The notes: generated by a model not told the origin, from the sequence alone. A stretch of 64,000 nucleotides of DNA from an uncultured delta proteobacterium (GCA_963704165.1 CAVPHD010000003.1:352001-416000); one strand, 5' to 3'; counted from the first letter of the stretch, positions 1-64,000 are shown. A program made the numbers and translations.

Positions 1-807
1 ATCTCCTGGCCCAAGACGCGTTGGCATCCCGACGAGGTCGCGCTCTCCGAGGGGCTGCCCGAGTCGCTTCGCGAGCTGGAGAAGGCCGCGAGCCGCGCCG
101 GACGCAAGCTCGCGCTTCGGCTCTTCCAACGCCCGGCTCGGGGGCCGAGCGGGGGCGTCGAGCTGATCTGCGCCGAATTCCCGCGCGCGCGGACCGCGTT
201 CGTCCCGGACCTGCCGGTCGAGCGCTGCGCCGAATCGATCACCGCATTCCTCGACGGGAGCGAGATCGGGAAGCCGCTCGAGCGCCCGCTCCTGCTCGTC
301 TGTACCGATGGCAAACACGATCTCTGCTGCGGAAAGCTCGGCCGGGGGATCGTCTCGGCGCTGCGCTCGGATGCGCGCGTGGACGTCGCCGAGGTCAGTC
401 ACCTCGGCGGCCACCGGCTCGCCGCGAACTGCCTCGCGCTGCCGTCCGGAGAGCTCTACGGTCGCCTCACCGTCGCGGACGCGAAGCCGCTGGCCGATTC
501 GGTCCGACACGGTCACGTGTATCTTCCCCGCTACCGCGGGCGAACGGGAACGGACGAGCCCGCCCAGGTCGCCGAGGCGGCGGCGCTCGCGCGCTTCCCC
601 CAGGCGACCGAGATCCGGGTCTTTGCGCCCGTGTGCGAGGGCGACGCCCGCATCGTGCCGGTCGAGCTGCGCGGCTTCGACGGGCCGCGCCGTCTCGCGG
701 TACGATGCGTCGCGCGCGAGTTCGAGGTGATCGGCTCCTGCGGCGACACCCGCGCCGAGAAGCGCGCGCGTTGGGTCGCCGCGAGCGTGCAAGAGGAGAA
801 GCCGTGA
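1..807 (+). CDS. Sucrase/ferredoxin-like family protein (5' truncated by window)
   Basis: Frame 1 is open from base 1 and reads LLVCTDGKHDLCCGKLG ... EVSHLGGHRLAANCLALPSGELYGRL, the Cys/His motifs of this family. Its stop overlaps the next ATG (TGATG). Confidence 0.85.
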   Translation: MSWPKTRWHPDEVALSEGLPESLRELEKAASRAGRKLALRLFQRPARGPSGGVELICAEFPRARTAFVPDLPVERCAESITAFLDGSEIGKPLERPLLLVCTDGKHDLCCGKLGRGIVSALRSDARVDVAEVSHLGGHRLAANCLALPSGELYGRLTVADAKPLADSVRHGHVYLPRYRGRTGTDEPAQVAEAAALARFPQATEIRVFAPVCEGDARIVPVELRGFDGPRRLAVRCVAREFEVIGSCGDTRAEKRARWVAASVQEEKP

Positions 808-2027
808 TGGAAATCGTCCGTCCCGAGGAAGTCGGGCTGTCGTCGGAGCGCCTCGCGCGCATCGAGCGGCATCTCGAGCGTCGCTACCTGGACCAGAAGA
901 AGATCGCCGGCGCACTGACGCTGGTCGCGCGCCGCGGCCGGGTCGCGCACCTCTCGCCCGTCGGCATGATGGACCTCGAGCGCGGCAAGCCGATGCGGGA
1001 GGACACGATCTTCCGCATCTACTCGATGAGCAAGCCGATCACCTCCGTCGCGCTGATGACGCTGTACGAGCACGGGCACTTCTCGCTCGACGACGCGGTG
1101 CACAAGTACATTCCCGCATTCCGCGACCTGCGCGTCTACGACGGTGGCAACCATCCGCTATTCGCGACGCGGCCGGTCGAGCGAGCGATGACGATTCGCG
1201 ATCTGCTGACGCACACGTCCGGGCTGACCTACGGATTCATGGAACGCACGAACGTCGATCGCGCGTACCGGCGGCTCGGCATCGGCGACCGCGACGTGAC
1301 GCTCGCCGAGACGGTGGAGAAGCTCGGCCGGCTGCCGCTCGAGTTCTCGCCCGGCACGCGCTGGAACTACTCGGTCTCGACCGACGTGATCGGCCACCTG
1401 ATCGAACGGATCTCGGGCAAGCGGCTCGATGCGTTCCTGCGCGACGAGATCTTCACGCCGCTCGGCATGAACGACACGGGATTCCACGTTCCGTCCGGAA
1501 AGCTCGATCGCCTCGCGACGAACTACCGGCGCCTCGCGGACAAGAGCGTGCAGATCGAGGACGACGCGGCCGCGAGCGCCTACGCTGCGGAGCCCGCCTA
1601 TCTTTCCGGCGGCGGGGGCCTCGTCTCGACGGCGAGCGACTACCTGCGCTTCTGCCAGATGCTCCTCGACGAGGGTGAATTCGGCGGCCGGCGAATCCTC
1701 GGGCGCAAGACCATCGAGCTGATGACCGAGAACCATCTGCCCGGCGGGCGCGACATCGCCGAGCTCGACCTCGGCGGGCAATTCAGCCAGGTGACCTACG
1801 ATGGTGTCGGCTTCGGGCTCGGCTTCTCCGTCACGCTCGACCTCGCGCGCGCGCAGACCATCGGCTCCCCCGGAGAATATGCCTGGGGTGGCGCCGCGAG
1901 CACCGCGTTCTGGATCGACCCGGCCGAGGAGCTGATCGTGATCTTCATGACCCAGTTCATGCCGTCGGGAACCTTCAACTTCCGCGGTCAGCTGAAGTCG
2001 ATCATCTACCCCGCGATCACCGACTGA
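807..2027 (+). CDS. Serine hydrolase, beta-lactamase class C/esterase family
   Basis: FRIYSMSKP (SxxK), LLTHTSG, PGTRWNYS, YAWGGAAST. Real start MEIVRPEE at 807. Confidence 0.92.
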   Translation: MEIVRPEEVGLSSERLARIERHLERRYLDQKKIAGALTLVARRGRVAHLSPVGMMDLERGKPMREDTIFRIYSMSKPITSVALMTLYEHGHFSLDDAVHKYIPAFRDLRVYDGGNHPLFATRPVERAMTIRDLLTHTSGLTYGFMERTNVDRAYRRLGIGDRDVTLAETVEKLGRLPLEFSPGTRWNYSVSTDVIGHLIERISGKRLDAFLRDEIFTPLGMNDTGFHVPSGKLDRLATNYRRLADKSVQIEDDAAASAYAAEPAYLSGGGGLVSTASDYLRFCQMLLDEGEFGGRRILGRKTIELMTENHLPGGRDIAELDLGGQFSQVTYDGVGFGLGFSVTLDLARAQTIGSPGEYAWGGAASTAFWIDPAEELIVIFMTQFMPSGTFNFRGQLKSIIYPAITD

Positions 2028-2045
2028 TCGCCGCTGCCGGACCTC

Positions 2046-3161
2046 TCAGCGTCCGAGCTCCGCGCGCAGCTTGAGCCGCTGCAGGTACGCGTCGCGCACG
2101 AGCTGCGTGTCGCGGACGAAGTGATCGAGGTCCGAGATCGTCAGCGCCTGCGGACCGTCACAGAGCGCTTCCTCGGGTCGAGGGTGGAAGTCGACGAGCA
2201 CCAGGTTCGCGCCGACGATCAGGCCCTGCGCGGTGGCGTGGTGGATGTCGAGCAGTCCGTCGGGCGCGACGAGCTTCTTGCCGACCGAGTGCGACGGATC
2301 GATGCAGACGGGCATGCGCGTGAGGCGCTTCACGACCGGCACCATCGCGAAGTCGACGAAGTTCCGGTGCGGATCGCCGAGGTTCGTCTTCATGCCGCGC
2401 AGACCGAACACGATCTTGTGATTTCCGCCGCTCGCCACGTACTCCACGGCGTTCAGCGACTCCTCGAGCGTGATGCCCATGCCGCGCTTGAAGAGCACCG
2501 GGAACTCCTGCTGCACGCCGACGGACTTCAGGAGCTCGAAATTCTGCGCGTTGCGGGTGCCGATCTGCAGCATCACCCCGGTCGGCTGACCGGAGATCTG
2601 AAGCGCGCGGCGGATCTCGTCGATCTGCGGCTCGGCGGTGATCTCCATCGAGATCACGCGGATCCCGTACTTGCCCGCGAGCTCGAAGACGAACGGCAGA
2701 CACGCGGCCCCGTGACCCTGGAAATCGTAGGGGCTCGTGCGCGGCTTGTACGCGCCGGCGCGCGTGGTCTGGATGCCCGCCGCTCTCAGCGCGCGGAAGG
2801 TGTCTTCGAGATTCTGGCGCGTGTCGACCGCGCACACTCCCGGGAAGAGGTGGAAGCTGTCCTGGCTGAAGTGGATGCCGTTGTACTCGAATCCGACCGA
2901 CTCGGACTGACCCTCGTGGCGTCCGATCGTCCGGTAGCGCTCGCGGATCCGGATCACCTTCTCGACCGCGGCGATCTCCTCGAACGCCTCGGACGAGATC
3001 GACGTGGTGGGGCCGAGCAGATAGATCTCGGTCAGGGTGCGCGTCGCGCCCTCGATCACGTGCAGCTCGGTGTGGATGTCGGGGAAGCGCTCCGCCGTGC
3101 GGATGACCTGCCGGGTCTCGGGGGAGTCGGGGCCGAACTCGGCCTTCATCACGATGATCAT
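2046..3161 (-). CDS. aroF: 3-deoxy-7-phosphoheptulonate (DAHP) synthase, class I-beta, with N-terminal regulatory domain
   Basis: RAGAYKPRTSPYDFQG, QIGTRNAQNFELL, PVLFKRG, IDPSHS, EALCDGPQ. Confidence 0.88.
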   Translation of the reverse strand: MIIVMKAEFGPDSPETRQVIRTAERFPDIHTELHVIEGATRTLTEIYLLGPTTSISSEAFEEIAAVEKVIRIRERYRTIGRHEGQSESVGFEYNGIHFSQDSFHLFPGVCAVDTRQNLEDTFRALRAAGIQTTRAGAYKPRTSPYDFQGHGAACLPFVFELAGKYGIRVISMEITAEPQIDEIRRALQISGQPTGVMLQIGTRNAQNFELLKSVGVQQEFPVLFKRGMGITLEESLNAVEYVASGGNHKIVFGLRGMKTNLGDPHRNFVDFAMVPVVKRLTRMPVCIDPSHSVGKKLVAPDGLLDIHHATAQGLIVGANLVLVDFHPRPEEALCDGPQALTISDLDHFVRDTQLVRDAYLQRLKLRAELGR

Positions 3162-3218
3162 GGGGCGCCCATCTTACTGTGATAACGTGCGCGCTCGCTA
3201 GCCGGGGGCCGAAACGCC

Positions 3219-5270
3219 ATGCAGAGACGCCGCGCCGGACCCCTCGCGCTCGCCGCGCTGGCCCTGGCATTGACGGCCGCGGACTCGGCGGACGATCTGC
3301 GCGATCTCGAGGTCGAGTCCCCGCGCGCGCCCACCCGGCTGCTCGAGGTGCCACTCGCGATCTCCGTCGTCAGCTCGGAGGAGATCTCCCGCGCGAATCC
3401 CGCGACCTCGATCGAGTCGGCCTTCGACCTGGTCCCGGGAACCTTCTCCCAGGGCGGCACGAACTTCGCGCAGGACGCGCGCGTTTCGATCCGCGGCTTC
3501 GGCTCGACGGCGCAGTTCGGAATCCGCGGCGTGCACATGTACGTCGACGGCGTGCCGTCGACGCTCCCCGACGGACAGACCGAGGTGGACTCCCTCGAGA
3601 TGGACTTCGTCGATCGGATGGAGATCCTGCGCGGTCCGATCTCGTCGCTCTACGGCGGCGGCGGCGGCGGAATCATCTCGGTCGAGACGTTCGCACCGAC
3701 GAAGGAGCCGGTCGTCCGCGCGCGCGCGTCGTGGGGGAGCTACAACGCGCAGCGCTACAGCGCGCTGACCACCGGGACGGCCGCGAGCACCGGCTACGTT
3801 CTCGGCATCTCGAGCACGCACACCGACGGCTACCGCGATCACTCGAAAGCGGAGCAGTGGAACCTGCTCGCGAAGCTCGAGCGGGAGCTCTCCGACGGCA
3901 CGGTCCTCGGTCTCAACTTCTCGAACGTCAGCGCCCCCGTGGGCGACGAGCCCGGCGCGCTGACCGAGGCGCAGGTCGGCGCGGATCGGCGCCAGGCTCA
4001 ACCGGCGGCGCTGAGCTTCGACGCGCGCGAGAAGCTCGACCAGCAGAAGCTCGCGCTGACGTTGCGAAGACCCTTCGGCGAGGGGCGCCAGCTCCGCGCG
4101 GTGGCCTGGGGTCTGCAGCGCGATTTCGCGAACGCCCTCCCCTTCAACCGGCGCGTCGATCTCGACCGCAAGGCCTTCGGTGGATCGATCGTCTTCGACG
4201 ACGCGTCGGGCTTCGTGCACTGGACCGGCGGTTTCGACGTGGATCTTCAGCGCGATCAACGCGTGAACTTCGAGAACATCGGCGGCGCGCGCGGTGACGT
4301 GACCTTCGACCAGTCCGAGAACGTGACGGCGCTCGCGCCCTGGCTCTCGGCCGAGAAACGCTTCGCGAACGGCTTCGGCGTCGTTTCCGGCGTGCGCTGG
4401 GACTGGACGCACCTCGACTTCGGAGATCGCTTCGTGAATGCGGACTCCGGCGACGGATCGGACGACAAGACGTTCCGCGATCTCTCGCCACGCTTCGGCG
4501 TCTTCTGGCGTCACTCCGACGCGCTGCTCGCCTACGCGAACTACGATTCCGCGTTCCAGGTGCCGACGACGACCGAGCTGCAGACCCCGAGCCCCGACGG
4601 GGGCTTCCAGAACGATTTCGACGCGGAGAAGACCACCGGCTTCGAAGTCGGCGCGAAGGGCCTGCTCTTCGATCGCCTGTACTACGACGTGGCTCTCTTC
4701 GCGCTGCGGGTGCGACACGTGGCGGTCCCCTACGAGAATGCCGCGGGAGTCACTTACTTCCGGGACGCCGGCGAGTCCCGTCGCCGCGGGCTCGAGCTCG
4801 CGCTCTCGGCCTGGCTCGCGCCCGGACTTTCGACGCGCGGCAGCTACACCTACGCGAGCTACCGCTACCACGACTTCGACGCCGTCGATCTCGGATCCGG
4901 AGACGTCGTCTCTCGAGACGGGAACCTGGAGCCGAACGCGCCGGTCAACGTGCTCGGGCTCGAGCTGCGCTACGAGCATCCCTCGGGTTTCTTCGCGATC
5001 TCGAGCCTGCGCTACTTCTCGCGGCTCTGGGTCGACGACGCGAACAGCGCGTCCGCGCCCGCCGCGACGACCTCGAATCTGCGTCTGGGATGGGACATCC
5101 GCGGCGGCGACTTCGTCATCCAGCCCTTCGTCGGCGCGCAGAACTGGACCGGCACGAAATTCGACGACCGCATCCGGCCCAACGCGACGTTCGGCCGCTA
5201 CTACGAGCCCGCCCCGCGCGCGACGATCTACGGGGGCGTCGAGCTCCGGTACGCGGGCGTCCGCCGCTAG
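3219..5270 (+). CDS. TonB-dependent receptor, YncD/PqqU-like
   Basis: Signal peptide; plug motif IRGFGSTAQFGIRG..YVDGVPSTLPDGQ; EILRGPISSLYG; C-terminal RYYEPAPR..YGGVELRY. Confidence 0.9.
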   Translation: MQRRRAGPLALAALALALTAADSADDLRDLEVESPRAPTRLLEVPLAISVVSSEEISRANPATSIESAFDLVPGTFSQGGTNFAQDARVSIRGFGSTAQFGIRGVHMYVDGVPSTLPDGQTEVDSLEMDFVDRMEILRGPISSLYGGGGGGIISVETFAPTKEPVVRARASWGSYNAQRYSALTTGTAASTGYVLGISSTHTDGYRDHSKAEQWNLLAKLERELSDGTVLGLNFSNVSAPVGDEPGALTEAQVGADRRQAQPAALSFDAREKLDQQKLALTLRRPFGEGRQLRAVAWGLQRDFANALPFNRRVDLDRKAFGGSIVFDDASGFVHWTGGFDVDLQRDQRVNFENIGGARGDVTFDQSENVTALAPWLSAEKRFANGFGVVSGVRWDWTHLDFGDRFVNADSGDGSDDKTFRDLSPRFGVFWRHSDALLAYANYDSAFQVPTTTELQTPSPDGGFQNDFDAEKTTGFEVGAKGLLFDRLYYDVALFALRVRHVAVPYENAAGVTYFRDAGESRRRGLELALSAWLAPGLSTRGSYTYASYRYHDFDAVDLGSGDVVSRDGNLEPNAPVNVLGLELRYEHPSGFFAISSLRYFSRLWVDDANSASAPAATTSNLRLGWDIRGGDFVIQPFVGAQNWTGTKFDDRIRPNATFGRYYEPAPRATIYGGVELRYAGVRR

Positions 5271-5292
5271 CCGGAGGACGTTCGGCCCGGCC

Positions 5293-6471
5293 TCAGATCA
5301 GCCCGCTGGCAGCGAGCCCGAGCCGCAGACGGCCGAAGAGCTCGGCCGCCGAGTCGAGATCGAAGATCGTGTGCGACGCACCCGTGTGTACGTCGCGCAG
5401 GAATCGCTGCAGCGGATTCGCCGAGAGCTGGGCACTGGCGCCGCTCGCCTCCGCGACATCGGCCACGATGCCGCGCGCATCCGCGACGATGTGGGCGATC
5501 TCGAGCCGGAGCCGCGCCCGCTCGACGGGGGGACACGGGTCGCCCTTCTCGGCCCAGCGCACGATCGCGTGGCCGACCGTTCGCAGGCGGTCCTCCGTCG
5601 CACGCGCGCGCGTGACGAGGTGCGCGAGCCGGATCTGCGCCGCCGGTTTATCCGCCTGGCGCGTCGTCGAGCCGAACATCCTGCGTTCGCCAAGCCTCGA
5701 TTCGAAGAGCGCGGTCGCTCCCCGCGCGGCGCCGACGAGCGGCGCCGCCGCGGTCAGCGCCAGGAACGGGACCATCGCGTAGCGGTAGGTCGCCGAGTCG
5801 AGCCACTTCGCACCCTCGCTCTCGCCCGAGCCGATCGGCGCCAGGGACTGACTCAGGTGCGAAGGCACGAAGACGCGATCCGCGACGATGTCGTTGCTGC
5901 CCGTCGCACACAGGCCCGAGGCGTACCAGGTGTCGATCACTTCGACGTTGCCGCGCGGGGTCACGAAGAGACGACCCTCGGGCGGGCCGTCGGCCGAAAC
6001 GACGATCCCGCTCAGCATCACCCAATCCGCGTGCACGATTCCCGTGCCCCACGACCAGCGTCCGGTGAGTTCGTGACCGCCGGCGACCGGAGTCGCGCGC
6101 CCGTTCGGGCTGATCGCTCCCGGCGCGAGCACGAACGGCTGCGCACCGAAGATCTCGCGCTGCGCCTCGGGCGCGAAGTGCCCGAGCAGCCAGTTGTGCT
6201 CGGCGTAGAAGGTGGTGATCCAGCCGGTGGACGTGCACGCCGACCCGACGTCCACGCCAACGTCGATGAACGTGTCGATGTCGATCTCGTACCCGCCGAA
6301 CCGGCGCGGCACGTAGGCGCGGAACACGCCGGTGCGCGCGAGCGCTTCCATCACCCGGTCATCGACCTTGCGCGCCTGTTCGGCCGCCGTCGCCGACGCT
6401 GCGATCTCCGGCAAGAGCGCGCGCACGCGCAGGGCCAAGCCCTCGGCCGGGGGTTCGGACACGTCGGCCAT
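5293..6471 (-). CDS. Flavin-dependent monooxygenase, acyl-CoA dehydrogenase fold (HsaA-like)
   Basis: VPRRFGGYE, GRWSWGTG..HADW, DTWYASGLCATGSNDI, PLQRFLRDVH. Confidence 0.88.
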   Translation of the reverse strand: MADVSEPPAEGLALRVRALLPEIAASATAAEQARKVDDRVMEALARTGVFRAYVPRRFGGYEIDIDTFIDVGVDVGSACTSTGWITTFYAEHNWLLGHFAPEAQREIFGAQPFVLAPGAISPNGRATPVAGGHELTGRWSWGTGIVHADWVMLSGIVVSADGPPEGRLFVTPRGNVEVIDTWYASGLCATGSNDIVADRVFVPSHLSQSLAPIGSGESEGAKWLDSATYRYAMVPFLALTAAAPLVGAARGATALFESRLGERRMFGSTTRQADKPAAQIRLAHLVTRARATEDRLRTVGHAIVRWAEKGDPCPPVERARLRLEIAHIVADARGIVADVAEASGASAQLSANPLQRFLRDVHTGASHTIFDLDSAAELFGRLRLGLAASGLI

Positions 6472-6516
6472 CGAGAATCCCTCCGCCTTCACTTTACACG
6501 AGCGGCGGGATGCGTC

Positions 6517-7074
6517 TCACGGCCGACAATGGGGCGGTAGCAGCGAGGCATCGAGCGATCGCGCGACGAGGTCCCGGGTCGCGGGATCACAGTGCATTCC
6601 GTCGACGACGTGCGGCGCGAACGCGGCCCCGCCGACGGCGTGCTCGAGGCCGATCGCGAGTCCACCGATCGCGACGCTCCCGAGCGCGAAGCCACCGAAG
6701 GAGAGACCCAGTCCCGCTGCCACGCCTCCGACCGCGGCAACGATGCCGATCGATACGCCGCCCAAGCTGACGAGCCCGAGCGTCACGCCGCCGATCGCGA
6801 GTCCACCGACGGCGATGCCGCCGATCGCGATCACACCGCACGCGACCCGCGGGCGAAGCGTGGCCGCATCGTTGCCGAGACAGACGTGGACGAGCGGCCA
6901 GGAGCCGATCCGCGCGCGGCTCTTCCACTCGAAGCCGATCACGCCGCCGCGCTCACCGCACGCGACGCATACCAGCCGCGGTTGCTCGATCCTCACGCAC
7001 TCACGGCAGAGCGCGCGCTGACAGAGCGCGCAGATGCCGATGGCCGTCTGACGATCGTGCACATAGCAGTTCAT
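6517..7074 (-). CDS. Hypothetical membrane protein: N-terminal B-box-like Zn finger plus Gly-rich hydrophobic repeat domain
   Basis: CYVH..CALCQRALCREC..CVAC, then EWKS..IGSWPLVH and repeated (A/S)xGG hydrophobic units. Confidence 0.7.
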   Translation of the reverse strand: MNCYVHDRQTAIGICALCQRALCRECVRIEQPRLVCVACGERGGVIGFEWKSRARIGSWPLVHVCLGNDAATLRPRVACGVIAIGGIAVGGLAIGGVTLGLVSLGGVSIGIVAAVGGVAAGLGLSFGGFALGSVAIGGLAIGLEHAVGGAAFAPHVVDGMHCDPATRDLVARSLDASLLPPHCRP

Positions 7075-7147
7075 CCGGAACTCATCGGCGGCGCGGGCCC
7101 GGAACTCGCGCCGAAGAGGACGCACGGAGCCGCCGGCGATCCTCCGC

Positions 7148-9520
7148 TCAGAGCGGGAACTCGCAGCGGTTCGCGACGCAGGTGAAGCCGGGCGGATAGC
7201 CCAGCGTCGCGCAGTTCTGCTGCGTGGTGCACTCGATCACGCAGATCGAGTCGCGGCACACGCGCCCCTGCTGGTAGCAGGCCTCCGCCTCGGGCTCCGA
7301 GCAGAAGCTGTCGTAGCAGCGCGCGCCCCCGATCGCGTCGTGGTAGCAGTACGCCTCGGAATCGTTGAACAGACGCTCACAGTCTGCGAGACAGACCCAG
7401 CTCGGGATCGGAGTCACGTAGCAGTGACCGGTTCCACCCCCGCCGAACGTGTCGTCGCCGTAGCACTCACCCTTGTCGCAGGGCCGCCCACCGTCGCACT
7501 CGCAGCCGGGTCCGCGGAACTCGTCGCAGTCGATGCACACACCGACCGTGCTGCTGGCGTTGAACTTGGTCTTGGCGCAGGAGAGCATGCTGTCGTCGTC
7601 GGGACAGTACGTGTCGATCAGGTAGTCGCCGTCGGGATCGGAACCCTCTCCGAATCCGGTCGTGTCCGCGCACTGACAGCCCTCGAGACCCGGCTGTCCG
7701 CAGTTCGGTGGTTGCGGCGTGGGCTGCGCCGGCGCGGGCCAGCTCCACATGATCCGCCTGTGCACGAGATCGCCGATCGTCGTGACGAAGTAGGCCCACG
7801 TGTCGTTGTTGCCGAACGCCTTCTCGCGGTGCTTGCAGTTCCCCTGCTGCAGATTCAGGTACGTCGCGAGCTCGTCGACGTTCGTCCGGCCGTAGAACTT
7901 CTTGGTCTCGGGGGTCGAGACGCAGGCGTTTCCGTGTGCGTGGAAGTGCGTGTCCGCGATCCCGCGATACAGGTTCGCGCCGTCCTTCGTGAAGTCGACG
8001 GAGCGATGGTGCATCAGCTCGTGGCTCACCGTGTGCGCTCGGGGCCAGTAGGTCAGCGGATTTCCATCGCCGTCCTCGAGCGCAAAGAACGGATCGCAGA
8101 GCGCGACGTCGCTCTTGACGATGTTGTGAGCGCTGGCGGCGGAGGTGAAGCAGACGTTGCCGGGGTCGGAGCCCTGGTCCGGGCAGTAGAGATCGATCGT
8201 CAGGCCGTTCGATTCGAGCGTCGTCATCATGTCCCAGAGCTTCCCCATGCCGTCCCGAATCGCCTCGAAGCGGTAGTCGGCGTAGTGGCCGAACCAGTAC
8301 TCGGGACTCGATTGCTCCGTGGTCGCGAGTCCGTTCTGCTTCAGGCCGGGTTGGCCCCAGATGAAGCTCCGGTAGTAGCTGTCCTGACTGGCGGCGTATT
8401 CGATCATCTGCCGCGCGCGCCAGGCGTTGTTGTGCGCGGAGAGCCAGCCGGTCAGGGCCAGCACGCAGCGAGCGGCGCTGCAGTCGGAGATCTCGGGGAA
8501 GTGGACCGCGGGCATTCCCGCCGCGATCGGGTGCGACTTGGTGTATTCGACGAACGCGATCTCGTCGCACGTCGTCGGTAGGTAGCCGAGCCCCATCCCG
8601 CCCTGCTGATCGAGCGGCGTGCCGCTTGCGGCATCGATCAACGTGACCGTCTCGACGCTGAAGAGCGGCGCGCCCGAGCCCGGGTCCGGAGCGATCTGGA
8701 ACGTCTTCGTCAGCCGCAGATCCTCGAGCGCGGAGGTCGGCGCCTCGAGCGTCACGTCGGGCGGCGGACCCGTCGGTCCCGCGGGCGGCGCATCGGAGGC
8801 CAGGATACGGACGAGGTACGGGCCGAGGAACACGTCCGCCCAGCGGCCCTCCGCCGTCACCACGATCGCGTCGTCGAACGGATGGACGATCTCCGCGTGG
8901 CTCGTCGTCGGCGTGCTCGCGTCGACGAAGTCGAAGCGAGCCCCGGAATTCGCGAGCGTCCCCCCGATCGCGGGCCGACGCGGACCCGGCCCCGGATCCT
9001 GCGCGAAGTCGTCGGTGCCGTAGACCAGCGGATCGTCGGGCGAGTAGCCGGGCGTCGGGGGATCGGGAAAGTGAGTCGTCGGTTCCTCCGCATCGTCCGG
9101 AGGAAGCACGCTCGGAAGCGGCCGCTGCGCGCAGCGCAGATCGCGCTTGGCGAGGTCGGCCGCGAGGTAGCGCCGCAGCGGAGACACGTCGGCCCCGTCG
9201 CAGACCGCGTCATCGGTCACGTCGCAGAGCGGTCCGCAGCTGCCGAGCGCGGCGTTGCAGCGCGCGAGCGTCACCCAGTCGAGCAGCGTGATCCGGCCAT
9301 CGGATTGCGCGTCGCCGCACTCGCAGAGATCTCCGTCGCCGTCCCCGTCGGCGTCCGCCTGCAGCGGGTCGGGAACGCTCGGACAGACGTCGCCGACGTC
9401 CTCGATCCCATCGCCGTCGGCGTCGGGGAAGCCCGCACCCTGCCCCCACGCACCGTGGGCGCCGAGCACGATGCCGGCACAGATCACGCCGACACAGATC
9501 TGTGTGCTGCGGATTCCCAT
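7148..9520 (-). CDS. Large secreted multidomain protein: TSP3-like Ca-binding repeat, dockerin-like motif, M35/aspzincin-like metalloprotease domain, Cys-rich C-terminus
   Basis: Signal peptide; DADGDGIEDVGDVCP..QADADGDGDGDLC; YWFG; VALCDPFF; SHELMHH (HExxH); NNDTWAYF; very Cys-rich last ~190 aa. Confidence 0.7.
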   Translation of the reverse strand: MGIRSTQICVGVICAGIVLGAHGAWGQGAGFPDADGDGIEDVGDVCPSVPDPLQADADGDGDGDLCECGDAQSDGRITLLDWVTLARCNAALGSCGPLCDVTDDAVCDGADVSPLRRYLAADLAKRDLRCAQRPLPSVLPPDDAEEPTTHFPDPPTPGYSPDDPLVYGTDDFAQDPGPGPRRPAIGGTLANSGARFDFVDASTPTTSHAEIVHPFDDAIVVTAEGRWADVFLGPYLVRILASDAPPAGPTGPPPDVTLEAPTSALEDLRLTKTFQIAPDPGSGAPLFSVETVTLIDAASGTPLDQQGGMGLGYLPTTCDEIAFVEYTKSHPIAAGMPAVHFPEISDCSAARCVLALTGWLSAHNNAWRARQMIEYAASQDSYYRSFIWGQPGLKQNGLATTEQSSPEYWFGHYADYRFEAIRDGMGKLWDMMTTLESNGLTIDLYCPDQGSDPGNVCFTSAASAHNIVKSDVALCDPFFALEDGDGNPLTYWPRAHTVSHELMHHRSVDFTKDGANLYRGIADTHFHAHGNACVSTPETKKFYGRTNVDELATYLNLQQGNCKHREKAFGNNDTWAYFVTTIGDLVHRRIMWSWPAPAQPTPQPPNCGQPGLEGCQCADTTGFGEGSDPDGDYLIDTYCPDDDSMLSCAKTKFNASSTVGVCIDCDEFRGPGCECDGGRPCDKGECYGDDTFGGGGTGHCYVTPIPSWVCLADCERLFNDSEAYCYHDAIGGARCYDSFCSEPEAEACYQQGRVCRDSICVIECTTQQNCATLGYPPGFTCVANRCEFPL

Positions 9521-9625
9521 GCTCGAGCCGTCCCTGCGATCTTCACCCTAACAAGAATGACGTGCGATGGGGGCAAAAAATGACGGGGTCGCTCGAGTTC
9601 TCCCGTCGGATCGGAATCTCTGGCG

Positions 9626-10414
9626 TCAATCCGAAAAATACTTCGAGAGGATCGCGCTGCATCGCTCGCGGATTTTCGCCTCCAGATAGTCCGGATCGAT
9701 CTGCGAGAGCAGGTCGAATTTCTCGGCAGCGGCATACACGTGCGGGGCCCGGGCGGGCAGCCGAGTCGCATCGATGTCGCAGAAGCGGGCGAGCGTCGAT
9801 GATTGATCGGCCAGATGCTCGGTGCGCAGCAGCAACAACCGCTCGGGCGGCACGTGACCGACGACGTTCTCGATCCGCTCGGCCCAGCTGTGGATGTAGT
9901 TCTGGAGCGGGTACAGGCCGCGATCCTGCAGACGGCGTTCGGCCTCCGGGTGTTCCCGATGCGGCGCGCCGTAGATCGCGGCCCGGAGGGCCGTCCATTG
10001 CGGGTTGGCGCGCCGCCCCAGGCTCTGGTTGAAGACGGAATCGAGCCAGCTGCGGATTTCGCGCAGCGTCAGGATGAACCTCGCCTCCGGGAACAGCGTC
10101 GGCAGCAGGTGAACGAATCGGCCGTGCAGGTGCGAGATGTCGGCTTCGAGCCAGAGTTGTTTGTCGCGTGCCTCGTACCAGTCCGCCACGGCGGCATCCG
10201 AGGCTCGGCCCTGCAGGCTCGCGAGGACGATGCCGATGTGGCGATCGGCATCGTACTCGTGAGCGGCGCGGTGGCGGTGCTCGAACATTGCCGCGAGCGA
10301 GTGCGTCCCGGTCTTCTGTCCGCCGACGCCGAACACCTGAAAACGCCGCGGTCGCCAATGACGGAAACCGGGAATCAACGGCAGCACGTGCAAGTTGTCT
10401 CGCTTGCGAGCCAT
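9626..10414 (-). CDS. Sulfotransferase family protein (P-loop, Sulfotransfer_4-like)
   Basis: VFGVGGQKTGTHSL (PAPS-binding loop), FPEARFILTLREIRSWLDS, VPPERLLLL. Confidence 0.75.
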   Translation of the reverse strand: MARKRDNLHVLPLIPGFRHWRPRRFQVFGVGGQKTGTHSLAAMFEHRHRAAHEYDADRHIGIVLASLQGRASDAAVADWYEARDKQLWLEADISHLHGRFVHLLPTLFPEARFILTLREIRSWLDSVFNQSLGRRANPQWTALRAAIYGAPHREHPEAERRLQDRGLYPLQNYIHSWAERIENVVGHVPPERLLLLRTEHLADQSSTLARFCDIDATRLPARAPHVYAAAEKFDLLSQIDPDYLEAKIRERCSAILSKYFSD

Positions 10415-10497
10415 GTACGGGCACTCACCCCAAGAACGTTCGTTCAATGTACGCTCGAAAGTACTGCAGCGCGACGAGCGCAGCGCGGGAGAGAGAA

Positions 10498-11586
10498 GTG
10501 ACGAGCGAGCGGATCCGGATCGGCGTGATCGGCTGCGGCCGGATCTCCGACCTTCAGTGTCTCGGATACCTCGAGCACCCGAGCGCCGAGATCACCGCGG
10601 TGTGTGACGTCGACCTCGCGCTCGCGGAGCGGCGCGCGCGCGAGTGGGGCGCGCGCCGCGCCTACGCGAACGTCGACGAACTCCTGGCCGATCCCGACGT
10701 CGACGCGGTGGAGATCCTGACCCCGCACCACCTGCACGCCGCGCAGGCGATCGCCGCGCTCGAGGCCGGCAAGCACGTCTCGCTGCAGAAGCCGCCCGTG
10801 CTCTCGCTCGCGGAATGGGACGACGTCTGCACCGCCGCGAGGCGCGCGGGTCGCACGCTGCGCGTCTTCGAGAACTTCATGTACTACCCGCCGAACGTGA
10901 AGGCGAAGGAGCTGATCGCGCAGGGCGCGATCGGCGAGCCGCTCTCGGTGCGCCTCAAGACCGCCGCCGGACACCCGTCCTCGGGCTGGACGGTGGAGCC
11001 GTCGTCGCAGGCCTGGCGCATGGATCCGAGCCGCTGCGGGGGCGGCCCCACCACCTTCGACCACGGCTACCACTGCTACAACATGGGCCGATTCTTCATC
11101 CCCGCGGAGATCGAACGCGTGCACGCGTTCATCCACTGGTTCCGCGTCGGCGACGGCGGTTGGTACGACGGCCCCGCGCTGATCTCGTGGAAGTACGCGG
11201 GCGACATGCCGCGCTACGGCTCGTGGGAGGTGATCGGGTCGCTCGGCATGAAAGTGCGGTCCAAGTACTACGTGAGCGACGACCGCATCGAGATCCACGG
11301 CACGCGCGGGATCATCTGGGTGAATCGCTGCACCGGGCAGCTGCTCGACGAGCCCGCCGTGGTGCTGTACGCCGACGGCGAGACGCGCGCGTTTCACGCT
11401 CTCGACGTGGACTGGGCCGACTCGTTTCGTCTGGGCACGCGGGACTTCGTCGATGCGCTCCGCGAAGGACGCGAGCCGCCGCAGAACGCCGAAGCCGCGC
11501 GTCAGACCCTCGCATTCGCGCTCGCGGCCGGACGTTCCGCCGCCGAGCACCGCGAGGTGACGCTCGCGGAGGTGCTCGGCGGCTGA
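10498..11586 (+). CDS. Gfo/Idh/MocA family oxidoreductase
   Basis: IGVIGCGRIS, TPHHLHA, GKHVSLQKP, GGGPTTFDHGYH. Confidence 0.9.
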   Translation: MTSERIRIGVIGCGRISDLQCLGYLEHPSAEITAVCDVDLALAERRAREWGARRAYANVDELLADPDVDAVEILTPHHLHAAQAIAALEAGKHVSLQKPPVLSLAEWDDVCTAARRAGRTLRVFENFMYYPPNVKAKELIAQGAIGEPLSVRLKTAAGHPSSGWTVEPSSQAWRMDPSRCGGGPTTFDHGYHCYNMGRFFIPAEIERVHAFIHWFRVGDGGWYDGPALISWKYAGDMPRYGSWEVIGSLGMKVRSKYYVSDDRIEIHGTRGIIWVNRCTGQLLDEPAVVLYADGETRAFHALDVDWADSFRLGTRDFVDALREGREPPQNAEAARQTLAFALAAGRSAAEHREVTLAEVLGG

Positions 11587-11644
11587 ACCTGCGCCGCTCG
11601 CTCACGGCGCGATATGCTGCGCTCGCGCAACGCGAGGGGAGCCG

Positions 11645-12454
11645 ATGAGCGAGCCGCGGATCGAGGAGTCGGACTGGAAGAACCTGCGTTTCGAGCGCGT
11701 CGGCGACGTGCTGCGCGTCGTGATCGCGCACCCTTCGAACCCGATGAACGTGGTCGACGCCGGGATGCACGAAGAGCTCGCACGGCTCTTCCGCGAGCTG
11801 AAGCGCGAGCGCGATGCGCGCGCGATCCTGATCACAGGAAGCGGAAAGACCTTCAGTGCGGGCGGCGACTTCAACTGGTTCCCGACGCTGCAGGACCCCG
11901 AGAAGCTCAACGAGCTGCGGCGCGACGCGAAGCAGCTGATCTGGGATCTGCTCGACGTCGAGCTGCCGATCGTCGCCGCCGTCAACGGTCCGGCCGTCGG
12001 GCTCGGCGCTTCGATCGCGCTGCTCTGCGACGTGATCTTCATGGCCGACACCGCGCTGATCGCCGATCCGCACGTGCGCGTCGGCGTCGTCGCGGGCGAC
12101 GGTGGCGCCGCGATCTGGCCGCTCCTGCTCGGACCCGCACGCGCGAAGCAGTACCTGCTGACGGGTGATGCCCTGAAGGCGAACGAGGCGGAGCGCGTCG
12201 GGCTGGTCAACCGCGTCGTGGCCGCGGCGGATCTCGAGCGCGAGTCGCTGGCCTTCGCGGCGCGGCTCGCCGCGGGAGCGCCGCTCGCGTTGCAGTTCAC
12301 CAAGCAGGCGGTGAACAAGCTGGTCAAGGACGCACTCAACACCGCGTTCGACACCTCGCTCGCGCTCGAGCTGGTCACGTTCCGCAGCGAGGATCACCAG
12401 GAAGCGCTCGCCGCGCTGCGCGAGAAGCGCGCCCCGATCTTCAAGGGCCGCTAG
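11645..12454 (+). CDS. Enoyl-CoA hydratase/isomerase family protein
   Basis: FSAGGD, PIVAAVNGPAVGLGASIALLCD, DPHVRVGVVAGDGG. Confidence 0.93.
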   Translation: MSEPRIEESDWKNLRFERVGDVLRVVIAHPSNPMNVVDAGMHEELARLFRELKRERDARAILITGSGKTFSAGGDFNWFPTLQDPEKLNELRRDAKQLIWDLLDVELPIVAAVNGPAVGLGASIALLCDVIFMADTALIADPHVRVGVVAGDGGAAIWPLLLGPARAKQYLLTGDALKANEAERVGLVNRVVAAADLERESLAFAARLAAGAPLALQFTKQAVNKLVKDALNTAFDTSLALELVTFRSEDHQEALAALREKRAPIFKGR

Positions 12455-12470
12455 AAACGAGGAGGCTCGC

Positions 12471-13130
12471 ATGGATCTGTACGAAGCGATGTCGACGATG
12501 CGGGCGGTGCGGCGACTGAAGCCCGATCCGGTTCCGCCGAGCGTGATCGAGCGGATCCTGCAAGCCGCTTCGTGGGCGCCGACCGGTGGCAACGTGCAGC
12601 CTTGGCGCGTGGTGGTGGTGCGCGAACGCGCGACGAAGGAGAAGCTCGGGGCGCTCTACGACGCGCGCTGGAAGGCCTACGCCGCCGGGCACCGCAAGCT
12701 GCTCGCGAATGCGCCGGCCGAGCTCCGGGCGAAGACCGAGCGCATGATCGCCTCGGGGGATCATCTCGGCCTGCACTTCGCCGACACGCCGCTCGTCGCG
12801 ATCTTCTGCTTCAACCCCGAGCTGATGGCGATCACCGACGCAAAGCAGCCCCGCGTCTCCGTGGTCGGCGGCGCATCGGTCTACACCGCGGTCGAGAACT
12901 TCCTGCTCGCGTGCCGCGCCGAGGGACTCGGCTGCGTGCTCACCACGTTGCTCTGCGAGGTCGAGCCGGAGGTGCGCGAGCTGCTTGCGATTCCGCAGCC
13001 TTGGGCGACCGCCGCGGCGATCCCGGTGGGCTGGCCCGCGCGAGCCGGCCATGGCCCGATCTCGCGCCGCCCCGTCGACAAGCTCGCGTTCGCGGATCGC
13101 TGGGGCACGGCCTGGACCTCGAAAGGCTAG
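12471..13130 (+). CDS. Nitroreductase family protein
   Basis: RAVRRLKPDPVP, APTGGNVQPW, ENFLLACRAEGLG. Confidence 0.92.
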   Translation: MDLYEAMSTMRAVRRLKPDPVPPSVIERILQAASWAPTGGNVQPWRVVVVRERATKEKLGALYDARWKAYAAGHRKLLANAPAELRAKTERMIASGDHLGLHFADTPLVAIFCFNPELMAITDAKQPRVSVVGGASVYTAVENFLLACRAEGLGCVLTTLLCEVEPEVRELLAIPQPWATAAAIPVGWPARAGHGPISRRPVDKLAFADRWGTAWTSKG

Positions 13131-13142
13131 GACGAGCGCGAC

Positions 13143-14318
13143 ATGCCAAGTCACTTTGCCGACGAGCCGGAGCACATCGGTCTGCTGCGCGAGACGATCC
13201 GCCGCTTCGTCGAAGCCGAGATGCCGGCCGAGAAGCGGCAGCTCTGGGATCGCGAGCACCGCTTCCCGCGCGAGCTCTTCGCAAAGCTCGCGGGCCTCGG
13301 CGTCTGCGGCCTGACGATCGACGAGGCGTACGGCGGTGCCGGCGTCGATCTCGTCGCCGCGGTCGCCGTGATCGAGGAGCTCTGCCGCGGCGGCACCGCC
13401 GCAGCCGGGCCGTTCGTCCATTGCGCGTTCTACGGCGGCATGAACATCAGCGAGAACGGAAGCGAGCAACAGAAACGCGCGCTGCTGCCGAAGCTCGCGC
13501 GCGGCGAGCTGCTCTTCGCGTACGGACTCACCGAGCCCGACGTCGGCGGCGATCTCGCGAGCGTGCGCACCACCGCGCGCGTCTCCGGCGACGGAGAACG
13601 CCTCGTGCTGAACGGCGCGAAGCGCTGGTGCACGGGCGCCGAGTTCGCGGACTTCATCTACTGCCTCGTGCGCACCGGCCCGGAGGACGCGCGCTACCAG
13701 AACCTGTCGCTCGTGCTCGTCGACCCCAAGGGGCCGGGCGTCACGATCTCGCCGATCGAGCACATGAACCTGCGCTACACGCTCTCGTCCGACGTCCGCT
13801 TCGACGACGCACCGGTGCCGATCGCGAACGTCGTCGGTGGCCCGGGCGCGATCGGCCGCGGCTGGAAGATGCTGGTCGGACGCGCGCTCGACGTCGAGAA
13901 GCTCGAGATCAGCGCGATCACGTTCGGCATCGCGCAGGCCGCCGTCGAAGAGGCGTGGGCGTACGCGCAGCAGCGCGTGCAATTCGGCAAGCCGATCGCC
14001 GCGCACCAGGCCGTTCGCCACAAGCTCGTCGAGGTGCGCACCCAGCTCGAGGCCTGCCGGCACATGCTCTACCACGCTGCCTGGCTCGCCCAGCAAGGAC
14101 GGCCGTGCAGCGTCGAGACGTCGATGGCGAAGCTCTTCGTCGCCGACACGGGCGTACAGATCGCCCTCGCGTGCCAGCGCGTGATGGGCGCCTACGGGCT
14201 CTCCGAGGGCCACGACATGGAGCGCAACGTTCGCGATCTGCTCGGGATGCCGATCGTCGGCGGATCGTCCGACATGCAGAAGAACAACCTGGGTCGACGG
14301 TGGGGCCTTCCCGACTGA
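13143..14318 (+). CDS. Acyl-CoA dehydrogenase
   Basis: YGLTEPDVGGDL, LNGAKRWCT, RVQFGKPIAAHQAVRH, SMAKLF. Confidence 0.94.
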   Translation: MPSHFADEPEHIGLLRETIRRFVEAEMPAEKRQLWDREHRFPRELFAKLAGLGVCGLTIDEAYGGAGVDLVAAVAVIEELCRGGTAAAGPFVHCAFYGGMNISENGSEQQKRALLPKLARGELLFAYGLTEPDVGGDLASVRTTARVSGDGERLVLNGAKRWCTGAEFADFIYCLVRTGPEDARYQNLSLVLVDPKGPGVTISPIEHMNLRYTLSSDVRFDDAPVPIANVVGGPGAIGRGWKMLVGRALDVEKLEISAITFGIAQAAVEEAWAYAQQRVQFGKPIAAHQAVRHKLVEVRTQLEACRHMLYHAAWLAQQGRPCSVETSMAKLFVADTGVQIALACQRVMGAYGLSEGHDMERNVRDLLGMPIVGGSSDMQKNNLGRRWGLPD

Positions 14319-14341
14319 AGGCCCCACCGGGCGCTGCTCGA

Positions 14342-16178
14342 CTAGGCGAGTTCCAGACCCTTCAGCCCACCGTCGGCGCGCCAATCTTCCCAGAGCTTGA
14401 TGAATGCGACCGAGCCCGCACCGTAGAAGCCGTCCTGCGCGCTCCGCTCGGTGGGCTTCCCCTCGTTGTTGTAGTAGCCCGGCGTGCAGTTCATCAGGAA
14501 GTCACTGCCCATGCGCGAGAGGCCGATGATCGTCTGGATCCACTGGTTCTCCGCCTCTTCGGACGCCTCGATCGTGCGAACCTTGTTCTCTTCGCCCTTC
14601 TGGATCAGATACGCGATGTGCTTGGCCTGCTCGTTCAGCATGTGCGGATAGCTGGGCGTGAACCCCGATTGCGCGTTGCTCATGATGAAGCAGTTCGGGA
14701 AGCCGCGGACGTGCATGCCGTGGAATGAACGAACCCCGTTGGCCCACTTCTCGGACAGGTGCTGCCCGCCACGTCCGACGATGTCGTACCCGGCACGCCG
14801 CGTATACGATGTTCCGACCTCGAAGCCACTGGCGTAGATCAGGCAGTCGACTTCGTACTCCTTCCCGTCGACGACGACGCCCTTCTCCGTGATGCGATCC
14901 ACGCCCTGCCCCTTCGTATCGACGAGCGTGACGTTGGGACGGTTGAACGTCTCGAGATACTCGTTGTGGATGCAAGGACGTTTGCAGAACTGGCGGTAGT
15001 ACGGCTTCAGCGCGTCCGCGGTCGCCTCGTCCTTCACGATCGCGTCCACGCGCGCGCGGATCTGCTCCATCTTCTCGAAGTCCGCGAGCTCCATCTTCTT
15101 GACGAGTGACTCCGTCGAGACGTCGGGGCTCTGCTCGCTGCCGGACGCTGACGAGAAGCTTGCGGATGATGTCGGTCCAGCCGTCGTTCACCAGGTCCTC
15201 TTCCTGATATCCGCCGGAGACGAGGATGTTGAAGTTGTCCATGCGGTGCTGGTGCCAGCCGGGCTTCGAGGCTCTTCACCCATTCCGGGTCGGTCGGGGT
15301 GTTGTGCTTGACGTCCACCGACGACGGAGTCCGCTGGAACACGTACAGGTGCTCCGCGGCTTCGCCGACGTGCGGCACGACCTGCACGGCCGTCGCGCCG
15401 GTGCCGATGATGCCGACGCGCTTGCCGCGCAGGCCCGTCAGGTTCCCGCTCGGAGTCTCCGCCGCGTGTACGCGAAGTCCCAGCGGCAGGCGTGAAAGGC
15501 GTGCCCCTTGAAGTCGTCGATGCCCGGGAAGGCCCGGGCAGCTTCGGCCGGTTCAGCGGCCCGAGCGCCATCGCCACGTAGTGCGCCTTCATGCGATCGC
15601 CGCGGTCGGTCGAGATGATCCAGCGCGCGGCGGCGCTCGTCGTAGCGCAGCTCCGTGACGTTGGTCTGGAAGCAGACGTCCCGGTACAGGTCGTACTTCC
15701 GCGCGATGCGCTGGCTGTGCTCGAGGATCTCGGCGCCGGTCGCGTACTTCTGCGTCGGCATGTAGCCGGTCTCTTCGAGCAGCGGCAGGTAGATGTACGA
15801 CTCGATGTCGCAGGCGATGCCCGGATACCGGTTCCAGTACCAGGTGCCGCCGAAATCGCCGCAGCTGTCGATGATGCGGATGTCCTGGACGCCGGCCTCG
15901 CGCAGTCGCGCGCCGGTCAGGAGCCCTCCGAAGCCGCCGCCGATCAGGACGACCTCGACCTCGTCGACGAGCGGCTCGCGCGTGAAGCCCGGCTCGACGT
16001 ACGGGTCGTCGAGGAAGTGCGCGTACGCGCCCTTCACCTCCAGATACTGGGCGTTGCCGTCGCTGCGGAGCCTCTTGTCGCGCTCCTCGCGGTACTTGAG
16101 CCGCAGCGCCTCCGCGTTGAAGTCGTGCGCGACCTGCTCCGGGATGACTCGCGTCGGATCGCTGCTCTCGGTCGTCAT
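14342..16178 (-). CDS. Baeyer-Villiger monooxygenase, split by several frameshifts between ~15100 and ~15640 (probable sequence errors or pseudogene)
   Basis: GGGFGG, GGTWYWNRYPG, BVMO fingerprint FKGHAFHACRWD, IGTGATA, FQRTPS, CTPGYYNNEG. The motifs are spread over consecutive ORFs in different frames. Confidence 0.88.
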
Positions 16179-16344
16179 GGGCCCCCTCCGGCTGGATTCT
16201 CGATCAGACTCCCGGTCAAGAAAATCACCGTCCGAGTCGCTCTCGTATGACGGCGGTCATGTCGCGGACTCCGTGACCGTCGACGAAGCTGGTCGATGGT
16301 CCGGCTCCGCCTGAGTCGGTCTGCCGGGCCGAGGAGGATTCAAC

Positions 16345-17066
16345 ATGGCCGCTCGCAATCGTCTGCACCCGATCGTCGCCAACCGCGCGCTGCGCGCGCT
16401 GCGGGCGAATCCCGACGACACCACGCAGGGAATCGTCGCTATCGCGGCGATGACGGGGAACTCGAACCAGCGTCTCTTCACGCGCTTCAAGAAGTCGCCG
16501 AAGGGCGCGCAGAATCCTGCGCGAGAAGCGCGACCTCTACGGCGTGCTGTGCGACCGGGAGCGGATGCTGGCGATGCCTAAGGGCTCGCTCGGCCGCACG
16601 CTCGTCGAGTGGTTCATCCGCGAGAACATCAGCACGCGAAGGCCTGGCCGGAGCGAGCGAGGCCGCGGCGAAGCAGTTCGGCGGCCGGCCCGATCTCGGC
16701 GAAGAGGCGCGGATCTTCGGGAACCTCGTGCGCAACCTGCACGACGTCTTCCACGTCGTCGCCGGCTACGACCGCGACGTGCGCGGCGAGGTGGCCGTGC
16801 TCGCGTTCACGGCCGCGCAGACGGGCAACACCGGAATCGCGTACCTGGTCCTGCGGTCGATGCTCCGCTCCGGCTGGTTCTCCGAGACCGGCCGGATGAT
16901 CCGGCAGGGTTACCGGCGCGGCCGAAACGCGAAGTGGCTGCTCGACCAGGACTGGGAGGCGCTCCTCGAGCAGCCGATCGACCGGGTTCGCGAGCAGCTC
17001 GGCGTCGGCGAGCCCCCGGTCTACGAGCAGCTCCGCTCGGCCGGCGCGCCCGCACTGAGCGCCTGA
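16345..17066 (+). CDS. Coq4-like protein, two apparent frameshifts near 16512 and 16638
   Basis: GAGGAG RBS; joined translation gives LAMPKGSLG..HDVFHVVAGYDRDVRGE (HDxxH-x11-E) and DWEALLEQPIDRVREQLG. Confidence 0.78.
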
Positions 17067-17256
17067 CCGCGGGCTCGAGCCCCCGACGGGCCACCCGCCC
17101 GCAGGCGCGGACCCTAAACTTTTCTCTGTACCTCTGTATGGCCCCTGCGATAATGTGGGCTTGGCGCCACGAGATACCGTTTGCTTGCACGTGGGCTGCG
17201 CACTACGCGCCCCTACTCGTGGCGATCGAATCGAATGGAGAGGGAGGGGAAGAATC

Positions 17257-18123
17257 ATGCTCGAGACTCGAGCCGAGTTCGAACGGACCACGCGCAAGGT
17301 CGCCACAATTGCCGCCTTGCTTGCAGCCATCACCTTCATCGGAGCGCCCGGCTTGGCGTTTGCCGCCAATCCCTGCGAAGTGACACCGACCGGTGGAACG
17401 GTGGAACTGCCGCCCGAGGGCTGTGAATACCTGAGCCCAGAGGAGGTGCATACGATCATCGCCGGGCTGCCGGCCGGAACGACGATCGTGCTCGCGCCGA
17501 TCCACCGCGACTTCCTCTGTCACGAGGGGGGCGCCGGCGTTCCGCCCGCTCAGTGCAGCGTCGTGGTTCCGCCGGGGTCCTGCGAAGCGCCCGGCGGCGC
17601 GCTGGGTGGCACCGTGGACTGCACGCCGTCCCAGGCCCAGTTTCAGCTGACCGGTACCGGCGAGCTCGCGGGATTCAATCGCGTGCTCTCGATTCCGCTC
17701 GAGATGGAAGTCCACGCCGCACCTCGAACCGTCGGCGCTCCGGTCCAGTCCTTCCCCACCGAGATGATGTCGCTGCAAGGAGAGATCTTCGGTGACCCCG
17801 ACTTCGATCTGCTCAGGATTCGGGCCGGTGGCGTCCACGGCATGCCGAGCCCGGGGCACACGACACTGACGCTGCTGCCGAACGGAAATTTCGCCGTCGA
17901 CAGCTTCTTCGACATCACCTACGAGATCGAGATGGTCGGTGCGCCGGGAGGCCCGCTGGCGGGCATGGCGGGCACGACGACCGGGACGCTGAAGATGGCG
18001 ACCGGCCTCTCGTCCGCGGTTCCCACCGTCCCCAAGCCCGGACTCGGGGTCGTCGGCCTGATTCTGCTCGCCGTCGGAGCGATGTTCATCCCGCGGCTTC
18101 GAAGGAAAATGGCCTCGACGTAG
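17257..18123 (+). CDS. Secreted beta-rich protein with SFFD motif and C-terminal sorting/membrane-anchor tail (paralog 1)
   Basis: Signal peptide ending AFA-ANP; 6 Cys; VDSFFDITY; tail VPTVPKPGLGVVGLILLAVGAMFIPRLRRK (motif, TM helix, basic cluster; IPTL/PEP-CTERM-like). Confidence 0.75.
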   Translation: MLETRAEFERTTRKVATIAALLAAITFIGAPGLAFAANPCEVTPTGGTVELPPEGCEYLSPEEVHTIIAGLPAGTTIVLAPIHRDFLCHEGGAGVPPAQCSVVVPPGSCEAPGGALGGTVDCTPSQAQFQLTGTGELAGFNRVLSIPLEMEVHAAPRTVGAPVQSFPTEMMSLQGEIFGDPDFDLLRIRAGGVHGMPSPGHTTLTLLPNGNFAVDSFFDITYEIEMVGAPGGPLAGMAGTTTGTLKMATGLSSAVPTVPKPGLGVVGLILLAVGAMFIPRLRRKMAST

Positions 18124-18135
18124 GTTTCAGGATCC

Positions 18136-18161
18136 TCTCCCCGGGCGATCGCCCGGGGAGA
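18136..18161. repeat. Perfect 26-bp palindrome between the tandem paralogs
   Basis: TCTCCCCGGGCGATCGCCCGGGGAGA equals its own reverse complement. Confidence 0.85.
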
Positions 18162-18213
18162 CCGGGTCCACCTCGGGCAACGTGACGCGACACCAGTGGG
18201 AGGAGAGGGCGTG

Positions 18214-19026
18214 ATGCTGAAGCTCGGAGTTTCGTGGATCTGCGCGGCGATCGTTCTCGTCGCATCGGGCCTGGCCAGCGCCGGCCCCTGTGATGTGACT
18301 CCGAGCGGAGGAACGGTGCAGCTGCCGCCGGCGGGCTGCGAATACCTGAGTCCGGACGAGGTGCACAAGATCATCGACGGGCTGCCGCCCGGCACGACGA
18401 TCGAGCTTGCGCCGATTCACAAGGACTTCATCTGTCGCGAAGGATCGGCCTCGGTGTGCAGCATTCCCCTTCCGCCGGGAACCTGCGAAGCGCCGGGCGG
18501 CACGCTCGGCGGCAACATCGACTGCAGCGAGTCGGTCGCCGAATTCCACCTCACCGGCACGGGCGCACTCGCCGGTTACAGCCGTGTCGTCGCGATTCCG
18601 CTCGTCATGGAAGTCAACACCGCTCCGCGTGCACCTGGCGCTCCGGTGCAGGACTTCGACACCGAGATGATCGCGTTGCAGGGCCAGATCGGCGGCGACC
18701 CGGATTTCGATCTGCTCAGGGTCACCGCCGGCACGGGCTTCGGCATGCCGAGCCCGGGACACACGACGCTGACTCTGCTGCCGGGCGGCAACTACGCGGT
18801 CGACAGCTTCTTCGACATCACCTACCGGATCGACTTCATCGGTGCGCCGGGCGGCGCGCTCGCCGGGATGGCCGGTTCGACGACCGGGACGCTCAAGATG
18901 GCGACCGGGCTCTCGTCCGCCGTCCCGGTCGTTCCCGCGCCGGGACTTGGCGTCGTCGGCCTGATCCTGCTGGCGGTCGGAGCGATGTTCATCCCGCGGC
19001 TCCGGCGGAGAATGGCAAGGGCGTAG
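18214..19026 (+). CDS. Secreted beta-rich protein with SFFD motif and C-terminal sorting tail (paralog 2, tandem duplicate)
   Basis: Collinear with 17257..18123 (roughly 70% identical by eye), same 6 Cys, tail VPVVPAPGLGVVGLILLAVGAMFIPRLRRR. Confidence 0.75.
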   Translation: MLKLGVSWICAAIVLVASGLASAGPCDVTPSGGTVQLPPAGCEYLSPDEVHKIIDGLPPGTTIELAPIHKDFICREGSASVCSIPLPPGTCEAPGGTLGGNIDCSESVAEFHLTGTGALAGYSRVVAIPLVMEVNTAPRAPGAPVQDFDTEMIALQGQIGGDPDFDLLRVTAGTGFGMPSPGHTTLTLLPGGNYAVDSFFDITYRIDFIGAPGGALAGMAGSTTGTLKMATGLSSAVPVVPAPGLGVVGLILLAVGAMFIPRLRRRMARA

Positions 19027-19064
19027 ATCGAGTAGGGGCCGAGTCGGGCCTCATCGAATTCGGG

Positions 19065-19103
19065 ACCCCGATCCTGCCCGCCAGGGTCGGGGTTCTTCGT
19101 TTC
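19065..19103 (+). terminator. Probable Rho-independent terminator after the tandem paralogs
   Basis: Stem ACCCCGATCCTG / CAGGGTCGGGGT (12 bp with one G-U pair), 5-nt loop, followed by TCTTCGTTT. Confidence 0.6.
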
Positions 19104-19229
19104 GCGCTCACGACATCGCCTCAAACTGATTTACTCGCACTTTCGATCGTGGGACACTTTCGGGACATCCCCAGCCGTATGACGGTGACTGGCGACGACG
19201 GCGGTCCTCCATGGCGTCGCTTCGCCGAA

Positions 19230-20228
19230 ATGATGGATTCGGTGTTGGATCAGCTGTCGTCCCTGATTCGGAGTCGCGCGCTCGGGATCGACTCGAGCGA
19301 GGTGGAGTTCGCGAAGCGCGGGTTCGTGCGCCGGGATCCGCTCGCGGTTTCGCGACTCGAGGGTGTCGCTCGGACCTTCGTCCTCGGCTATCGCCTGGCG
19401 CTCGCACAGCCGTCGCCCGATCTCCTCGCGCGGGAGCTCGACCGCGTGCCGTCGGAGCTCCGGGGATTCGCCTATGAAGGCGCGGGAATGGCGCTCGCGT
19501 TGCTCGACCGCCTGACGCCGTGGCGTCGCGATCGCCTTCACGCATTCCTCGCGGGTCCGGCGGATGCGCACGTCTACATGGTGCTGATCGGCGCCGGTTG
19601 GGCTTGGGCGCGACTCCGACGTCGCGTGGACGCGCTCCTGCGGCCGCTCGATCCGGTGCTCGGCTGGCTTGCCCTCGACGGCTACGGATTTCACGAGGGT
19701 TTCTTCCACACCGAACGAACCGTCGAGCGCCACGAACGGCCCGCGCGCCTGCGTGGCTACGCGCTGCGCGCCTTCGACGCCGGACTCGGCCGCTCCCTCT
19801 GGTTCGTCTGCTGCGCAGACCCGGACGCCGTCTCCGCTTGCATCGCGCGCTTCCCGTCCGAGCGCCACGGCGATCTGTGGAGCGGCATCGGTCTGGCCTG
19901 CTCGTACGCGGGTGGCGCGAATGCCGACGCGATCGATGCGCTGCTCGGGCTCGCGAGCGCTCACCGCGGGTCGCTCGCCCAGGGGGCGGCCTTCGCCGCC
20001 GAGGCGCGGCAGCGTGCGGGGATTCCGGCGGAACACACCCGATGCGCGGTCGAACGCATCACCCGCACGTCCGTCGAGCTCGCGGCCAAGATCTGTCACA
20101 GCGAGCTCTCGAAGGTCGAACGGCGCGCGCCGGACGCGAACGGCGACCCGAGGTTCGAAGAGTGGCGGCGCGGGATCCACGAGGCACTCGTGCGCGGCCT
20201 CCACGCTGACGAGGGAGCGCGAGCATGA
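19230..20228 (+). CDS. unbL: Enediyne biosynthesis protein E3 (DUF1702, UnbL/SgcE3-like); alternative start at 19179
   Basis: RGFAYEGAGM, GAGWAWARL, WLALDGYGFHEGFF, AFDAGLGRSLWFV, DLWSGIGLACSYAGG, LAQGAAFAA; canonical position before E4. Confidence 0.9.
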   Translation: MMDSVLDQLSSLIRSRALGIDSSEVEFAKRGFVRRDPLAVSRLEGVARTFVLGYRLALAQPSPDLLARELDRVPSELRGFAYEGAGMALALLDRLTPWRRDRLHAFLAGPADAHVYMVLIGAGWAWARLRRRVDALLRPLDPVLGWLALDGYGFHEGFFHTERTVERHERPARLRGYALRAFDAGLGRSLWFVCCADPDAVSACIARFPSERHGDLWSGIGLACSYAGGANADAIDALLGLASAHRGSLAQGAAFAAEARQRAGIPAEHTRCAVERITRTSVELAAKICHSELSKVERRAPDANGDPRFEEWRRGIHEALVRGLHADEGARA

Positions 20229-22234
20229 GGGACCAGCCGTCGCCTGCACGTCGCCACGCGGCCCGACTGGTGGCCGTCGCGGTGGTCGTCGCCATCTTCT
20301 CCATCGTCGGCCTGCCCGAGCTCGAGCCGGCCGAGCGCGCGGCGTTGGCATCGCGATTCCGCTTCACGCCCGTAAAGCTCGAGGAGTGGCCCGAGGGCCC
20401 GTACCAGACGCGGCGCGCGGTGAACCCGAGTCTCGAGCGCCACTCCGGCTGGATCTCGGCGGTGGGCGCGGCGGTCGCGCTCGCCGACCTCGACGGCGAC
20501 GGACTGAGCAACGACGTGTGTCACGTCGATCCGCGCACCGATCTCGTCACGTTGTCGCCGGTGCCGGGAGGCGAGCCTCGCTATCCGATCGTCGCGCTCT
20601 CGGTCGGCGGCCTGCCCTACGACCGCGCGACGATGGCGCCGATGGGCTGCGTGCCGGGCGACTTCAACGAGGACGGGCGCACGGACCTGCTCGTGTACTA
20701 CTGGGGCCGCGCGCCGATCGCGTTCCTGAGCCGCGCCGCACCCGGCGATCCGCCGAGCGCAACCGGCTACCTTCCGCTCGAGCTGACCCAGAGCGGCGAG
20801 CGCTGGTTCACCAACGCCGCCACGTTTGCCGACATCGACGGCGACGGTCACGCGGACCTGTTGATCGGAAACTACTTCCAGGATGGCGCGCGCATCCTCG
20901 ACGCGAACGCCACGGCGCCGGACTCGATGCAGCACTCGATGTCGCGCGCCTACAACGGGGGCAAGAACCGCGTCTTCCTGTGGGCCGCGAAGGACTCGGG
21001 CAATGCCCACGAGCCCCGCGTGGCCTACCGCGAGGTGAACGGCGTCTTCGACGAGATCTCACTCCACGCCTGGACGCTCGCGATCGGCGCGGCCGACCTC
21101 GACGGTGACCTGCTCCCCGAGCTCTACTACGCCAACGACTTCGGCCCGGATCGCCTGTACCGAAACGTCTCGGGCCGGGGACGTCCGCGCTTCGCGCTGG
21201 TCGAGGGAACGCGCGGGATCAACACGCCCCGCTCGCGTGTGCTCGGCCGGGACTCCTTCAAGGGGATGGGCGTCGATTTCGCCGACGTCAACGACGACGG
21301 CCGACTCGACTTCTTCGTCAGCAACATCTCCGACGAGTACGCACTGCTCGAGAGTCACTTCCTGTTCGTGAGTCACGGTGACTGGGGCGACGAGGCCGAC
21401 GGCGTCGCGCCGTACGAAGACGATGGCGATGCCCTCGGCGTCGCGCGGAGCAGCTGGGGCTGGGACACGCGCTTCGGCGATTTCGACAACGACGGCGTGC
21501 CCGAGGCGCTGCAGGCGACGGGATTCGCGAAGGGCGAGACCGACCGCTGGCCCGAACTGCAGGAGCTCGCGACCGCGAACGACGAGCTGCTCGCGATCGC
21601 CGGCACCTGGCCACGCTTTCAGGCCGGCGACGACCTCTCGGGCCACGCTCCGAATCCGTTCTACGTGCGCGCCGCCGACGGGCGCTTCCACGACGTGGCC
21701 GCGGAGCTCGGGATCGACCAGCCACAGGTCACGCGCGGCATCGCCACCGCCGACGTCGACGGCGACGGAGACCTCGACTTCGCGATCGCGAACCAGTGGG
21801 AGCCCTCGCTCTTCTACCGGAACGAGCGCGGCGAGGCGGGCTCGGGATTCCTCGGCCTGCACCTGGTGCATCCGGTCGCGGCCGGTGCCAAGGAGGTTCG
21901 GGTGCAACGGGGCCACCCGCACGGAGGCACGTCTCCAGCGATCGGCGCCTCGGCCACCGTGCGGCGCGCGGACGGTCGCGTGCTCGTCGGTCAGGTCGAT
22001 GGCGGAAACGGCCATTCCGGCGTGCGCAGTCCCGAGCTCCACTTCGGCCTCGGAGATGCGGGCCAACACCCAAGCGCCGTCGAGGTCCGCTATCGCGATC
22101 GCTTCGGACGGCCGAATTCGATCGAGCTCATGCTCGAGCCGGGCTGGCACACGGTGGTCTTGCCCGATGCGCCGCCTCCCACGTGGCTGGCCAGCACGTC
22201 GGCATCGGCGCCGCGCGCGGGAGAAACGCGATGA
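20225..22234 (+). CDS. unbV: Enediyne biosynthesis protein E4 (FG-GAP/VCBS repeats plus ASPIC/UnbV domain)
   Basis: WISAVGAAVALADLDGDG, MAPMGCVPGDFNEDG..LLVYYWGR, LGRDSFKGMG, WPELQELA, QVDGGNGHSG..ELHFGLG; ATGA overlap with E3. Confidence 0.93.
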   Translation: MRDQPSPARRHAARLVAVAVVVAIFSIVGLPELEPAERAALASRFRFTPVKLEEWPEGPYQTRRAVNPSLERHSGWISAVGAAVALADLDGDGLSNDVCHVDPRTDLVTLSPVPGGEPRYPIVALSVGGLPYDRATMAPMGCVPGDFNEDGRTDLLVYYWGRAPIAFLSRAAPGDPPSATGYLPLELTQSGERWFTNAATFADIDGDGHADLLIGNYFQDGARILDANATAPDSMQHSMSRAYNGGKNRVFLWAAKDSGNAHEPRVAYREVNGVFDEISLHAWTLAIGAADLDGDLLPELYYANDFGPDRLYRNVSGRGRPRFALVEGTRGINTPRSRVLGRDSFKGMGVDFADVNDDGRLDFFVSNISDEYALLESHFLFVSHGDWGDEADGVAPYEDDGDALGVARSSWGWDTRFGDFDNDGVPEALQATGFAKGETDRWPELQELATANDELLAIAGTWPRFQAGDDLSGHAPNPFYVRAADGRFHDVAAELGIDQPQVTRGIATADVDGDGDLDFAIANQWEPSLFYRNERGEAGSGFLGLHLVHPVAAGAKEVRVQRGHPHGGTSPAIGASATVRRADGRVLVGQVDGGNGHSGVRSPELHFGLGDAGQHPSAVEVRYRDRFGRPNSIELMLEPGWHTVVLPDAPPPTWLASTSASAPRAGETR

Positions 22235-23235
22235 GCTCGGTCCTCTCGGACACGCCGGGGTTTCATCCCGCGACCCGGCCGGAGCGACCCGCGCCGACGC
22301 CGCTCCGCGCGAGCGACATCGACTGGGCGCAGCAGATCCGACTCGGTGGACTGCGCCGCTTCGCGTTCGCGATCACGCTCTTGAACGTCGTCGGTCACCT
22401 CTACCTCGGCTTCGAGACGTCCTGGCTGCACCCGTTGGCTGCACTCGCCACCGGCTACACGCTCGAGCTCCTGCTCGAGACCATCGACGCGCGGGCCAAG
22501 GGACGCGTGGCGCGTTATCGCATCGGTGGTCTCACGGGGTTCGGTGATTTCCTGCTCTCGGCGCACATCTCGTCGCTCGCCGTGTCGATGCTCCTCTACC
22601 CCAACGAGCACCTCGCCCCGGTGATCTTCGCGACCTCCGTCGCGATCGGGTCGAAAGTGGCGCTGCAGGTCGAGGTGGGCGGGCGCCTGCGGCACTTCAT
22701 GAACCCGTCGAACTTCGGGATCGCCGCCACGCTCTGGTTCTTCCCGTGGGTCGGCATCGCGCCGCCCTACCAGTTCACCGAGAACATCTCGGGGCCGTGG
22801 GACTGGGCGTTTCCGCTGCTGATCATCTTCACCGGCAGCTTCATCAACACACGCTTCACGCGCCGACTCCCGCTTCTTCTCGCCTGGCTCGGCGGCTTCG
22901 CCGCACAGGCGCTGCTGCGGCACTGGCTCTTCGATTCCGCGCTGGTTCCGTCGCTGGCGCCGATGACCGGTCTCGCGTTCCTGCTCTTCACCTTCTACAT
23001 GGTGACCGATCCGCCGACGACGCCGAGCTCGACGCGAAACCAGATCTTCTTCGGGCTCGCGACCGCCGCGACCTACGGCGTGCTGATGGCCTGCCATCTC
23101 GTGTTCGGGCTCTTCTTCTCGCTCGTCATCGTCTGCTTCGCGCGCGGGAGCTGGCATTTCCTCGCGTCGCTGCCGCGCGCGGCTCGGGCGCAGAACGACG
23201 ACTCGGACGCGGTTGCGGGCCCGCGGTCCATCTGA
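22231..23235 (+). CDS. unbU: Enediyne biosynthesis protein E5 (UnbU-like membrane protein)
   Basis: LRRFAFAITLLNVVGH..LGFE, RHFMNPSNFGI, FPWVGIAPPYQFTE, FTFYMVTDPPTTP; ATGA overlap with E4. Confidence 0.92.
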   Translation: MSSVLSDTPGFHPATRPERPAPTPLRASDIDWAQQIRLGGLRRFAFAITLLNVVGHLYLGFETSWLHPLAALATGYTLELLLETIDARAKGRVARYRIGGLTGFGDFLLSAHISSLAVSMLLYPNEHLAPVIFATSVAIGSKVALQVEVGGRLRHFMNPSNFGIAATLWFFPWVGIAPPYQFTENISGPWDWAFPLLIIFTGSFINTRFTRRLPLLLAWLGGFAAQALLRHWLFDSALVPSLAPMTGLAFLLFTFYMVTDPPTTPSSTRNQIFFGLATAATYGVLMACHLVFGLFFSLVIVCFARGSWHFLASLPRAARAQNDDSDAVAGPRSI

Positions 23236-23238
23236 AGC

Positions 23239-26200
23239 ATGCGCGAGCCCATCGCCATCGTTGGGCTCGCCTGCTCTTATCCCGACGCGAACTCCCCCGC
23301 TGAGCTCTTCGAGAACGTGCTCGCGGGTCGCCGTGCGTTCCGGCGGATTCCAGAAGAGCGGCTCTCACTGGCCGACTATGGCTCGACGGACGCCGGCGAC
23401 GTCGACCGCACCTACGTCACGCAGGCCGCGACGATCGAGGGCTACGAGTTCGACCGGGTGCGCTTCAAGATCGTCGGCAGCACCTATCGATCGGCGGATC
23501 TGACCCACTGGCTCGCGCTCGACGTGGCCGACCGCGCACTCACCGACGCCGGCTTCGCAGACGGCGACGGACTTCCCCGGGAGCGAACCGGCGTGATCCT
23601 GGGCAACACGCTGACGGGGGAGTTCTCGCGCGCGCAGGCGATGCGGCTGCGCTGGCCGTACGTGGAGCGTGTGCTCTCGGACACCCTCGGCGACCTCCTG
23701 CCCGACGCGTCCGCGCGCGCAAGCTGGCTCGCCGAGCTCGAGTCCCGCTACAAGGCGCCCTTCGAGGCCTTTGGTGACGAGAGCCTGGCGGGCGGACTCG
23801 CAAACACGATCGCGGGCCGCATCTGCAACTTCTTCGATCTGAAAGGCGGCGGATTCACCGTCGATGGCGCGTGCTCCTCGTCGCTGCTCGCCGTCGCCAA
23901 CGCGTGCGCGGCGCTCGCCGCGCGCGATCTCGACGTGGCGATCACGGGCGGCGTCGATCTCAGCCTCGACCCGTTCGAGCTGGTCGGCTTCGCGCGTGCG
24001 GGCGCGCTCGCTCGCGACGAGATGCGCGTGTACGACCGCCGCGCACAGGGCTTCTGGCCGGGCGAAGGCTGCGGTCTCCTGGTGCTGATGCGCGAACCCG
24101 ACGCGATCGAGCGGGGCCTGCGCGTCTACGCGCGCATCCGCGGCTGGGGCATCGCATCCGACGGGGCCGGCGGCATCTCGCGTCCCGAAGCGGCGGGGCA
24201 AGTGCTCGCGCTGCGCCGCGCGTACGCTAGCGCCGGCTTCGGACCCGAGACGGTCGCCTGCTTCGAGGGCCACGGAACCGGAACGGAAATCGGCGATGCG
24301 ACCGAGCTCGAGGCCCTGACGCAGCTGCTTCGCGAGAACGGCGCGGGTCGCGACGCGCCGGCTTCGATCGGATCGATCAAGGCGAACATCGGACACACGA
24401 AGGCCGCGTCGGGTGCGGCCGGACTGATCAAGGCCACGCTCGCGCTTCACCGGCAGTTGCTGCCTCCGATGCCCGGCTGCGAATCGCCCCACGCGCTGGT
24501 CGGAAGCGGCGCGCTGCTTCGCGTGCAGACGCTGGCTTCGCCCTGGCCACAGGACCGGCCGCTGCGTGCAGCCGTCAGCTCGATGGGCTTTGGCGGCATC
24601 AACACCCACGTCGTGCTCGACTCGCAGGCGAGTCGCCGCCGCCCCGCGCTTTCGCGTCGCGAGCGCGCGCTCCAGACGACGAAGCAGGACACCGAGCTGT
24701 GTTTGTTCGCCGAGGACTCGGCGCCGCAGCTGCGAGCTCGGGTCCAGGCGCTGCTTCCGCTCTCGCGCCGCATCTCGCAGGCCGAGCTCTCCGACCTCGC
24801 CGCGAGCTTGGCCGCAGAGGTCGCCGCCCGGCCGCCGGGCCCCCGCGCGCGAGCGGCCGTCGTGGCCTCGCGACCCGACGAGCTCACGACGCAGCTCGAG
24901 CGTCTGGTCGCGGCGATCGATCGCGCGACACAGAACGGCGACGCGATCTCGATCGAGCCGGAGCGCGGGGTCTTCTTCGGCGCTCGATCCGGAGATCCCC
25001 ACATCGGCTTGCTCTTTCCCGGCCAGGGCGCGCCCGTGCATCCGGACCTCGGCGCCCTGGCGCCGTGGCTCGACGGCGATCCGCTCGGGTCGCTGCACGC
25101 CGCGGCCATCGCTCCCGCGCACGAGGCCGGGCTCTTCGCCGGCTCCACCCCGATCGAGCGCGGAGAGATCGTCGACACCTCCCTCGCGCAGCCGGCGATC
25201 GTCGCGGCCTCCGTCGCGAGCGCGCTCATGCTCGAAGCACTCGGGGTCGTGGCCGAGGTCGCGGTGGGGCACAGCCTCGGCGAGATCGCCGCGCTCGCGT
25301 GGAGCGGATCGCTAACGCCCGGCGCTTCGGTTCGGCTCGCCGCCTCGCGCGGGCGGATCATGGCGGAGCTCGGTCACGACGACGGCGCGATGGCGAGCCT
25401 GGCCGTCGATCCAGACACGGCGCAGCGTCTGATCGCGACCGAGCCCTGCGTCATCGCCGCCCGGAACGGTCCCATTCGTACGGTCATCGCCGGCGATACC
25501 GCGGCCGTCTCGCGCGTGATCGAACGCGCGGCCGCGCAGCGCATCGCGGCGACTCGCCTCGCCGTGTCACACGCCTTCCACTCGCCTCACGTCGCGGACT
25601 GCGCGCCGGCTCTCGCGAAGGCGCTCTCTTCCGTTCCGTTCGAGGCGCCGCAACGGCGCGTCGTCTCCACGCGCACGGGCCTGCCGCTCGGCACCGACGC
25701 CGACCTCCGACTGCACCTCGTCCGGCAGGTGACCGAGCCGGTTCTCTTCTCGGACGCGGTGACGCGAGCGGCCGTCGGCCTCGACCTGTGGATCGAGGCG
25801 GGGCCGGGGCGAATGCTCGGCGCGCTCGCTTCCGATCTCGGCGACACACCGGTGATCCCGCTCGACAGCGGCGGCCCGACGTTTCGGGGTCTGCTCGCGG
25901 CCGTCGGCGCCGCGTTCGCTCTCGGCGCTCCGGTCGACACCGCGCGGCTCTTCGCCCACCGCGTCACCAAGCCCTTCGATCCCGAGCGGCCGCTCTCGTT
26001 CTTCTCGAACCCGTGCTGTGTGGATCGTGATCCGTCGACCGTGCCGGACGCCGCGCCAGGCCGCGCGCTTCCGGATGCAAACGATCGCAGCGTCGGGCAG
26101 AGCACGCTCGACGTGCTGCGCGGGCTCGTCGCTTCTCGCTGCGAGCTTCCCGTTTCCGCGATCGGCCCCGACGATCGCTTCCTGAGCGACCTGCACCTGA

Positions 26201-29084
26201 CCTCGATCGCGGTGAGCGAGCTCGCGTCCCGGGCCGCTCGCGAGCTGTCGCGTCCGCCGCTCGTCGCGCCGAACGAGTTCGCCGACGCCACCGTGGCCGA
26301 GCTCGCGCGCGCGATCGAGTCCGAGGAGCGAGAGCTCGTGATGGGATCTTTCGTCGCGGGTGTGGACGCGTGGGTGCGCGGCTTCGAGGTCGTCTCGGTC
26401 GCGCGCGCGCGGCCGCGCGACTCGGCGATCGGCGGGCGACGCGAGGGCCCATGGTCGTGGCGGACCTTCCTCGAACCCGGCGACGAGCTCGGCGAGGCGA
26501 TCGCGCACGCGCTGCGGAGCTTTGCGGGCAGCGACGGCGTGCTCGTCCACCTGCCGACGACGCCGGCGTTTCTCGCCCAGCTTCCCCGGCTGCTCGAAGC
26601 CGCGCGAGCCGCGAACGAGAGCCTCGACGCGCGCCACTTCGTGCTCGTCCATCACGGCGACGCGAGCGCGACGATCGCCCGCACGCTCCACCAGGAGGCG
26701 CGCAACCTCGCCAGCCGGGTGATCGAGCTGCCCCCGTTCGACATCGCCGACGCTGCGGCGTGGGTGCTCGCCGAGGTGCGCGCGGGGTCCGCCTGGAGCG
26801 AGGCTCGCTACGACGGCGACGGAAACCGCTTCGAGCGGCGCTTGCGTCCCCTCCCGCTCGGAGCGGCCGCAGAGACCGGACTTCCCGTCGGCGCGAACGA
26901 CGTGCTGCTCGTGAGTGGCGGCGGCAAGGGCATCGCGGCCGAATGCGCTCTTGCGCTCGCGCGCGAGAGCGGCTGCGCGCTCGGGCTGATCGGTCGCTCG
27001 CGACCGGAGAGCGACGGACGCGCTGCGGGAGAACCTCGAGCGCTTCCGGGCCGCCGGCGTCCGCGTCGCCTACGCAGCCGGCCGACGTCTGCGATGCGCG
27101 CGAGGTCGGCATCGCGTTGCGCGAGATCGAGACGCGACTCGGGCCCGTGCGCGGACTCGTGCACGCAGCCGGGCTCAATCGACCCGACGTGCTCGCGCTT
27201 CTCGAGATCGGCGATTTCCGCGACACGCTCGCACCGAAGCTCGACGGGCTCGAGAACCTGCTCTCGCAGATCGACACGCGCCGGCTGCGCTGCCTGGTGG
27301 GATTCGGCTCGATCATCGCCGAGCTCGGGCTGCCCGGCGAAGCCCACTACGCGCTCGCAAACGAAATGCTGACGCGGCGAATCGAGGACTTCGCATCCGC
27401 CCACCCGCACACCCGCTGCCTCTCGCTCGCCTGGTCGATCTGGTCCGGGGTGGGAATGGGGGAGAGGCTCGGCCGGGTCGAAACCCTGTCGGCCCGGAAC
27501 ATCTCGGCGATCACGCCCGACCAAGGGGTCGCCTGGCTCGCGAAGCTGCTGCGTCGGAGCGATGCCCCGGTGCGGACGGTGGTGTCGGGTCGGTTCGGAC
27601 ACCCGCCGACGCTGACACACGTCGAGCAGACGCTTCCGGCGTTGCGCTTCCTCGAACGCGTTCGCGAACACGTTCCGCGCGTCGAGCTCGTCGCCGACGC
27701 GGAGCTCTCGCTCGAGTCCGATCCCTATCTCGCCGACCACGTCTACCGAGGAGAGTCGATCGTGCCGGGCGTGATCGGGCTCGAGGCCTTCGCGCAGATC
27801 GCCGGGGCGCTCGCGAATCACGCGCGGCTGCCGACGTTCGAGGACGTCCGCTTCGAGCAGCCGATCGTGCTACCGCCCGAGGGAAAGCGAACCGTGCGCG
27901 TCGCGGCGCTGGCGTCGGCGGAACCGGACGACGACCGGATCCAGCTTCGGCTCCGCACGGACGGCAACGCGTACCAGGTCCAGCACATCTCGGCCGAGGT
28001 CGGCTTCGTCGATCGAGTCGAGATGATTCCGACCGCGCTCGCCCCCGCGCCGAAGCACGACGCTCCCGTCGTCCTCGAAGACGGAGCGACGTTGTACGGC
28101 GACCTCTTCTTCCACCGCGGCCGGTTCGCGCGCGTGATTCGCTATCGCGCGCTCCACAGCGACGGCTGCGTGGCCGAGATCGCCGGCCGGGACGAGCCGT
28201 TCTTCGGCGCGTTCCAGCCGGGACGACTCTGCCTGGGGGATCCGGGCGCGCGCGACGCGGCGATCCACGCGATCCAGGCCTGTGTACCCGATCGGGATCT
28301 CCTGCCGATCGGCGTGCGGAGAATCGTCGCCGGCCGGCTCGAGGGGCACGCGCTTCTGCGACTGCGCGCGGTCGAGCGCGGCCGGCACGGGGGTCGCTAC
28401 GAGTACGACCTCGAGATCTCGACTCCGGAAGGTGAGGTGCTCGAACGCTGGGAAGGCCTCGCGCTGCAGGAGGTCGCGGGCGCCGCGCGTCGCGAGATCT
28501 GGCCGGCAGCGTTGCTCGCGCCGCGACTCGAGGAGTACGCGAAGGCGCTCTGGCCGGATGCGAGGGTGCGCGCAGCCTTCCTGCCCGACTCGGCGGCCGC
28601 GACGAGCGAGCTTGCGCTCCATGCAGCCCGCGGCGTGCCCGGTCGGCTCCGCCATCGGCTCGACGGACGGCCGGAGATCGATGGAGCGGGCGCGGTCAGC
28701 GTCAGTCACTCGGCCGGTCACACACTCGCGGTCTCCGCCGATGTCGATCTCGCCTGCGACGTCGAGGTCGTGAGCGAGCGCAGCGCGGAAACCTGGCGGG
28801 ACATGCTCGGCTTGGAAAGCCATGCGGCGGCACGCCAGCTCGCGGATCGAAGCGAGGAACCCTTCGACGTCAGCGCGACGCGACTCTGGGGGGCGAGCGA
28901 GTGCGTGCGCAAGCTCGGACTTCCGCGCGAAACACCGATCACGCTCTCCACACCGCTCGGGAATGGCGCGCTGCGCCTCCACGTCGGGCGCACGGAGATG
29001 CTCAGCTTCTCGGCTCGGCTGGCGGGCGCGGATGCGGCACGGATCTTCAGTCTTCTGGTTCGGAGCGGCGATGCGAGCGTTTGA
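23239..29084 (+). CDS. pksE: Enediyne-type iterative type I polyketide synthase PKSE (KS-AT-ACP-KR-DH-PPTase); two apparent +1 insertions at ~27016 and ~27080
   Basis: KS DGACSSS/EGHGTGT/GHTKAA; AT GHSLG, SHAFHS; ACP DLHLTSI; KR SGGGKGI, HYALAN; DH YLADH..VPG, RDAAIH; PPTase ACDVE, RLWGASECVRK. Removing two G gives a single 1947-aa ORF. Confidence 0.93.
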
Positions 29085-29496
29085 ATACCGGCACGTCGTC
29101 GGCTTCGAGGAGACCAACGTGGTCGGAAACGTCTACTACGCCAACCACGTGCGCTGGCAGGGGCGGGTCCGCGAGCTCTTCCTGCGCGAGCGCGCGCCCG
29201 AGATCCTCGACCTGATCCGAGAGGGCCTCGCGCTCGTCACGCTGCGCGTGAGCTGCGAGTACTACCGCGAGCTCGCCGCCTTCGACGAGATCTGCATCCG
29301 AATGCGATTGGCCGATCTATCGCCCCATCGCATGAGCCTGCTCTTCGAGTACTGGCGGGTCGGAGAGAGCGGCGAGGAGCTGGCCGCGCGCGGCGAGCAG
29401 GATCTCGCGTGCATGTGGCGGCGCAACGGCAAGACCGAGCCCGAGCCGTGGCCGGATTCCCTGCGCGAAGCGCTGCGACCCTATGCGGAGTCGTAG
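29071..29496 (+). CDS. Enediyne hot-dog-fold thioesterase E10 (SgcE10/CalE7/DynE7-like)
   Basis: FEYRHVVGFEETNVVGNVYYANHVRWQGRVRELFL; 141 aa; overlaps the PKSE stop. Confidence 0.93.
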   Translation: MRAFEYRHVVGFEETNVVGNVYYANHVRWQGRVRELFLRERAPEILDLIREGLALVTLRVSCEYYRELAAFDEICIRMRLADLSPHRMSLLFEYWRVGESGEELAARGEQDLACMWRRNGKTEPEPWPDSLREALRPYAES

Positions 29497-29505
29497 CCCG
29501 ACTCC

Positions 29506-32500
29506 ATGACGTGGATCTCGCAGAGGGCGCTCGACCGGCCGCGCGCGACGCTGATCGTCTGCGCCGTGCTCACGCTGGCGCTCGGCATCGGCGCGCTGCG
29601 GCTGGAGCTGCGCACCGACGGTCACGCACTCACGCCGGAGGGGCACCCGGTCGTGATGCGCGATGCCGAGGACCGCGTTCGCTTTCGCGACGCGCGCAAG
29701 GCGATCCTCGTGGCGCTCGCGCGCTCTCCGGAGCAGACGCTCGCCACGCCGCACGGCTTCCGCTTTCTCCGCGAGCTCCACGTTCGACTCGAGAGACTCG
29801 ACGTGCTCCGGTCGAGCGGGCTCGTCTCGCTCGCGGGCTTGCCCCGACTCACACGCGACGGCGGAACCGTCTCGGTCGGAACCTATCTCGACGCCATTCC
29901 AGAAGCGGACGACGGCTTCGAGGCGTGGCTCGCGACGCTCCGGTCACGCCCCCTCGTCGATGGCCTGCTGCTCGCGCGCGACGGACAGAGCGCCCTCTTC
30001 GTGCTGCCGCTCTCGGAAGCCACGAGCGCGGCGGAGGCGATCGGGAGCCTCGAGGCCTTCGCGGCCGGAGCTTCGACCGACGAATTCGAGCTGCTGCTCG
30101 GCGGCCCGCTCGTCGCCGAGACGAACCTGGGCGAGCAGGTGCTCTCCGACCTCGCGCTGCTGGTTCCCGGGATGGTGGTCGTGATCGCGGTCCTGCTGTT
30201 CTCGATGCTCGGCAGTCCCGGTGGCGTCCTGATTCCGCTGATCGAGACGGCGGTCGTGCTGATCGCGACGTTCGGCGCGATGGGCTGGGCCGGCGCACCA
30301 ATCGCGCTGGTCTCGACGATCCTCCCGGTCGTGCTGATGGCGACCTGCATCACCGACGAGGTGTACCTGCTCGAGCGCTTCGGCGCCCAGACCGGAACGG
30401 GCTCGCCGCGCGCGCGCGTCGAGGCGTCGCTGCGCGAGGTCGGGCGCCCGATCGTGCTGACGTCCCTCACCACCGCACTCGGCTTCCTCTCGTTCACCAG
30501 CGCGTCGATCGGACCGCTGCGCGATTTCGGGCTCTTCGCCACCTTCGGAATCCTGCTCGCGATGCTGCTGAGCTTCACGCTGATCCCCGCCTTGATCGTG
30601 CTGCTGCCCGTGCGGATCTTCGAGCCCGCCTCGTGGCGGACCGGAACGATCGGACAGGCTCGACTCGGGGCGTTCGCGGCCGGGCGCCCGGTCGTCTGCT
30701 TCGCGCTCGCGGTCGCGGCGCTCGCGCTCACGGTCCCGGGCATCCGCTCACTTCGAGTCAGTGATTCGTGGGTCGAGAACTTCGATCCCGAGTCCGAGCT
30801 GGTACGGGCCGATCGGCAAATCAATCGCTCGTTCTGGGGAAGCTATCGGCTCGACGTCGTGCTCGAGGCGGAGCCCGGCCGCTTCCACGACCCGTCGGGT
30901 GTCGCGCTCGTCGAGCGCGTCTGCGCGGTTTCCGAGAACGCGCCCCACGTCGGAGGCTGCGAGAGCCCGTACGTAGCCCTCGAGGAGCTGGCCCGAGTGA
31001 TGGATGCCGCAACACCTCTCTCCGCGCTGACGGCGGATCGGCTCTGGGATCTGTTCACGTTGTCGGAGCTTTCCGAGGGCCGCGCGCTCGACCCTTCGAT
31101 CAGCGCCTCGGCCGACGCCGCGCGCGTCCGGCTCTACGTGCGAAGCCCCGACTACGGGATGGCCCGCGAGCTGATGGACCATCTGGAAGGGGAGCTCGAG
31201 CCGATCCTCTCCGACACGGGCGTGCGCCATCACCTCGGCGGTGAGCTCGCCGTCACCTCGGCGCTCGTCGAGTCCATCGTCTACGACCAGCTGCGCTCGA
31301 TCGGCTGGGCGCTCTTCACCATCGCGCTGCTTCTGCTCGCATTCACCCGCCGCTTCCGGGCGTTGCTCGCGGTGGTTCCCGTCAGCGCGGCGAGCCTCGG
31401 GCTCTTCGGCGTCATGGGACTCGCCGGGATCACCCTTGGTGTCGCGACGAGCATGTTCGCGAGTCTGGCGGTCGGCGTCGGCGTCGATTTCGGCATTCAC
31501 TTCCTCCACCGCTATGACCGCGAGCGGCTCGCGGGGAGTGACTTCGCAGCCGCGATCCGAGCGACCTTCGACGTCACGGGCCGCGCGCTGCTCTGGAACG
31601 CGATCGTGCTGGTCGCCGGCTTCAGCGTGCTGATCGCATCGAGCTTGAAGCCGAATCACAGCCTCGGACTGCTTCTCGTCGGCGCCACCCTGGCGTGCTA
31701 TGGGGCGACGCTGCTCGGGCTTCCGCTGCTCTTGCGGCTCGGTGCCCGCGGGGCTGCGAAGAAGGCCGCGGGGCTCGTCGCGTGCCTGTGGATCGCCTTC
31801 GCACCGACTCGAGCAGCGAACGCCGCGGATCTGCCATGTGCCGGCCCCCCCGATCCCGAAGCCACCGCGTTGATGGCGCGTCTCGAGCAGACGCGCCGGG
31901 GTCAGGCGCGCATCGCGCGCATGCAGATCGAGACGATCTACCCGAAAGGCCACCGGCTCTCGGCGAGCTTCGCCGGCAAGATCGACGCGAAGACACTCTG
32001 GGCCGCGGCGAACGGCGACCCCGACGACACCTGGCTGCTCTTCGTCTTCTCGGGGCCGGGGCGCATGGCCGGCACGACGCTCTTGATCGAGGATCGCGCC
32101 GGCTCCGAGGAACGCGACGGAACGTGGTTGTACCTGCGAGCGTTCGACCGGTTCAGTCGGCTCGAGGGACGGATCGAGCGAACGGTCGTTCCGGGCTCGG
32201 CGCTCTCCTACGAGGACGCGAGGGAGTACATCGCGGGGGCGAAGTATTTCTTCCGTTCGGGCGGCCGAGCCGGGGAGAACGGTGTGCGCGTGATCGGCTG
32301 TCCGAGAACACCGGCGCTCGTGGATCGCCTCGGCTACGGCGCGCTCCTCATCGACGTCGATCCGGGGCGATGGCTCGTGCTGCGCATCGAGTACCTCGGC
32401 CCGGGCGGCGGTGCGCTGAAGCGCTATGAGTTGATCGAGGCCGGCTCGCTCGACGGACGTGAGATGCCACTCCGGGTGAAGCTCGTCCACGTCGTCGACG

Positions 32501-32703
32501 GGTTCGAGAACGACATCCGCTACGAGTACTGGCCGGTGCCGACGGGATTGCCTGCCGACCTGTTCCTGCCCGACATGACACGAGGATCGTTCCTGACTCG
32601 GATGCGGCGCGTGCTCCACGAACGCGGTCTCGGCGACCGCATCGACGCCGAGATCAGAGAAGCGGAAGTCAGCATTCGTGCGTACGACGAGCGCGTCCGG
32701 TAG
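29506..32703 (+). CDS. MMPL/RND-family lipid transporter fused to a C-terminal LolA-like (outer-membrane lipoprotein-sorting) domain
   Basis: Two MMPL halves (PIVLTSLTTALGFLSF; GVGVDFGIHFLHRY). C-terminal domain MAGTTLL..TWLYLRAFDRFSRL..PGSALSYED..ADLF. Starts 9 bp after the thioesterase stop. Confidence 0.87.
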   Translation: MTWISQRALDRPRATLIVCAVLTLALGIGALRLELRTDGHALTPEGHPVVMRDAEDRVRFRDARKAILVALARSPEQTLATPHGFRFLRELHVRLERLDVLRSSGLVSLAGLPRLTRDGGTVSVGTYLDAIPEADDGFEAWLATLRSRPLVDGLLLARDGQSALFVLPLSEATSAAEAIGSLEAFAAGASTDEFELLLGGPLVAETNLGEQVLSDLALLVPGMVVVIAVLLFSMLGSPGGVLIPLIETAVVLIATFGAMGWAGAPIALVSTILPVVLMATCITDEVYLLERFGAQTGTGSPRARVEASLREVGRPIVLTSLTTALGFLSFTSASIGPLRDFGLFATFGILLAMLLSFTLIPALIVLLPVRIFEPASWRTGTIGQARLGAFAAGRPVVCFALAVAALALTVPGIRSLRVSDSWVENFDPESELVRADRQINRSFWGSYRLDVVLEAEPGRFHDPSGVALVERVCAVSENAPHVGGCESPYVALEELARVMDAATPLSALTADRLWDLFTLSELSEGRALDPSISASADAARVRLYVRSPDYGMARELMDHLEGELEPILSDTGVRHHLGGELAVTSALVESIVYDQLRSIGWALFTIALLLLAFTRRFRALLAVVPVSAASLGLFGVMGLAGITLGVATSMFASLAVGVGVDFGIHFLHRYDRERLAGSDFAAAIRATFDVTGRALLWNAIVLVAGFSVLIASSLKPNHSLGLLLVGATLACYGATLLGLPLLLRLGARGAAKKAAGLVACLWIAFAPTRAANAADLPCAGPPDPEATALMARLEQTRRGQARIARMQIETIYPKGHRLSASFAGKIDAKTLWAAANGDPDDTWLLFVFSGPGRMAGTTLLIEDRAGSEERDGTWLYLRAFDRFSRLEGRIERTVVPGSALSYEDAREYIAGAKYFFRSGGRAGENGVRVIGCPRTPALVDRLGYGALLIDVDPGRWLVLRIEYLGPGGGALKRYELIEAGSLDGREMPLRVKLVHVVDGFENDIRYEYWPVPTGLPADLFLPDMTRGSFLTRMRRVLHERGLGDRIDAEIREAEVSIRAYDERVR

Positions 32704-33181
32704 AGCTTCGGCTCGCGAACGTGAAGACGCGCCGTCCGATCGGATCGCCCGGGTGAGAGCTCTCCTCGAAGTCACCGCCGGTATATTCGCGAATCACCGC
32801 GGACCAGAACGGAAGGCCCGCTCGGTTCGTCTCCAGGACGCGGACGACCCAGCATCCGGAGAGCTCGTCGAAGAGCGCGAGCGCGGCCCGTCGACCGACG
32901 CCCGACCGGCGCTGGCCGCGGAGGATGAAGAACTCGGCGACGTCGAGCGCTGCGGGGTCGTCGCTCGCGGGCGAGCCTCGCGTCACGAGCGCGAACCCCG
33001 CGACGTCGGCTCCGGACCGGATCAGAAACGCCCAGCGCGAGTTCGGCTCGGACCAGTACAGCGGCAGCCTCGTGTAGCCGAATCGTCCGTCGGTCCCGAT
33101 CTCAATCGGAACGATCTCGCTCATGTCGTGGATGTAGAGCTCGAGGAGATTCGCGAGCAGCGGCGCCGCGTCGACCGTCAC
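32669..33181 (-). CDS. GNAT family N-acetyltransferase (start uncertain)
   Basis: LANLLELYIHDMSE, GRFGY..LPLYW, VAEFFILRGQRRSGVG, NRAGLPFW. Confidence 0.82.
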   Translation of the reverse strand: MTVDAAPLLANLLELYIHDMSEIVPIEIGTDGRFGYTRLPLYWSEPNSRWAFLIRSGADVAGFALVTRGSPASDDPAALDVAEFFILRGQRRSGVGRRAALALFDELSGCWVVRVLETNRAGLPFWSAVIREYTGGDFEESSHPGDPIGRRVFTFASRSSTGRARRTHEC

Positions 33182-33231
33182 GCGTTCCAGCGCGATCGAC
33201 CGAGACCCTGCGGAGCTTTCGCGCGGAACGA

Positions 33232-34290
33232 CTACCCCTCCTCGAGAAGCTGCAAGAGATCGAGCTCGGTCTCGGCCATGCGTCGGCCGATCGCGGCCTG
33301 CTCGACGCTCGGGATCACGCCGGACAGGTAGGCGTTCATCTGCACGATCCAGACGACGCAGACCTTCGCGGCGGAGAGCGCCTCCCACCAACGCAGCGCT
33401 TTGCGGTCGAGCGAGCGGCCGCTCTCGACTTCGTAGGCGCGATAGAACGGCTCCCGCGGACCGACGCCGCCGACCGGCGCGCCCGGATTCCCGAAACGCC
33501 AGGTCTTCGTGCACATCCAGGCCAGGTCCTCGTGCGGATCGCCGACGTGGGCGAGCTCCCAGTCGAGCACCGCGCGCAGCCCCTCTTCCCCGACGACCAG
33601 GTTGCCCATCCGGTAGTCGCCGTGGACGAGCGTCCGCCCGCGCTCGCCCGCCGGGCTGCTCGGGACGTTCTGCTCGAGCCAGCGATACGCCCATTCACAG
33701 ACCGGTGTCGGGGACGGCGCACCGTCGATGCCGCGGCGGACCTGCGCGAGCTGTTCGAGCGCGCTCGAAACGCCCCCTGCTGGACGCGCGAGACGCTCGA
33801 GCCCGGGCGCCTCGGGACTCATGCGGTGGATGCGCGCGAGCGCTCGGCCGAGCTGATCGGGAAGGAGCTCGCGCGCACGGGCGAGCGCGGGGTCGCGCAG
33901 GATTCGCGTGCCGATCGTCTCGCCTTCGACCCGGTCCATGAAGTAGAACGGCCCGCCGAGCGGCTCGAGCTCGGCGCAGGGCCAGTAGACACGCGGCACC
34001 GGGACCTCGCAACGCAGCGCCTCTTCGAGCAGACGGAACTCGAGCCGGAAGCCGCCCTCGGTCGAGAGCCCGCGAGAAGCCGCCGCGCCCGCGGTCGGAT
34101 CGATCCGCAGCACGAGCGCGCGCGAGTCGACGTCGGAGGGCGTCTCGAGTTCAACGTCGAGGCTCCAGACCTGTCGCGACGAGCCGCCCGTCATTCGGCG
34201 CAGATTCTCCACGCGCGCCGGTCTGCCGGCCTGCGTGCGGATCCACGCCTCGATCCGCCGCACCCGCTCTTCGCGCTCGAGCTTCTCCAT
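33232..34290 (-). CDS. Phosphotransferase (APH/choline kinase) family protein
   Basis: GGSSRQVW, FYFMDRVEGE, LVHGDYRMGN, VLDWELAHVGDPHEDLAW. Confidence 0.9.
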   Translation of the reverse strand: MEKLEREERVRRIEAWIRTQAGRPARVENLRRMTGGSSRQVWSLDVELETPSDVDSRALVLRIDPTAGAAASRGLSTEGGFRLEFRLLEEALRCEVPVPRVYWPCAELEPLGGPFYFMDRVEGETIGTRILRDPALARARELLPDQLGRALARIHRMSPEAPGLERLARPAGGVSSALEQLAQVRRGIDGAPSPTPVCEWAYRWLEQNVPSSPAGERGRTLVHGDYRMGNLVVGEEGLRAVLDWELAHVGDPHEDLAWMCTKTWRFGNPGAPVGGVGPREPFYRAYEVESGRSLDRKALRWWEALSAAKVCVVWIVQMNAYLSGVIPSVEQAAIGRRMAETELDLLQLLEEG

Positions 34291-34520
34291 CGCCTCCCGG
34301 TCCTACCCGCCCGCCGTGAACGGCGGCGATCATATCAGCGAACCCGGGGGCAGACCCCGCCTGTTCCGGAGCGTCGTCTTCGGCAGCCGTCCGTACACCG
34401 TAGGGTGACGAGATCGATTCCCCGAGTCGAACCGGGCATCCGAGTGGCGTGCGACAACGCGAAACACCCTCGCGACCCGAGCTCGCGGTGTTCCCAGCTC
34501 ACGATCGACGCGGGAGCCGA

Positions 34521-34840
34521 CATGCACTCGTCGCCAACTCGGCGCACGCAGACGCGGATCTCGAGGATCGGGTTCGGACGGCCACCGGCTCGATCTTCGA
34601 CGCCGCCGTGCAGATCCGGAATCACGACTTCTACGGGCGCTCGATGGAGCACGGCGGCGGCGGCACGCCCGGGGACTCCCCCCCTGACGGTGATCTGCGA
34701 CGAGTTCGGAGCCCTTCGCGGGTTTCGCGACGTGTTCGTCAGCGCGGGCGACGCGGACTTCGGCTCGGGCTGGCTCCGGGGCACCTGGTCGGGGGAGGAC
34801 TTGCGCATCCACACGACCGCCGACGCCGCCCGCCCTCCGC
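34521..34840 (+). pseudogene. sodB: Degenerate internal fragment of an Fe/Mn superoxide dismutase gene
   Basis: LEDRVRTATGSIFDAAVQIRNHDFYGRSM..GGGTP / LTVICDEFG..FRDVF..DFGSGWL..LRIHTTADA is collinear with FeSOD (FNNAAQVWNHTFYW; NFGSGWTWL). Frameshift in the C-run at ~34680; no DVWEHAYY motif found. Confidence 0.72.
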
Positions 34841-35036
34841 GCCGAGCCAGCGAGGGGGCCCGGAGCGACGGTCGGAGGCGCGAAATCGCCTCCAAACCCG
34901 CCAGGACTGGTACGATGGCGAGAACCTGTAGACGGAGCGTCACCTACCGCAGTTGCCGGACCACTTCCTCCTGCGTGGAGAGCCTGCCGCGCGCTGGGCG
35001 GAAGACCCGACCGCAGGCTCATGGACGATCGTGACG

Positions 35037-35762
35037 ATGGAGCACCGTATGTTCTCAGGCGCCCTCAAGCTGACCTCGGCTTTCGTCTTCGCGGTGCTGC
35101 TCTCGATCGCTTCTCAGAGCGTCGCGATGCCGGTCCTCTGCGCGCCACCGTACTGCCAGATCTGGTCTTCGGGCGAGGGCGGCAACGGGCACGGGTACAG
35201 CTTCGTCCACCTGACCTCCGACGTGACATGGACGATGGCGAACGCGCTCGCGCAGGGTTCGATTGCAATGGCCGACGGCAGCGTCGGACACCTCGCCACG
35301 ATCGGTTCGGCCGAGGAGCAGTCGTTCATCCAGAATTCTGTTCTGCCCGTCTTGTCCTATTTCGGCACCAACCCGACTCAGGTCTGGATCGGCGGCCGGC
35401 AGGATCCGGACCAACCGCCCAGCGATGGCTGGACGTGGGTCGTGAACCCGTCCGTCGCGCCCGAGACCTGGAACTACGAGAACTGGATGACGCCGGGCGA
35501 GCCCGATGACCAAGGCGGCATCGACGAGCGTTACTTGACGATGTGGTTCCACAACTTCCAGGACGGCATAGACCGGCGCGGGAGCTGGAACGACGAGCGC
35601 GACCTGGCCGGTGCAAGGATCATCGGCATGCTGGTCGAGTGGTCGCCGCGCAACCTGCCGGAGCCGGGAGCCGCGTGCCTGGTCGCCTTTGGCATCGGAC
35701 TTCTCGCGCTGCGTCGGTGCCGGCGCCATTTCGATTCCGTTCGCTTCTTCGCCTCGATGTGA
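35037..35762 (+). CDS. PEP-CTERM protein with C-type-lectin-like domain
   Basis: Signal peptide; NGHGY..TWTMANALA..GHLATIGSAEEQSFI..VWIGG..YENW..GEPD..WND; tail LPEPGAACLVAFGIGLLALRR. Confidence 0.8.
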   Translation: MEHRMFSGALKLTSAFVFAVLLSIASQSVAMPVLCAPPYCQIWSSGEGGNGHGYSFVHLTSDVTWTMANALAQGSIAMADGSVGHLATIGSAEEQSFIQNSVLPVLSYFGTNPTQVWIGGRQDPDQPPSDGWTWVVNPSVAPETWNYENWMTPGEPDDQGGIDERYLTMWFHNFQDGIDRRGSWNDERDLAGARIIGMLVEWSPRNLPEPGAACLVAFGIGLLALRRCRRHFDSVRFFASM

Positions 35763-35927
35763 TCGTCCGCCTTGGACGGATGGCGGCGCCTGAAGCCGCA
35801 CCGACTCTGGCGCCCGGTCTCTCGAGCAGTCCCGCGGTCTCGTCGGGATGGAGCGAATCGGGCCCGATCCCGTCGCGCCGGCCGCTGTTCATGCCGCGCC
35901 CGATCGACGCCAACACGCGGGCGCGTC

Positions 35928-37355
35928 TCACCGTCGAAGTGAGCCGATCATCGCGACGGCGAGATTCGCGCCCAATGCGAGGATGCCGGCGTGGACGCCG
36001 CCGAGCCGGTCGACGCCCGCGAGCATCGAGGCACCCGCGACCACGGCGCCGATCACGACCCCCGCGAGCACCGGCCCGGCCCGCAGGCCCCTCCAGTGGA
36101 TCGCGAGCAGGAAGGCGGGCGTGCACTGGACGAGGATCTCCATCTTCAGCTCGAGCAGGCGCCAGAGCGTGAGGTCGCGGCGCATCGCGAGCGCGATCAT
36201 CGCGAGGAAGATCAGCGCCGCCGCGCGCTTGCCGAGCACCGTGGTCGCGGGCGCGTGAGGCGGGCGGTCGAGAAGATCCGTCGCCACGAGCGATCCGATC
36301 GAGAGCAGCACGGAGTCGGCCGTGGACATGATCGCGGCGATCGCCGCGAGGAAGACGACGACGGCCGCCAGGGACGGCACGAGTCCGGCCTCCGACCACT
36401 GACCGAGCAGCGCGGGCATGACGCGATCGGCAGCGGTGCCGCTGAGCTCGGGCAGCCGGGTGATTGCCGCCAGACCGATCAGCGTCACCACCGCGGTCGT
36501 GACGAGCGGCATCCAGGTCATCAGCGCGAAGGCGCGCTGCATCGTCCGGCTCGAAGAAGCGGCGTAGATGCGCTGGATCGCCTGCGGGTAGAGCGTGCTC
36601 GCGAGCCCGAGCAGGAGCGTGGTCGAGAGCCAGTTCGCACAGGTCGCGGCGTCGGGAACGGCGACGGCGTCGGGCCGAAGCAGAGCGATCTGGCCCGTGA
36701 GCCCGCCCAGTCCGCCGGGCGTCGACAGGACCCAGCCGAGCATCGCGCCGAGACCGACGAACATGATCCCGGCCTGGATCGCGTCGGTCCAGGCGACGGC
36801 ACGCATGCCGCCGGTCGTCTCGTAGAAGAGGATCACGCCGGCCAGCCCGACGACGCCGAGCTCGTACGAGACGAGCCCCCCGGTCGCCTCGCTCGCGAGC
36901 TCCCCCATCGCTCGGAGCTGTGCGAAGAGGAAGTTCGAGAGCGCGAAGATCATCACCCCCGCGATCGCGATCCGCAGCGCGCGCGCGAGCGGATCCTCGC
37001 CGAAGCGATGCCGCACGTAGTCGCCAGGCGTCACGAATCCGTGTCGGACCGAGAGCGGACGCAGCTTCGGCGCGAGCGCATGAAACACGACGACGATCGC
37101 CATCATGAAGCCGGTCGCCATGACGAAGGCGAAGCCGGTTCGATACGCCTCGCCCGGGTAGCCGAGCAGCGAGTTCCCGCTGTAGGTCGTCGCGTAGAGC
37201 GTCAGGAAGAGCACCAGGACGCCGAGCTCGCGTCCGGCGAGGAAGTGATCGTCGGGCGAGTCGTCGCGCCGCGCGCGCCGCGCGAATCCCGCCAGGACGA
37301 AGAGCCCGACCAGGTACAAGCCGAGGCCTGCGAGCCCGAGCGCCCCGACGCTCAC
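35928..37355 (-). CDS. Sodium:solute symporter family protein
   Basis: HFLAGRELG, ATTYSGNSLLGYPG, GGMRAVAWTDAIQ, AAIMSTADSVLL. Confidence 0.92.
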   Translation of the reverse strand: MSVGALGLAGLGLYLVGLFVLAGFARRARRDDSPDDHFLAGRELGVLVLFLTLYATTYSGNSLLGYPGEAYRTGFAFVMATGFMMAIVVVFHALAPKLRPLSVRHGFVTPGDYVRHRFGEDPLARALRIAIAGVMIFALSNFLFAQLRAMGELASEATGGLVSYELGVVGLAGVILFYETTGGMRAVAWTDAIQAGIMFVGLGAMLGWVLSTPGGLGGLTGQIALLRPDAVAVPDAATCANWLSTTLLLGLASTLYPQAIQRIYAASSSRTMQRAFALMTWMPLVTTAVVTLIGLAAITRLPELSGTAADRVMPALLGQWSEAGLVPSLAAVVVFLAAIAAIMSTADSVLLSIGSLVATDLLDRPPHAPATTVLGKRAAALIFLAMIALAMRRDLTLWRLLELKMEILVQCTPAFLLAIHWRGLRAGPVLAGVVIGAVVAGASMLAGVDRLGGVHAGILALGANLAVAMIGSLRR

Positions 37356-37582
37356 GACTCGCCCCCGTCGGCTTCAGGCACGTCCGCGAGCCACCACGCG
37401 ACGCTGTTCAGCGCCGCGACGCCGACGTAGCAGACGAGAGCCAGCGCGACCCAGTCGGGAAGCCCGAGCCACAGGGCGGGCTCGGACCCGGTCTCGCGGT
37501 ACCACGGGATCGAGACGGCGTAGAGGATCCCGATCGCGGCGAGGCTCGCTCGCCGAACCCGGCTGCGCGCGAGCTTCGACAC
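37352..37582 (-). CDS. Small two-TM membrane protein, partner of the SSS transporter (DUF3311-like)
   Basis: LYAVSIPWY..LWLGLPDWV; GTGA overlap with the symporter. Confidence 0.7.
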   Translation of the reverse strand: MSKLARSRVRRASLAAIGILYAVSIPWYRETGSEPALWLGLPDWVALALVCYVGVAALNSVAWWLADVPEADGGES

Positions 37583-37723
37583 CGCGCGAGATTGCGCGCA
37601 ACTCGCGCACGTGGTCAAACCGCGGGCTTGGGATCGCCCCAGACGAAGCTCGACCCGCCCACTTCGCTCGCGTGGGACTGGAGTAGAATCGGTTTCCGGT
37701 CGCCAGGCCGCAGGAGAGGTCGG

Positions 37724-38575
37724 ATGAAGTTCGGGCTGTACGGGATCAACACCGGTCCGTGTTCCGAGCCGGACGTCGCCGCGCGTGTCGCGGGTGCCGC
37801 CGAGGCGGCCGGCTTCGATTCGGTCTGGACGGCGGAGCACGTCGTGCTGCCCGACCCGCAGGCTCCCCCTTCCCCCGCGCCGCCGCACATGAAGCTGCTC
37901 GATCCGGCCGTCGCGCTCGCGTTTCTGGCCGCGCACACGACGAAGCTCCTGCTCGCGACCGGAATCATCATCCTGCCGCAGCGCAATCCCGTGGTGCTCG
38001 CGAAGGAGCTGGCGAGCCTGGACCGGCTCTCGAAGGGCCGACTCGTGTTCGGGCTCGGCGCGGGCTACCTGAAGCCGGAATTCCAGGCGCTCGGTGCGCC
38101 GTTCGCGGACCGTGGCAAACGCACCGACGAGTACATCGAGGCGATCGTCGCGCTCTGGACCGAGGACAAGCCCGAGTACAAGGGCGAGTACGTCGCGTTC
38201 GGAGGCATTCAATCGCACCCGCATCCCGTGCAGAAGCCGCACCCTCCGATCGTCGTCGGTGGCATGAGTCCATCGGCGCTCCGGCGGGCGGCGCGTTACG
38301 GCAACGGCTGGTACGGATTCGCGCTCGATCTCGAGGCGACGCGCCAGGCGCTCGAGGGGTTGCGCGCGGCCGAGCAGCGCTTCGACCGCGAGGCCTCGCT
38401 CGGACAGCTCGAAATCACCGTGACACCCGCGGGGGCGGTCCATCCGGATACCGTTCGCCAGTACGAGGCGCTCGGCGTCGATCGGCTCGTGCTGCTCAAT
38501 CCGGGACGCAACGCGGACGATCAACTGCGCTTCGTCGAGAAGGCCGGACGCGAGTTGATCGCCGCACTCGCCTGA
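37724..38575 (+). CDS. LLM class (F420-dependent-type) oxidoreductase
   Basis: GFDSVWTAEHVVLP, LPQRNPVVLAKELASLD.LSKGR, PVQKPHPPIVVGG. Confidence 0.9.
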   Translation: MKFGLYGINTGPCSEPDVAARVAGAAEAAGFDSVWTAEHVVLPDPQAPPSPAPPHMKLLDPAVALAFLAAHTTKLLLATGIIILPQRNPVVLAKELASLDRLSKGRLVFGLGAGYLKPEFQALGAPFADRGKRTDEYIEAIVALWTEDKPEYKGEYVAFGGIQSHPHPVQKPHPPIVVGGMSPSALRRAARYGNGWYGFALDLEATRQALEGLRAAEQRFDREASLGQLEITVTPAGAVHPDTVRQYEALGVDRLVLLNPGRNADDQLRFVEKAGRELIAALA

Positions 38576-38610
38576 TTGCGCGCGGCATTCGCGCCGGTAG
38601 GATTGCCGAG

Positions 38611-39426
38611 ATGCACAAAGCGGGTGAGTCGCTCTGGATCGGCGTCGCGCTCGCGGTTCTCGTCTCACTCGCACCCGTTGGCGCAGCGCAGGCCGCAGGG
38701 TCGATCAACGAGGTCATCGACTGCGCGCTTCGCAGCTTGCCGCCATCGGTGCGCGGCCGCTTCGTGCTCTCCTGGCGCAGCGCGACGGGCGACGAGCGCG
38801 TGATCGCGGGCCAGTACTGGGGCGAGCAGCCGCGGGAAGGCGCGCGCAGGGTGATCGTCGCGTCTTCGGGCCTTCGATCCGAAACGAGCGCCGCGTACCT
38901 GTTCAGCGAGGGGGACCGGATCGGCGAAGCCTGGATCTGGAAGCCCGGTCACGAGGGCTCCGTGCGCATCGAGCCGAACGGCGCCGCGGGAGAGCTCTTC
39001 GGCACCGACGTCGACCTCGAGGACTTCGCGCGATTCGCGCGCTTCCTCTTCCCCGCGCAGCTGCGCCGACTCGAGGACCGGGTGATCGAGGGGCGTTCCG
39101 TCTTCGTCGTCGAGATGACGCCGTCTCCGGATTCGGGCTCCGAGTATTCGCGGATCGTCACTTCGATCGACAAGGAGTGGTGCGTGATCCTGCGACGCGA
39201 GGGGTACGAAGCGGACTTTCGCGGTGGCGCGGAGCCTCGCAAGATCCTCAGCGCCGACCCGAAGAACGTGAAGCACGAGATGGGATTCGCGCGCGTGAGC
39301 AAGGCGCGTCTTCAGGACCTGCGCGACGGCTCGGAGACGACCGCCGAGCTCGAAGACCTCGAGCTCGAGGCGGCGCTTCCCGCCGACTTCTTCACGCCGG
39401 AGAACCTCTCCACCACGTTGAAGTAG
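38611..39426 (+). CDS. Secreted LolA-like (outer-membrane lipoprotein-sorting) protein
   Basis: Signal peptide AQA-AG; AWIWKPG..LFGTDVDLEDF; SEYSRIVTSIDKE; LPADFFTPENL. Confidence 0.72.
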   Translation: MHKAGESLWIGVALAVLVSLAPVGAAQAAGSINEVIDCALRSLPPSVRGRFVLSWRSATGDERVIAGQYWGEQPREGARRVIVASSGLRSETSAAYLFSEGDRIGEAWIWKPGHEGSVRIEPNGAAGELFGTDVDLEDFARFARFLFPAQLRRLEDRVIEGRSVFVVEMTPSPDSGSEYSRIVTSIDKEWCVILRREGYEADFRGGAEPRKILSADPKNVKHEMGFARVSKARLQDLRDGSETTAELEDLELEAALPADFFTPENLSTTLK

Positions 39427-39487
39427 CTCGCGGGGCTGCGACCCGACGGTTGGAAAACCGCGTGGGTCGTCCGTATGCTGGCCGCCC

Positions 39488-40144
39488 ATGTCCTACACGC
39501 TGTCCGAGCACGAGTCGAAGCAGCTGCTGAGAAGCGCGGGGATTCCCGTTCCCGAAGATGCGCTGGTCGAGACCGCGGACGAGGCGGTCCGCGCAGCCGA
39601 AGCGCTCGAATACCCGGTGGCGCTCAAGCTCTGCGGGCGTTCGATCGCGCACAAGACCGAACGCGGACTCGTCCGGCTCGGGCTGCGCGACGCGGAGGCC
39701 GTGCGTTTCGCGGCCGAGGCGCTGCTCGAAGCGAGAGGACCCGCCGACGGCGACGCGAAGCTGCTCGTGTGCCGCATGGTCGGCGGTCGACGCGAGCTGA
39801 TCGCGGGGCTGGTACGCGATCCTCAGTTCGGACCGTGTGTGATGCTCGGCCTCGGCGGGATCTTCGCGGAGGCGGTGGGCGACGTCGCCTTCGCGGTAGC
39901 GCCGCTCGCGAAGGGCGATGCCGAGGATCTGATCGGCGCGCTCCGATACTCGAAGCTGCTCGGCGCCTTCCGCGGCGAGCCCGAGGTCGATCGGCGCAAG
40001 CTCGCCGACGTTCTCGAGGCGCTCGGTCGGCTCGGTGCCGCGCGCCCGGAGATCCGTTCGATCGACGTCAATCCGCTGATCGTCTCGGGGGACACGCCGA
40101 TCGTGATCGATGCGCTCGTCGAGCTCGAAGGCGACGCGCGATGA
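39488..40144 (+). CDS. ADP-forming acyl-CoA synthetase, ATP-grasp (beta) subunit
   Basis: LSEHESKQLL, YPVALK, HKTERG, RDPQFGPCVMLGLGG, DVNPL. Confidence 0.9.
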   Translation: MSYTLSEHESKQLLRSAGIPVPEDALVETADEAVRAAEALEYPVALKLCGRSIAHKTERGLVRLGLRDAEAVRFAAEALLEARGPADGDAKLLVCRMVGGRRELIAGLVRDPQFGPCVMLGLGGIFAEAVGDVAFAVAPLAKGDAEDLIGALRYSKLLGAFRGEPEVDRRKLADVLEALGRLGAARPEIRSIDVNPLIVSGDTPIVIDALVELEGDAR

Positions 40145-41610
40145 CGGGCGTCGTCGAGAAGTTCCGCCCGCTCTTCTACCCGCGCGGCATCGTGGTCACC
40201 GGCGTGTCGCAGCACCCGGGGAAGTTCGGAGCGGTCGCGTTCCACAACCTGATCGCCTGCGGCTACCAGGGTGAGCTCTTCCCGATCAATCGCGAGGGCG
40301 TCCCCTCCTTCGATCGACCGACGTACAAGAGCGTGCTCGAGGTACCCGCCGGGCGGGCCGATCTGGCGTTCATCTGCACACCGAACAGCGCGAACGAGCA
40401 GCTGCTTCGCGAGTGCGCGCAGATCGGGGTGCGCGCGGCGTTCGTGGCCTCGGCCGGCTACGGCGAGGCGGCCGACGGCCACGAGGCGGAAGCTCGGCTC
40501 GTCGCGCTCGGCCGCGAGCTCGGCATCGTGATCGCCGGACCGAACGGACAGGGACTGATCTCGACACGCGTCTCGATGTGCGCGCAGATCGTCGCACCCT
40601 ACCCGCCGCCTGGACCGATCTCCGTCGTCTCGCAGAGCGGCAATCTCGCCTCGAGCTTCATGAATTACGGGTGTCTCACCGGCATCGGGATGTCGAAGGC
40701 GATCTCGTGCGGGAACTCCGCGATGCTCGAGCTCGCCGACTACCTGGAGTACTTCGCCGAGGATCCCGAGACGGCCGTCTCCCTCGGCTATCTCGAGGGC
40801 GTCGGAAACGGACGGCGCTTCCTCGACGTCGCGCGCGCACACACCGCGAAGAAACCCTTCGTCGTGGTGCGCGGCGGAGTCACGAGCGCGGGAAAGCGTG
40901 CCGCGAGCAGTCACACGGGCGCGCTCGCCTCGGACGACGGCATCTTCTCGGGCGTCTGCCGCCAGGCCGGCATCACGCGCGCGGAGACGATCGAGGAGGC
41001 CTACGAAGCCGCAGCAGCGTTCGCGACGCAGCCGCTTCCACGCGGTCCACGCACGTTGATTTTCACCGTCGCGGGTGGTTGGGGTGTGCTGACGTCGGAT
41101 GCCTGCGTGCAGGCGGGGCTCGAGCTGATCCCGCTACCCGACGATCTGCGCGCGAAGATCGACACGATGGTCCCTGCGCGCTGGAGCCGCAGCAATCCGA
41201 TCGATCTCGCGGGCGGCGAGACGCGCGACACGATTCCCGAGGTGCTCGAGCTCATGGCGGCGCATCCCGACGTCGATGCGATCGTCTACCTCGGCATCGG
41301 CATCCAGGCGTCGCAGGGCCAGATGTTCCGACGGGGTCCGTTCTGGCCCGATCACGGCCTCGAGCGCATCGGCAGCTTTCACGAGAGCCAGGACCGCCGC
41401 TATGCGCACGCGGCGGCCGAAGCGAGCCAGCGGCATCGCAAGCCCATCCTGATCGCGTCCGATCTCGTCTACACGGATCGCGCCTACGGGAATTCGGGAC
41501 CGATGGGCGTGGCCGAATCGGGGCGCGTCACATCCCCGTCGGGGCACCGCGCGATCCGAACGCTCGCGCACATGGTCCGCTACGCGCGCCACCGAGAGCG
41601 GATCGCGTAG
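40141..41610 (+). CDS. ADP-forming acyl-CoA synthetase, CoA-binding (alpha) subunit
   Basis: GPNGQG, VSQSGN, YLEG, ASSHTGALA (phospho-His), NPIDL; ATGA overlap. Confidence 0.9.
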   Translation: MTGVVEKFRPLFYPRGIVVTGVSQHPGKFGAVAFHNLIACGYQGELFPINREGVPSFDRPTYKSVLEVPAGRADLAFICTPNSANEQLLRECAQIGVRAAFVASAGYGEAADGHEAEARLVALGRELGIVIAGPNGQGLISTRVSMCAQIVAPYPPPGPISVVSQSGNLASSFMNYGCLTGIGMSKAISCGNSAMLELADYLEYFAEDPETAVSLGYLEGVGNGRRFLDVARAHTAKKPFVVVRGGVTSAGKRAASSHTGALASDDGIFSGVCRQAGITRAETIEEAYEAAAAFATQPLPRGPRTLIFTVAGGWGVLTSDACVQAGLELIPLPDDLRAKIDTMVPARWSRSNPIDLAGGETRDTIPEVLELMAAHPDVDAIVYLGIGIQASQGQMFRRGPFWPDHGLERIGSFHESQDRRYAHAAAEASQRHRKPILIASDLVYTDRAYGNSGPMGVAESGRVTSPSGHRAIRTLAHMVRYARHRERIA

Positions 41611-41629
41611 ACGTTCGCCGCGATCCGAC

Positions 41630-42118
41630 TCAGAGCCGCCCGCTCACGCCGAGCTCGACGTGCAAGACGCCGTTGATGCGGGTGCTCTTCACGGTGGTGA
41701 TCCGCCCGTTCTTGCTCGCGAACAGACCGAACTCCGGACCCACGCCCTGGGCCTTGTCGATCGTCCAGCCCTCGGCGATGAGATTCCGATTGAAGAACCG
41801 GTAGACCTCTTCGGGGTCGAGATCTCCGGTGAAGAGCGCGGCATACGAGCCCGCGTGCTCGGACACGACGGACCTCGCGGTGAGCCCCGCGGGGATCGGT
41901 ATGTCGTGGGGAAACGCAGCCGGCAGCGCGTCGTTGCGCGCGGCCTCCGGCTCGGGCTCGGGTGCGGGCTCGCGCTCGTCGTCCGCGGCGAGCGGCGCGG
42001 GCGCCGCGACTTCGCGCACGGGCGGATCGGGCGCGATGGACTCGCTTCCGCTCTGCCCACAGGCAGTCGGCGCGACCAGCGCCGCAAGCGCGAGAATCAT
42101 GCTGAGACGCGCGCGCAT
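41630..42118 (-). CDS. Hypothetical lipoprotein
   Basis: Lipobox-like APTAC, Pro/Glu-rich linker, LPAAFPHDIPIP..FF..L..EGW. Confidence 0.65.
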   Translation of the reverse strand: MRARLSMILALAALVAPTACGQSGSESIAPDPPVREVAAPAPLAADDEREPAPEPEPEAARNDALPAAFPHDIPIPAGLTARSVVSEHAGSYAALFTGDLDPEEVYRFFNRNLIAEGWTIDKAQGVGPEFGLFASKNGRITTVKSTRINGVLHVELGVSGRL

Positions 42119-42211
42119 CGCGCCCTCCCGACGCGGAGCAAGTCGCCAAGATACCACGCATGTCGCGAAGTCGGACACGCGCACGAGTTGCGCATCGCCT
42201 TCCGATCGCTT

Positions 42212-43660
42212 CTAGCTTCGCGACGTGACTCGGCGGATCGATTCGCGCCAGCGCTCGCGTGCGGCGTGGCGTTCGGACTCCGCGATGCGTGGTGAGAAGA
42301 GCGCCGGGGCCGGAAGGAGTTCGAGGCAGGCGTCGGCAGTCGGGAACACGCCCGTTGCGAGTCCGGCGAGAAAGACCGCACCGAGCGCCGTGGTCTCGAC
42401 CTCGCGCGCGCGCGCGATCTCGCTTCCCGAGAAATCGGCGAGCGACTGGAGCAGGAAGTCGCTCTGCGCGAGCCCCCCGTCGACGCGCAGCCGCCCGGAT
42501 TCGATCGCGAAGGCCTCGCAGACGTCGGCACAGCGCATCGCGATTCCCTCGAATGCGGCCCGCGCGAGCTCGGCGCGGCCCGAACCGCGCGTCAGCCCGA
42601 GAAGCGCACCGCGCGCGCCGTCGTCCATGAACGGCGTGCCCAGGCCCTGAAGCGCGGGCACGAACGCGACGCCCGCGCTCGACCCGACCGACGTCGCGAG
42701 CGCCGAGAGCTCCGCCGCATCGCGTGCAATCCCGAGCTCGACCAGCCAATCGATCGCGCTTCCCGCCGTGATCACCGCGCCCTCGAGACAGAACGCACGC
42801 GTTCCATCCGCGAGCCACCAGAGCGCGAGCGGGTAGGCGCCGCCGATCGGATCGACGGGCCGATCGCCGGTGTGGACGTCGATCATGGCCGACGTACCGA
42901 GCGTGAGCTTCGCCTCGCCGGACCGGCGAATGCCCTGCGCGAACGCGGAGGCCTGCTGGTCTCCCGCTCGCGCGGCGACACGGACGGGTGTACCCAGGAG
43001 CGCGGCGGGAGTCTCGCCAATGACGCCGCTCGTCGGCACGATCTCGGGGAGCGTCTCGCGGGGAACCGAGAACAGGTCGAGCAGTCCCTGCGCCCACGCG
43101 GAGTTCGCGACGTCGAAGAGAGCCGTGCACGACGCGTTTCCGGGCTCGGTCACGTGCAGGCTTCCGTTCGAGAGCCGCGACGCCAGCCAGACGTCCGGCG
43201 TGCCGAATCGCAGGCGATGTTCGCGAGCGGCGGACTGCACCGCAGCGTCGTGCTTCATCCACCATTCGAGCTTCGTCGCGGTCGCGAGGGTGTTGATCGG
43301 AATCCCCGCCGCGCGAAAGCCCGCGACGCGCTCGGCCGTGCGCTGATCCTGCCAGGTCTGTGCGGGCGCCAGCGGCCGCAGCGTGCTCGAATCCCAGGCG
43401 AGTGCGCTGCCGCGCTGCGTGACGATGCCGATGCCCGCGACGCTCCTCGCCTCGAGCCGCGCGGTCGCGAGTGCCTCGCGAAGCACGTCTTGCGCGCTCG
43501 AGAACATCTCGTCGGGATCCTGTTCGATCCAGCCGGGGCGTGGATAGCGCGACGCGAGCGGCCGCTGTGCACGGGCGAGCACGCGGCCATCGTCGGAGAC
43601 GGCGAGAGCGCGAACGCTCGTGGTGCCGAGGTCGAGCGCGAGCAGCGTCTGGCCGGTCAC
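42212..43660 (-). CDS. Glycerol kinase-like FGGY carbohydrate kinase
   Basis: LALDLGTTSVR, YPRPGWIEQDP, WQDQRT, GDQQAS, VPALQGLGTP, LRVDGG, ETTALG. Confidence 0.9.
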   Translation of the reverse strand: MTGQTLLALDLGTTSVRALAVSDDGRVLARAQRPLASRYPRPGWIEQDPDEMFSSAQDVLREALATARLEARSVAGIGIVTQRGSALAWDSSTLRPLAPAQTWQDQRTAERVAGFRAAGIPINTLATATKLEWWMKHDAAVQSAAREHRLRFGTPDVWLASRLSNGSLHVTEPGNASCTALFDVANSAWAQGLLDLFSVPRETLPEIVPTSGVIGETPAALLGTPVRVAARAGDQQASAFAQGIRRSGEAKLTLGTSAMIDVHTGDRPVDPIGGAYPLALWWLADGTRAFCLEGAVITAGSAIDWLVELGIARDAAELSALATSVGSSAGVAFVPALQGLGTPFMDDGARGALLGLTRGSGRAELARAAFEGIAMRCADVCEAFAIESGRLRVDGGLAQSDFLLQSLADFSGSEIARAREVETTALGAVFLAGLATGVFPTADACLELLPAPALFSPRIAESERHAARERWRESIRRVTSRS

Positions 43661-45072
43661 GCCCGCGTCGAGCCGCTCGGCGGCACGAGCACACCGGGAT
43701 TCAGCAGGTCGTCCGGGTCGAGCGCCCGCTTCAGCGCGCGCAAGACGCCGACACCCGAGTCGCCGATCTCGTCCGCGAGAAAATCGCGTCGGACTCGGCC
43801 GATCCCGTGGTGGTGCGCGATCCCGCCGCCGCTCGCGAGCGTGGCGCGGATCACGCGCTGCCAGCACTCGCTGTAGATCGCCGGCATTCGCGCCTTGTCC
43901 TCGACGCGCGCCGCGAACGTGAAGTACAGGTTCGTGCCGGAGCGGTACGAGTGACTCGAGTGGGCGCTCGCGAGCACGACTTCGGGCACCTCGCGCAGCG
44001 ACGCGACCGCTTCCCGGTACAGCGGCATGACGCGATCCCAGGTCGCGGCCACCTCGATCGTATCGACGACGAGTCCCCGCTCGTTCAGCTCGCGGAAGCT
44101 CGGCACCCGGTTTCGGTGCTCGAGCCAGTGCTCGACCGCGGCCACGTCGGTAGCGACACCGCCCTCGTCGGCGCAGACCTCCGCGACCCCCTCGACTTCC
44201 GCGGCCAGCACGCGTGCGGGTCCCTCGTGGACCAGGATCAGCATGGAGCGCCCCTCCGGACACTGCTTCGCGAACTGGCGCTGGGATTCGAGCTCGTCGT
44301 AGAGCCGGACGACCGGCGGTCGAAAGCCCACGCGCAGGAATCGGCGGATGGCCTCGAGCCCGCCGTCGAGCGCCGAGAAGTGGAACGCCGCGAGGGTCTG
44401 CGATTCGGGGAGCGGGCGCAGCGAGAACGTGACCTCGGTGACGATGCCGAGCGTTCCCTCGCTGCCCATGAAGATCTGGCGGAGATCCGGGCCGGCGGCG
44501 GCCCGCGGAGTTTCGCGCGTGCGAAGCACGCTGCCGTCCGGAAGCACGACCTCGAGCGCGAGCACGAGGTCCTCGATCGATCCGTAGGCCGTCGAAAACT
44601 GTCCCGACGCGCGCGTCGCAACCCAGCCGCCGACCGTCGAGAGATCGACCGACTGCGGCCAGTGACCGATCGTGAGTCCTTCCGTCTGCACGCGCCGCTC
44701 GGCCTCGCCGCCCATCGTTCCCGCGCGGAAGACGGCCGTCAGGTTGCGCGCGTCGAGCGAGACCAGCCCATCGAGCCCACGCGTCGAGAGCACCACCGCG
44801 TCGGTCCGCGCCTCGATGCCGCCGCAGACCCCCGAGCCACCGCCGAACGGAATCAGCGGCACGCGAGCGGCCCGGCAGAGCCGGAGCGTCGTCGAGACTT
44901 CGTCGACCGATTCGGGGCGCACAACCGCGAGCGGTGTCGGCGCGCCACGGCCGATCAGATCGTGCAGCTCGGCCAGCGCCCAGGTGTCGCGTCGGTGTGC
45001 CGCGAGGGTCTCCGCGTCGGTGTGCACGCGTGCGCCGAGCGCGTCGCGCAGGCGCGCGACGATCCCGCTCAC
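43657..45072 (-). CDS. FAD-binding oxidoreductase, alkyl-dihydroxyacetonephosphate synthase-like
   Basis: PFGGGSGVCGG, GHWPQS..STVGGWVATRASGQFSTAYG, GSEGTLG, AHSSHSY, HHHGIG. Confidence 0.87.
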   Translation of the reverse strand: MSGIVARLRDALGARVHTDAETLAAHRRDTWALAELHDLIGRGAPTPLAVVRPESVDEVSTTLRLCRAARVPLIPFGGGSGVCGGIEARTDAVVLSTRGLDGLVSLDARNLTAVFRAGTMGGEAERRVQTEGLTIGHWPQSVDLSTVGGWVATRASGQFSTAYGSIEDLVLALEVVLPDGSVLRTRETPRAAAGPDLRQIFMGSEGTLGIVTEVTFSLRPLPESQTLAAFHFSALDGGLEAIRRFLRVGFRPPVVRLYDELESQRQFAKQCPEGRSMLILVHEGPARVLAAEVEGVAEVCADEGGVATDVAAVEHWLEHRNRVPSFRELNERGLVVDTIEVAATWDRVMPLYREAVASLREVPEVVLASAHSSHSYRSGTNLYFTFAARVEDKARMPAIYSECWQRVIRATLASGGGIAHHHGIGRVRRDFLADEIGDSGVGVLRALKRALDPDDLLNPGVLVPPSGSTRA

Positions 45073-46706
45073 GACTCCGCTTCCACGAAGTCGAGGTCCG
45101 CGGCGAGTCGAGTCCGCACGCCTTCGACCTGCGCGCGGGTCTGCGCCTCGTTCCACCCCAGGAGCGCTGCCATGCGCGCGCCGGTCGCCTCGGCGATCGC
45201 GACGCCCGCACCGGCCTCGTACAGCGCCGCGCGCGTTCGGCGGTAGATCACATCCTCGACCGTCACGGCGCCTTCCTGCATCACCGCCCAGTCTACTTCG
45301 CCGGTGATCACCGGTGCACCGCCCGCGATCCGCGCCGATCCGAGCCGAGCGACCTCGCCCGCCTCGGTCCCGTACAGCCGGACGAGCCGCATCGCGGACA
45401 CGTGATCGAGCCGGTGGTCGCTCTCGAGAGCACGCGCGAGCGGTTCGAGATCTCCCGGGAAGTCACCGCCCGGGAGCGGCCCCCCCTCCCCGGGAACGGG
45501 AAGCGCGCGGCCGAGCACGCTCTCGACGCGCTCGATCGCGCGCAGCGCGGTCGGCCGGTACCCCGTCAGCTTTCCGCCAGCGACCGTGACCACGCCCGAA
45601 CGCCCGGTCAGGATCTCGTCCTTGCGCGAGATGTCGGTCGGCAGCTTGCCTGGTTCGGCGACCAGGGGCCGAAGGCCCGCCCAAGCGGTACGCACGTCTT
45701 CGACCTCGAGATCGTCCGTCGTCAGATAGCGGCGAAGTGGTTCGAGCAGGTATTCGACGTCGGCGCGCGTGATCTCGGGCCAGACGTCGGCCCCCCGCGT
45801 ATAGGTCGTGTCGGTCGTGCCGACGAAGACGATCTCGTCGCGGCGCAGCGCGAAGATGCTGCGGTGGTCCTGTGTGGCGAGCAGGAGCAGATTGCGGACC
45901 GGCAGGCGCGAGGCGGGAATGCCGATGTGGACGCCCTTCGAGAGGTGCAGAAGCGGAGGCGCGGCCGGATCCTCGAGCTGCCGCAGCGCCTCGACCCACG
46001 CACCCGCGGCGTTCACGACGCAGGCCGCACGCACGTGGATCTCGCGGCCCGTGAACCGACACCGCGCGATGACGCCCGTAGCTCGGTCGTGCTCGACCCG
46101 GATCTCGGTCACCGGCGCCCAATTCAGGGCAATCGCCCCGAACCCGGCAGCGGCGCGCAGGTTCGCGAGCACGAGCCGCGCGTCGTCGGTCAAGTACTCG
46201 CGATAGGCGCAGGCGAAACGCCACTCGCCGCGGTCGAGCGCGGGCTCGTATTCCTCGAGCTCGGCCGCGCCCCAGTTCCGGTGCAGGTCGTCGCGCTCGA
46301 CGGCGCCGAGCTTCTCGTAGGTCGTGATCGCCGCGCGGAACTTCAGCAGCGCGGTACGCGAGCGCACCGGCAACACCATCCAGCGCCGCTCGGCGAGGTG
46401 AGGCGCGAGCCGGAAGATCACCTTGCGCTCGAGCGCCGTCTCGCGCACGAGCGCGACCTCTCCTTGCGCCAGGTAGCGCAGGCCACCGTGGATCAGCTTC
46501 GAGGAGCGGCTCGACGTGCCCGCCGCGAAATCCTCCGCCTCGAGGAGCGCCACGCGCAGGCCACGCAGCGCGGCCTCGCGCGCGATCCCGGCACCGGTGA
46601 TGCCACCGCCGATGATCGCCAGATCGAAGCCGTCTCGCTCGAGCGAATCCATCGCGCGCGCACGCAGAACCGTCGAGATCGATCCCGCCCGTGTCACAGG
46701 TCCCAT
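45069..46706 (-). CDS. glpD: FAD-dependent glycerol-3-phosphate dehydrogenase/oxidase
   Basis: IIGGGITGAGIA, DFAAGTSSRSSKLIHGGLRYL, VGTTDT, WAGLRPL, GGKLTGYR. Confidence 0.9.
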   Translation of the reverse strand: MGPVTRAGSISTVLRARAMDSLERDGFDLAIIGGGITGAGIAREAALRGLRVALLEAEDFAAGTSSRSSKLIHGGLRYLAQGEVALVRETALERKVIFRLAPHLAERRWMVLPVRSRTALLKFRAAITTYEKLGAVERDDLHRNWGAAELEEYEPALDRGEWRFACAYREYLTDDARLVLANLRAAAGFGAIALNWAPVTEIRVEHDRATGVIARCRFTGREIHVRAACVVNAAGAWVEALRQLEDPAAPPLLHLSKGVHIGIPASRLPVRNLLLLATQDHRSIFALRRDEIVFVGTTDTTYTRGADVWPEITRADVEYLLEPLRRYLTTDDLEVEDVRTAWAGLRPLVAEPGKLPTDISRKDEILTGRSGVVTVAGGKLTGYRPTALRAIERVESVLGRALPVPGEGGPLPGGDFPGDLEPLARALESDHRLDHVSAMRLVRLYGTEAGEVARLGSARIAGGAPVITGEVDWAVMQEGAVTVEDVIYRRTRAALYEAGAGVAIAEATGARMAALLGWNEAQTRAQVEGVRTRLAADLDFVEAES

Positions 46707-46784
46707 TGCTTCGCGGTTCCACCGCGGCCTGGCAAGGGCGGCCGCATTGCCCGCGGATCGCCTCCCCCTACAATCGGCTGGCGA

Positions 46785-49352
46785 ATGCGCCTGCAGGAGC
46801 TTCCCAGACCCGAACGCTACGACCTCGCCCTGTGGGTGGATCCGGCCCGAAGGCCCTTCCGCGGCGAAGGCGATCTCGTGCTCGAGATCGCGCCGGGAAC
46901 TCGGTCGATCGAGCTGCACGCCGTCGACCTGGAGCTCGGCGCGTGCAGCGCACGCGACTCGGGTGGCGACGTGCCCGTCGTGCGCATCCGCGAGAACCCG
47001 AAGCGCGAGACGGTCACGCTCGTGCTCGAGCGGCCGCTCGCGGGCACGCGTGCGAGCCTGCGGATCGCGTGGAAGGGATCGCTGCGCGCGGATCTGCGCG
47101 GGCTCTACCTCGCGCGCTCGGGCAAGCGCCGCTACGCGGCGACCCAGCTCGAGGCCGCCGATGCGCGGCGCTTCTTCCCGTGCTTCGACGAGCCCGACAA
47201 GAAGGCGCGGTTCCGCCTGCGCGTGACCACACCCGCCCGAAACCAGGTGGTGTCGAATGGCGCGATCGAGCGCACGACGAAGCGCGGCGCGAAGAAGACC
47301 GTCCACTTCGCCGAGACGCCGAAGCTCTCGACGTATCTCGTGGCGCTGGTCGTGGGCGAGCTCGAGGCCTCGCCCGCGGTTCGCGTCGGAGCGACACCGA
47401 TTCGCGTCTGGTGCGTGCCGGGCAAGAAGAAGCTCGCCGCGTTCGCGCTCGAGGTCGCGGCCGAGGCCCTGCGCCGGCTCGAAGCGTACTTCGGGCTGCC
47501 CTACCCGTACGGCAAGCTCGACCTGCTCGCGGTTCCCGACTTCGAGTTCGGCGCGATGGAGAACGCGGGCGCGGTCACGTTCCGCGAGACGCTGCTCCTC
47601 GTCGACCCGAAGACGGTGACGCTGGCCGAGAGGAAGCGCGTGGCCGAGGTGATCACGCACGAGCTCGCGCACATGTGGTTCGGGGACCTGGTCACGATGG
47701 CCTGGTGGGACGATCTGTGGTTGAACGAGGCGTTCGCCACCTGGATGGCGTTCAAGATCGTCGACGAGTGGAAGCCCGAGTGGAAGATGTGGCTCGACTT
47801 CGAGTCGCACCGTGCGCCCGCGTTCGCGCTCGACGCGCTCGAGAGCACGCACCCGATCTACGGGCCGGTCGAGACCCCGGGCGAGGCCACCGAGAACTTC
47901 GACGTGATCACCTACGAAAAGGGCGCATCGGTCGTGCGCATGCTCGAGAGCTGGCTCGGCGCTTCGGTCTTCCGCAGGGGAGTCCGGCGCTACATCCGGC
48001 GGCACCGCGAGGGAAATGCGAAGGCCTGCGATCTGTGGCGCGCGCTCGAGCACGCCGCTCGGCGACCCGTCGAGCCGATCGTCTCGCCGTGGGTGGAGCG
48101 GCCGGGGTTCCCTCTCGTCGCGGCCCAGCGCGTCGACGCTGGAGGACAGGCGCAGCTCCTGGTCGAGCAGGAGCGGTTCTTCGCGAGCCCCTCGATCGGC
48201 GCCGAGCCGCGCGCCGAGATCCGGCCGATCCCGCTGGTGATCCGGGTCCGACCGCAGCGCGGACGCGATCGCATCGTGCGCGCGCTCGTCGACGAGAAGC
48301 GCACGAAGATCCCGCTCGGACCCGCTGCGGACGTGCGTTGGGCCTACGCGAACGCGAACGAAGCGAGCTTCGTCCGCGCGCTTCACGACGGCGCGATCCT
48401 GCGCGCGCTCGGCGACGAGCTCGCGAAGCTCGCCCCCGCGGAGCGGATGGGCTTGCTCGGTCACCAGTGGGCGGGCGTGCGCGCGGATCGCGCGCCGCTC
48501 ACGGACTGGCTCGACCTGGTGACACGGTACGGTGACGAGCGGGAGCCGGACGTGCTCGCTTCCGCGTACGGCCCGCTCGCGTGGCTCGACGATCACGCCG
48601 TGCCGTCGCTGGCAGCCGAACACGCTGCACGCTTCCGCGTCTTCGTCGCCGAGGTCTTCGCCCCCGCGTTCGCCCGGCTCGGCTGGTCGGCCGCGCGCGC
48701 GGAGACGGACGCGGTCCGGCAGCGCCGCTCCACGCTGATCTCGATCCTCGGCGGGCTCGCGCGGGACGCCGACGTTCTCGAGGGCGTCGCGACGCGCATC
48801 CAGCCCTACCTCGCCGATCGCAGCACGCTCGAGCCGAATCTCGCAGGACCGGTCGTCGAGCTCGCCGCGCGGACCGGCGACGCCACGCTCTTCGACGCCT
48901 ATCTGCGCACGATCAAGGCCGCGCGCACGCCCCAGGAGCGAACGCGATTCGAGATGGCGCTCGGATCGTTTCGCGATGCCGCGCTCGTCGAGCGCGCGCT
49001 CGAGCGCTCGCTCGACGCGCGGCTTCCGACCCAGGACGTCGTGCCGCTCCTGGCGCGCCTGCTCGCGAATCCCGAAGCGCGCGAGCGCACTTGGGAGTTC
49101 GTCCGCGAGCGTTGGACCGAATTGTCGCCGCGCATCTCGCCGGGACTCGCGTCGCGATTGATCTCGGCCCTGCCCGCGCTGCAGAAGCCGCTCTACCGCC
49201 GCCAGGTCGCGAGCTTCTTCGCGACCCACCCGTTGCCGACCGCCGCGCGCGCGCTCCTTCAGGCGCTCGAGCGCTTCGACCTCGACGCGGAGCTGCGCGG
49301 GAGGATCGTCCCCGAGCTGCGCGAGTACCTGCGCCCCGAAGTGCGGTGCTGA
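46785..49352 (+). CDS. M1 family aminopeptidase with ERAP1-like C-terminal domain
   Basis: ARRFFPCFDEP, GAMEN, HELAHMWFGDLVT..LWLNE, YEKG. Confidence 0.95.
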   Translation: MRLQELPRPERYDLALWVDPARRPFRGEGDLVLEIAPGTRSIELHAVDLELGACSARDSGGDVPVVRIRENPKRETVTLVLERPLAGTRASLRIAWKGSLRADLRGLYLARSGKRRYAATQLEAADARRFFPCFDEPDKKARFRLRVTTPARNQVVSNGAIERTTKRGAKKTVHFAETPKLSTYLVALVVGELEASPAVRVGATPIRVWCVPGKKKLAAFALEVAAEALRRLEAYFGLPYPYGKLDLLAVPDFEFGAMENAGAVTFRETLLLVDPKTVTLAERKRVAEVITHELAHMWFGDLVTMAWWDDLWLNEAFATWMAFKIVDEWKPEWKMWLDFESHRAPAFALDALESTHPIYGPVETPGEATENFDVITYEKGASVVRMLESWLGASVFRRGVRRYIRRHREGNAKACDLWRALEHAARRPVEPIVSPWVERPGFPLVAAQRVDAGGQAQLLVEQERFFASPSIGAEPRAEIRPIPLVIRVRPQRGRDRIVRALVDEKRTKIPLGPAADVRWAYANANEASFVRALHDGAILRALGDELAKLAPAERMGLLGHQWAGVRADRAPLTDWLDLVTRYGDEREPDVLASAYGPLAWLDDHAVPSLAAEHAARFRVFVAEVFAPAFARLGWSAARAETDAVRQRRSTLISILGGLARDADVLEGVATRIQPYLADRSTLEPNLAGPVVELAARTGDATLFDAYLRTIKAARTPQERTRFEMALGSFRDAALVERALERSLDARLPTQDVVPLLARLLANPEARERTWEFVRERWTELSPRISPGLASRLISALPALQKPLYRRQVASFFATHPLPTAARALLQALERFDLDAELRGRIVPELREYLRPEVRC

Positions 49353-50332
49353 CCGAGGGACTCCCCGAGGAGGTCCTCGCGCGGCCCTTCGTCTCGGTGC
49401 GCGAGTCGTGCGCCGAGGTCGCGGCGTCCGCGCGATACGTCGCGATCGATGCCGACGCGCTCGCCCGCGCCTGCGCGGGGCTGCCGCTGCACGAGCTCGG
49501 CGCGAGTCCGACGAGCTTTCCGAGCCTCGCCGGCGACGTCGAGGCGCTCGTCGCCTTCACGCTCTGCCTGGACGCGATCAACTTCGGGTCGGGCTACTTC
49601 CCCAAGCTCGTGAAGCTCGCGGGGCATTCGGGCTACCGCACGATCGAGGCGCGGCTCCGCGAGCGCTTCGAACGTGCGGGCGCGTTCTCGGCCAACGAGC
49701 TGCGCCGGATCGACGCGCGCACGGTCGCGGAGCTGCTCGGCCAGTCACCCGTCGCGGCGCCGATCGACGAGCTGATGGAGCTCTTTGCGCGCGCGCTGCG
49801 CGACCTCGGCGAGCTCGTCGCGACGCGCACCGGTGGCTCGTTCGCGGGCTTCGTCGAAGAGGCCGGCGGCTCGGCCGGTGCGCTCGTGCGAAGCCTCCTC
49901 GCCATGCCGCTCTATCGCGACGTCGCGCCGTACGGCGGGATCACGGCGGTGTTCCTGAAGCGGGCGCAGCTCACCGTCTCGGACCTCGCCCACGCGCTGC
50001 CCGAGAGCCTGGGAAGATTCCGCGATCTCTGCGACCTGACGCTCTTCGCCGACAACCTGGTGCCCCACGTGCTCCGGCTGGACGGCGTGCTCCGCTTCGA
50101 GCCCGCGCTCGTCGAGCGGATCGAAGCGAACGAGCTGATCCCGGCGGGATCCGCAGAGGAGATCGAGATTCGCGCCTGCGCGGTCGACGCGGTGGAACAG
50201 ATGGTCGGGATCCTGCGCGCGCGCGATCGCTCGGTCTGCGCGCGGGACCTCGACGACTGGCTCTGGCGACGCGGCGGCGAACCCGCCTACAAGGCGCGGC
50301 CACGCCACAGAACGCGTTGCCCGTACTATTGA
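49346..50332 (+). CDS. Queuosine salvage family protein (DUF2419/QNG1-like)
   Basis: DAINFGSG, FLKRAQL, LTLFADNLVPHVL, EIEIRAC, C-terminal HRTRCPYY. Confidence 0.85.
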   Translation: MLTEGLPEEVLARPFVSVRESCAEVAASARYVAIDADALARACAGLPLHELGASPTSFPSLAGDVEALVAFTLCLDAINFGSGYFPKLVKLAGHSGYRTIEARLRERFERAGAFSANELRRIDARTVAELLGQSPVAAPIDELMELFARALRDLGELVATRTGGSFAGFVEEAGGSAGALVRSLLAMPLYRDVAPYGGITAVFLKRAQLTVSDLAHALPESLGRFRDLCDLTLFADNLVPHVLRLDGVLRFEPALVERIEANELIPAGSAEEIEIRACAVDAVEQMVGILRARDRSVCARDLDDWLWRRGGEPAYKARPRHRTRCPYY

Positions 50333-50389
50333 ATCCAGCTAGGGTGCCTGCGCCATGCGAGCCGGCGCTCGTGAACGGGAGGGTGATTC

Positions 50390-51523
50390 GTGAAGATCGG
50401 CGTGCCCCGCGAAACCTCGGCCGGAGAACGGCGCATCGCGCTCGTTCCCGAGTCGGCCAAGAAGCTCGTCGAGGCGGGCAACGAGGTCGTGATCGAGAGC
50501 GCGCAGAGCGCGTCGGTCGATTTCAAGGACGCGGCCTACACCGCGGCGGGTGCGCGACTGGCCACGGACGCGGCCGAGATCTTCGCGGGCAGCGATCTCG
50601 TGCTGAAGATCCAGCCGCCGTCGGAGAGCGAGGTCGCGCAGCTTCGAACGGGCGCGGTCGTCGTCGCGATCCTCCAGCCGTTCCAGAACGGCGACACCGT
50701 TCGGCGTCTGGCCGCGAAGTCCGCCACGAGCTTCTCGCTCGATCTCCTGCCGCGCATCACGCGCGCGCAGGCGATGGACGTGCTCTCGTCGATGAGCACG
50801 ATCGCCGGCTACAAGGGTGTGCTGCTCGCGGCCTCGGCGCTTCCGAAGATGGTGCCGCTCTTGATGACCGCCGCGGGAACGCTCAAGCCCGCGCGATTCC
50901 TGATCCTCGGCGTCGGCGTCGCGGGGCTGCAGGCGATCGCGACGGCGCGGCGGCTCGGCGGCGTGGTCGAGGCGTTCGACATCCGGCCCGCGGTGAAGGA
51001 ACAGGTCGAGAGCCTCGGCGCGCGCTTCGTCGCGCACGACGCGATCCAGTCCGGCGGCGAGACGAAAGGCGGCTACGCCACCGAGCTCACGCCCGAGCAG
51101 CAGGCGCGCCAACGCGAGGCGCTCGGCAAACACATCGGCGAAGCCGACGCGATCATCTGCTCGGCGCTCGTCCCCGGACGCCGCGCGCCGATCCTGCTCA
51201 GCGAAGCGCAGGTCGCGCTGATGCGACCGGGCTCCGTCGTGATCGACCTGGCCGCGGATCAGGGCGGGAACTGCGAGCTGACGAAGCCGGGAGAGACCGT
51301 CGAGCGCGGAGGCGTGCGCGTGCTCGCGCCACTGAACGTTCCCGCGAGCGTGCCGATGCACGCCAGCCAGATGCTCTCGCGCAACTTCCAGAACTTCCTC
51401 CTCCACCTGCTGAAGAAGGGCGAGATGCAGCTCGACCTCGCCGACGAGATCACGAGCGGAACGCTCGTCACCCACGAAGGGAAGATCGTGCACGCGGCCG
51501 TGGAGTCAGCGCTTCGGGGCTGA
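50390..51523 (+). CDS. pntAA: NAD(P) transhydrogenase subunit alpha part 1 (domain I)
   Basis: PRITRAQAMDVLSSM, AGYKGV, LMTAAGT, GVGVAGLQAIATARRLG, IDLAADQGGNCE. Confidence 0.92.
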   Translation: MKIGVPRETSAGERRIALVPESAKKLVEAGNEVVIESAQSASVDFKDAAYTAAGARLATDAAEIFAGSDLVLKIQPPSESEVAQLRTGAVVVAILQPFQNGDTVRRLAAKSATSFSLDLLPRITRAQAMDVLSSMSTIAGYKGVLLAASALPKMVPLLMTAAGTLKPARFLILGVGVAGLQAIATARRLGGVVEAFDIRPAVKEQVESLGARFVAHDAIQSGGETKGGYATELTPEQQARQREALGKHIGEADAIICSALVPGRRAPILLSEAQVALMRPGSVVIDLAADQGGNCELTKPGETVERGGVRVLAPLNVPASVPMHASQMLSRNFQNFLLHLLKKGEMQLDLADEITSGTLVTHEGKIVHAAVESALRG

Positions 51524-52435
51524 GGGGCTCGGCGCGGTCGCGGGCGCCTTCTCCGGCTCGCCTTCGACGGTGATCGACACGTCCTTCTGGCGCCGGTAGA
51601 TCTCGCGCAGCTTCTGCTGCCGCGCGACCTCGAGCTTGCGCTCCTCCGCGAGCGTGTCGAGGTCGATCTGGCGATGGGCGACGCTCTGTTTCGCCCGCTT
51701 GCACGCGCCCTCCATGTACGGGCCGCAGGTCGGGTTCGAGCAGCAGGCCGCGGCGAAGTCGTCGAAGGTCTTCATCGGCTGCGGCAGCGGCGCGCCATCC
51801 CAGGTGGTGGCAAAGGCGGGGCTGAGCACGATCGCGCTGTTGAAGACGTCGCGCGCATCGACCATGTCGTTGCTCTTCCACGACGCGAGCACGGAGATGC
51901 GGTCGATCTCGTCCTGCGGCGCGCCGTTCTTGACGCCCTTGTCGAGGTACCGGCGCGCGTCACCGAGCTTCCCCTGATACACGGAGATGTGTGCGATGTT
52001 CGAGTAGTACGTGCCGGCGCGCAGCTCCTGGCGCTCGCGCAGGTTGAGCCGCAACGCGTTCTTGAAGCTGGTCTCGGAGGCGTCGAGATCGCCCTGGTAC
52101 GCGGTGATGATGCCGAGCCAGGTATGCGGCCGCGGCGAGGTCGGATCGATCCGCACGGCCTCGAGGATCTCGGCCTGCGCCTTGGACAGGGCGGCGACGT
52201 AGGCGGCCTGGTTCTTCTCGTCGAGAGACTTCCGCGCGATCATGTACTGCACGTCCGCGAGCGCGAGCCGCGTGTCGAAGTCGTCGGGATGGCTGTCGCG
52301 GTGCCTCTCGAGCTTCTCCGCCGCGCCCTCGTAGTTTCCCGCGCGGATGTCGCTCTGGATCCCGTACGGAGACACGCCACCGCACGCGGTGACGAAGAGC
52401 AGCGCGGCGATCCACCAGACTCGACCTCGGTACAT
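51506..52435 (-). CDS. TPR-repeat lipoprotein
   Basis: Lipobox VTAC, TPR-like helices (AVRIDP..HTWLG..A..FKNAL), CC..C..C cluster near C-terminus. Confidence 0.7.
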   Translation of the reverse strand: MYRGRVWWIAALLFVTACGGVSPYGIQSDIRAGNYEGAAEKLERHRDSHPDDFDTRLALADVQYMIARKSLDEKNQAAYVAALSKAQAEILEAVRIDPTSPRPHTWLGIITAYQGDLDASETSFKNALRLNLRERQELRAGTYYSNIAHISVYQGKLGDARRYLDKGVKNGAPQDEIDRISVLASWKSNDMVDARDVFNSAIVLSPAFATTWDGAPLPQPMKTFDDFAAACCSNPTCGPYMEGACKRAKQSVAHRQIDLDTLAEERKLEVARQQKLREIYRRQKDVSITVEGEPEKAPATAPSPSAPKR

Positions 52436-52449
52436 TCGGAGCTCCTTGT

Positions 52450-53757
52450 TCAAGCCCCGGCGAAGAACGCCCGGAGCACGCGAATCATCGGCGCCACGTC
52501 GGCCGTCCCGGCCAGCTCGCGACACGAGTGCATGGAGAGCATCGGGTTCCCGACGTCGACGGTGGGAATTCCCGTGCGCGCCGCGGTGATCGGCCCGATC
52601 GTCGAGCCGCACGGCTGGTCGTTTCGAGACGTGAAGTGCTGCGGCGCCACGCCCGCGCTCGCGCAGTGCGCGGCGAACTCCGCGGCCGTGACGGCGTCGG
52701 TCGCGTAGGACTGGTTCACGTTCGACTTGATCACCGGGCCGCGTCCCAGCACGGGCTTGTGGCCCGGCTCGTGCTTGTCGGCGAAGTTCGGGTGTACGGC
52801 GTGTGCCATGTCGGCCGACACGACCCGCGAGCGGGCGCGCGCGCGGGCGAGTCCCTGCTCGGCCCCTCCCTTGTAGGCAGCGACGATGCGCTCGAGCGTC
52901 TCGACGAGCAGGTTCCCGCCCGCGCCCTGCGCGCTCTCGCTACCGACCTCTTCGTGGTCGTAGAGCACGACCGCGCGCGTCGCCCGGCCGAGGTCGGGGC
53001 GCGCGCCGTCGTCCACCAGCGCCGACACCGCCGCGTGACACGAGGCCAGGTTGTCGAGCCGAGGGGCCGCGATGAACGCTCCGTCCGCGCCGATGACTTC
53101 CGAGCGCTGCACGTCGTAGAGCATCAGGTCGAAGGCCAGGACCGCATCCGGCGGGACGTCGGCGATCCTCTGCGCGCGAAGCTCGCTCGCGACGAGCGGC
53201 GCGAGCGCGAGGGAATCCTCGAGGCCGACGAGCGGCAGCGCGTGCGTCTGTGCGTTCAGCTGCAGGCCCTTCTCCTTCAGGTCTCGATTCAGGTGGATCG
53301 CCAGGCTCGGCACGCGCGCGAGCGGACGGCCGAAATCGAGCAGCACCGTGCGCAGGGCCGGGCCTTCGCGCAGCGTCACGCGCCCGGCGATCGAGAGATC
53401 GCGATCCAGCCAGGTGTGGAGCAGGAGTCCGCCGTAGGGCTCGACGGCGAGCTGGCGATAGCCGTGCGCGCTCGTGTCCGCGCAGGGCTTCAGCCGCAGG
53501 TTCGGCGAATCGGTGTGCGCGCCGACGATTCGAAAACCGCCGTCCACCGGCGACTCGCTCCCGACCGAGAACGCGACCAGGCTTCCGCCGTGGCGCACGA
53601 CCAGGCGCCGGTCGCCCGGCGCGAGGCTCCAGATCTCGCCCTCGGCGCAGTCGCGAAACCCCGCGGTGCGGAGCCGGCGAACGGCCTCGGCCACCGCGTG
53701 GTACGGCGTCGGTGAGGCGTCGATGAACGCGAGCAGATCGCGCGCGGCGTCCGACAT
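52450..53757 (-). CDS. M18 family aspartyl aminopeptidase
   Basis: SPTPYHAV, GAHTDSP, RLDNL, DHEEVGS, SADMAHAVHPN, CGSTIGP, SMHSCRE. Confidence 0.95.
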   Translation of the reverse strand: MSDAARDLLAFIDASPTPYHAVAEAVRRLRTAGFRDCAEGEIWSLAPGDRRLVVRHGGSLVAFSVGSESPVDGGFRIVGAHTDSPNLRLKPCADTSAHGYRQLAVEPYGGLLLHTWLDRDLSIAGRVTLREGPALRTVLLDFGRPLARVPSLAIHLNRDLKEKGLQLNAQTHALPLVGLEDSLALAPLVASELRAQRIADVPPDAVLAFDLMLYDVQRSEVIGADGAFIAAPRLDNLASCHAAVSALVDDGARPDLGRATRAVVLYDHEEVGSESAQGAGGNLLVETLERIVAAYKGGAEQGLARARARSRVVSADMAHAVHPNFADKHEPGHKPVLGRGPVIKSNVNQSYATDAVTAAEFAAHCASAGVAPQHFTSRNDQPCGSTIGPITAARTGIPTVDVGNPMLSMHSCRELAGTADVAPMIRVLRAFFAGA

Positions 53758-53831
53758 GCGCGCGAGGGTAGCGGCCCCTCGGGTAGAATGCAGCGAGCCC
53801 GCATTCGCGAAGCGAGGGAGACCGGAACGTC

Positions 53832-55397
53832 ATGACCACCGTCGCCACCTTTGCCCAGAAGAACCCGGACAAGACCGCGCTGATCTACGGCGACGGCGAG
53901 CACGTAGAGAGCTACGGAGAGCTCGAGCTGCGCTCGCGGCGGATCGGCCACGTGCTGCGCCGGCTCGGGCTCGAGTTCGGCGACAGCGTGGCCGTGTACC
54001 TGGCCAACGACGATCAGTTCTTCGACATCTACTGGGCCTGCCACCGCACCGGTCTCTACTTCACGCCCGTGAACTGGCACCTGCAAGAGGACGAGATCCA
54101 GTACATCGTCGACAACAGCGACGCGAAGCTCCTGATCGCGCACGCGCGCTTCGGCGAGATCGCCGCGCGCGTCGCGGACCGGGCACCGAAGATCGTCGCG
54201 CGGGTCTCGATCGGCGGCGAGATCCCCGGCTTCCGCGAGCTCGACGACCTGCTCGCCGACGTGCCCGCGGACGCGCCGCTCGGCGAAGAGCTCGAGGGCT
54301 CGGTCATGCTCTACTCGTCCGGCACGACCGGAAAGCCGAAGGGCGTGCGCCGCCCGCTGCCGCGCGTGCCCGCGGGTCATCCGTCCGTCCTCGCCGGCAT
54401 CGTCGGACTCACCGCGCTCTTCGGCATCTCCGAGAGCGACCGCTATCTCACCCCCGCACCGCTCTACCACGCCGCGCCGATCGGCTTCACGTCCGCGATG
54501 ATGCGGATCGGCGCGACCGCGATCATCATGCGCCGCTTCGACCCCGAGGACGCGCTGCGCATCATCGCGAACCAGAGGATCACCGCGTCGCAGTGGGTGC
54601 CGACGCACTTCCGCCGGCTCGTCACGCTGCCGGAATCGACGCGGGCGAAGTTCGATCTCTCCAGCCTGCGCGTCGCCGTCCACGCCGCCGCGCCCTGCCC
54701 CATCCCGTTGAAGGAGCAGATGATCGAATGGTGGGGGGACGCGATCGTCGAGTACTACGCCGGGACCGAGGGCGGAGGCACGCTGATCCGCGCGCAGGAG
54801 TGGCTCACGCACAAAGGTTCCGTCGGGCGGCACTGGGCCGGTGGTGTCGTGCACATCCTCGACGAGGACGGCAACGAGATCGACGAGCCTGACAAGGAGG
54901 GCGCGATCTACTTCGAGGCTCCCGCCGACGTCGCCGCGCGCTTCTCGTACCACAAGGACGCCCAGAAGACCGCGTCCACCTACCGCGGCAACCTCTTCAC
55001 GATCGGCGACATCGGCTACAAGGACGCCGAAGGCTACGTCTACCTGACCGACCGGCAGTCCAACATGATCATCTCGGGGGGGGTGAACATCTACCCGCAG
55101 GAGACCGAGAGCCACCTCGTGATGCACCCGAAGGTCGCCGACGTCGCCGTGATCGGAATTCCCCATGATGACCTCGGCGAGGAAGTGAAGGCCATCGTGG
55201 TTCCCGCCGCGGGAGTCGTTCCCGGACCCGATCTCGAGCGCGAGCTGATCGCCTTCTGCCGCGACCACATCGCCCACTACAAGTGCCCGCGCACGATCGA
55301 CTTCGCGATCGAGGTCCCCCGCACCGAGACCGGCAAGATGGCCAAGCGCAAGCTCCGCGAGAAGTACTGGGCCGGACACGCGAGCCGGATCGTGTAA
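53832..55397 (+). CDS. Acyl-CoA synthetase (AMP-binding)
   Basis: YSSGTTGKPKG, EYYAGTEG, GDIGY, MIISGGVNIYPQE, PRTETGK. Confidence 0.94.
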   Translation: MTTVATFAQKNPDKTALIYGDGEHVESYGELELRSRRIGHVLRRLGLEFGDSVAVYLANDDQFFDIYWACHRTGLYFTPVNWHLQEDEIQYIVDNSDAKLLIAHARFGEIAARVADRAPKIVARVSIGGEIPGFRELDDLLADVPADAPLGEELEGSVMLYSSGTTGKPKGVRRPLPRVPAGHPSVLAGIVGLTALFGISESDRYLTPAPLYHAAPIGFTSAMMRIGATAIIMRRFDPEDALRIIANQRITASQWVPTHFRRLVTLPESTRAKFDLSSLRVAVHAAAPCPIPLKEQMIEWWGDAIVEYYAGTEGGGTLIRAQEWLTHKGSVGRHWAGGVVHILDEDGNEIDEPDKEGAIYFEAPADVAARFSYHKDAQKTASTYRGNLFTIGDIGYKDAEGYVYLTDRQSNMIISGGVNIYPQETESHLVMHPKVADVAVIGIPHDDLGEEVKAIVVPAAGVVPGPDLERELIAFCRDHIAHYKCPRTIDFAIEVPRTETGKMAKRKLREKYWAGHASRIV

Positions 55398-55442
55398 TAC
55401 GACGAGAGCATCTGGACCCTCGCGGGATGGGAGTCGTTCGAA

Positions 55443-57897
55443 ATGAGCCCGAGCGCCGGCACTCCGCGGTACACGTTGCCCTTCTCGGACATCGGCATCG
55501 ACGACGTCCCGCGCGTCGGCGGCAAGAGCGCATCGCTCGGAGAGATGATCCGCGAGCTTTCGGCGCGCGGCGTGCGCGTACCCGATGGCTTCGCGCTCAC
55601 CGCCAATGCGTTCCGGCTGCACCTGGCACGCGCGGGAATCGAGGACGAGATCTACGGCGCGCTCGCGGCGCTCGACGTCGAAGACACGCGCGCGCTCGAA
55701 CGAACGGGAGCCGACCTGAGAACCCGGGTGCGCTCGGCTCCGCTGCCGGATGAAGTCGCGGCCGAGCTTCGGTCCGCTTACACGGACCTGTGTCGATCGG
55801 CCGGCGTGGACGCGGGCGCCTCGACCGGCGCCGACGTCGCGGTCCGCTCGAGCGCCACGGCCGAAGACCTGCCGACCGCCTCCTTCGCCGGACAACAGGA
55901 GACGTACCTGAACATCCGGGGGTTCGCGGCCCTCGACGCGGCCGTGCGCGCGTGCATGGCGTCGCTTTTCACCGACCGGGCCATCGTCTACCGCAGGCAC
56001 GCCGGATTCGAGCACCGTTCGGTTGCGCTCTCGGTCGGCGTCCAGCGGATGGTGCGGTCCGATCGCGCCTGCGCCGGAACGATGTTCACGCTCGACACCG
56101 AGAGCGGCGCGCGTTCCGTGGTGATCATCGACGGCGCCTGGGGTCTCGGCGAGACGGTCGTGCAGGGCCGCGTCAACCCGGACGAGTTCTGGGTGCACAA
56201 GGCGACGGCCCGCGCCGGACATCGCTCGATCGTGCGGCGGCAGATCGGCGAGAAGGCCGTGAAGCTGGTCTACGCGGACCCGAGCGGCGCGGGAGCGGCG
56301 GGCTCGCGCTCGGTGCGCGAGGTGCGCGTCCCGGCGGAAGACCGCGCCCGCCCCGTGCTCGGCGACGACGAGGTTCTCGAGCTTTCGCGCTGGGCCATGA
56401 TCATCGAGGAGCACTACTCCACGCGCGCGGGCCAGGACACGCCGATGGACATCGAGTGGGCCAAGGACGGCGACACCGGCGAGCTCTTCATCGTTCAGGC
56501 GCGTCCGGAGACCGTGCACAGCCAGCGATCGGCGCCCGGTGATCGAGATGTACCGGATCGAGAGCGCGGGGACGCCCACTCGTGACCGGCAAGAGCGTCG
56601 GAAGCAAGATCGCGAGCGGCGCGGTGAAGGTCGTGCGCTCGAGCGCGGATCTTCACGACTTCCCCCGGGCGAGCGTGCTCGTCGCGCCGATGACCGACCC
56701 CGACTGGGAGCCGGTCCTCGCGCGCGCCGCCGCCGTCGTCACCGACCAGGGCGGACGAACCTGCCACGCCGCGATCGTCTCGCGCGAGCTCGGACTGCCG
56801 TGCGTCGTCGGCCCGGCGTGGCTACGGAGGTTCTGTCCGACGGTCAGCGAGGTGACGGTCTCGTGCGCCGAGGGCGACGTCGGCCGGATCTACGACGGAC
56901 GCGTCGCCTTCGAGAAGCGACGAGATCGACCCGACGTCGCTGCCCGACGCCGCGCGTCCCGCTGATGTTCAACCTCGCCAACCCCGAGCGCGCGTTCCAG
57001 CTCGCGCCAGCTGCCCGGCGTCGGGCGTCGGCCTGATGCGCATCGAGTTCCTGGTCTCGAACTGGATCGGCGTGCACCCGATGGCGCTCGTTCACCCCGA
57101 GCGGGTCGCCGACCCGAAGGAGCGCGCCGAGATCCGCCGCCGGGCCGCCGGGCACGCCTCGCTCCCGGAGTTCTTCGTCGCGCGCCTCGCCGAGGGCGTG
57201 GCGCAGATCGGCGCGGCGTTCCACCCGCGACCGGTGATCGTCCGCTTCAGCGACTTCAAGACCAACGAGTACGCGGGGCTCCTGGGCGGCGCGGCGTTCG
57301 AGCCGGAGGAAGCGAATCCGATGATCGGCTTCCGCGGCGCCTCGCGCTACTACGACGAGCGCTACCGCGAGGGCTTCGCACTCGAATGCGCGGCGATCCG
57401 CCGCGTTCGCGACGAGATGGGACTGATCCAACGTGATGGTGATGATCCCCTTCTGTCGCACGCTCGGCGAAGGTCGCGCGCGTGCTGGCCGAGATGGCGA
57501 AGCACGGCCTGTCGCGCGGCGACGACGGGCTGGAGGTCTACGTCATGTGCGAGATCCCCAACAACGTGATCCTCGCCGAGGAGTTCAGCGATCTCTTCGA
57601 CGGCTTCTCGATCGGATCCAACGACCTGACGCAGCTGACGCTCGGCGTCGACCGCGACTCCGAGCTGCTGACGCACCTCTTCGACGAGCGCGACCCCGGG
57701 GTCAAGCGGATGATCGAGACCGTCGTCGGAAGCCGCTCACCGCAAGGGCCGGCAAGGTCGGCATCTGCGGCGAGGCGCCGAGCAACTACCCGGACTTCGC
57801 CGCGTGGCTCGTGGAGATCGGCATCGACTCGATGTCGCTCAACCCCGACGCGCTCCTGGGAGTCGCCAAGAGGATCGCGCGGAACGGACCGGGCTGA
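55443..57897 (+). CDS. ppsA: Phosphoenolpyruvate synthase, multiple frameshifts in 56.5-57.75 kb
   Basis: [91 protein letters not shown] across successive frames. Confidence 0.92.
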
Positions 57898-57907
57898 CCC
57901 GAGTCGG

Positions 57908-58510
57908 CTAGACCCGCTCGGAGGCCTTCTCGACGTAGAAGCGCACCAGTTCGAAGCGGTCGTTGCCCCAGAACATCTCGTCGCCGACGAAGAGGGTCGG
58001 CACGCCGAAGACGCCGCGTTCGATCGCGGTCTCCGTGTCGCGCGAGAGGCGCGCTTCGAGCTCGGGGGTGCGCGCGCGCGCGAGGACGGTGTCAGGGTCG
58101 AGACCCGCGCTCGCGATCAGCTCTTCGAGCACGGACTCCTGCGACAGGTCCCGGGCGCGCGCCCAGCGGGCGCGATAGGTCGGGTAGTGAAACTCGCGGA
58201 ACTTGCCGAGATCCTTCGCGACCAGTGCACAGCGCAGCGCGAGCGAAGTGTCGGTCTTGCGCAGGGCGCGCGCGTCAGGAGAGATCTCGGCGCCGATCGC
58301 TTCGGCCCAGTGCCGGATGTCGTTCGTGTAGTTCGCCTGCTTTCGCGGGCCGAGCTCGGGCGGCTTGCCGACACCCGGCTCGACCAGGCGGCGCAGGTAC
58401 ACGGGCCGGAACTCGATCTCGACGCCGAGGTCCCGGAAGTACGCCTCGGCACGACAGCTGCCGAGATAGGCCCACGGACACGCGTAGTCGAAGTAGAGAG
58501 ATAGCTCCAT
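57908..58510 (-). CDS. DsbA-family/2-hydroxychromene-2-carboxylate isomerase-like protein
   Basis: [28 protein letters not shown]. Confidence 0.88.
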
Positions 58511-58536
58511 GGCTTGCAGCGTATCATGCGCCGCGA

Positions 58537-59646
58537 ATGCAACTCGACTTCTCCGAGCTCGAGCGCGAGATGGCGCGCCAGATCGAATCGGGCCTGCGTC
58601 CCTCGATCCAGATCGCGGTGGACGTCCGCGGCGAGCTCGTCTTCGAGCGCGCGATCGGCGAGGGCGCGAGCGTCGATTCGACCTACGTGCTCTGGAGCTC
58701 GACCAAGCCGATCGTCGCGGTCGCGCTGCTCTCGCTCGTCGAGGAAGGCCGCGCCGCGCTCGACGACCGCGTCTCGAAGCACATCCCCGAGTTCGGGCAA
58801 CGCGGCAAGGAGCGCTGCACGATCCTGCACCTGCTGACGCATCGCGGTGGCTTCCCCGACTCGGTACCCGAGACGCGTCGGGCCTTGTTTCGCATCGCGC
58901 GCGACTGGGAAGCGAGCCTCGCATTCGTCTGCGAGATGGAAGCGCTTTGGGAGCCGGGCACCGACCGCGGCTACCACCCGCTCTCGGCCTGGTTCATCGC
59001 CGGCGAGCTGGTCCAGCGGCTCGATGGACGACCGCTCGGGGACGCGGTCTTCGCGCGCGTGCTCGAGCCGCTCGGCGTGCCACGCGACGGCTTTTCGCTG
59101 GGCCGGCCGCAGGACCTGGCCGCCGCACCGATGACGGTTCGCACGCGCGGTTCGAAGGGCGCGCCGACCGAGGGCGAGGCCGCGTACTGGAGCGATTCGC
59201 GCACCCACGCGGCGGTGATTCCGGGCGCGGGCGGGATCGCGCGCGCGCGCACGCTCACCGCGTTCTACCGGGCGCTACTCGACGGGGGGCGCGGAAGGAA
59301 CGGCCGGATCCTCTCGGCCGAGATGGTCCGCACCGCCACGTTCCCCCACGTCGTCGGCACGCGCGACCGCACGATGCTTCGCGACATGCCCTGGGGCCTC
59401 GGCATGCACCTGAAGCACGTGCTGCCGTCGGTCGACGACTGCGGGCGGCGCGCGACGCCGGGCACCTTCGGTCACGGCGGGCACTTCCTGGTCAACACCG
59501 GCTGGGGCGATCCGGGCCGCGACGTCGCGGCCGCGATCCTCTCCAACGGCCTCGCCGAATCGATGTCGGGAATGCGCGCGGTCTGCGCGCTCTCGGACGC
59601 GATCCACGTCGCCGTCGATCGGGCGACGGGGGCAGCTCGCAGCTAG
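58537..59646 (+). CDS. Serine hydrolase (EstA-like, beta-lactamase fold)
   Basis: WSSTKP, LLTHRGG, WEPGTDRGYH, FGHGG. Confidence 0.9.
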   Translation: MQLDFSELEREMARQIESGLRPSIQIAVDVRGELVFERAIGEGASVDSTYVLWSSTKPIVAVALLSLVEEGRAALDDRVSKHIPEFGQRGKERCTILHLLTHRGGFPDSVPETRRALFRIARDWEASLAFVCEMEALWEPGTDRGYHPLSAWFIAGELVQRLDGRPLGDAVFARVLEPLGVPRDGFSLGRPQDLAAAPMTVRTRGSKGAPTEGEAAYWSDSRTHAAVIPGAGGIARARTLTAFYRALLDGGRGRNGRILSAEMVRTATFPHVVGTRDRTMLRDMPWGLGMHLKHVLPSVDDCGRRATPGTFGHGGHFLVNTGWGDPGRDVAAAILSNGLAESMSGMRAVCALSDAIHVAVDRATGAARS

Positions 59647-59655
59647 AATGCGGAA

Positions 59656-60213
59656 ATGCGGACGAGCGAGATCGCACCGGGACTTCTCTTGGCGATGCCG
59701 CAGCTCGACGATCCGAACTTCGCGCGCGCGGTCGTGTTGATGATCCAGCACAACGACGAGGGATCGTTCGGCATCGTCCTGAACCGGCCGAGCGAGACGC
59801 CGGTGATCGAGGTGATGTCGCCGCTCGGCCTGCGCTGGCGCGGCGATCCGGAAGCCGTGCTCTGGGTTGGCGGTCCGGTCGCACCGGAATCCGGCTGGCT
59901 CCTGCACGAGCCGAGCGCCGCGGTCTCGGGCGAGGGCACCGTGGACGTGGCCGACGGGATCGCGCTCTCGACCGCACCCGAGCACTTCCGCACGCTGGTC
60001 GAGAAGCCGCCGCGAAGGCTGCGTTTCTTCGCAGGCTACGCGGGCTGGGGTGCGCAACAGCTCGAGAGCGAGCTCGCGCAGGGTGCGTGGCTCACCGCCG
60101 ACGTCACGCCCGCGCTGATCTTCGACACGCCCGCGGAGAAGATGTGGGACTCGGCGCTGCGCTCGCTCGGCATCGACCCGAGCTCGCTCGTCCCCGGCGT
60201 CGGCGTGCACTGA
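59656..60213 (+). CDS. YqgE/AlgH family protein
   Basis: LLAMPQLDDPNFARAV, GIVLNRP, GGPV, GYAGWGAQQLESE. Confidence 0.93.
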   Translation: MRTSEIAPGLLLAMPQLDDPNFARAVVLMIQHNDEGSFGIVLNRPSETPVIEVMSPLGLRWRGDPEAVLWVGGPVAPESGWLLHEPSAAVSGEGTVDVADGIALSTAPEHFRTLVEKPPRRLRFFAGYAGWGAQQLESELAQGAWLTADVTPALIFDTPAEKMWDSALRSLGIDPSSLVPGVGVH

Positions 60214-60229
60214 CGCGCGCTTCTCGAGC

Positions 60230-61123
60230 TCAAGCGAGCAGCCGCTTCAAGGCTTGCTCGATCTCGCGGTCGCCGAAGACGTAGCCGCTGCGTTCGAGCT
60301 TGCAGGACGACACCCGCGCGCCGCCGAGCAGGAGCTCGTCGGCGGCCTTGCCGAGCGCGAGCCGCAGGACCGAGGCCGGAACGCGCAGGAGGGCGGGAAG
60401 GCCGAGCGCGCGCGCGATCGCCTGGGTGAACTCGGAGTTCGTGACCGGGGCCGGCGCGACCGCATTCACGGGTCCGGAGACCGTGGGTGACAAGGCGCAG
60501 TGTCGGAGCACGCCGACCACGTCGTCGAGCGTGATCCAGGAAACGTACTGCGAGCCGCTGCCGAGCCTTCCGCCTAGACCGAAGCGAAAGGGCACGAGCA
60601 TCGCCCGGAGTGCGCCGCCGGACGGATCGAGCACGACGCCGATGCGGACGTTCACCACGCGAAGACCCGCTTCGCGCGCGGCGGCGCAGGCGCGCTCCCA
60701 CTCCACGCAGACCTCGGGGAGGAAGCCGTGGCCGGGGCGGCTCGTCTCGTCGAGCCACTCGCCGCCGCGATCACCGTAGTAGCCGATCGCCGAGGCGGCC
60801 ACGAGCGCGGGCTTCGACGCGAGCCGCGCGAGCGTCGATGCGACCAGCCGCGTGGTCACGGTCCGGCTCTCGAGAATCCTGCGCTTGCGCGCGGGCGACC
60901 ACCTTCCCGACGCAATGCTCTCCCCCGACAGGTGCACCAGGGCGTCGGTCCCCTCGAGCGCGGCGGGATCGAGCTGGCTGCGCGCGGGATCCCAGAGCAC
61001 TTCGTCCGGACCCGCGGGCGCGCGGCGCACGAGCCGGACGACCTCGTGCCCGTCGGCGCGCAGAACCTCGCAGAGCCGCCGGCCGACCAGGCCCGACGCG
61101 CCGGTGATCGCGATCCTCGCCAC
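60230..61123 (-). CDS. TIGR01777 family NAD-dependent epimerase-like oxidoreductase
   Basis: ITGASGLVG, ASAIGYYGDRG, FLPEVCVEWE, GLGGRLGSGSQYVSWI, GPVNAVAP. Confidence 0.92.
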   Translation of the reverse strand: MARIAITGASGLVGRRLCEVLRADGHEVVRLVRRAPAGPDEVLWDPARSQLDPAALEGTDALVHLSGESIASGRWSPARKRRILESRTVTTRLVASTLARLASKPALVAASAIGYYGDRGGEWLDETSRPGHGFLPEVCVEWERACAAAREAGLRVVNVRIGVVLDPSGGALRAMLVPFRFGLGGRLGSGSQYVSWITLDDVVGVLRHCALSPTVSGPVNAVAPAPVTNSEFTQAIARALGLPALLRVPASVLRLALGKAADELLLGGARVSSCKLERSGYVFGDREIEQALKRLLA

Positions 61124-61175
61124 GTCGGGTCCTCCTCGACGCGGTAGAATGGCGAAAATCTCCGGAGGAATCCCG

Positions 61176-62141
61176 ATGAAGAGCTTCGCTGGCAAACTTG
61201 CGGTGATCACGGGCGGTGCCAGTGGCATGGGCCGCGAGCTCGCGATCGCCCTCGCGAGCGAGGGCTGCCACGTCGCGCTCTGTGACGTCTCCGAGGAGCC
61301 GATGGCGCAGACGAAGGCGCTCGCGCTCGCGCAGGCACCGACGGGGGTGCGCGTGACCACGCACCTCGCGGACGTCTCCGAGGAGCGGCAGGTGACCGCG
61401 TTCCGCGCCGAGGTGGCTTCCGCACACCAGTCGAAGCAGATCGACCTGCTCTTCAACAACGCGGGCATCGGCGGCGGTGGCAGCTTCGTCCTCGACGACC
61501 GCGAGGAATGGGACAAGACCTTCGGCGTGTGCTGGAACGGCGTGTACTTCTGCACGCGCGCGTTCATGCCCATGCTGCTCGCGAGCCGCGACGCCCATCT
61601 GATCAACACCAGCAGCGTGAACGGTTTCTGGGCATCGCTCGGCCCGCGCTCGGCGCACACCGCGTACAGCGCGGCCAAGTTCGCCGTCAAGGGATTCACC
61701 GAAGCACTCGTCAACGACCTCCGCAACAACGCCCCACACGTGAAGGTGTCGCTCGTGATGCCCGGCCACATCGGCACCGGCATCGTGATCAACTCGAACC
61801 GGATTCTCGGACGCGACCCGAAGGAGATGACCGACGCGCAGCTCGAAGAGGCACGCGAGCGGATCGAGCGGATGGGCTATCCGCTCGGCGAGGCATCGAA
61901 CGAGCAGCTCCGACAGGGCTTGCAGATGATCGGCGAGACCTTCCGCGACGGCGCACCGATGACGGCCGCCGCGGCCGCGAAGGTGATCCTCGACGGCGTG
62001 CGCGAGGAGCGCTGGCGGATCCTGGTCGGGGACGACGCGGCCGTGCTCGATCGGCTCGTCCGCGAGACGCCGGAAGAGGCCTACGAGGAGACCTTCATGG
62101 AGCGACTGCGGACGCAGACGCCCTGGGCGCTCGGGCAATAG
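61176..62141 (+). CDS. Short-chain dehydrogenase/reductase
   Basis: ITGGASGMG, FNNAG, YSAAK (YxxxK). Confidence 0.92.
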   Translation: MKSFAGKLAVITGGASGMGRELAIALASEGCHVALCDVSEEPMAQTKALALAQAPTGVRVTTHLADVSEERQVTAFRAEVASAHQSKQIDLLFNNAGIGGGGSFVLDDREEWDKTFGVCWNGVYFCTRAFMPMLLASRDAHLINTSSVNGFWASLGPRSAHTAYSAAKFAVKGFTEALVNDLRNNAPHVKVSLVMPGHIGTGIVINSNRILGRDPKEMTDAQLEEARERIERMGYPLGEASNEQLRQGLQMIGETFRDGAPMTAAAAAKVILDGVREERWRILVGDDAAVLDRLVRETPEEAYEETFMERLRTQTPWALGQ

Positions 62142-62205
62142 CCGGGACCCCGGCCCCTCCGAACGAACAGAGCGGAATCGCACTTCGATCGTGACCTTCG
62201 GTCCA

Positions 62206-62982
62206 ATGCGTGTTATTGCATCGCGCGTGGCAACACATGTGCCTCGTACGCGGGTCTACCTGACCGTGCTCACCGTCCTGTCGGTTCTGTTCGTGGCGGG
62301 GACCGGCCGGTCCGAAGGCGAGATGCCCGCGGTCAGCCTCGCTCCCCAGCCGGCCTCCTATCTCGTGAAGCCCCCGGCTCCGGTGATTCCCGTTCGGGAG
62401 CGCGAAGTCTGGTTCCGCGACGCATGGAACGTGCGCATCAACGCCGGCTACGCGACGGACGACAGCCTGGGGAACATCCTGGGCGGAGGCGTCGAGGTCG
62501 ACAGCGGCAACCAGAGCCTGATCGGAATCGACTTCGGGCGCCCGCTGGTCGACGACTGGCGGGATTGGCCGATCGACTTCGCCTGGCGGCTCGGCTTGCA
62601 GCGCTATCTCGACAGCGGCGCGGGTGCGAGCGGCTTCGCCCAGACCGCCTATCTCAAGATGTACTGGCGGCCGTTTCCATGGGAGCGGATGGTCAGCACG
62701 CGTATCGGCGTCGGCGAGGGCATCTCCTACGCATGGCGCGTGCCCGAGGTGGAGCGCGAGTACGCTCGGCGTCACGACGACGAGACCTCGCGGCTCATGA
62801 ACTACCTGGACGTGAGCGTCGATGTGAACATCGGCGACGTGATCCGCAACGAGAAGGCACGCGCGTGCACACTGGGACTCGTCATCTCGCATCGATCGGG
62901 CGTATTCGGCCTGGTCGACATCTTCGGGAACGTCAACAACGGCTCGAACTACAACACCGCAGCAGTCGAGTGCGGCTTCTAG
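62206..62982 (+). CDS. Putative small outer-membrane beta-barrel protein (start uncertain)
   Basis: Signal-like N-terminus, alternating beta strands, GEGISYA, LMNYLD, HRSGVFG, C-terminal Phe. Confidence 0.6.
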   Translation: MRVIASRVATHVPRTRVYLTVLTVLSVLFVAGTGRSEGEMPAVSLAPQPASYLVKPPAPVIPVREREVWFRDAWNVRINAGYATDDSLGNILGGGVEVDSGNQSLIGIDFGRPLVDDWRDWPIDFAWRLGLQRYLDSGAGASGFAQTAYLKMYWRPFPWERMVSTRIGVGEGISYAWRVPEVEREYARRHDDETSRLMNYLDVSVDVNIGDVIRNEKARACTLGLVISHRSGVFGLVDIFGNVNNGSNYNTAAVECGF

Positions 62983-63308
62983 CGCCTCGCCTGCTCCTGG
63001 TTCTCGCGCTGGTCACCACCACCGCGTGCTCGTCGGGCTGGATCGACCTGAGTCCGATCCCACGGCCCGGTTACGTGAAGCTCGGTCCCGCCGAAGGAGA
63101 GGGGTGCGCGACGTACCTCCTCGCGCTGCCCTGGCATCAGTTTCTCGGCCTGGGCGTGAACGATCGACTCGTGCGCGCACGCGAGGCGGCGATCGCGAGC
63201 GTCCCCGATGCGACGGGGTTGGTCGGCGTGACGCTCCAGGAGCGGTGGTTCTACTGGGGTCTGTTCAGCCGCCGTTGCGCAATCGTGCGCGGCGAGGCGA
63301 TCCGATGA
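62970..63308 (+). CDS. Small lipoprotein (TRL-like)
   Basis: Lipobox-like TTAC; GPAEGEGC..C pair; AREAAI..GL. Confidence 0.6.
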   Translation: MRLLAPRLLLVLALVTTTACSSGWIDLSPIPRPGYVKLGPAEGEGCATYLLALPWHQFLGLGVNDRLVRAREAAIASVPDATGLVGVTLQERWFYWGLFSRRCAIVRGEAIR

Positions 63309-63700
63309 GCGCGCGGCTCGTACGCGGCTCGTCGCTCGCGCTGCTCGCGTGGCTCCTGGCGGCGTGCGCGGGAACACCGGCGATGCTCGGCCCGCGCGAG
63401 CCCATCGTCTACGACCCGAACGATCGCATCGATTACTCCGCGACCGAGTGTGGCGCGCAGGTGATGATCCTCCTCCCGATCCAGACCAACGATCGGCTCC
63501 CGCGCGCGATGGCGCTGATCGAGAAGCGCGCCGGAGATCGCTACATCGCGAGTGTCCGCGTGCGGGAGCGCTGGACCTATCTCGTCTTCGGCGAGATCAT
63601 GTGCACCGACGTCGTCGCGGCGACCTTCGGCCGACCGAACGCCGCCGACCCCTCGCCGGCGGCGGACGCGCACCCCGCGGATTCCTCGCCGGCGAAGTGA
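63305..63700 (+). CDS. Small lipoprotein related to the preceding gene
   Basis: Lipobox LAAC; shares NDRL.RA and ERW.Y..C with 62970..63308; ATGA overlap. Confidence 0.65.
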   Translation: MSARLVRGSSLALLAWLLAACAGTPAMLGPREPIVYDPNDRIDYSATECGAQVMILLPIQTNDRLPRAMALIEKRAGDRYIASVRVRERWTYLVFGEIMCTDVVAATFGRPNAADPSPAADAHPADSSPAK

Positions 63701-63714
63701 GCTAGATTCCGGCG

Positions 63715-64000
63715 ATGGCGAAGACCTACCCCGAGATCGGCGACCGGCTTCGCGAGTTCATCGCCCGGCAGCACATGTTCTTCGTCGCCAGCGCGCCGAA
63801 CGGCCCGGACGGGCACGTGAACTGCTCGCCGAAGGGACTCGACACCTTCCGGATTCTCGGTCCGAACCGAGTGGCGTACCTCGACTTCGTCGGCAGCGGC
63901 GCCGAGACGATCGCGCACGTCCGACAGAACGGGCGTGTCGTGATCATGTTCTGTGCATTCGAGGGCCCGCCGAACATCGTTCGACTGCACGGACGCGGAG
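63715..64000 (+). CDS. Pyridoxamine 5'-phosphate oxidase family protein (3' truncated by window)
   Basis: FIARQHMFFVASAP..GHVNCSPKG..AYLD..GSGAET..ENG-like QNGRVVIMFCAFEGPP. Confidence 0.85.
   Translation, partial: MAKTYPEIGDRLREFIARQHMFFVASAPNGPDGHVNCSPKGLDTFRILGPNRVAYLDFVGSGAETIAHVRQNGRVVIMFCAFEGPPNIVRLHGRG

Follow-up and report, generated by a model that had tools for sequence, protein, structure and literature searches.

The window, by which we mean the whole 64 000-nucleotide stretch of DNA that was analysed, contains a block made up of two secreted-protein genes, a five-gene enediyne polyketide synthase (PKS) cassette and one MMPL-LolA-like gene, laid out as follows.

17257..18123, + strand: U1, secreted protein of 288 amino acids (U-family HMM match; 74% identity to U2)
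18130..18169, + strand: G+C-rich hairpin 3' of U1, a possible terminator (-35.2 kcal/mol)
18214..19026, + strand: U2, secreted protein of 270 amino acids (eight-stranded beta-barrel predicted by AlphaFold2; sorting-like tail)
19062..19096, + strand: hairpin with a 15-pair stem, then a T-rich run, in the U2-E3 interval, a possible terminator (-29.8 kcal/mol)
19230..20228, + strand: E3 (DUF1702; PF08012, 356 bits; 42% identity to SgcE3; hydropathy)
20225..22234, + strand: E4 (FG-GAP repeats and ASPIC/UnbV by Pfam; 43% identity to SgcE4; hydropathy)
22231..23235, + strand: E5, membrane protein weakly like NQR2/RnfD (Pfam; 47% identity to SgcE5)
23239..29084, + strand: PKSE (Pfam and motifs; 48% and 38% identity to SgcE for its two pieces)
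29071..29496, + strand: E10 thioesterase, TE (54% identity to SgcE10; PDB matches)
29506..32703, + strand: MMPL-LolA-like fusion (Pfam and transmembrane motifs)

The preliminary description had drawn the block from 19230 to 32703; the cassette and the MMPL gene do lie in that span, but the block really begins at 17257, with two secreted-protein genes that had been overlooked. The order, strand and spacing it gave for the cassette are as described, with ATGA overlaps at E3/E4 and E4/E5, a gap of 3 bp between E5 and PKSE and an overlap of 14 nt between PKSE and TE, and the MMPL-LolA-like gene indeed starts 9 bp past the TE stop. Neither the catabolic genes of the flanks nor the convergent gene that follows MMPL was kept as a part of the block, because in the congeneric genome G007 they are not linked to it. 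Neither hairpin was called by the terminator scan, but the one between U2 and E3, with its T-rich run, suggests that the U genes may form a separate transcript; the promoter scan gave no sigma-70 match, and Rfam gave no match between 16000 and 35000.

We compared the cassette proteins with those of C-1027 (SgcE3, E4, E5, E and E10, from plasmid SGLP1 of S. globisporus, locus L115). All five cassette genes are clustered and encode full-length homologues of that set (38-54% identity). The gene order E3-E4-E5-E, the succession of PKSE domains and the catalytic motifs are shared as well. E3 matches DUF1702 (E 2e-106) and has no hydrophobic segment by hydropathy, whereas E4 has an N-terminal one (residues 12-30) ahead of its FG-GAP and UnbV_ASPIC domains and is therefore likely, from its sequence, to be anchored facing the periplasm. 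The NQR2/RnfD match of E5 scores 23.8 bits, below the 27.7 cut-off, and TE is a 4HBT_2 protein whose best PDB matches are 4i4j (an ACP-polyene thioesterase; E 3e-46), CalE7 and DynE7. Pfam recognizes the KS, AT, ACP, KR and DH domains of the PKSE, with motifs at 23863, 24265 and 24385 (KS), 25267 and 25570 (AT), 26188 (ACP), 26914 and 27348 (KR), and 27729 and 28254 (DH); the PPTase domain at 28698-28913 has no Pfam match and was assigned from motifs and a 38% alignment to the C-terminus of SgcE, completing the KS-AT-ACP-KR-DH-PPTase architecture of an enediyne PKS. Trees of PKSE KS-AT and of E4, with two long rows (L116 and L072) left out, separate both, on a 100% branch, from the four actinobacterial sequences included.

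The six domain motifs reported earlier for the PKSE are thus present, but the gene is not a single open reading frame as assembled: the KR holds two frame breaks in a stretch of some 60 bp (around 27015-27080), with two extra bases relative to the G007 orthologue. The assembly is prone to indels: an alignment of 12 638 residues showed six frame changes, falling in four of 24 genes, from which about 0.9 would be expected in any gene of PKSE size, and BamA is split as well; the breaks in the window are probably assembly errors. The G007 PKSE carries a different lesion, an inactivating 13-bp deletion that removes the codon of the KS active-site cysteine, and both copies in the genus are therefore broken as assembled. 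Values of dN/dS were 0.15-0.39 in all nine stretches tested.

The host is a non-actinobacterial diderm, as had been proposed; LpxC and BamA score over cut-off in the genome, which is 84% complete, and the DNA to either side of the block is 75-86% identical to that of congeneric genomes. An actinobacterial or chimeric origin was rejected on these grounds and on the tetranucleotide distance of the block, which lies at the 72nd percentile of 16-kb windows.

U1 has a signal peptide, one barrel domain and a hydrophobic-plus-basic, PEP-CTERM-like C-terminal tail (hydropathy segments 18-36 and 263-281); it aligns with U2 over 257 residues and has no Pfam match. The U2 model (pLDDT 89, pTM 0.83) matches PagL (Z 9.1), OmpW (8.8), bradavidin (7.8) and DynF (7.6), and avidins are also resembled. 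The protein has 936 homologues at E<=0.001, Foldseek with U returned nothing at E<=0.001, and the Atlas search with U2 gave sub-0.9 leads only. A second secreted family, V, is likewise predicted to be an eight-stranded barrel (pLDDT 81), matching NspA (Z 9.0) and, as its best soluble match, DynF (Z 8.0; rmsd 3.1, 132 aligned). All of these scores (7.6-9.1) are near the small-barrel background, and the top matches are outer-membrane barrels. Profile comparison found no similarity between U and V, and neither profile met a DynF chain at E<=10, so that the likeness to DynF is one of predicted fold and not of sequence family; one planctomycete protein consists of V fused to U. DynF (PDB 6UBL), with its orthologue Sgd15, belongs to anthraquinone-fused enediyne clusters and is an eight-stranded antiparallel barrel that binds palmitate, a C16 chain, and Sgd15 is indispensable for an early stage of its own pathway (PMC8725005); binding of heptaene is unconfirmed even there. 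U and V proteins carry, besides signal peptides, sorting tails or extra domains. The C-termini of U1 and U2 consist of a transmembrane segment and a basic tail, exosortases are encoded in the genome, and neither protein has a Pfam PEP-CTERM match, which the V protein of L169 does have. Other members of the U family show tandem repeats and surface-type tails (PEP-CTERM-like, FlgD-Ig), and the family also occurs in cassette-free genomes.

The last gene encodes an MMPL/HAE3-type RND transporter (residue 1 to about 745), a signal-like segment (about 751-775) and a LolA-like domain of the TP_0789 type. Pfam finds MMPL in two stretches as well as LolA_like (PF17131, 49.6 bits against a cut-off of 30), and the Atlas neighbours are TP_0789-like. 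The HAE3 profile scores 141 bits, below its cut-off, but both MMPL repeats are present, with 11 hydropathy segments over threshold (the family norm is about 12) and acidic residues at 284 and 661 in TM4- and TM10-like motifs, as in MMPL/HAE3 RND exporters; we take these two residues to be the proton relay. MmpL4 and the lipid exporters MmpL3 and HpnN are distant sequence matches. Six genomes have the LolA-like fusion in frame, one copy being cut by the end of its contig; besides the window, the fusion is found in G007, G290, G223, L017 and L033. A metagenome scan with the fusion returned a single locus, L114, which we did not count as independent because its identities and its deletion are those of G007.

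The link between MMPL and cassette is conserved for one MMPL clade (SH-aLRT 92-96 in a quick mixture tree), whose members adjoin cassettes in this genus and in Deferrimicrobium, Acidobacteriota, Eisenbacteria and a planctomycete. Four of its 14 rows have no adjoining cassette. The two proteins most similar to the fusion (57% and 54%) come from genomes in which they have no neighbouring cassette, one of them following the same secreted barrel gene. In G290, a U gene is followed directly by the 57%-identical fusion and there is a second, V-MMPL pair; G022 likewise has a V-MMPL pair, and MMPL-barrel pairs thus exist without a cassette. The window MMPL groups with that of Deferrimicrobium, whereas the window PKSE does not.

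Across genomes, a barrel (U or V) accompanies the cassette and this MMPL subfamily in the genus itself and in Eisenbacteria, Planctomycetota and Acidobacteriota. E3, U and a close MMPL are each found in the same two of 12 genomes of the genus, and G007 carries the block, with identical ends, in a different neighbourhood. Gene order varies: in Eisenbacteria, U lies directly upstream of E3 and MMPL is divergent, whereas the planctomycete has E4-E5-MMPL-barrel in one run and E3-PKSE-TE in the other. Of the 29 stretches examined (L168 and L172, on other contigs, and the planctomycete cassette itself being excluded), 17 have V upstream of E3; at several loci it is on the same strand and immediately ahead of E3, and in L058 it lies between PKSE and TE. 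In one acidobacterial family (201 genomes), E3 is found in 22, of which six have the MMPL, always adjoining the cassette, and 16 do not; V is found in 13, of which 12 have E3 and 11 have it within 15 kb. The barrel is therefore the commoner partner there (12/22 against 6/22), and five further cassettes have V and no MMPL within the span read. Conversely, within the span fetched, U or V stands without either partner in at least seven genomes. Only two of 50 other cassette genomes yielded a U, and neither U nor V had a match in four actinobacterial loci, each covering part of its cluster.

The mapping of E2, E7, E8, E9, E11, M and J onto the C-1027 annotation that we used is our assumption. Nine-membered enediyne clusters share these as seven further conserved genes (PMC9682884), a complement that the present block lacks. 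Unlike C-1027, which has E2, DUF5987, TIGR03084, AhpD/CMD and cluster P450 and GMC genes, no such orthologues lie near the block, and neither DUF5987, TIGR03084, AhpD/CMD nor a second DUF1702 has a homologue in the genome at its present completeness. For 11 of 23 C-1027 neighbour proteins the genome gave no match, and the others have their matches outside the block, at 26-48%, apart from E2, which finds E3 itself; the P450 and GMC queries gave 28-36% matches on other contigs. Pfam recognized no P450, epoxidase, glycosyltransferase or resistance gene among the 31 other window ORFs, and no sugar, trisulfide, anthraquinone or other class-specific tailoring gene in the window, the protein queries being those of C-1027; glyoxalase and AHSA1/START genes, though present at other loci, are also missing from the window. 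The block boundaries in two genomes enclose no further genes. Because no downstream core genes were found, an enediyne core is unlikely as the MMPL cargo. U1 and U2 could serve for self-resistance, a role that in enediyne clusters falls to apoproteins or to proteins of CalC/CalU16 or TnmS type.

Of the earlier proposal that the cassette product is sent to the outer membrane or cell surface, the diderm host and the conserved MMPL link are supported, and the enediyne-core variant is unlikely; the delivery itself is an inference. We hold with moderate confidence that the block makes a linear C15 polyene or polyyne and exports it across the inner membrane to barrels that hold it outside the cytoplasm, with no cyclization to an enediyne. 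In favour are the homology to the C-1027 cassette, the recurrence of the block in another neighbourhood in G007, the dN/dS values, the shared distribution of cassette, MMPL and barrels, the predicted barrel fold that U and V have in common with DynF, the lack of recognized finishing genes and the presence of exosortases. E3, E4 and E5, with iodide, reportedly convert heptaene to iodoheptaene, diiodotetrayne and pentaynes (work attributed to Gui, 2024). By analogy, PKSE and TE would release a C15 polyene, which in actinobacterial homologues is pentadecaheptaene (PMC9992847), and E3, E4 and E5 may process it toward a polyyne. PKSE, TE and E3 would act in the cytoplasm and E4 and E5 at the periplasmic face; the proton-driven MMPL would then take the hydrocarbon out of the inner membrane, the fused LolA-like domain would ferry it, and U1 and U2, sorted through an exosortase-type tail, would bind the air- and light-sensitive product, for which pigment, antioxidant and contact antimicrobial are candidate uses. 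Aryl-polyene clusters have export genes for an MMPL and a LolA-like protein, named ApeM and ApeL, which may be a similar pairing of MMPL transporter and LolA-fold carrier beside a polyene pathway; those systems, however, use a type II PKS, whereas here the PKS is type I iterative and the carrier, of PF17131/TP_0789 type, is fused to the pump. A wider version is tentative and, in our view, rather doubtful: that several diderm phyla have the cassette at the heart of an envelope pathway. There, PKSE, TE and E3 would make the polyene, which periplasm-facing E4 and E5 would convert into an iodinated polyyne; after export by a dedicated MMPL(-LolA), two mutually unrelated DynF-like barrel families would display the polyyne as a surface chromoprotein. 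Such a use would be non-antibiotic and possibly ancestral to actinomycete cyclization. Several observations sit awkwardly with export to holding barrels: the 16 of 22 cassettes without the MMPL and the five further ones with V and no MMPL, the four MMPL rows without a cassette, the genomes in which U or V has neither partner, the rarity of U in other cassette genomes, the lack of profile similarity of U and V to each other or to DynF together with fold scores near background, the broken state of both PKSEs of the genus, the incompleteness of the genome and the hairpin between the U genes and E3.

The frequency of V, its positions between PKSE and TE or just before E3, the planctomycete E4-E5-MMPL-barrel grouping and the DynF-like fold of V, given the early requirement for Sgd15 (PMC8725005), would also suit barrels that are biosynthetic proteins, the MMPL delivering an intermediate to them and to periplasmic E4 and E5 for a product beyond a linear polyyne, not mere storage. 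We consider this unlikely, since there is no sequence link to DynF and the tandem repeats, surface-type tails and cassette-free occurrences of U better fit a binding module. Somewhat less likely again is that MMPL-LolA and barrel form a self-standing transport pair for another lipid, between which the cassette was inserted, leaving an export link that is partly historical; the cassette-free pairs of G290 and G022 and the disagreement of the MMPL and PKSE trees point that way, but cassette loss would account equally for the orphans, gain and loss being indistinguishable in the trees, and cassette, MMPL and barrel are associated in four lineages whose gene orders differ, all six MMPLs of the family sample flanking a cassette.

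Nine-membered enediynes are stabilized by apoproteins, and a true enediyne with dispersed or unrecognized finishing genes, barrels as its protective apoprotein and the MMPL as an efflux pump, as in C-1027, would agree with the complete five-gene cassette and with a genome that is 16% incomplete. We regard it as very unlikely in view of the four gene families not found in the genome, the absence of extra genes inside the boundaries in two genomes and the acidobacterial contrast given below. Least probable of all is a decaying relic from which nothing is made in this genus, the PKSE breaks being real: the two frame breaks, the KS deletion in G007 and the patchy presence (2/12) would be expected of one, but the rate of assembly indels, the split BamA, the intact state of the other genes and dN/dS values well below 1 are not, and intact orthologues in other phyla are in any case unaffected.

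The earlier interpretation is weakened in that enediyne-type KSs have been reported from Deltaproteobacteria, Cyanobacteria, Bacteroidetes, Chloroflexi and others, with no known compound (Singh et al. 2023, PMC10308959); the passages on them there deal with KS domains only and mention neither an exporter nor a secreted barrel as partner. It is weakened too by C-1027 having an MMPL of its own, although of another subfamily (25% identity over 275 residues, outside the present clade and with no LolA-like domain). A cassette-MMPL-barrel module was not found described in the openly available literature searched.

What the five-gene cassette alone makes, and where E4 and E5 act, are central enediyne questions, for which a compact, stand-alone cassette without recognized finishing genes, which Gram-negative hosts could express, is well suited. 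Linked as it is with one particular exporter clade and with two families of secreted barrels that are undescribed, it allows direct tests of product, location and carrier. Many non-actinobacterial 'enediyne' clusters are probably not enediyne makers, a warning to genome miners. Those other acidobacterial cassettes that come with P450, SnoaL, radical-SAM and glyoxalase genes are for the most part without V and the MMPL, and MMPL and barrel genes as against tailoring genes are a suggested marker separating the two kinds of cluster.

The five cassette genes (E3-E4-E5-PKSE-TE) and the gene for the MMPL-LolA-like fusion lie in the window at the positions and with the junctions first described, and every catalytic motif claimed for the PKSE was located. 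Pfam backs each of these assignments, the E5 match falling below the cut-off. Identity to the homologues on the C-1027 plasmid, our actinobacterial reference, is 42% (E3), 43% (E4), 47% (E5) and 54% (TE), with 48% and 38% for the two PKSE pieces, and the top PDB matches of the TE are enediyne thioesterases. The block (window 17257-32703, + strand) extends further upstream than first noted, beginning with two paralogous genes, U1 and U2, for secreted proteins that end in a hydrophobic-plus-basic tail.

Read against the congener G007, which has an orthologous block, the PKSE frame is broken twice inside about 60 bp of the KR. Assembly error is the likelier cause, because the assembly is indel-prone: over 12,638 aligned residues the frame changes six times, affecting four of 24 genes, and the BamA gene is split. 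The window also has a flavin monooxygenase-like gene (14342-16178) and a PEP synthase gene (55443-58504) in pieces, consistent with assembly indels. The G007 lesion is a different one, a frame-shifting 13-bp deletion (L004:5155-5175) that falls precisely on the codon for the active-site cysteine of the KS and removes it, the remaining block being intact. Two damaged PKSE genes might suggest that the block is a relic; with pairwise dN/dS across the block of 0.15-0.39 between the two genomes, we consider this highly improbable.

On gene content, the block belongs to the minimal-cassette family, the five-gene definition being found also in PMC10760148 and PMC11350584. Judged by the seven extra genes listed for nine-membered enediyne clusters in PMC9682884, it is not such a cluster. 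The 31 ORFs scanned in the window outside the block are general catabolic and housekeeping genes and, when 23 C-1027 neighbour proteins were compared with the genome, 11 had no match, E2 matched E3 only and the remainder matched elsewhere at 26-48%. It is thus very unlikely, for all the likeness of the core genes to those of C-1027, that the block makes a true enediyne. Non-actinobacterial enediyne KSs are already published (PMC10308959); in KS-AT and E4 trees the window falls outside four actinobacterial sequences, sharing a long branch with G007 and having no stable sister.

Several acidobacterial cassettes do carry P450, SnoaL, B12 radical-SAM, methyltransferase and glyoxalase genes; those flanked by these types and DUF899 (L010, L018, L027, L031, L045 and L048) make stronger candidates for genuine enediyne production outside the actinobacteria. 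The six tailoring-gene acidobacterial cassettes with upstream DNA read (two on only 2-3 kb) showed no V, the second barrel family considered below. A diiodotetrayne is reportedly the common enediyne intermediate. An NMT1/TauABC-type ABC transporter, a candidate iodide or anion importer, adjoins the cassette in Myxococcota, Rhodocyclaceae, Kapabacteria and Acidobacteriota (L052, L054, L060, L062, L071, L072 and L155, the last upstream of L024), as does a TauE gene in Calothrix (L050); iodide is called essential for anthraquinone-fused enediynes, and the roles of E3, E4 and E5 uncertain, in PMC11069151.

Scanning species genomes for the TE gave 65 loci (44 Acidobacteriota, seven Pseudomonadota, five Gemmatimonadota, nine others), the absence of actinobacterial ones being a bias of the query patterns. 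An MMPL gene follows the TE in 26 of them, or in 23 of the 51 whose sequence continues for 3.5 kb or more past it; 25 of the 26 are acidobacterial and therefore not independent. In these acidobacterial loci the layout is cassette, AraC regulator (39% identical to that of C-1027) and convergent MMPL. Eisenbacteria, a planctomycete and L043 proved to have an MMPL as well once more distant DNA was read, and LolA-like fusions occur also in L017 and in Deferrimicrobium (L033). The C-1027 cluster has its own MMPL, so there is precedent for such a gene in an enediyne cluster. The cassette-linked MMPLs group in a single clade, to which four cassette-free members also belong, separate from the C-1027 protein and from the class's generic MMPLs (SH-aLRT 96 and 92). 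In 201 genomes of one acidobacterial family, E3 was present in 22 and the clade MMPL in six, each time no more than about 20 kb from E3 and at loci already in the TE scan; there, therefore, the MMPL implies the cassette and the cassette does not imply the MMPL. The conservation of the adjacent MMPL thus stands as one clade beside cassettes across lineages, but not as a constant partner of the cassette.

The AlphaFold2 model of U2 is an eight-stranded barrel (pLDDT 89) whose strands alternate hydrophobic and polar faces.

Fold matches of the U2 model; all Z-scores (7.6-9.1) are near background
PagL: Z 9.1, rmsd 4.2, 139 residues
OmpW: Z 8.8
bradavidin: Z 7.8
DynF (barrel protein of anthraquinone-fused enediyne clusters): Z 7.6, rmsd 3.2, 128 residues

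From their tails, tandem repeats and fused domains, we infer that the U proteins are soluble. The V model is likewise an eight-stranded barrel, its best soluble match being DynF (Z 8.0, rmsd 3.1, 132 residues, 17% identity); profile comparison found no similarity between U and V, and neither profile found DynF. U occurs in two of 50 other cassette genomes, one copy in each adjoining cassette and MMPL. In Eisenbacteria it immediately precedes E3; in the planctomycete it comes after E4-E5-MMPL, with E3-PKSE-TE running the opposite way; one planctomycete protein fuses V and U. V was located ahead of E3 in 17 of the 29 stretches, Competibacteraceae and Methylobacter among them, and is present in 13 genomes of the family sample, 12 of which have E3. 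A V subfamily of about 252 aa without the sorting tail (P0121-P0215) occurs in Longimicrobium, Rhizobium, Mesorhizobium and Sphingomonas, its context being seen only for L058. Upstream of V in acidobacterial MMPL-type loci are conserved genes for a subtilase, a 650-760 aa unknown protein and a CHAT-TPR protease (L144, L146-L149, L153, L154, L156, L158 and L166).

Cassette, dedicated MMPL and barrels form, in our view, a real and testable module; literature searches, short of key subscription papers and supplements, gave no account of a dedicated MMPL clade with LolA fusion or of the secreted families U and V. Speaking against an obligatory association, at least seven genomes have U or V without either partner, and in five cassettes V is present and no MMPL appears within the span read. 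A U or V gene precedes three of the four cassette-free MMPLs, as would be expected if MMPL and barrel were a pair independent of the cassette; given the proximity to E3 in the family sample, we think this quite unlikely. The position of V between PKSE and TE in L058 would suit barrels that are pathway enzymes, a reading that seems unlikely. For the module itself, PKSE/TE pairs from all enediyne classes yield pentadecaheptaene (PMC9992847); the MMPL would lift such a hydrocarbon out of the inner membrane, ferrying would fall to the LolA-like domain, preceded in the fusion by a signal-like segment, and U may bind it, by analogy with DynF and palmitate (in PMC8725005, DynF binds palmitate and heptaene binding is not confirmed). 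We give this whole sequence, from synthesis to binding, an even chance. By hydropathy E5 is a membrane protein, E4 carries an N-terminal hydrophobic segment and E3 lacks any, a pattern that appears to match the separation of the planctomycete operons into cytoplasmic and envelope genes.

The source genome (3.87 Mb, 12 contigs, 68% G+C, 84% complete) contains LpxC, BamA and exosortases; the composition of the block is ordinary for it, and five congeners match the flanks. Among named proteins, the close homologues of U2 carry the label Deltaproteobacteria, and we infer a Myxococcota-type placement. E3 occurs in two of 41 relatives and six of 401 phylum genomes, the source included, and U in six of 151 class genomes and, within the genus, in the same two of 12 as E3. 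In G007 a single U, the cassette and the fusion stand in other surroundings, with 76-80% DNA identity. The source genome has two rpoB-rpoC loci that share about 71% identity (G000:C5:300885-308814, frameshifted and at a contig end, and G000:C9:121758-129896), reflecting either contamination or a genuine second RNA polymerase. The window also encodes a secreted C-type-lectin protein with a weak PEP-CTERM match (34953-35762) and a secreted protein of 790 aa that weakly matches an M35 peptidase (7148-9520). Among the other cassettes, an acidobacterial one with an MMPL-LolA fusion has two di-haem (DHOR) genes between E3 and E4 (L150:1256-5082), and a Deferrimicrobium one has a tandem duplication of E4-E5 ahead of the PKSE (L112:1-5102). 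No match to U, V or MMPL was found within 31.7 kb at L116, on pSymA of the cultured alphaproteobacterium Sinorhizobium meliloti T073, which carries a complete, divergent five-gene cassette.
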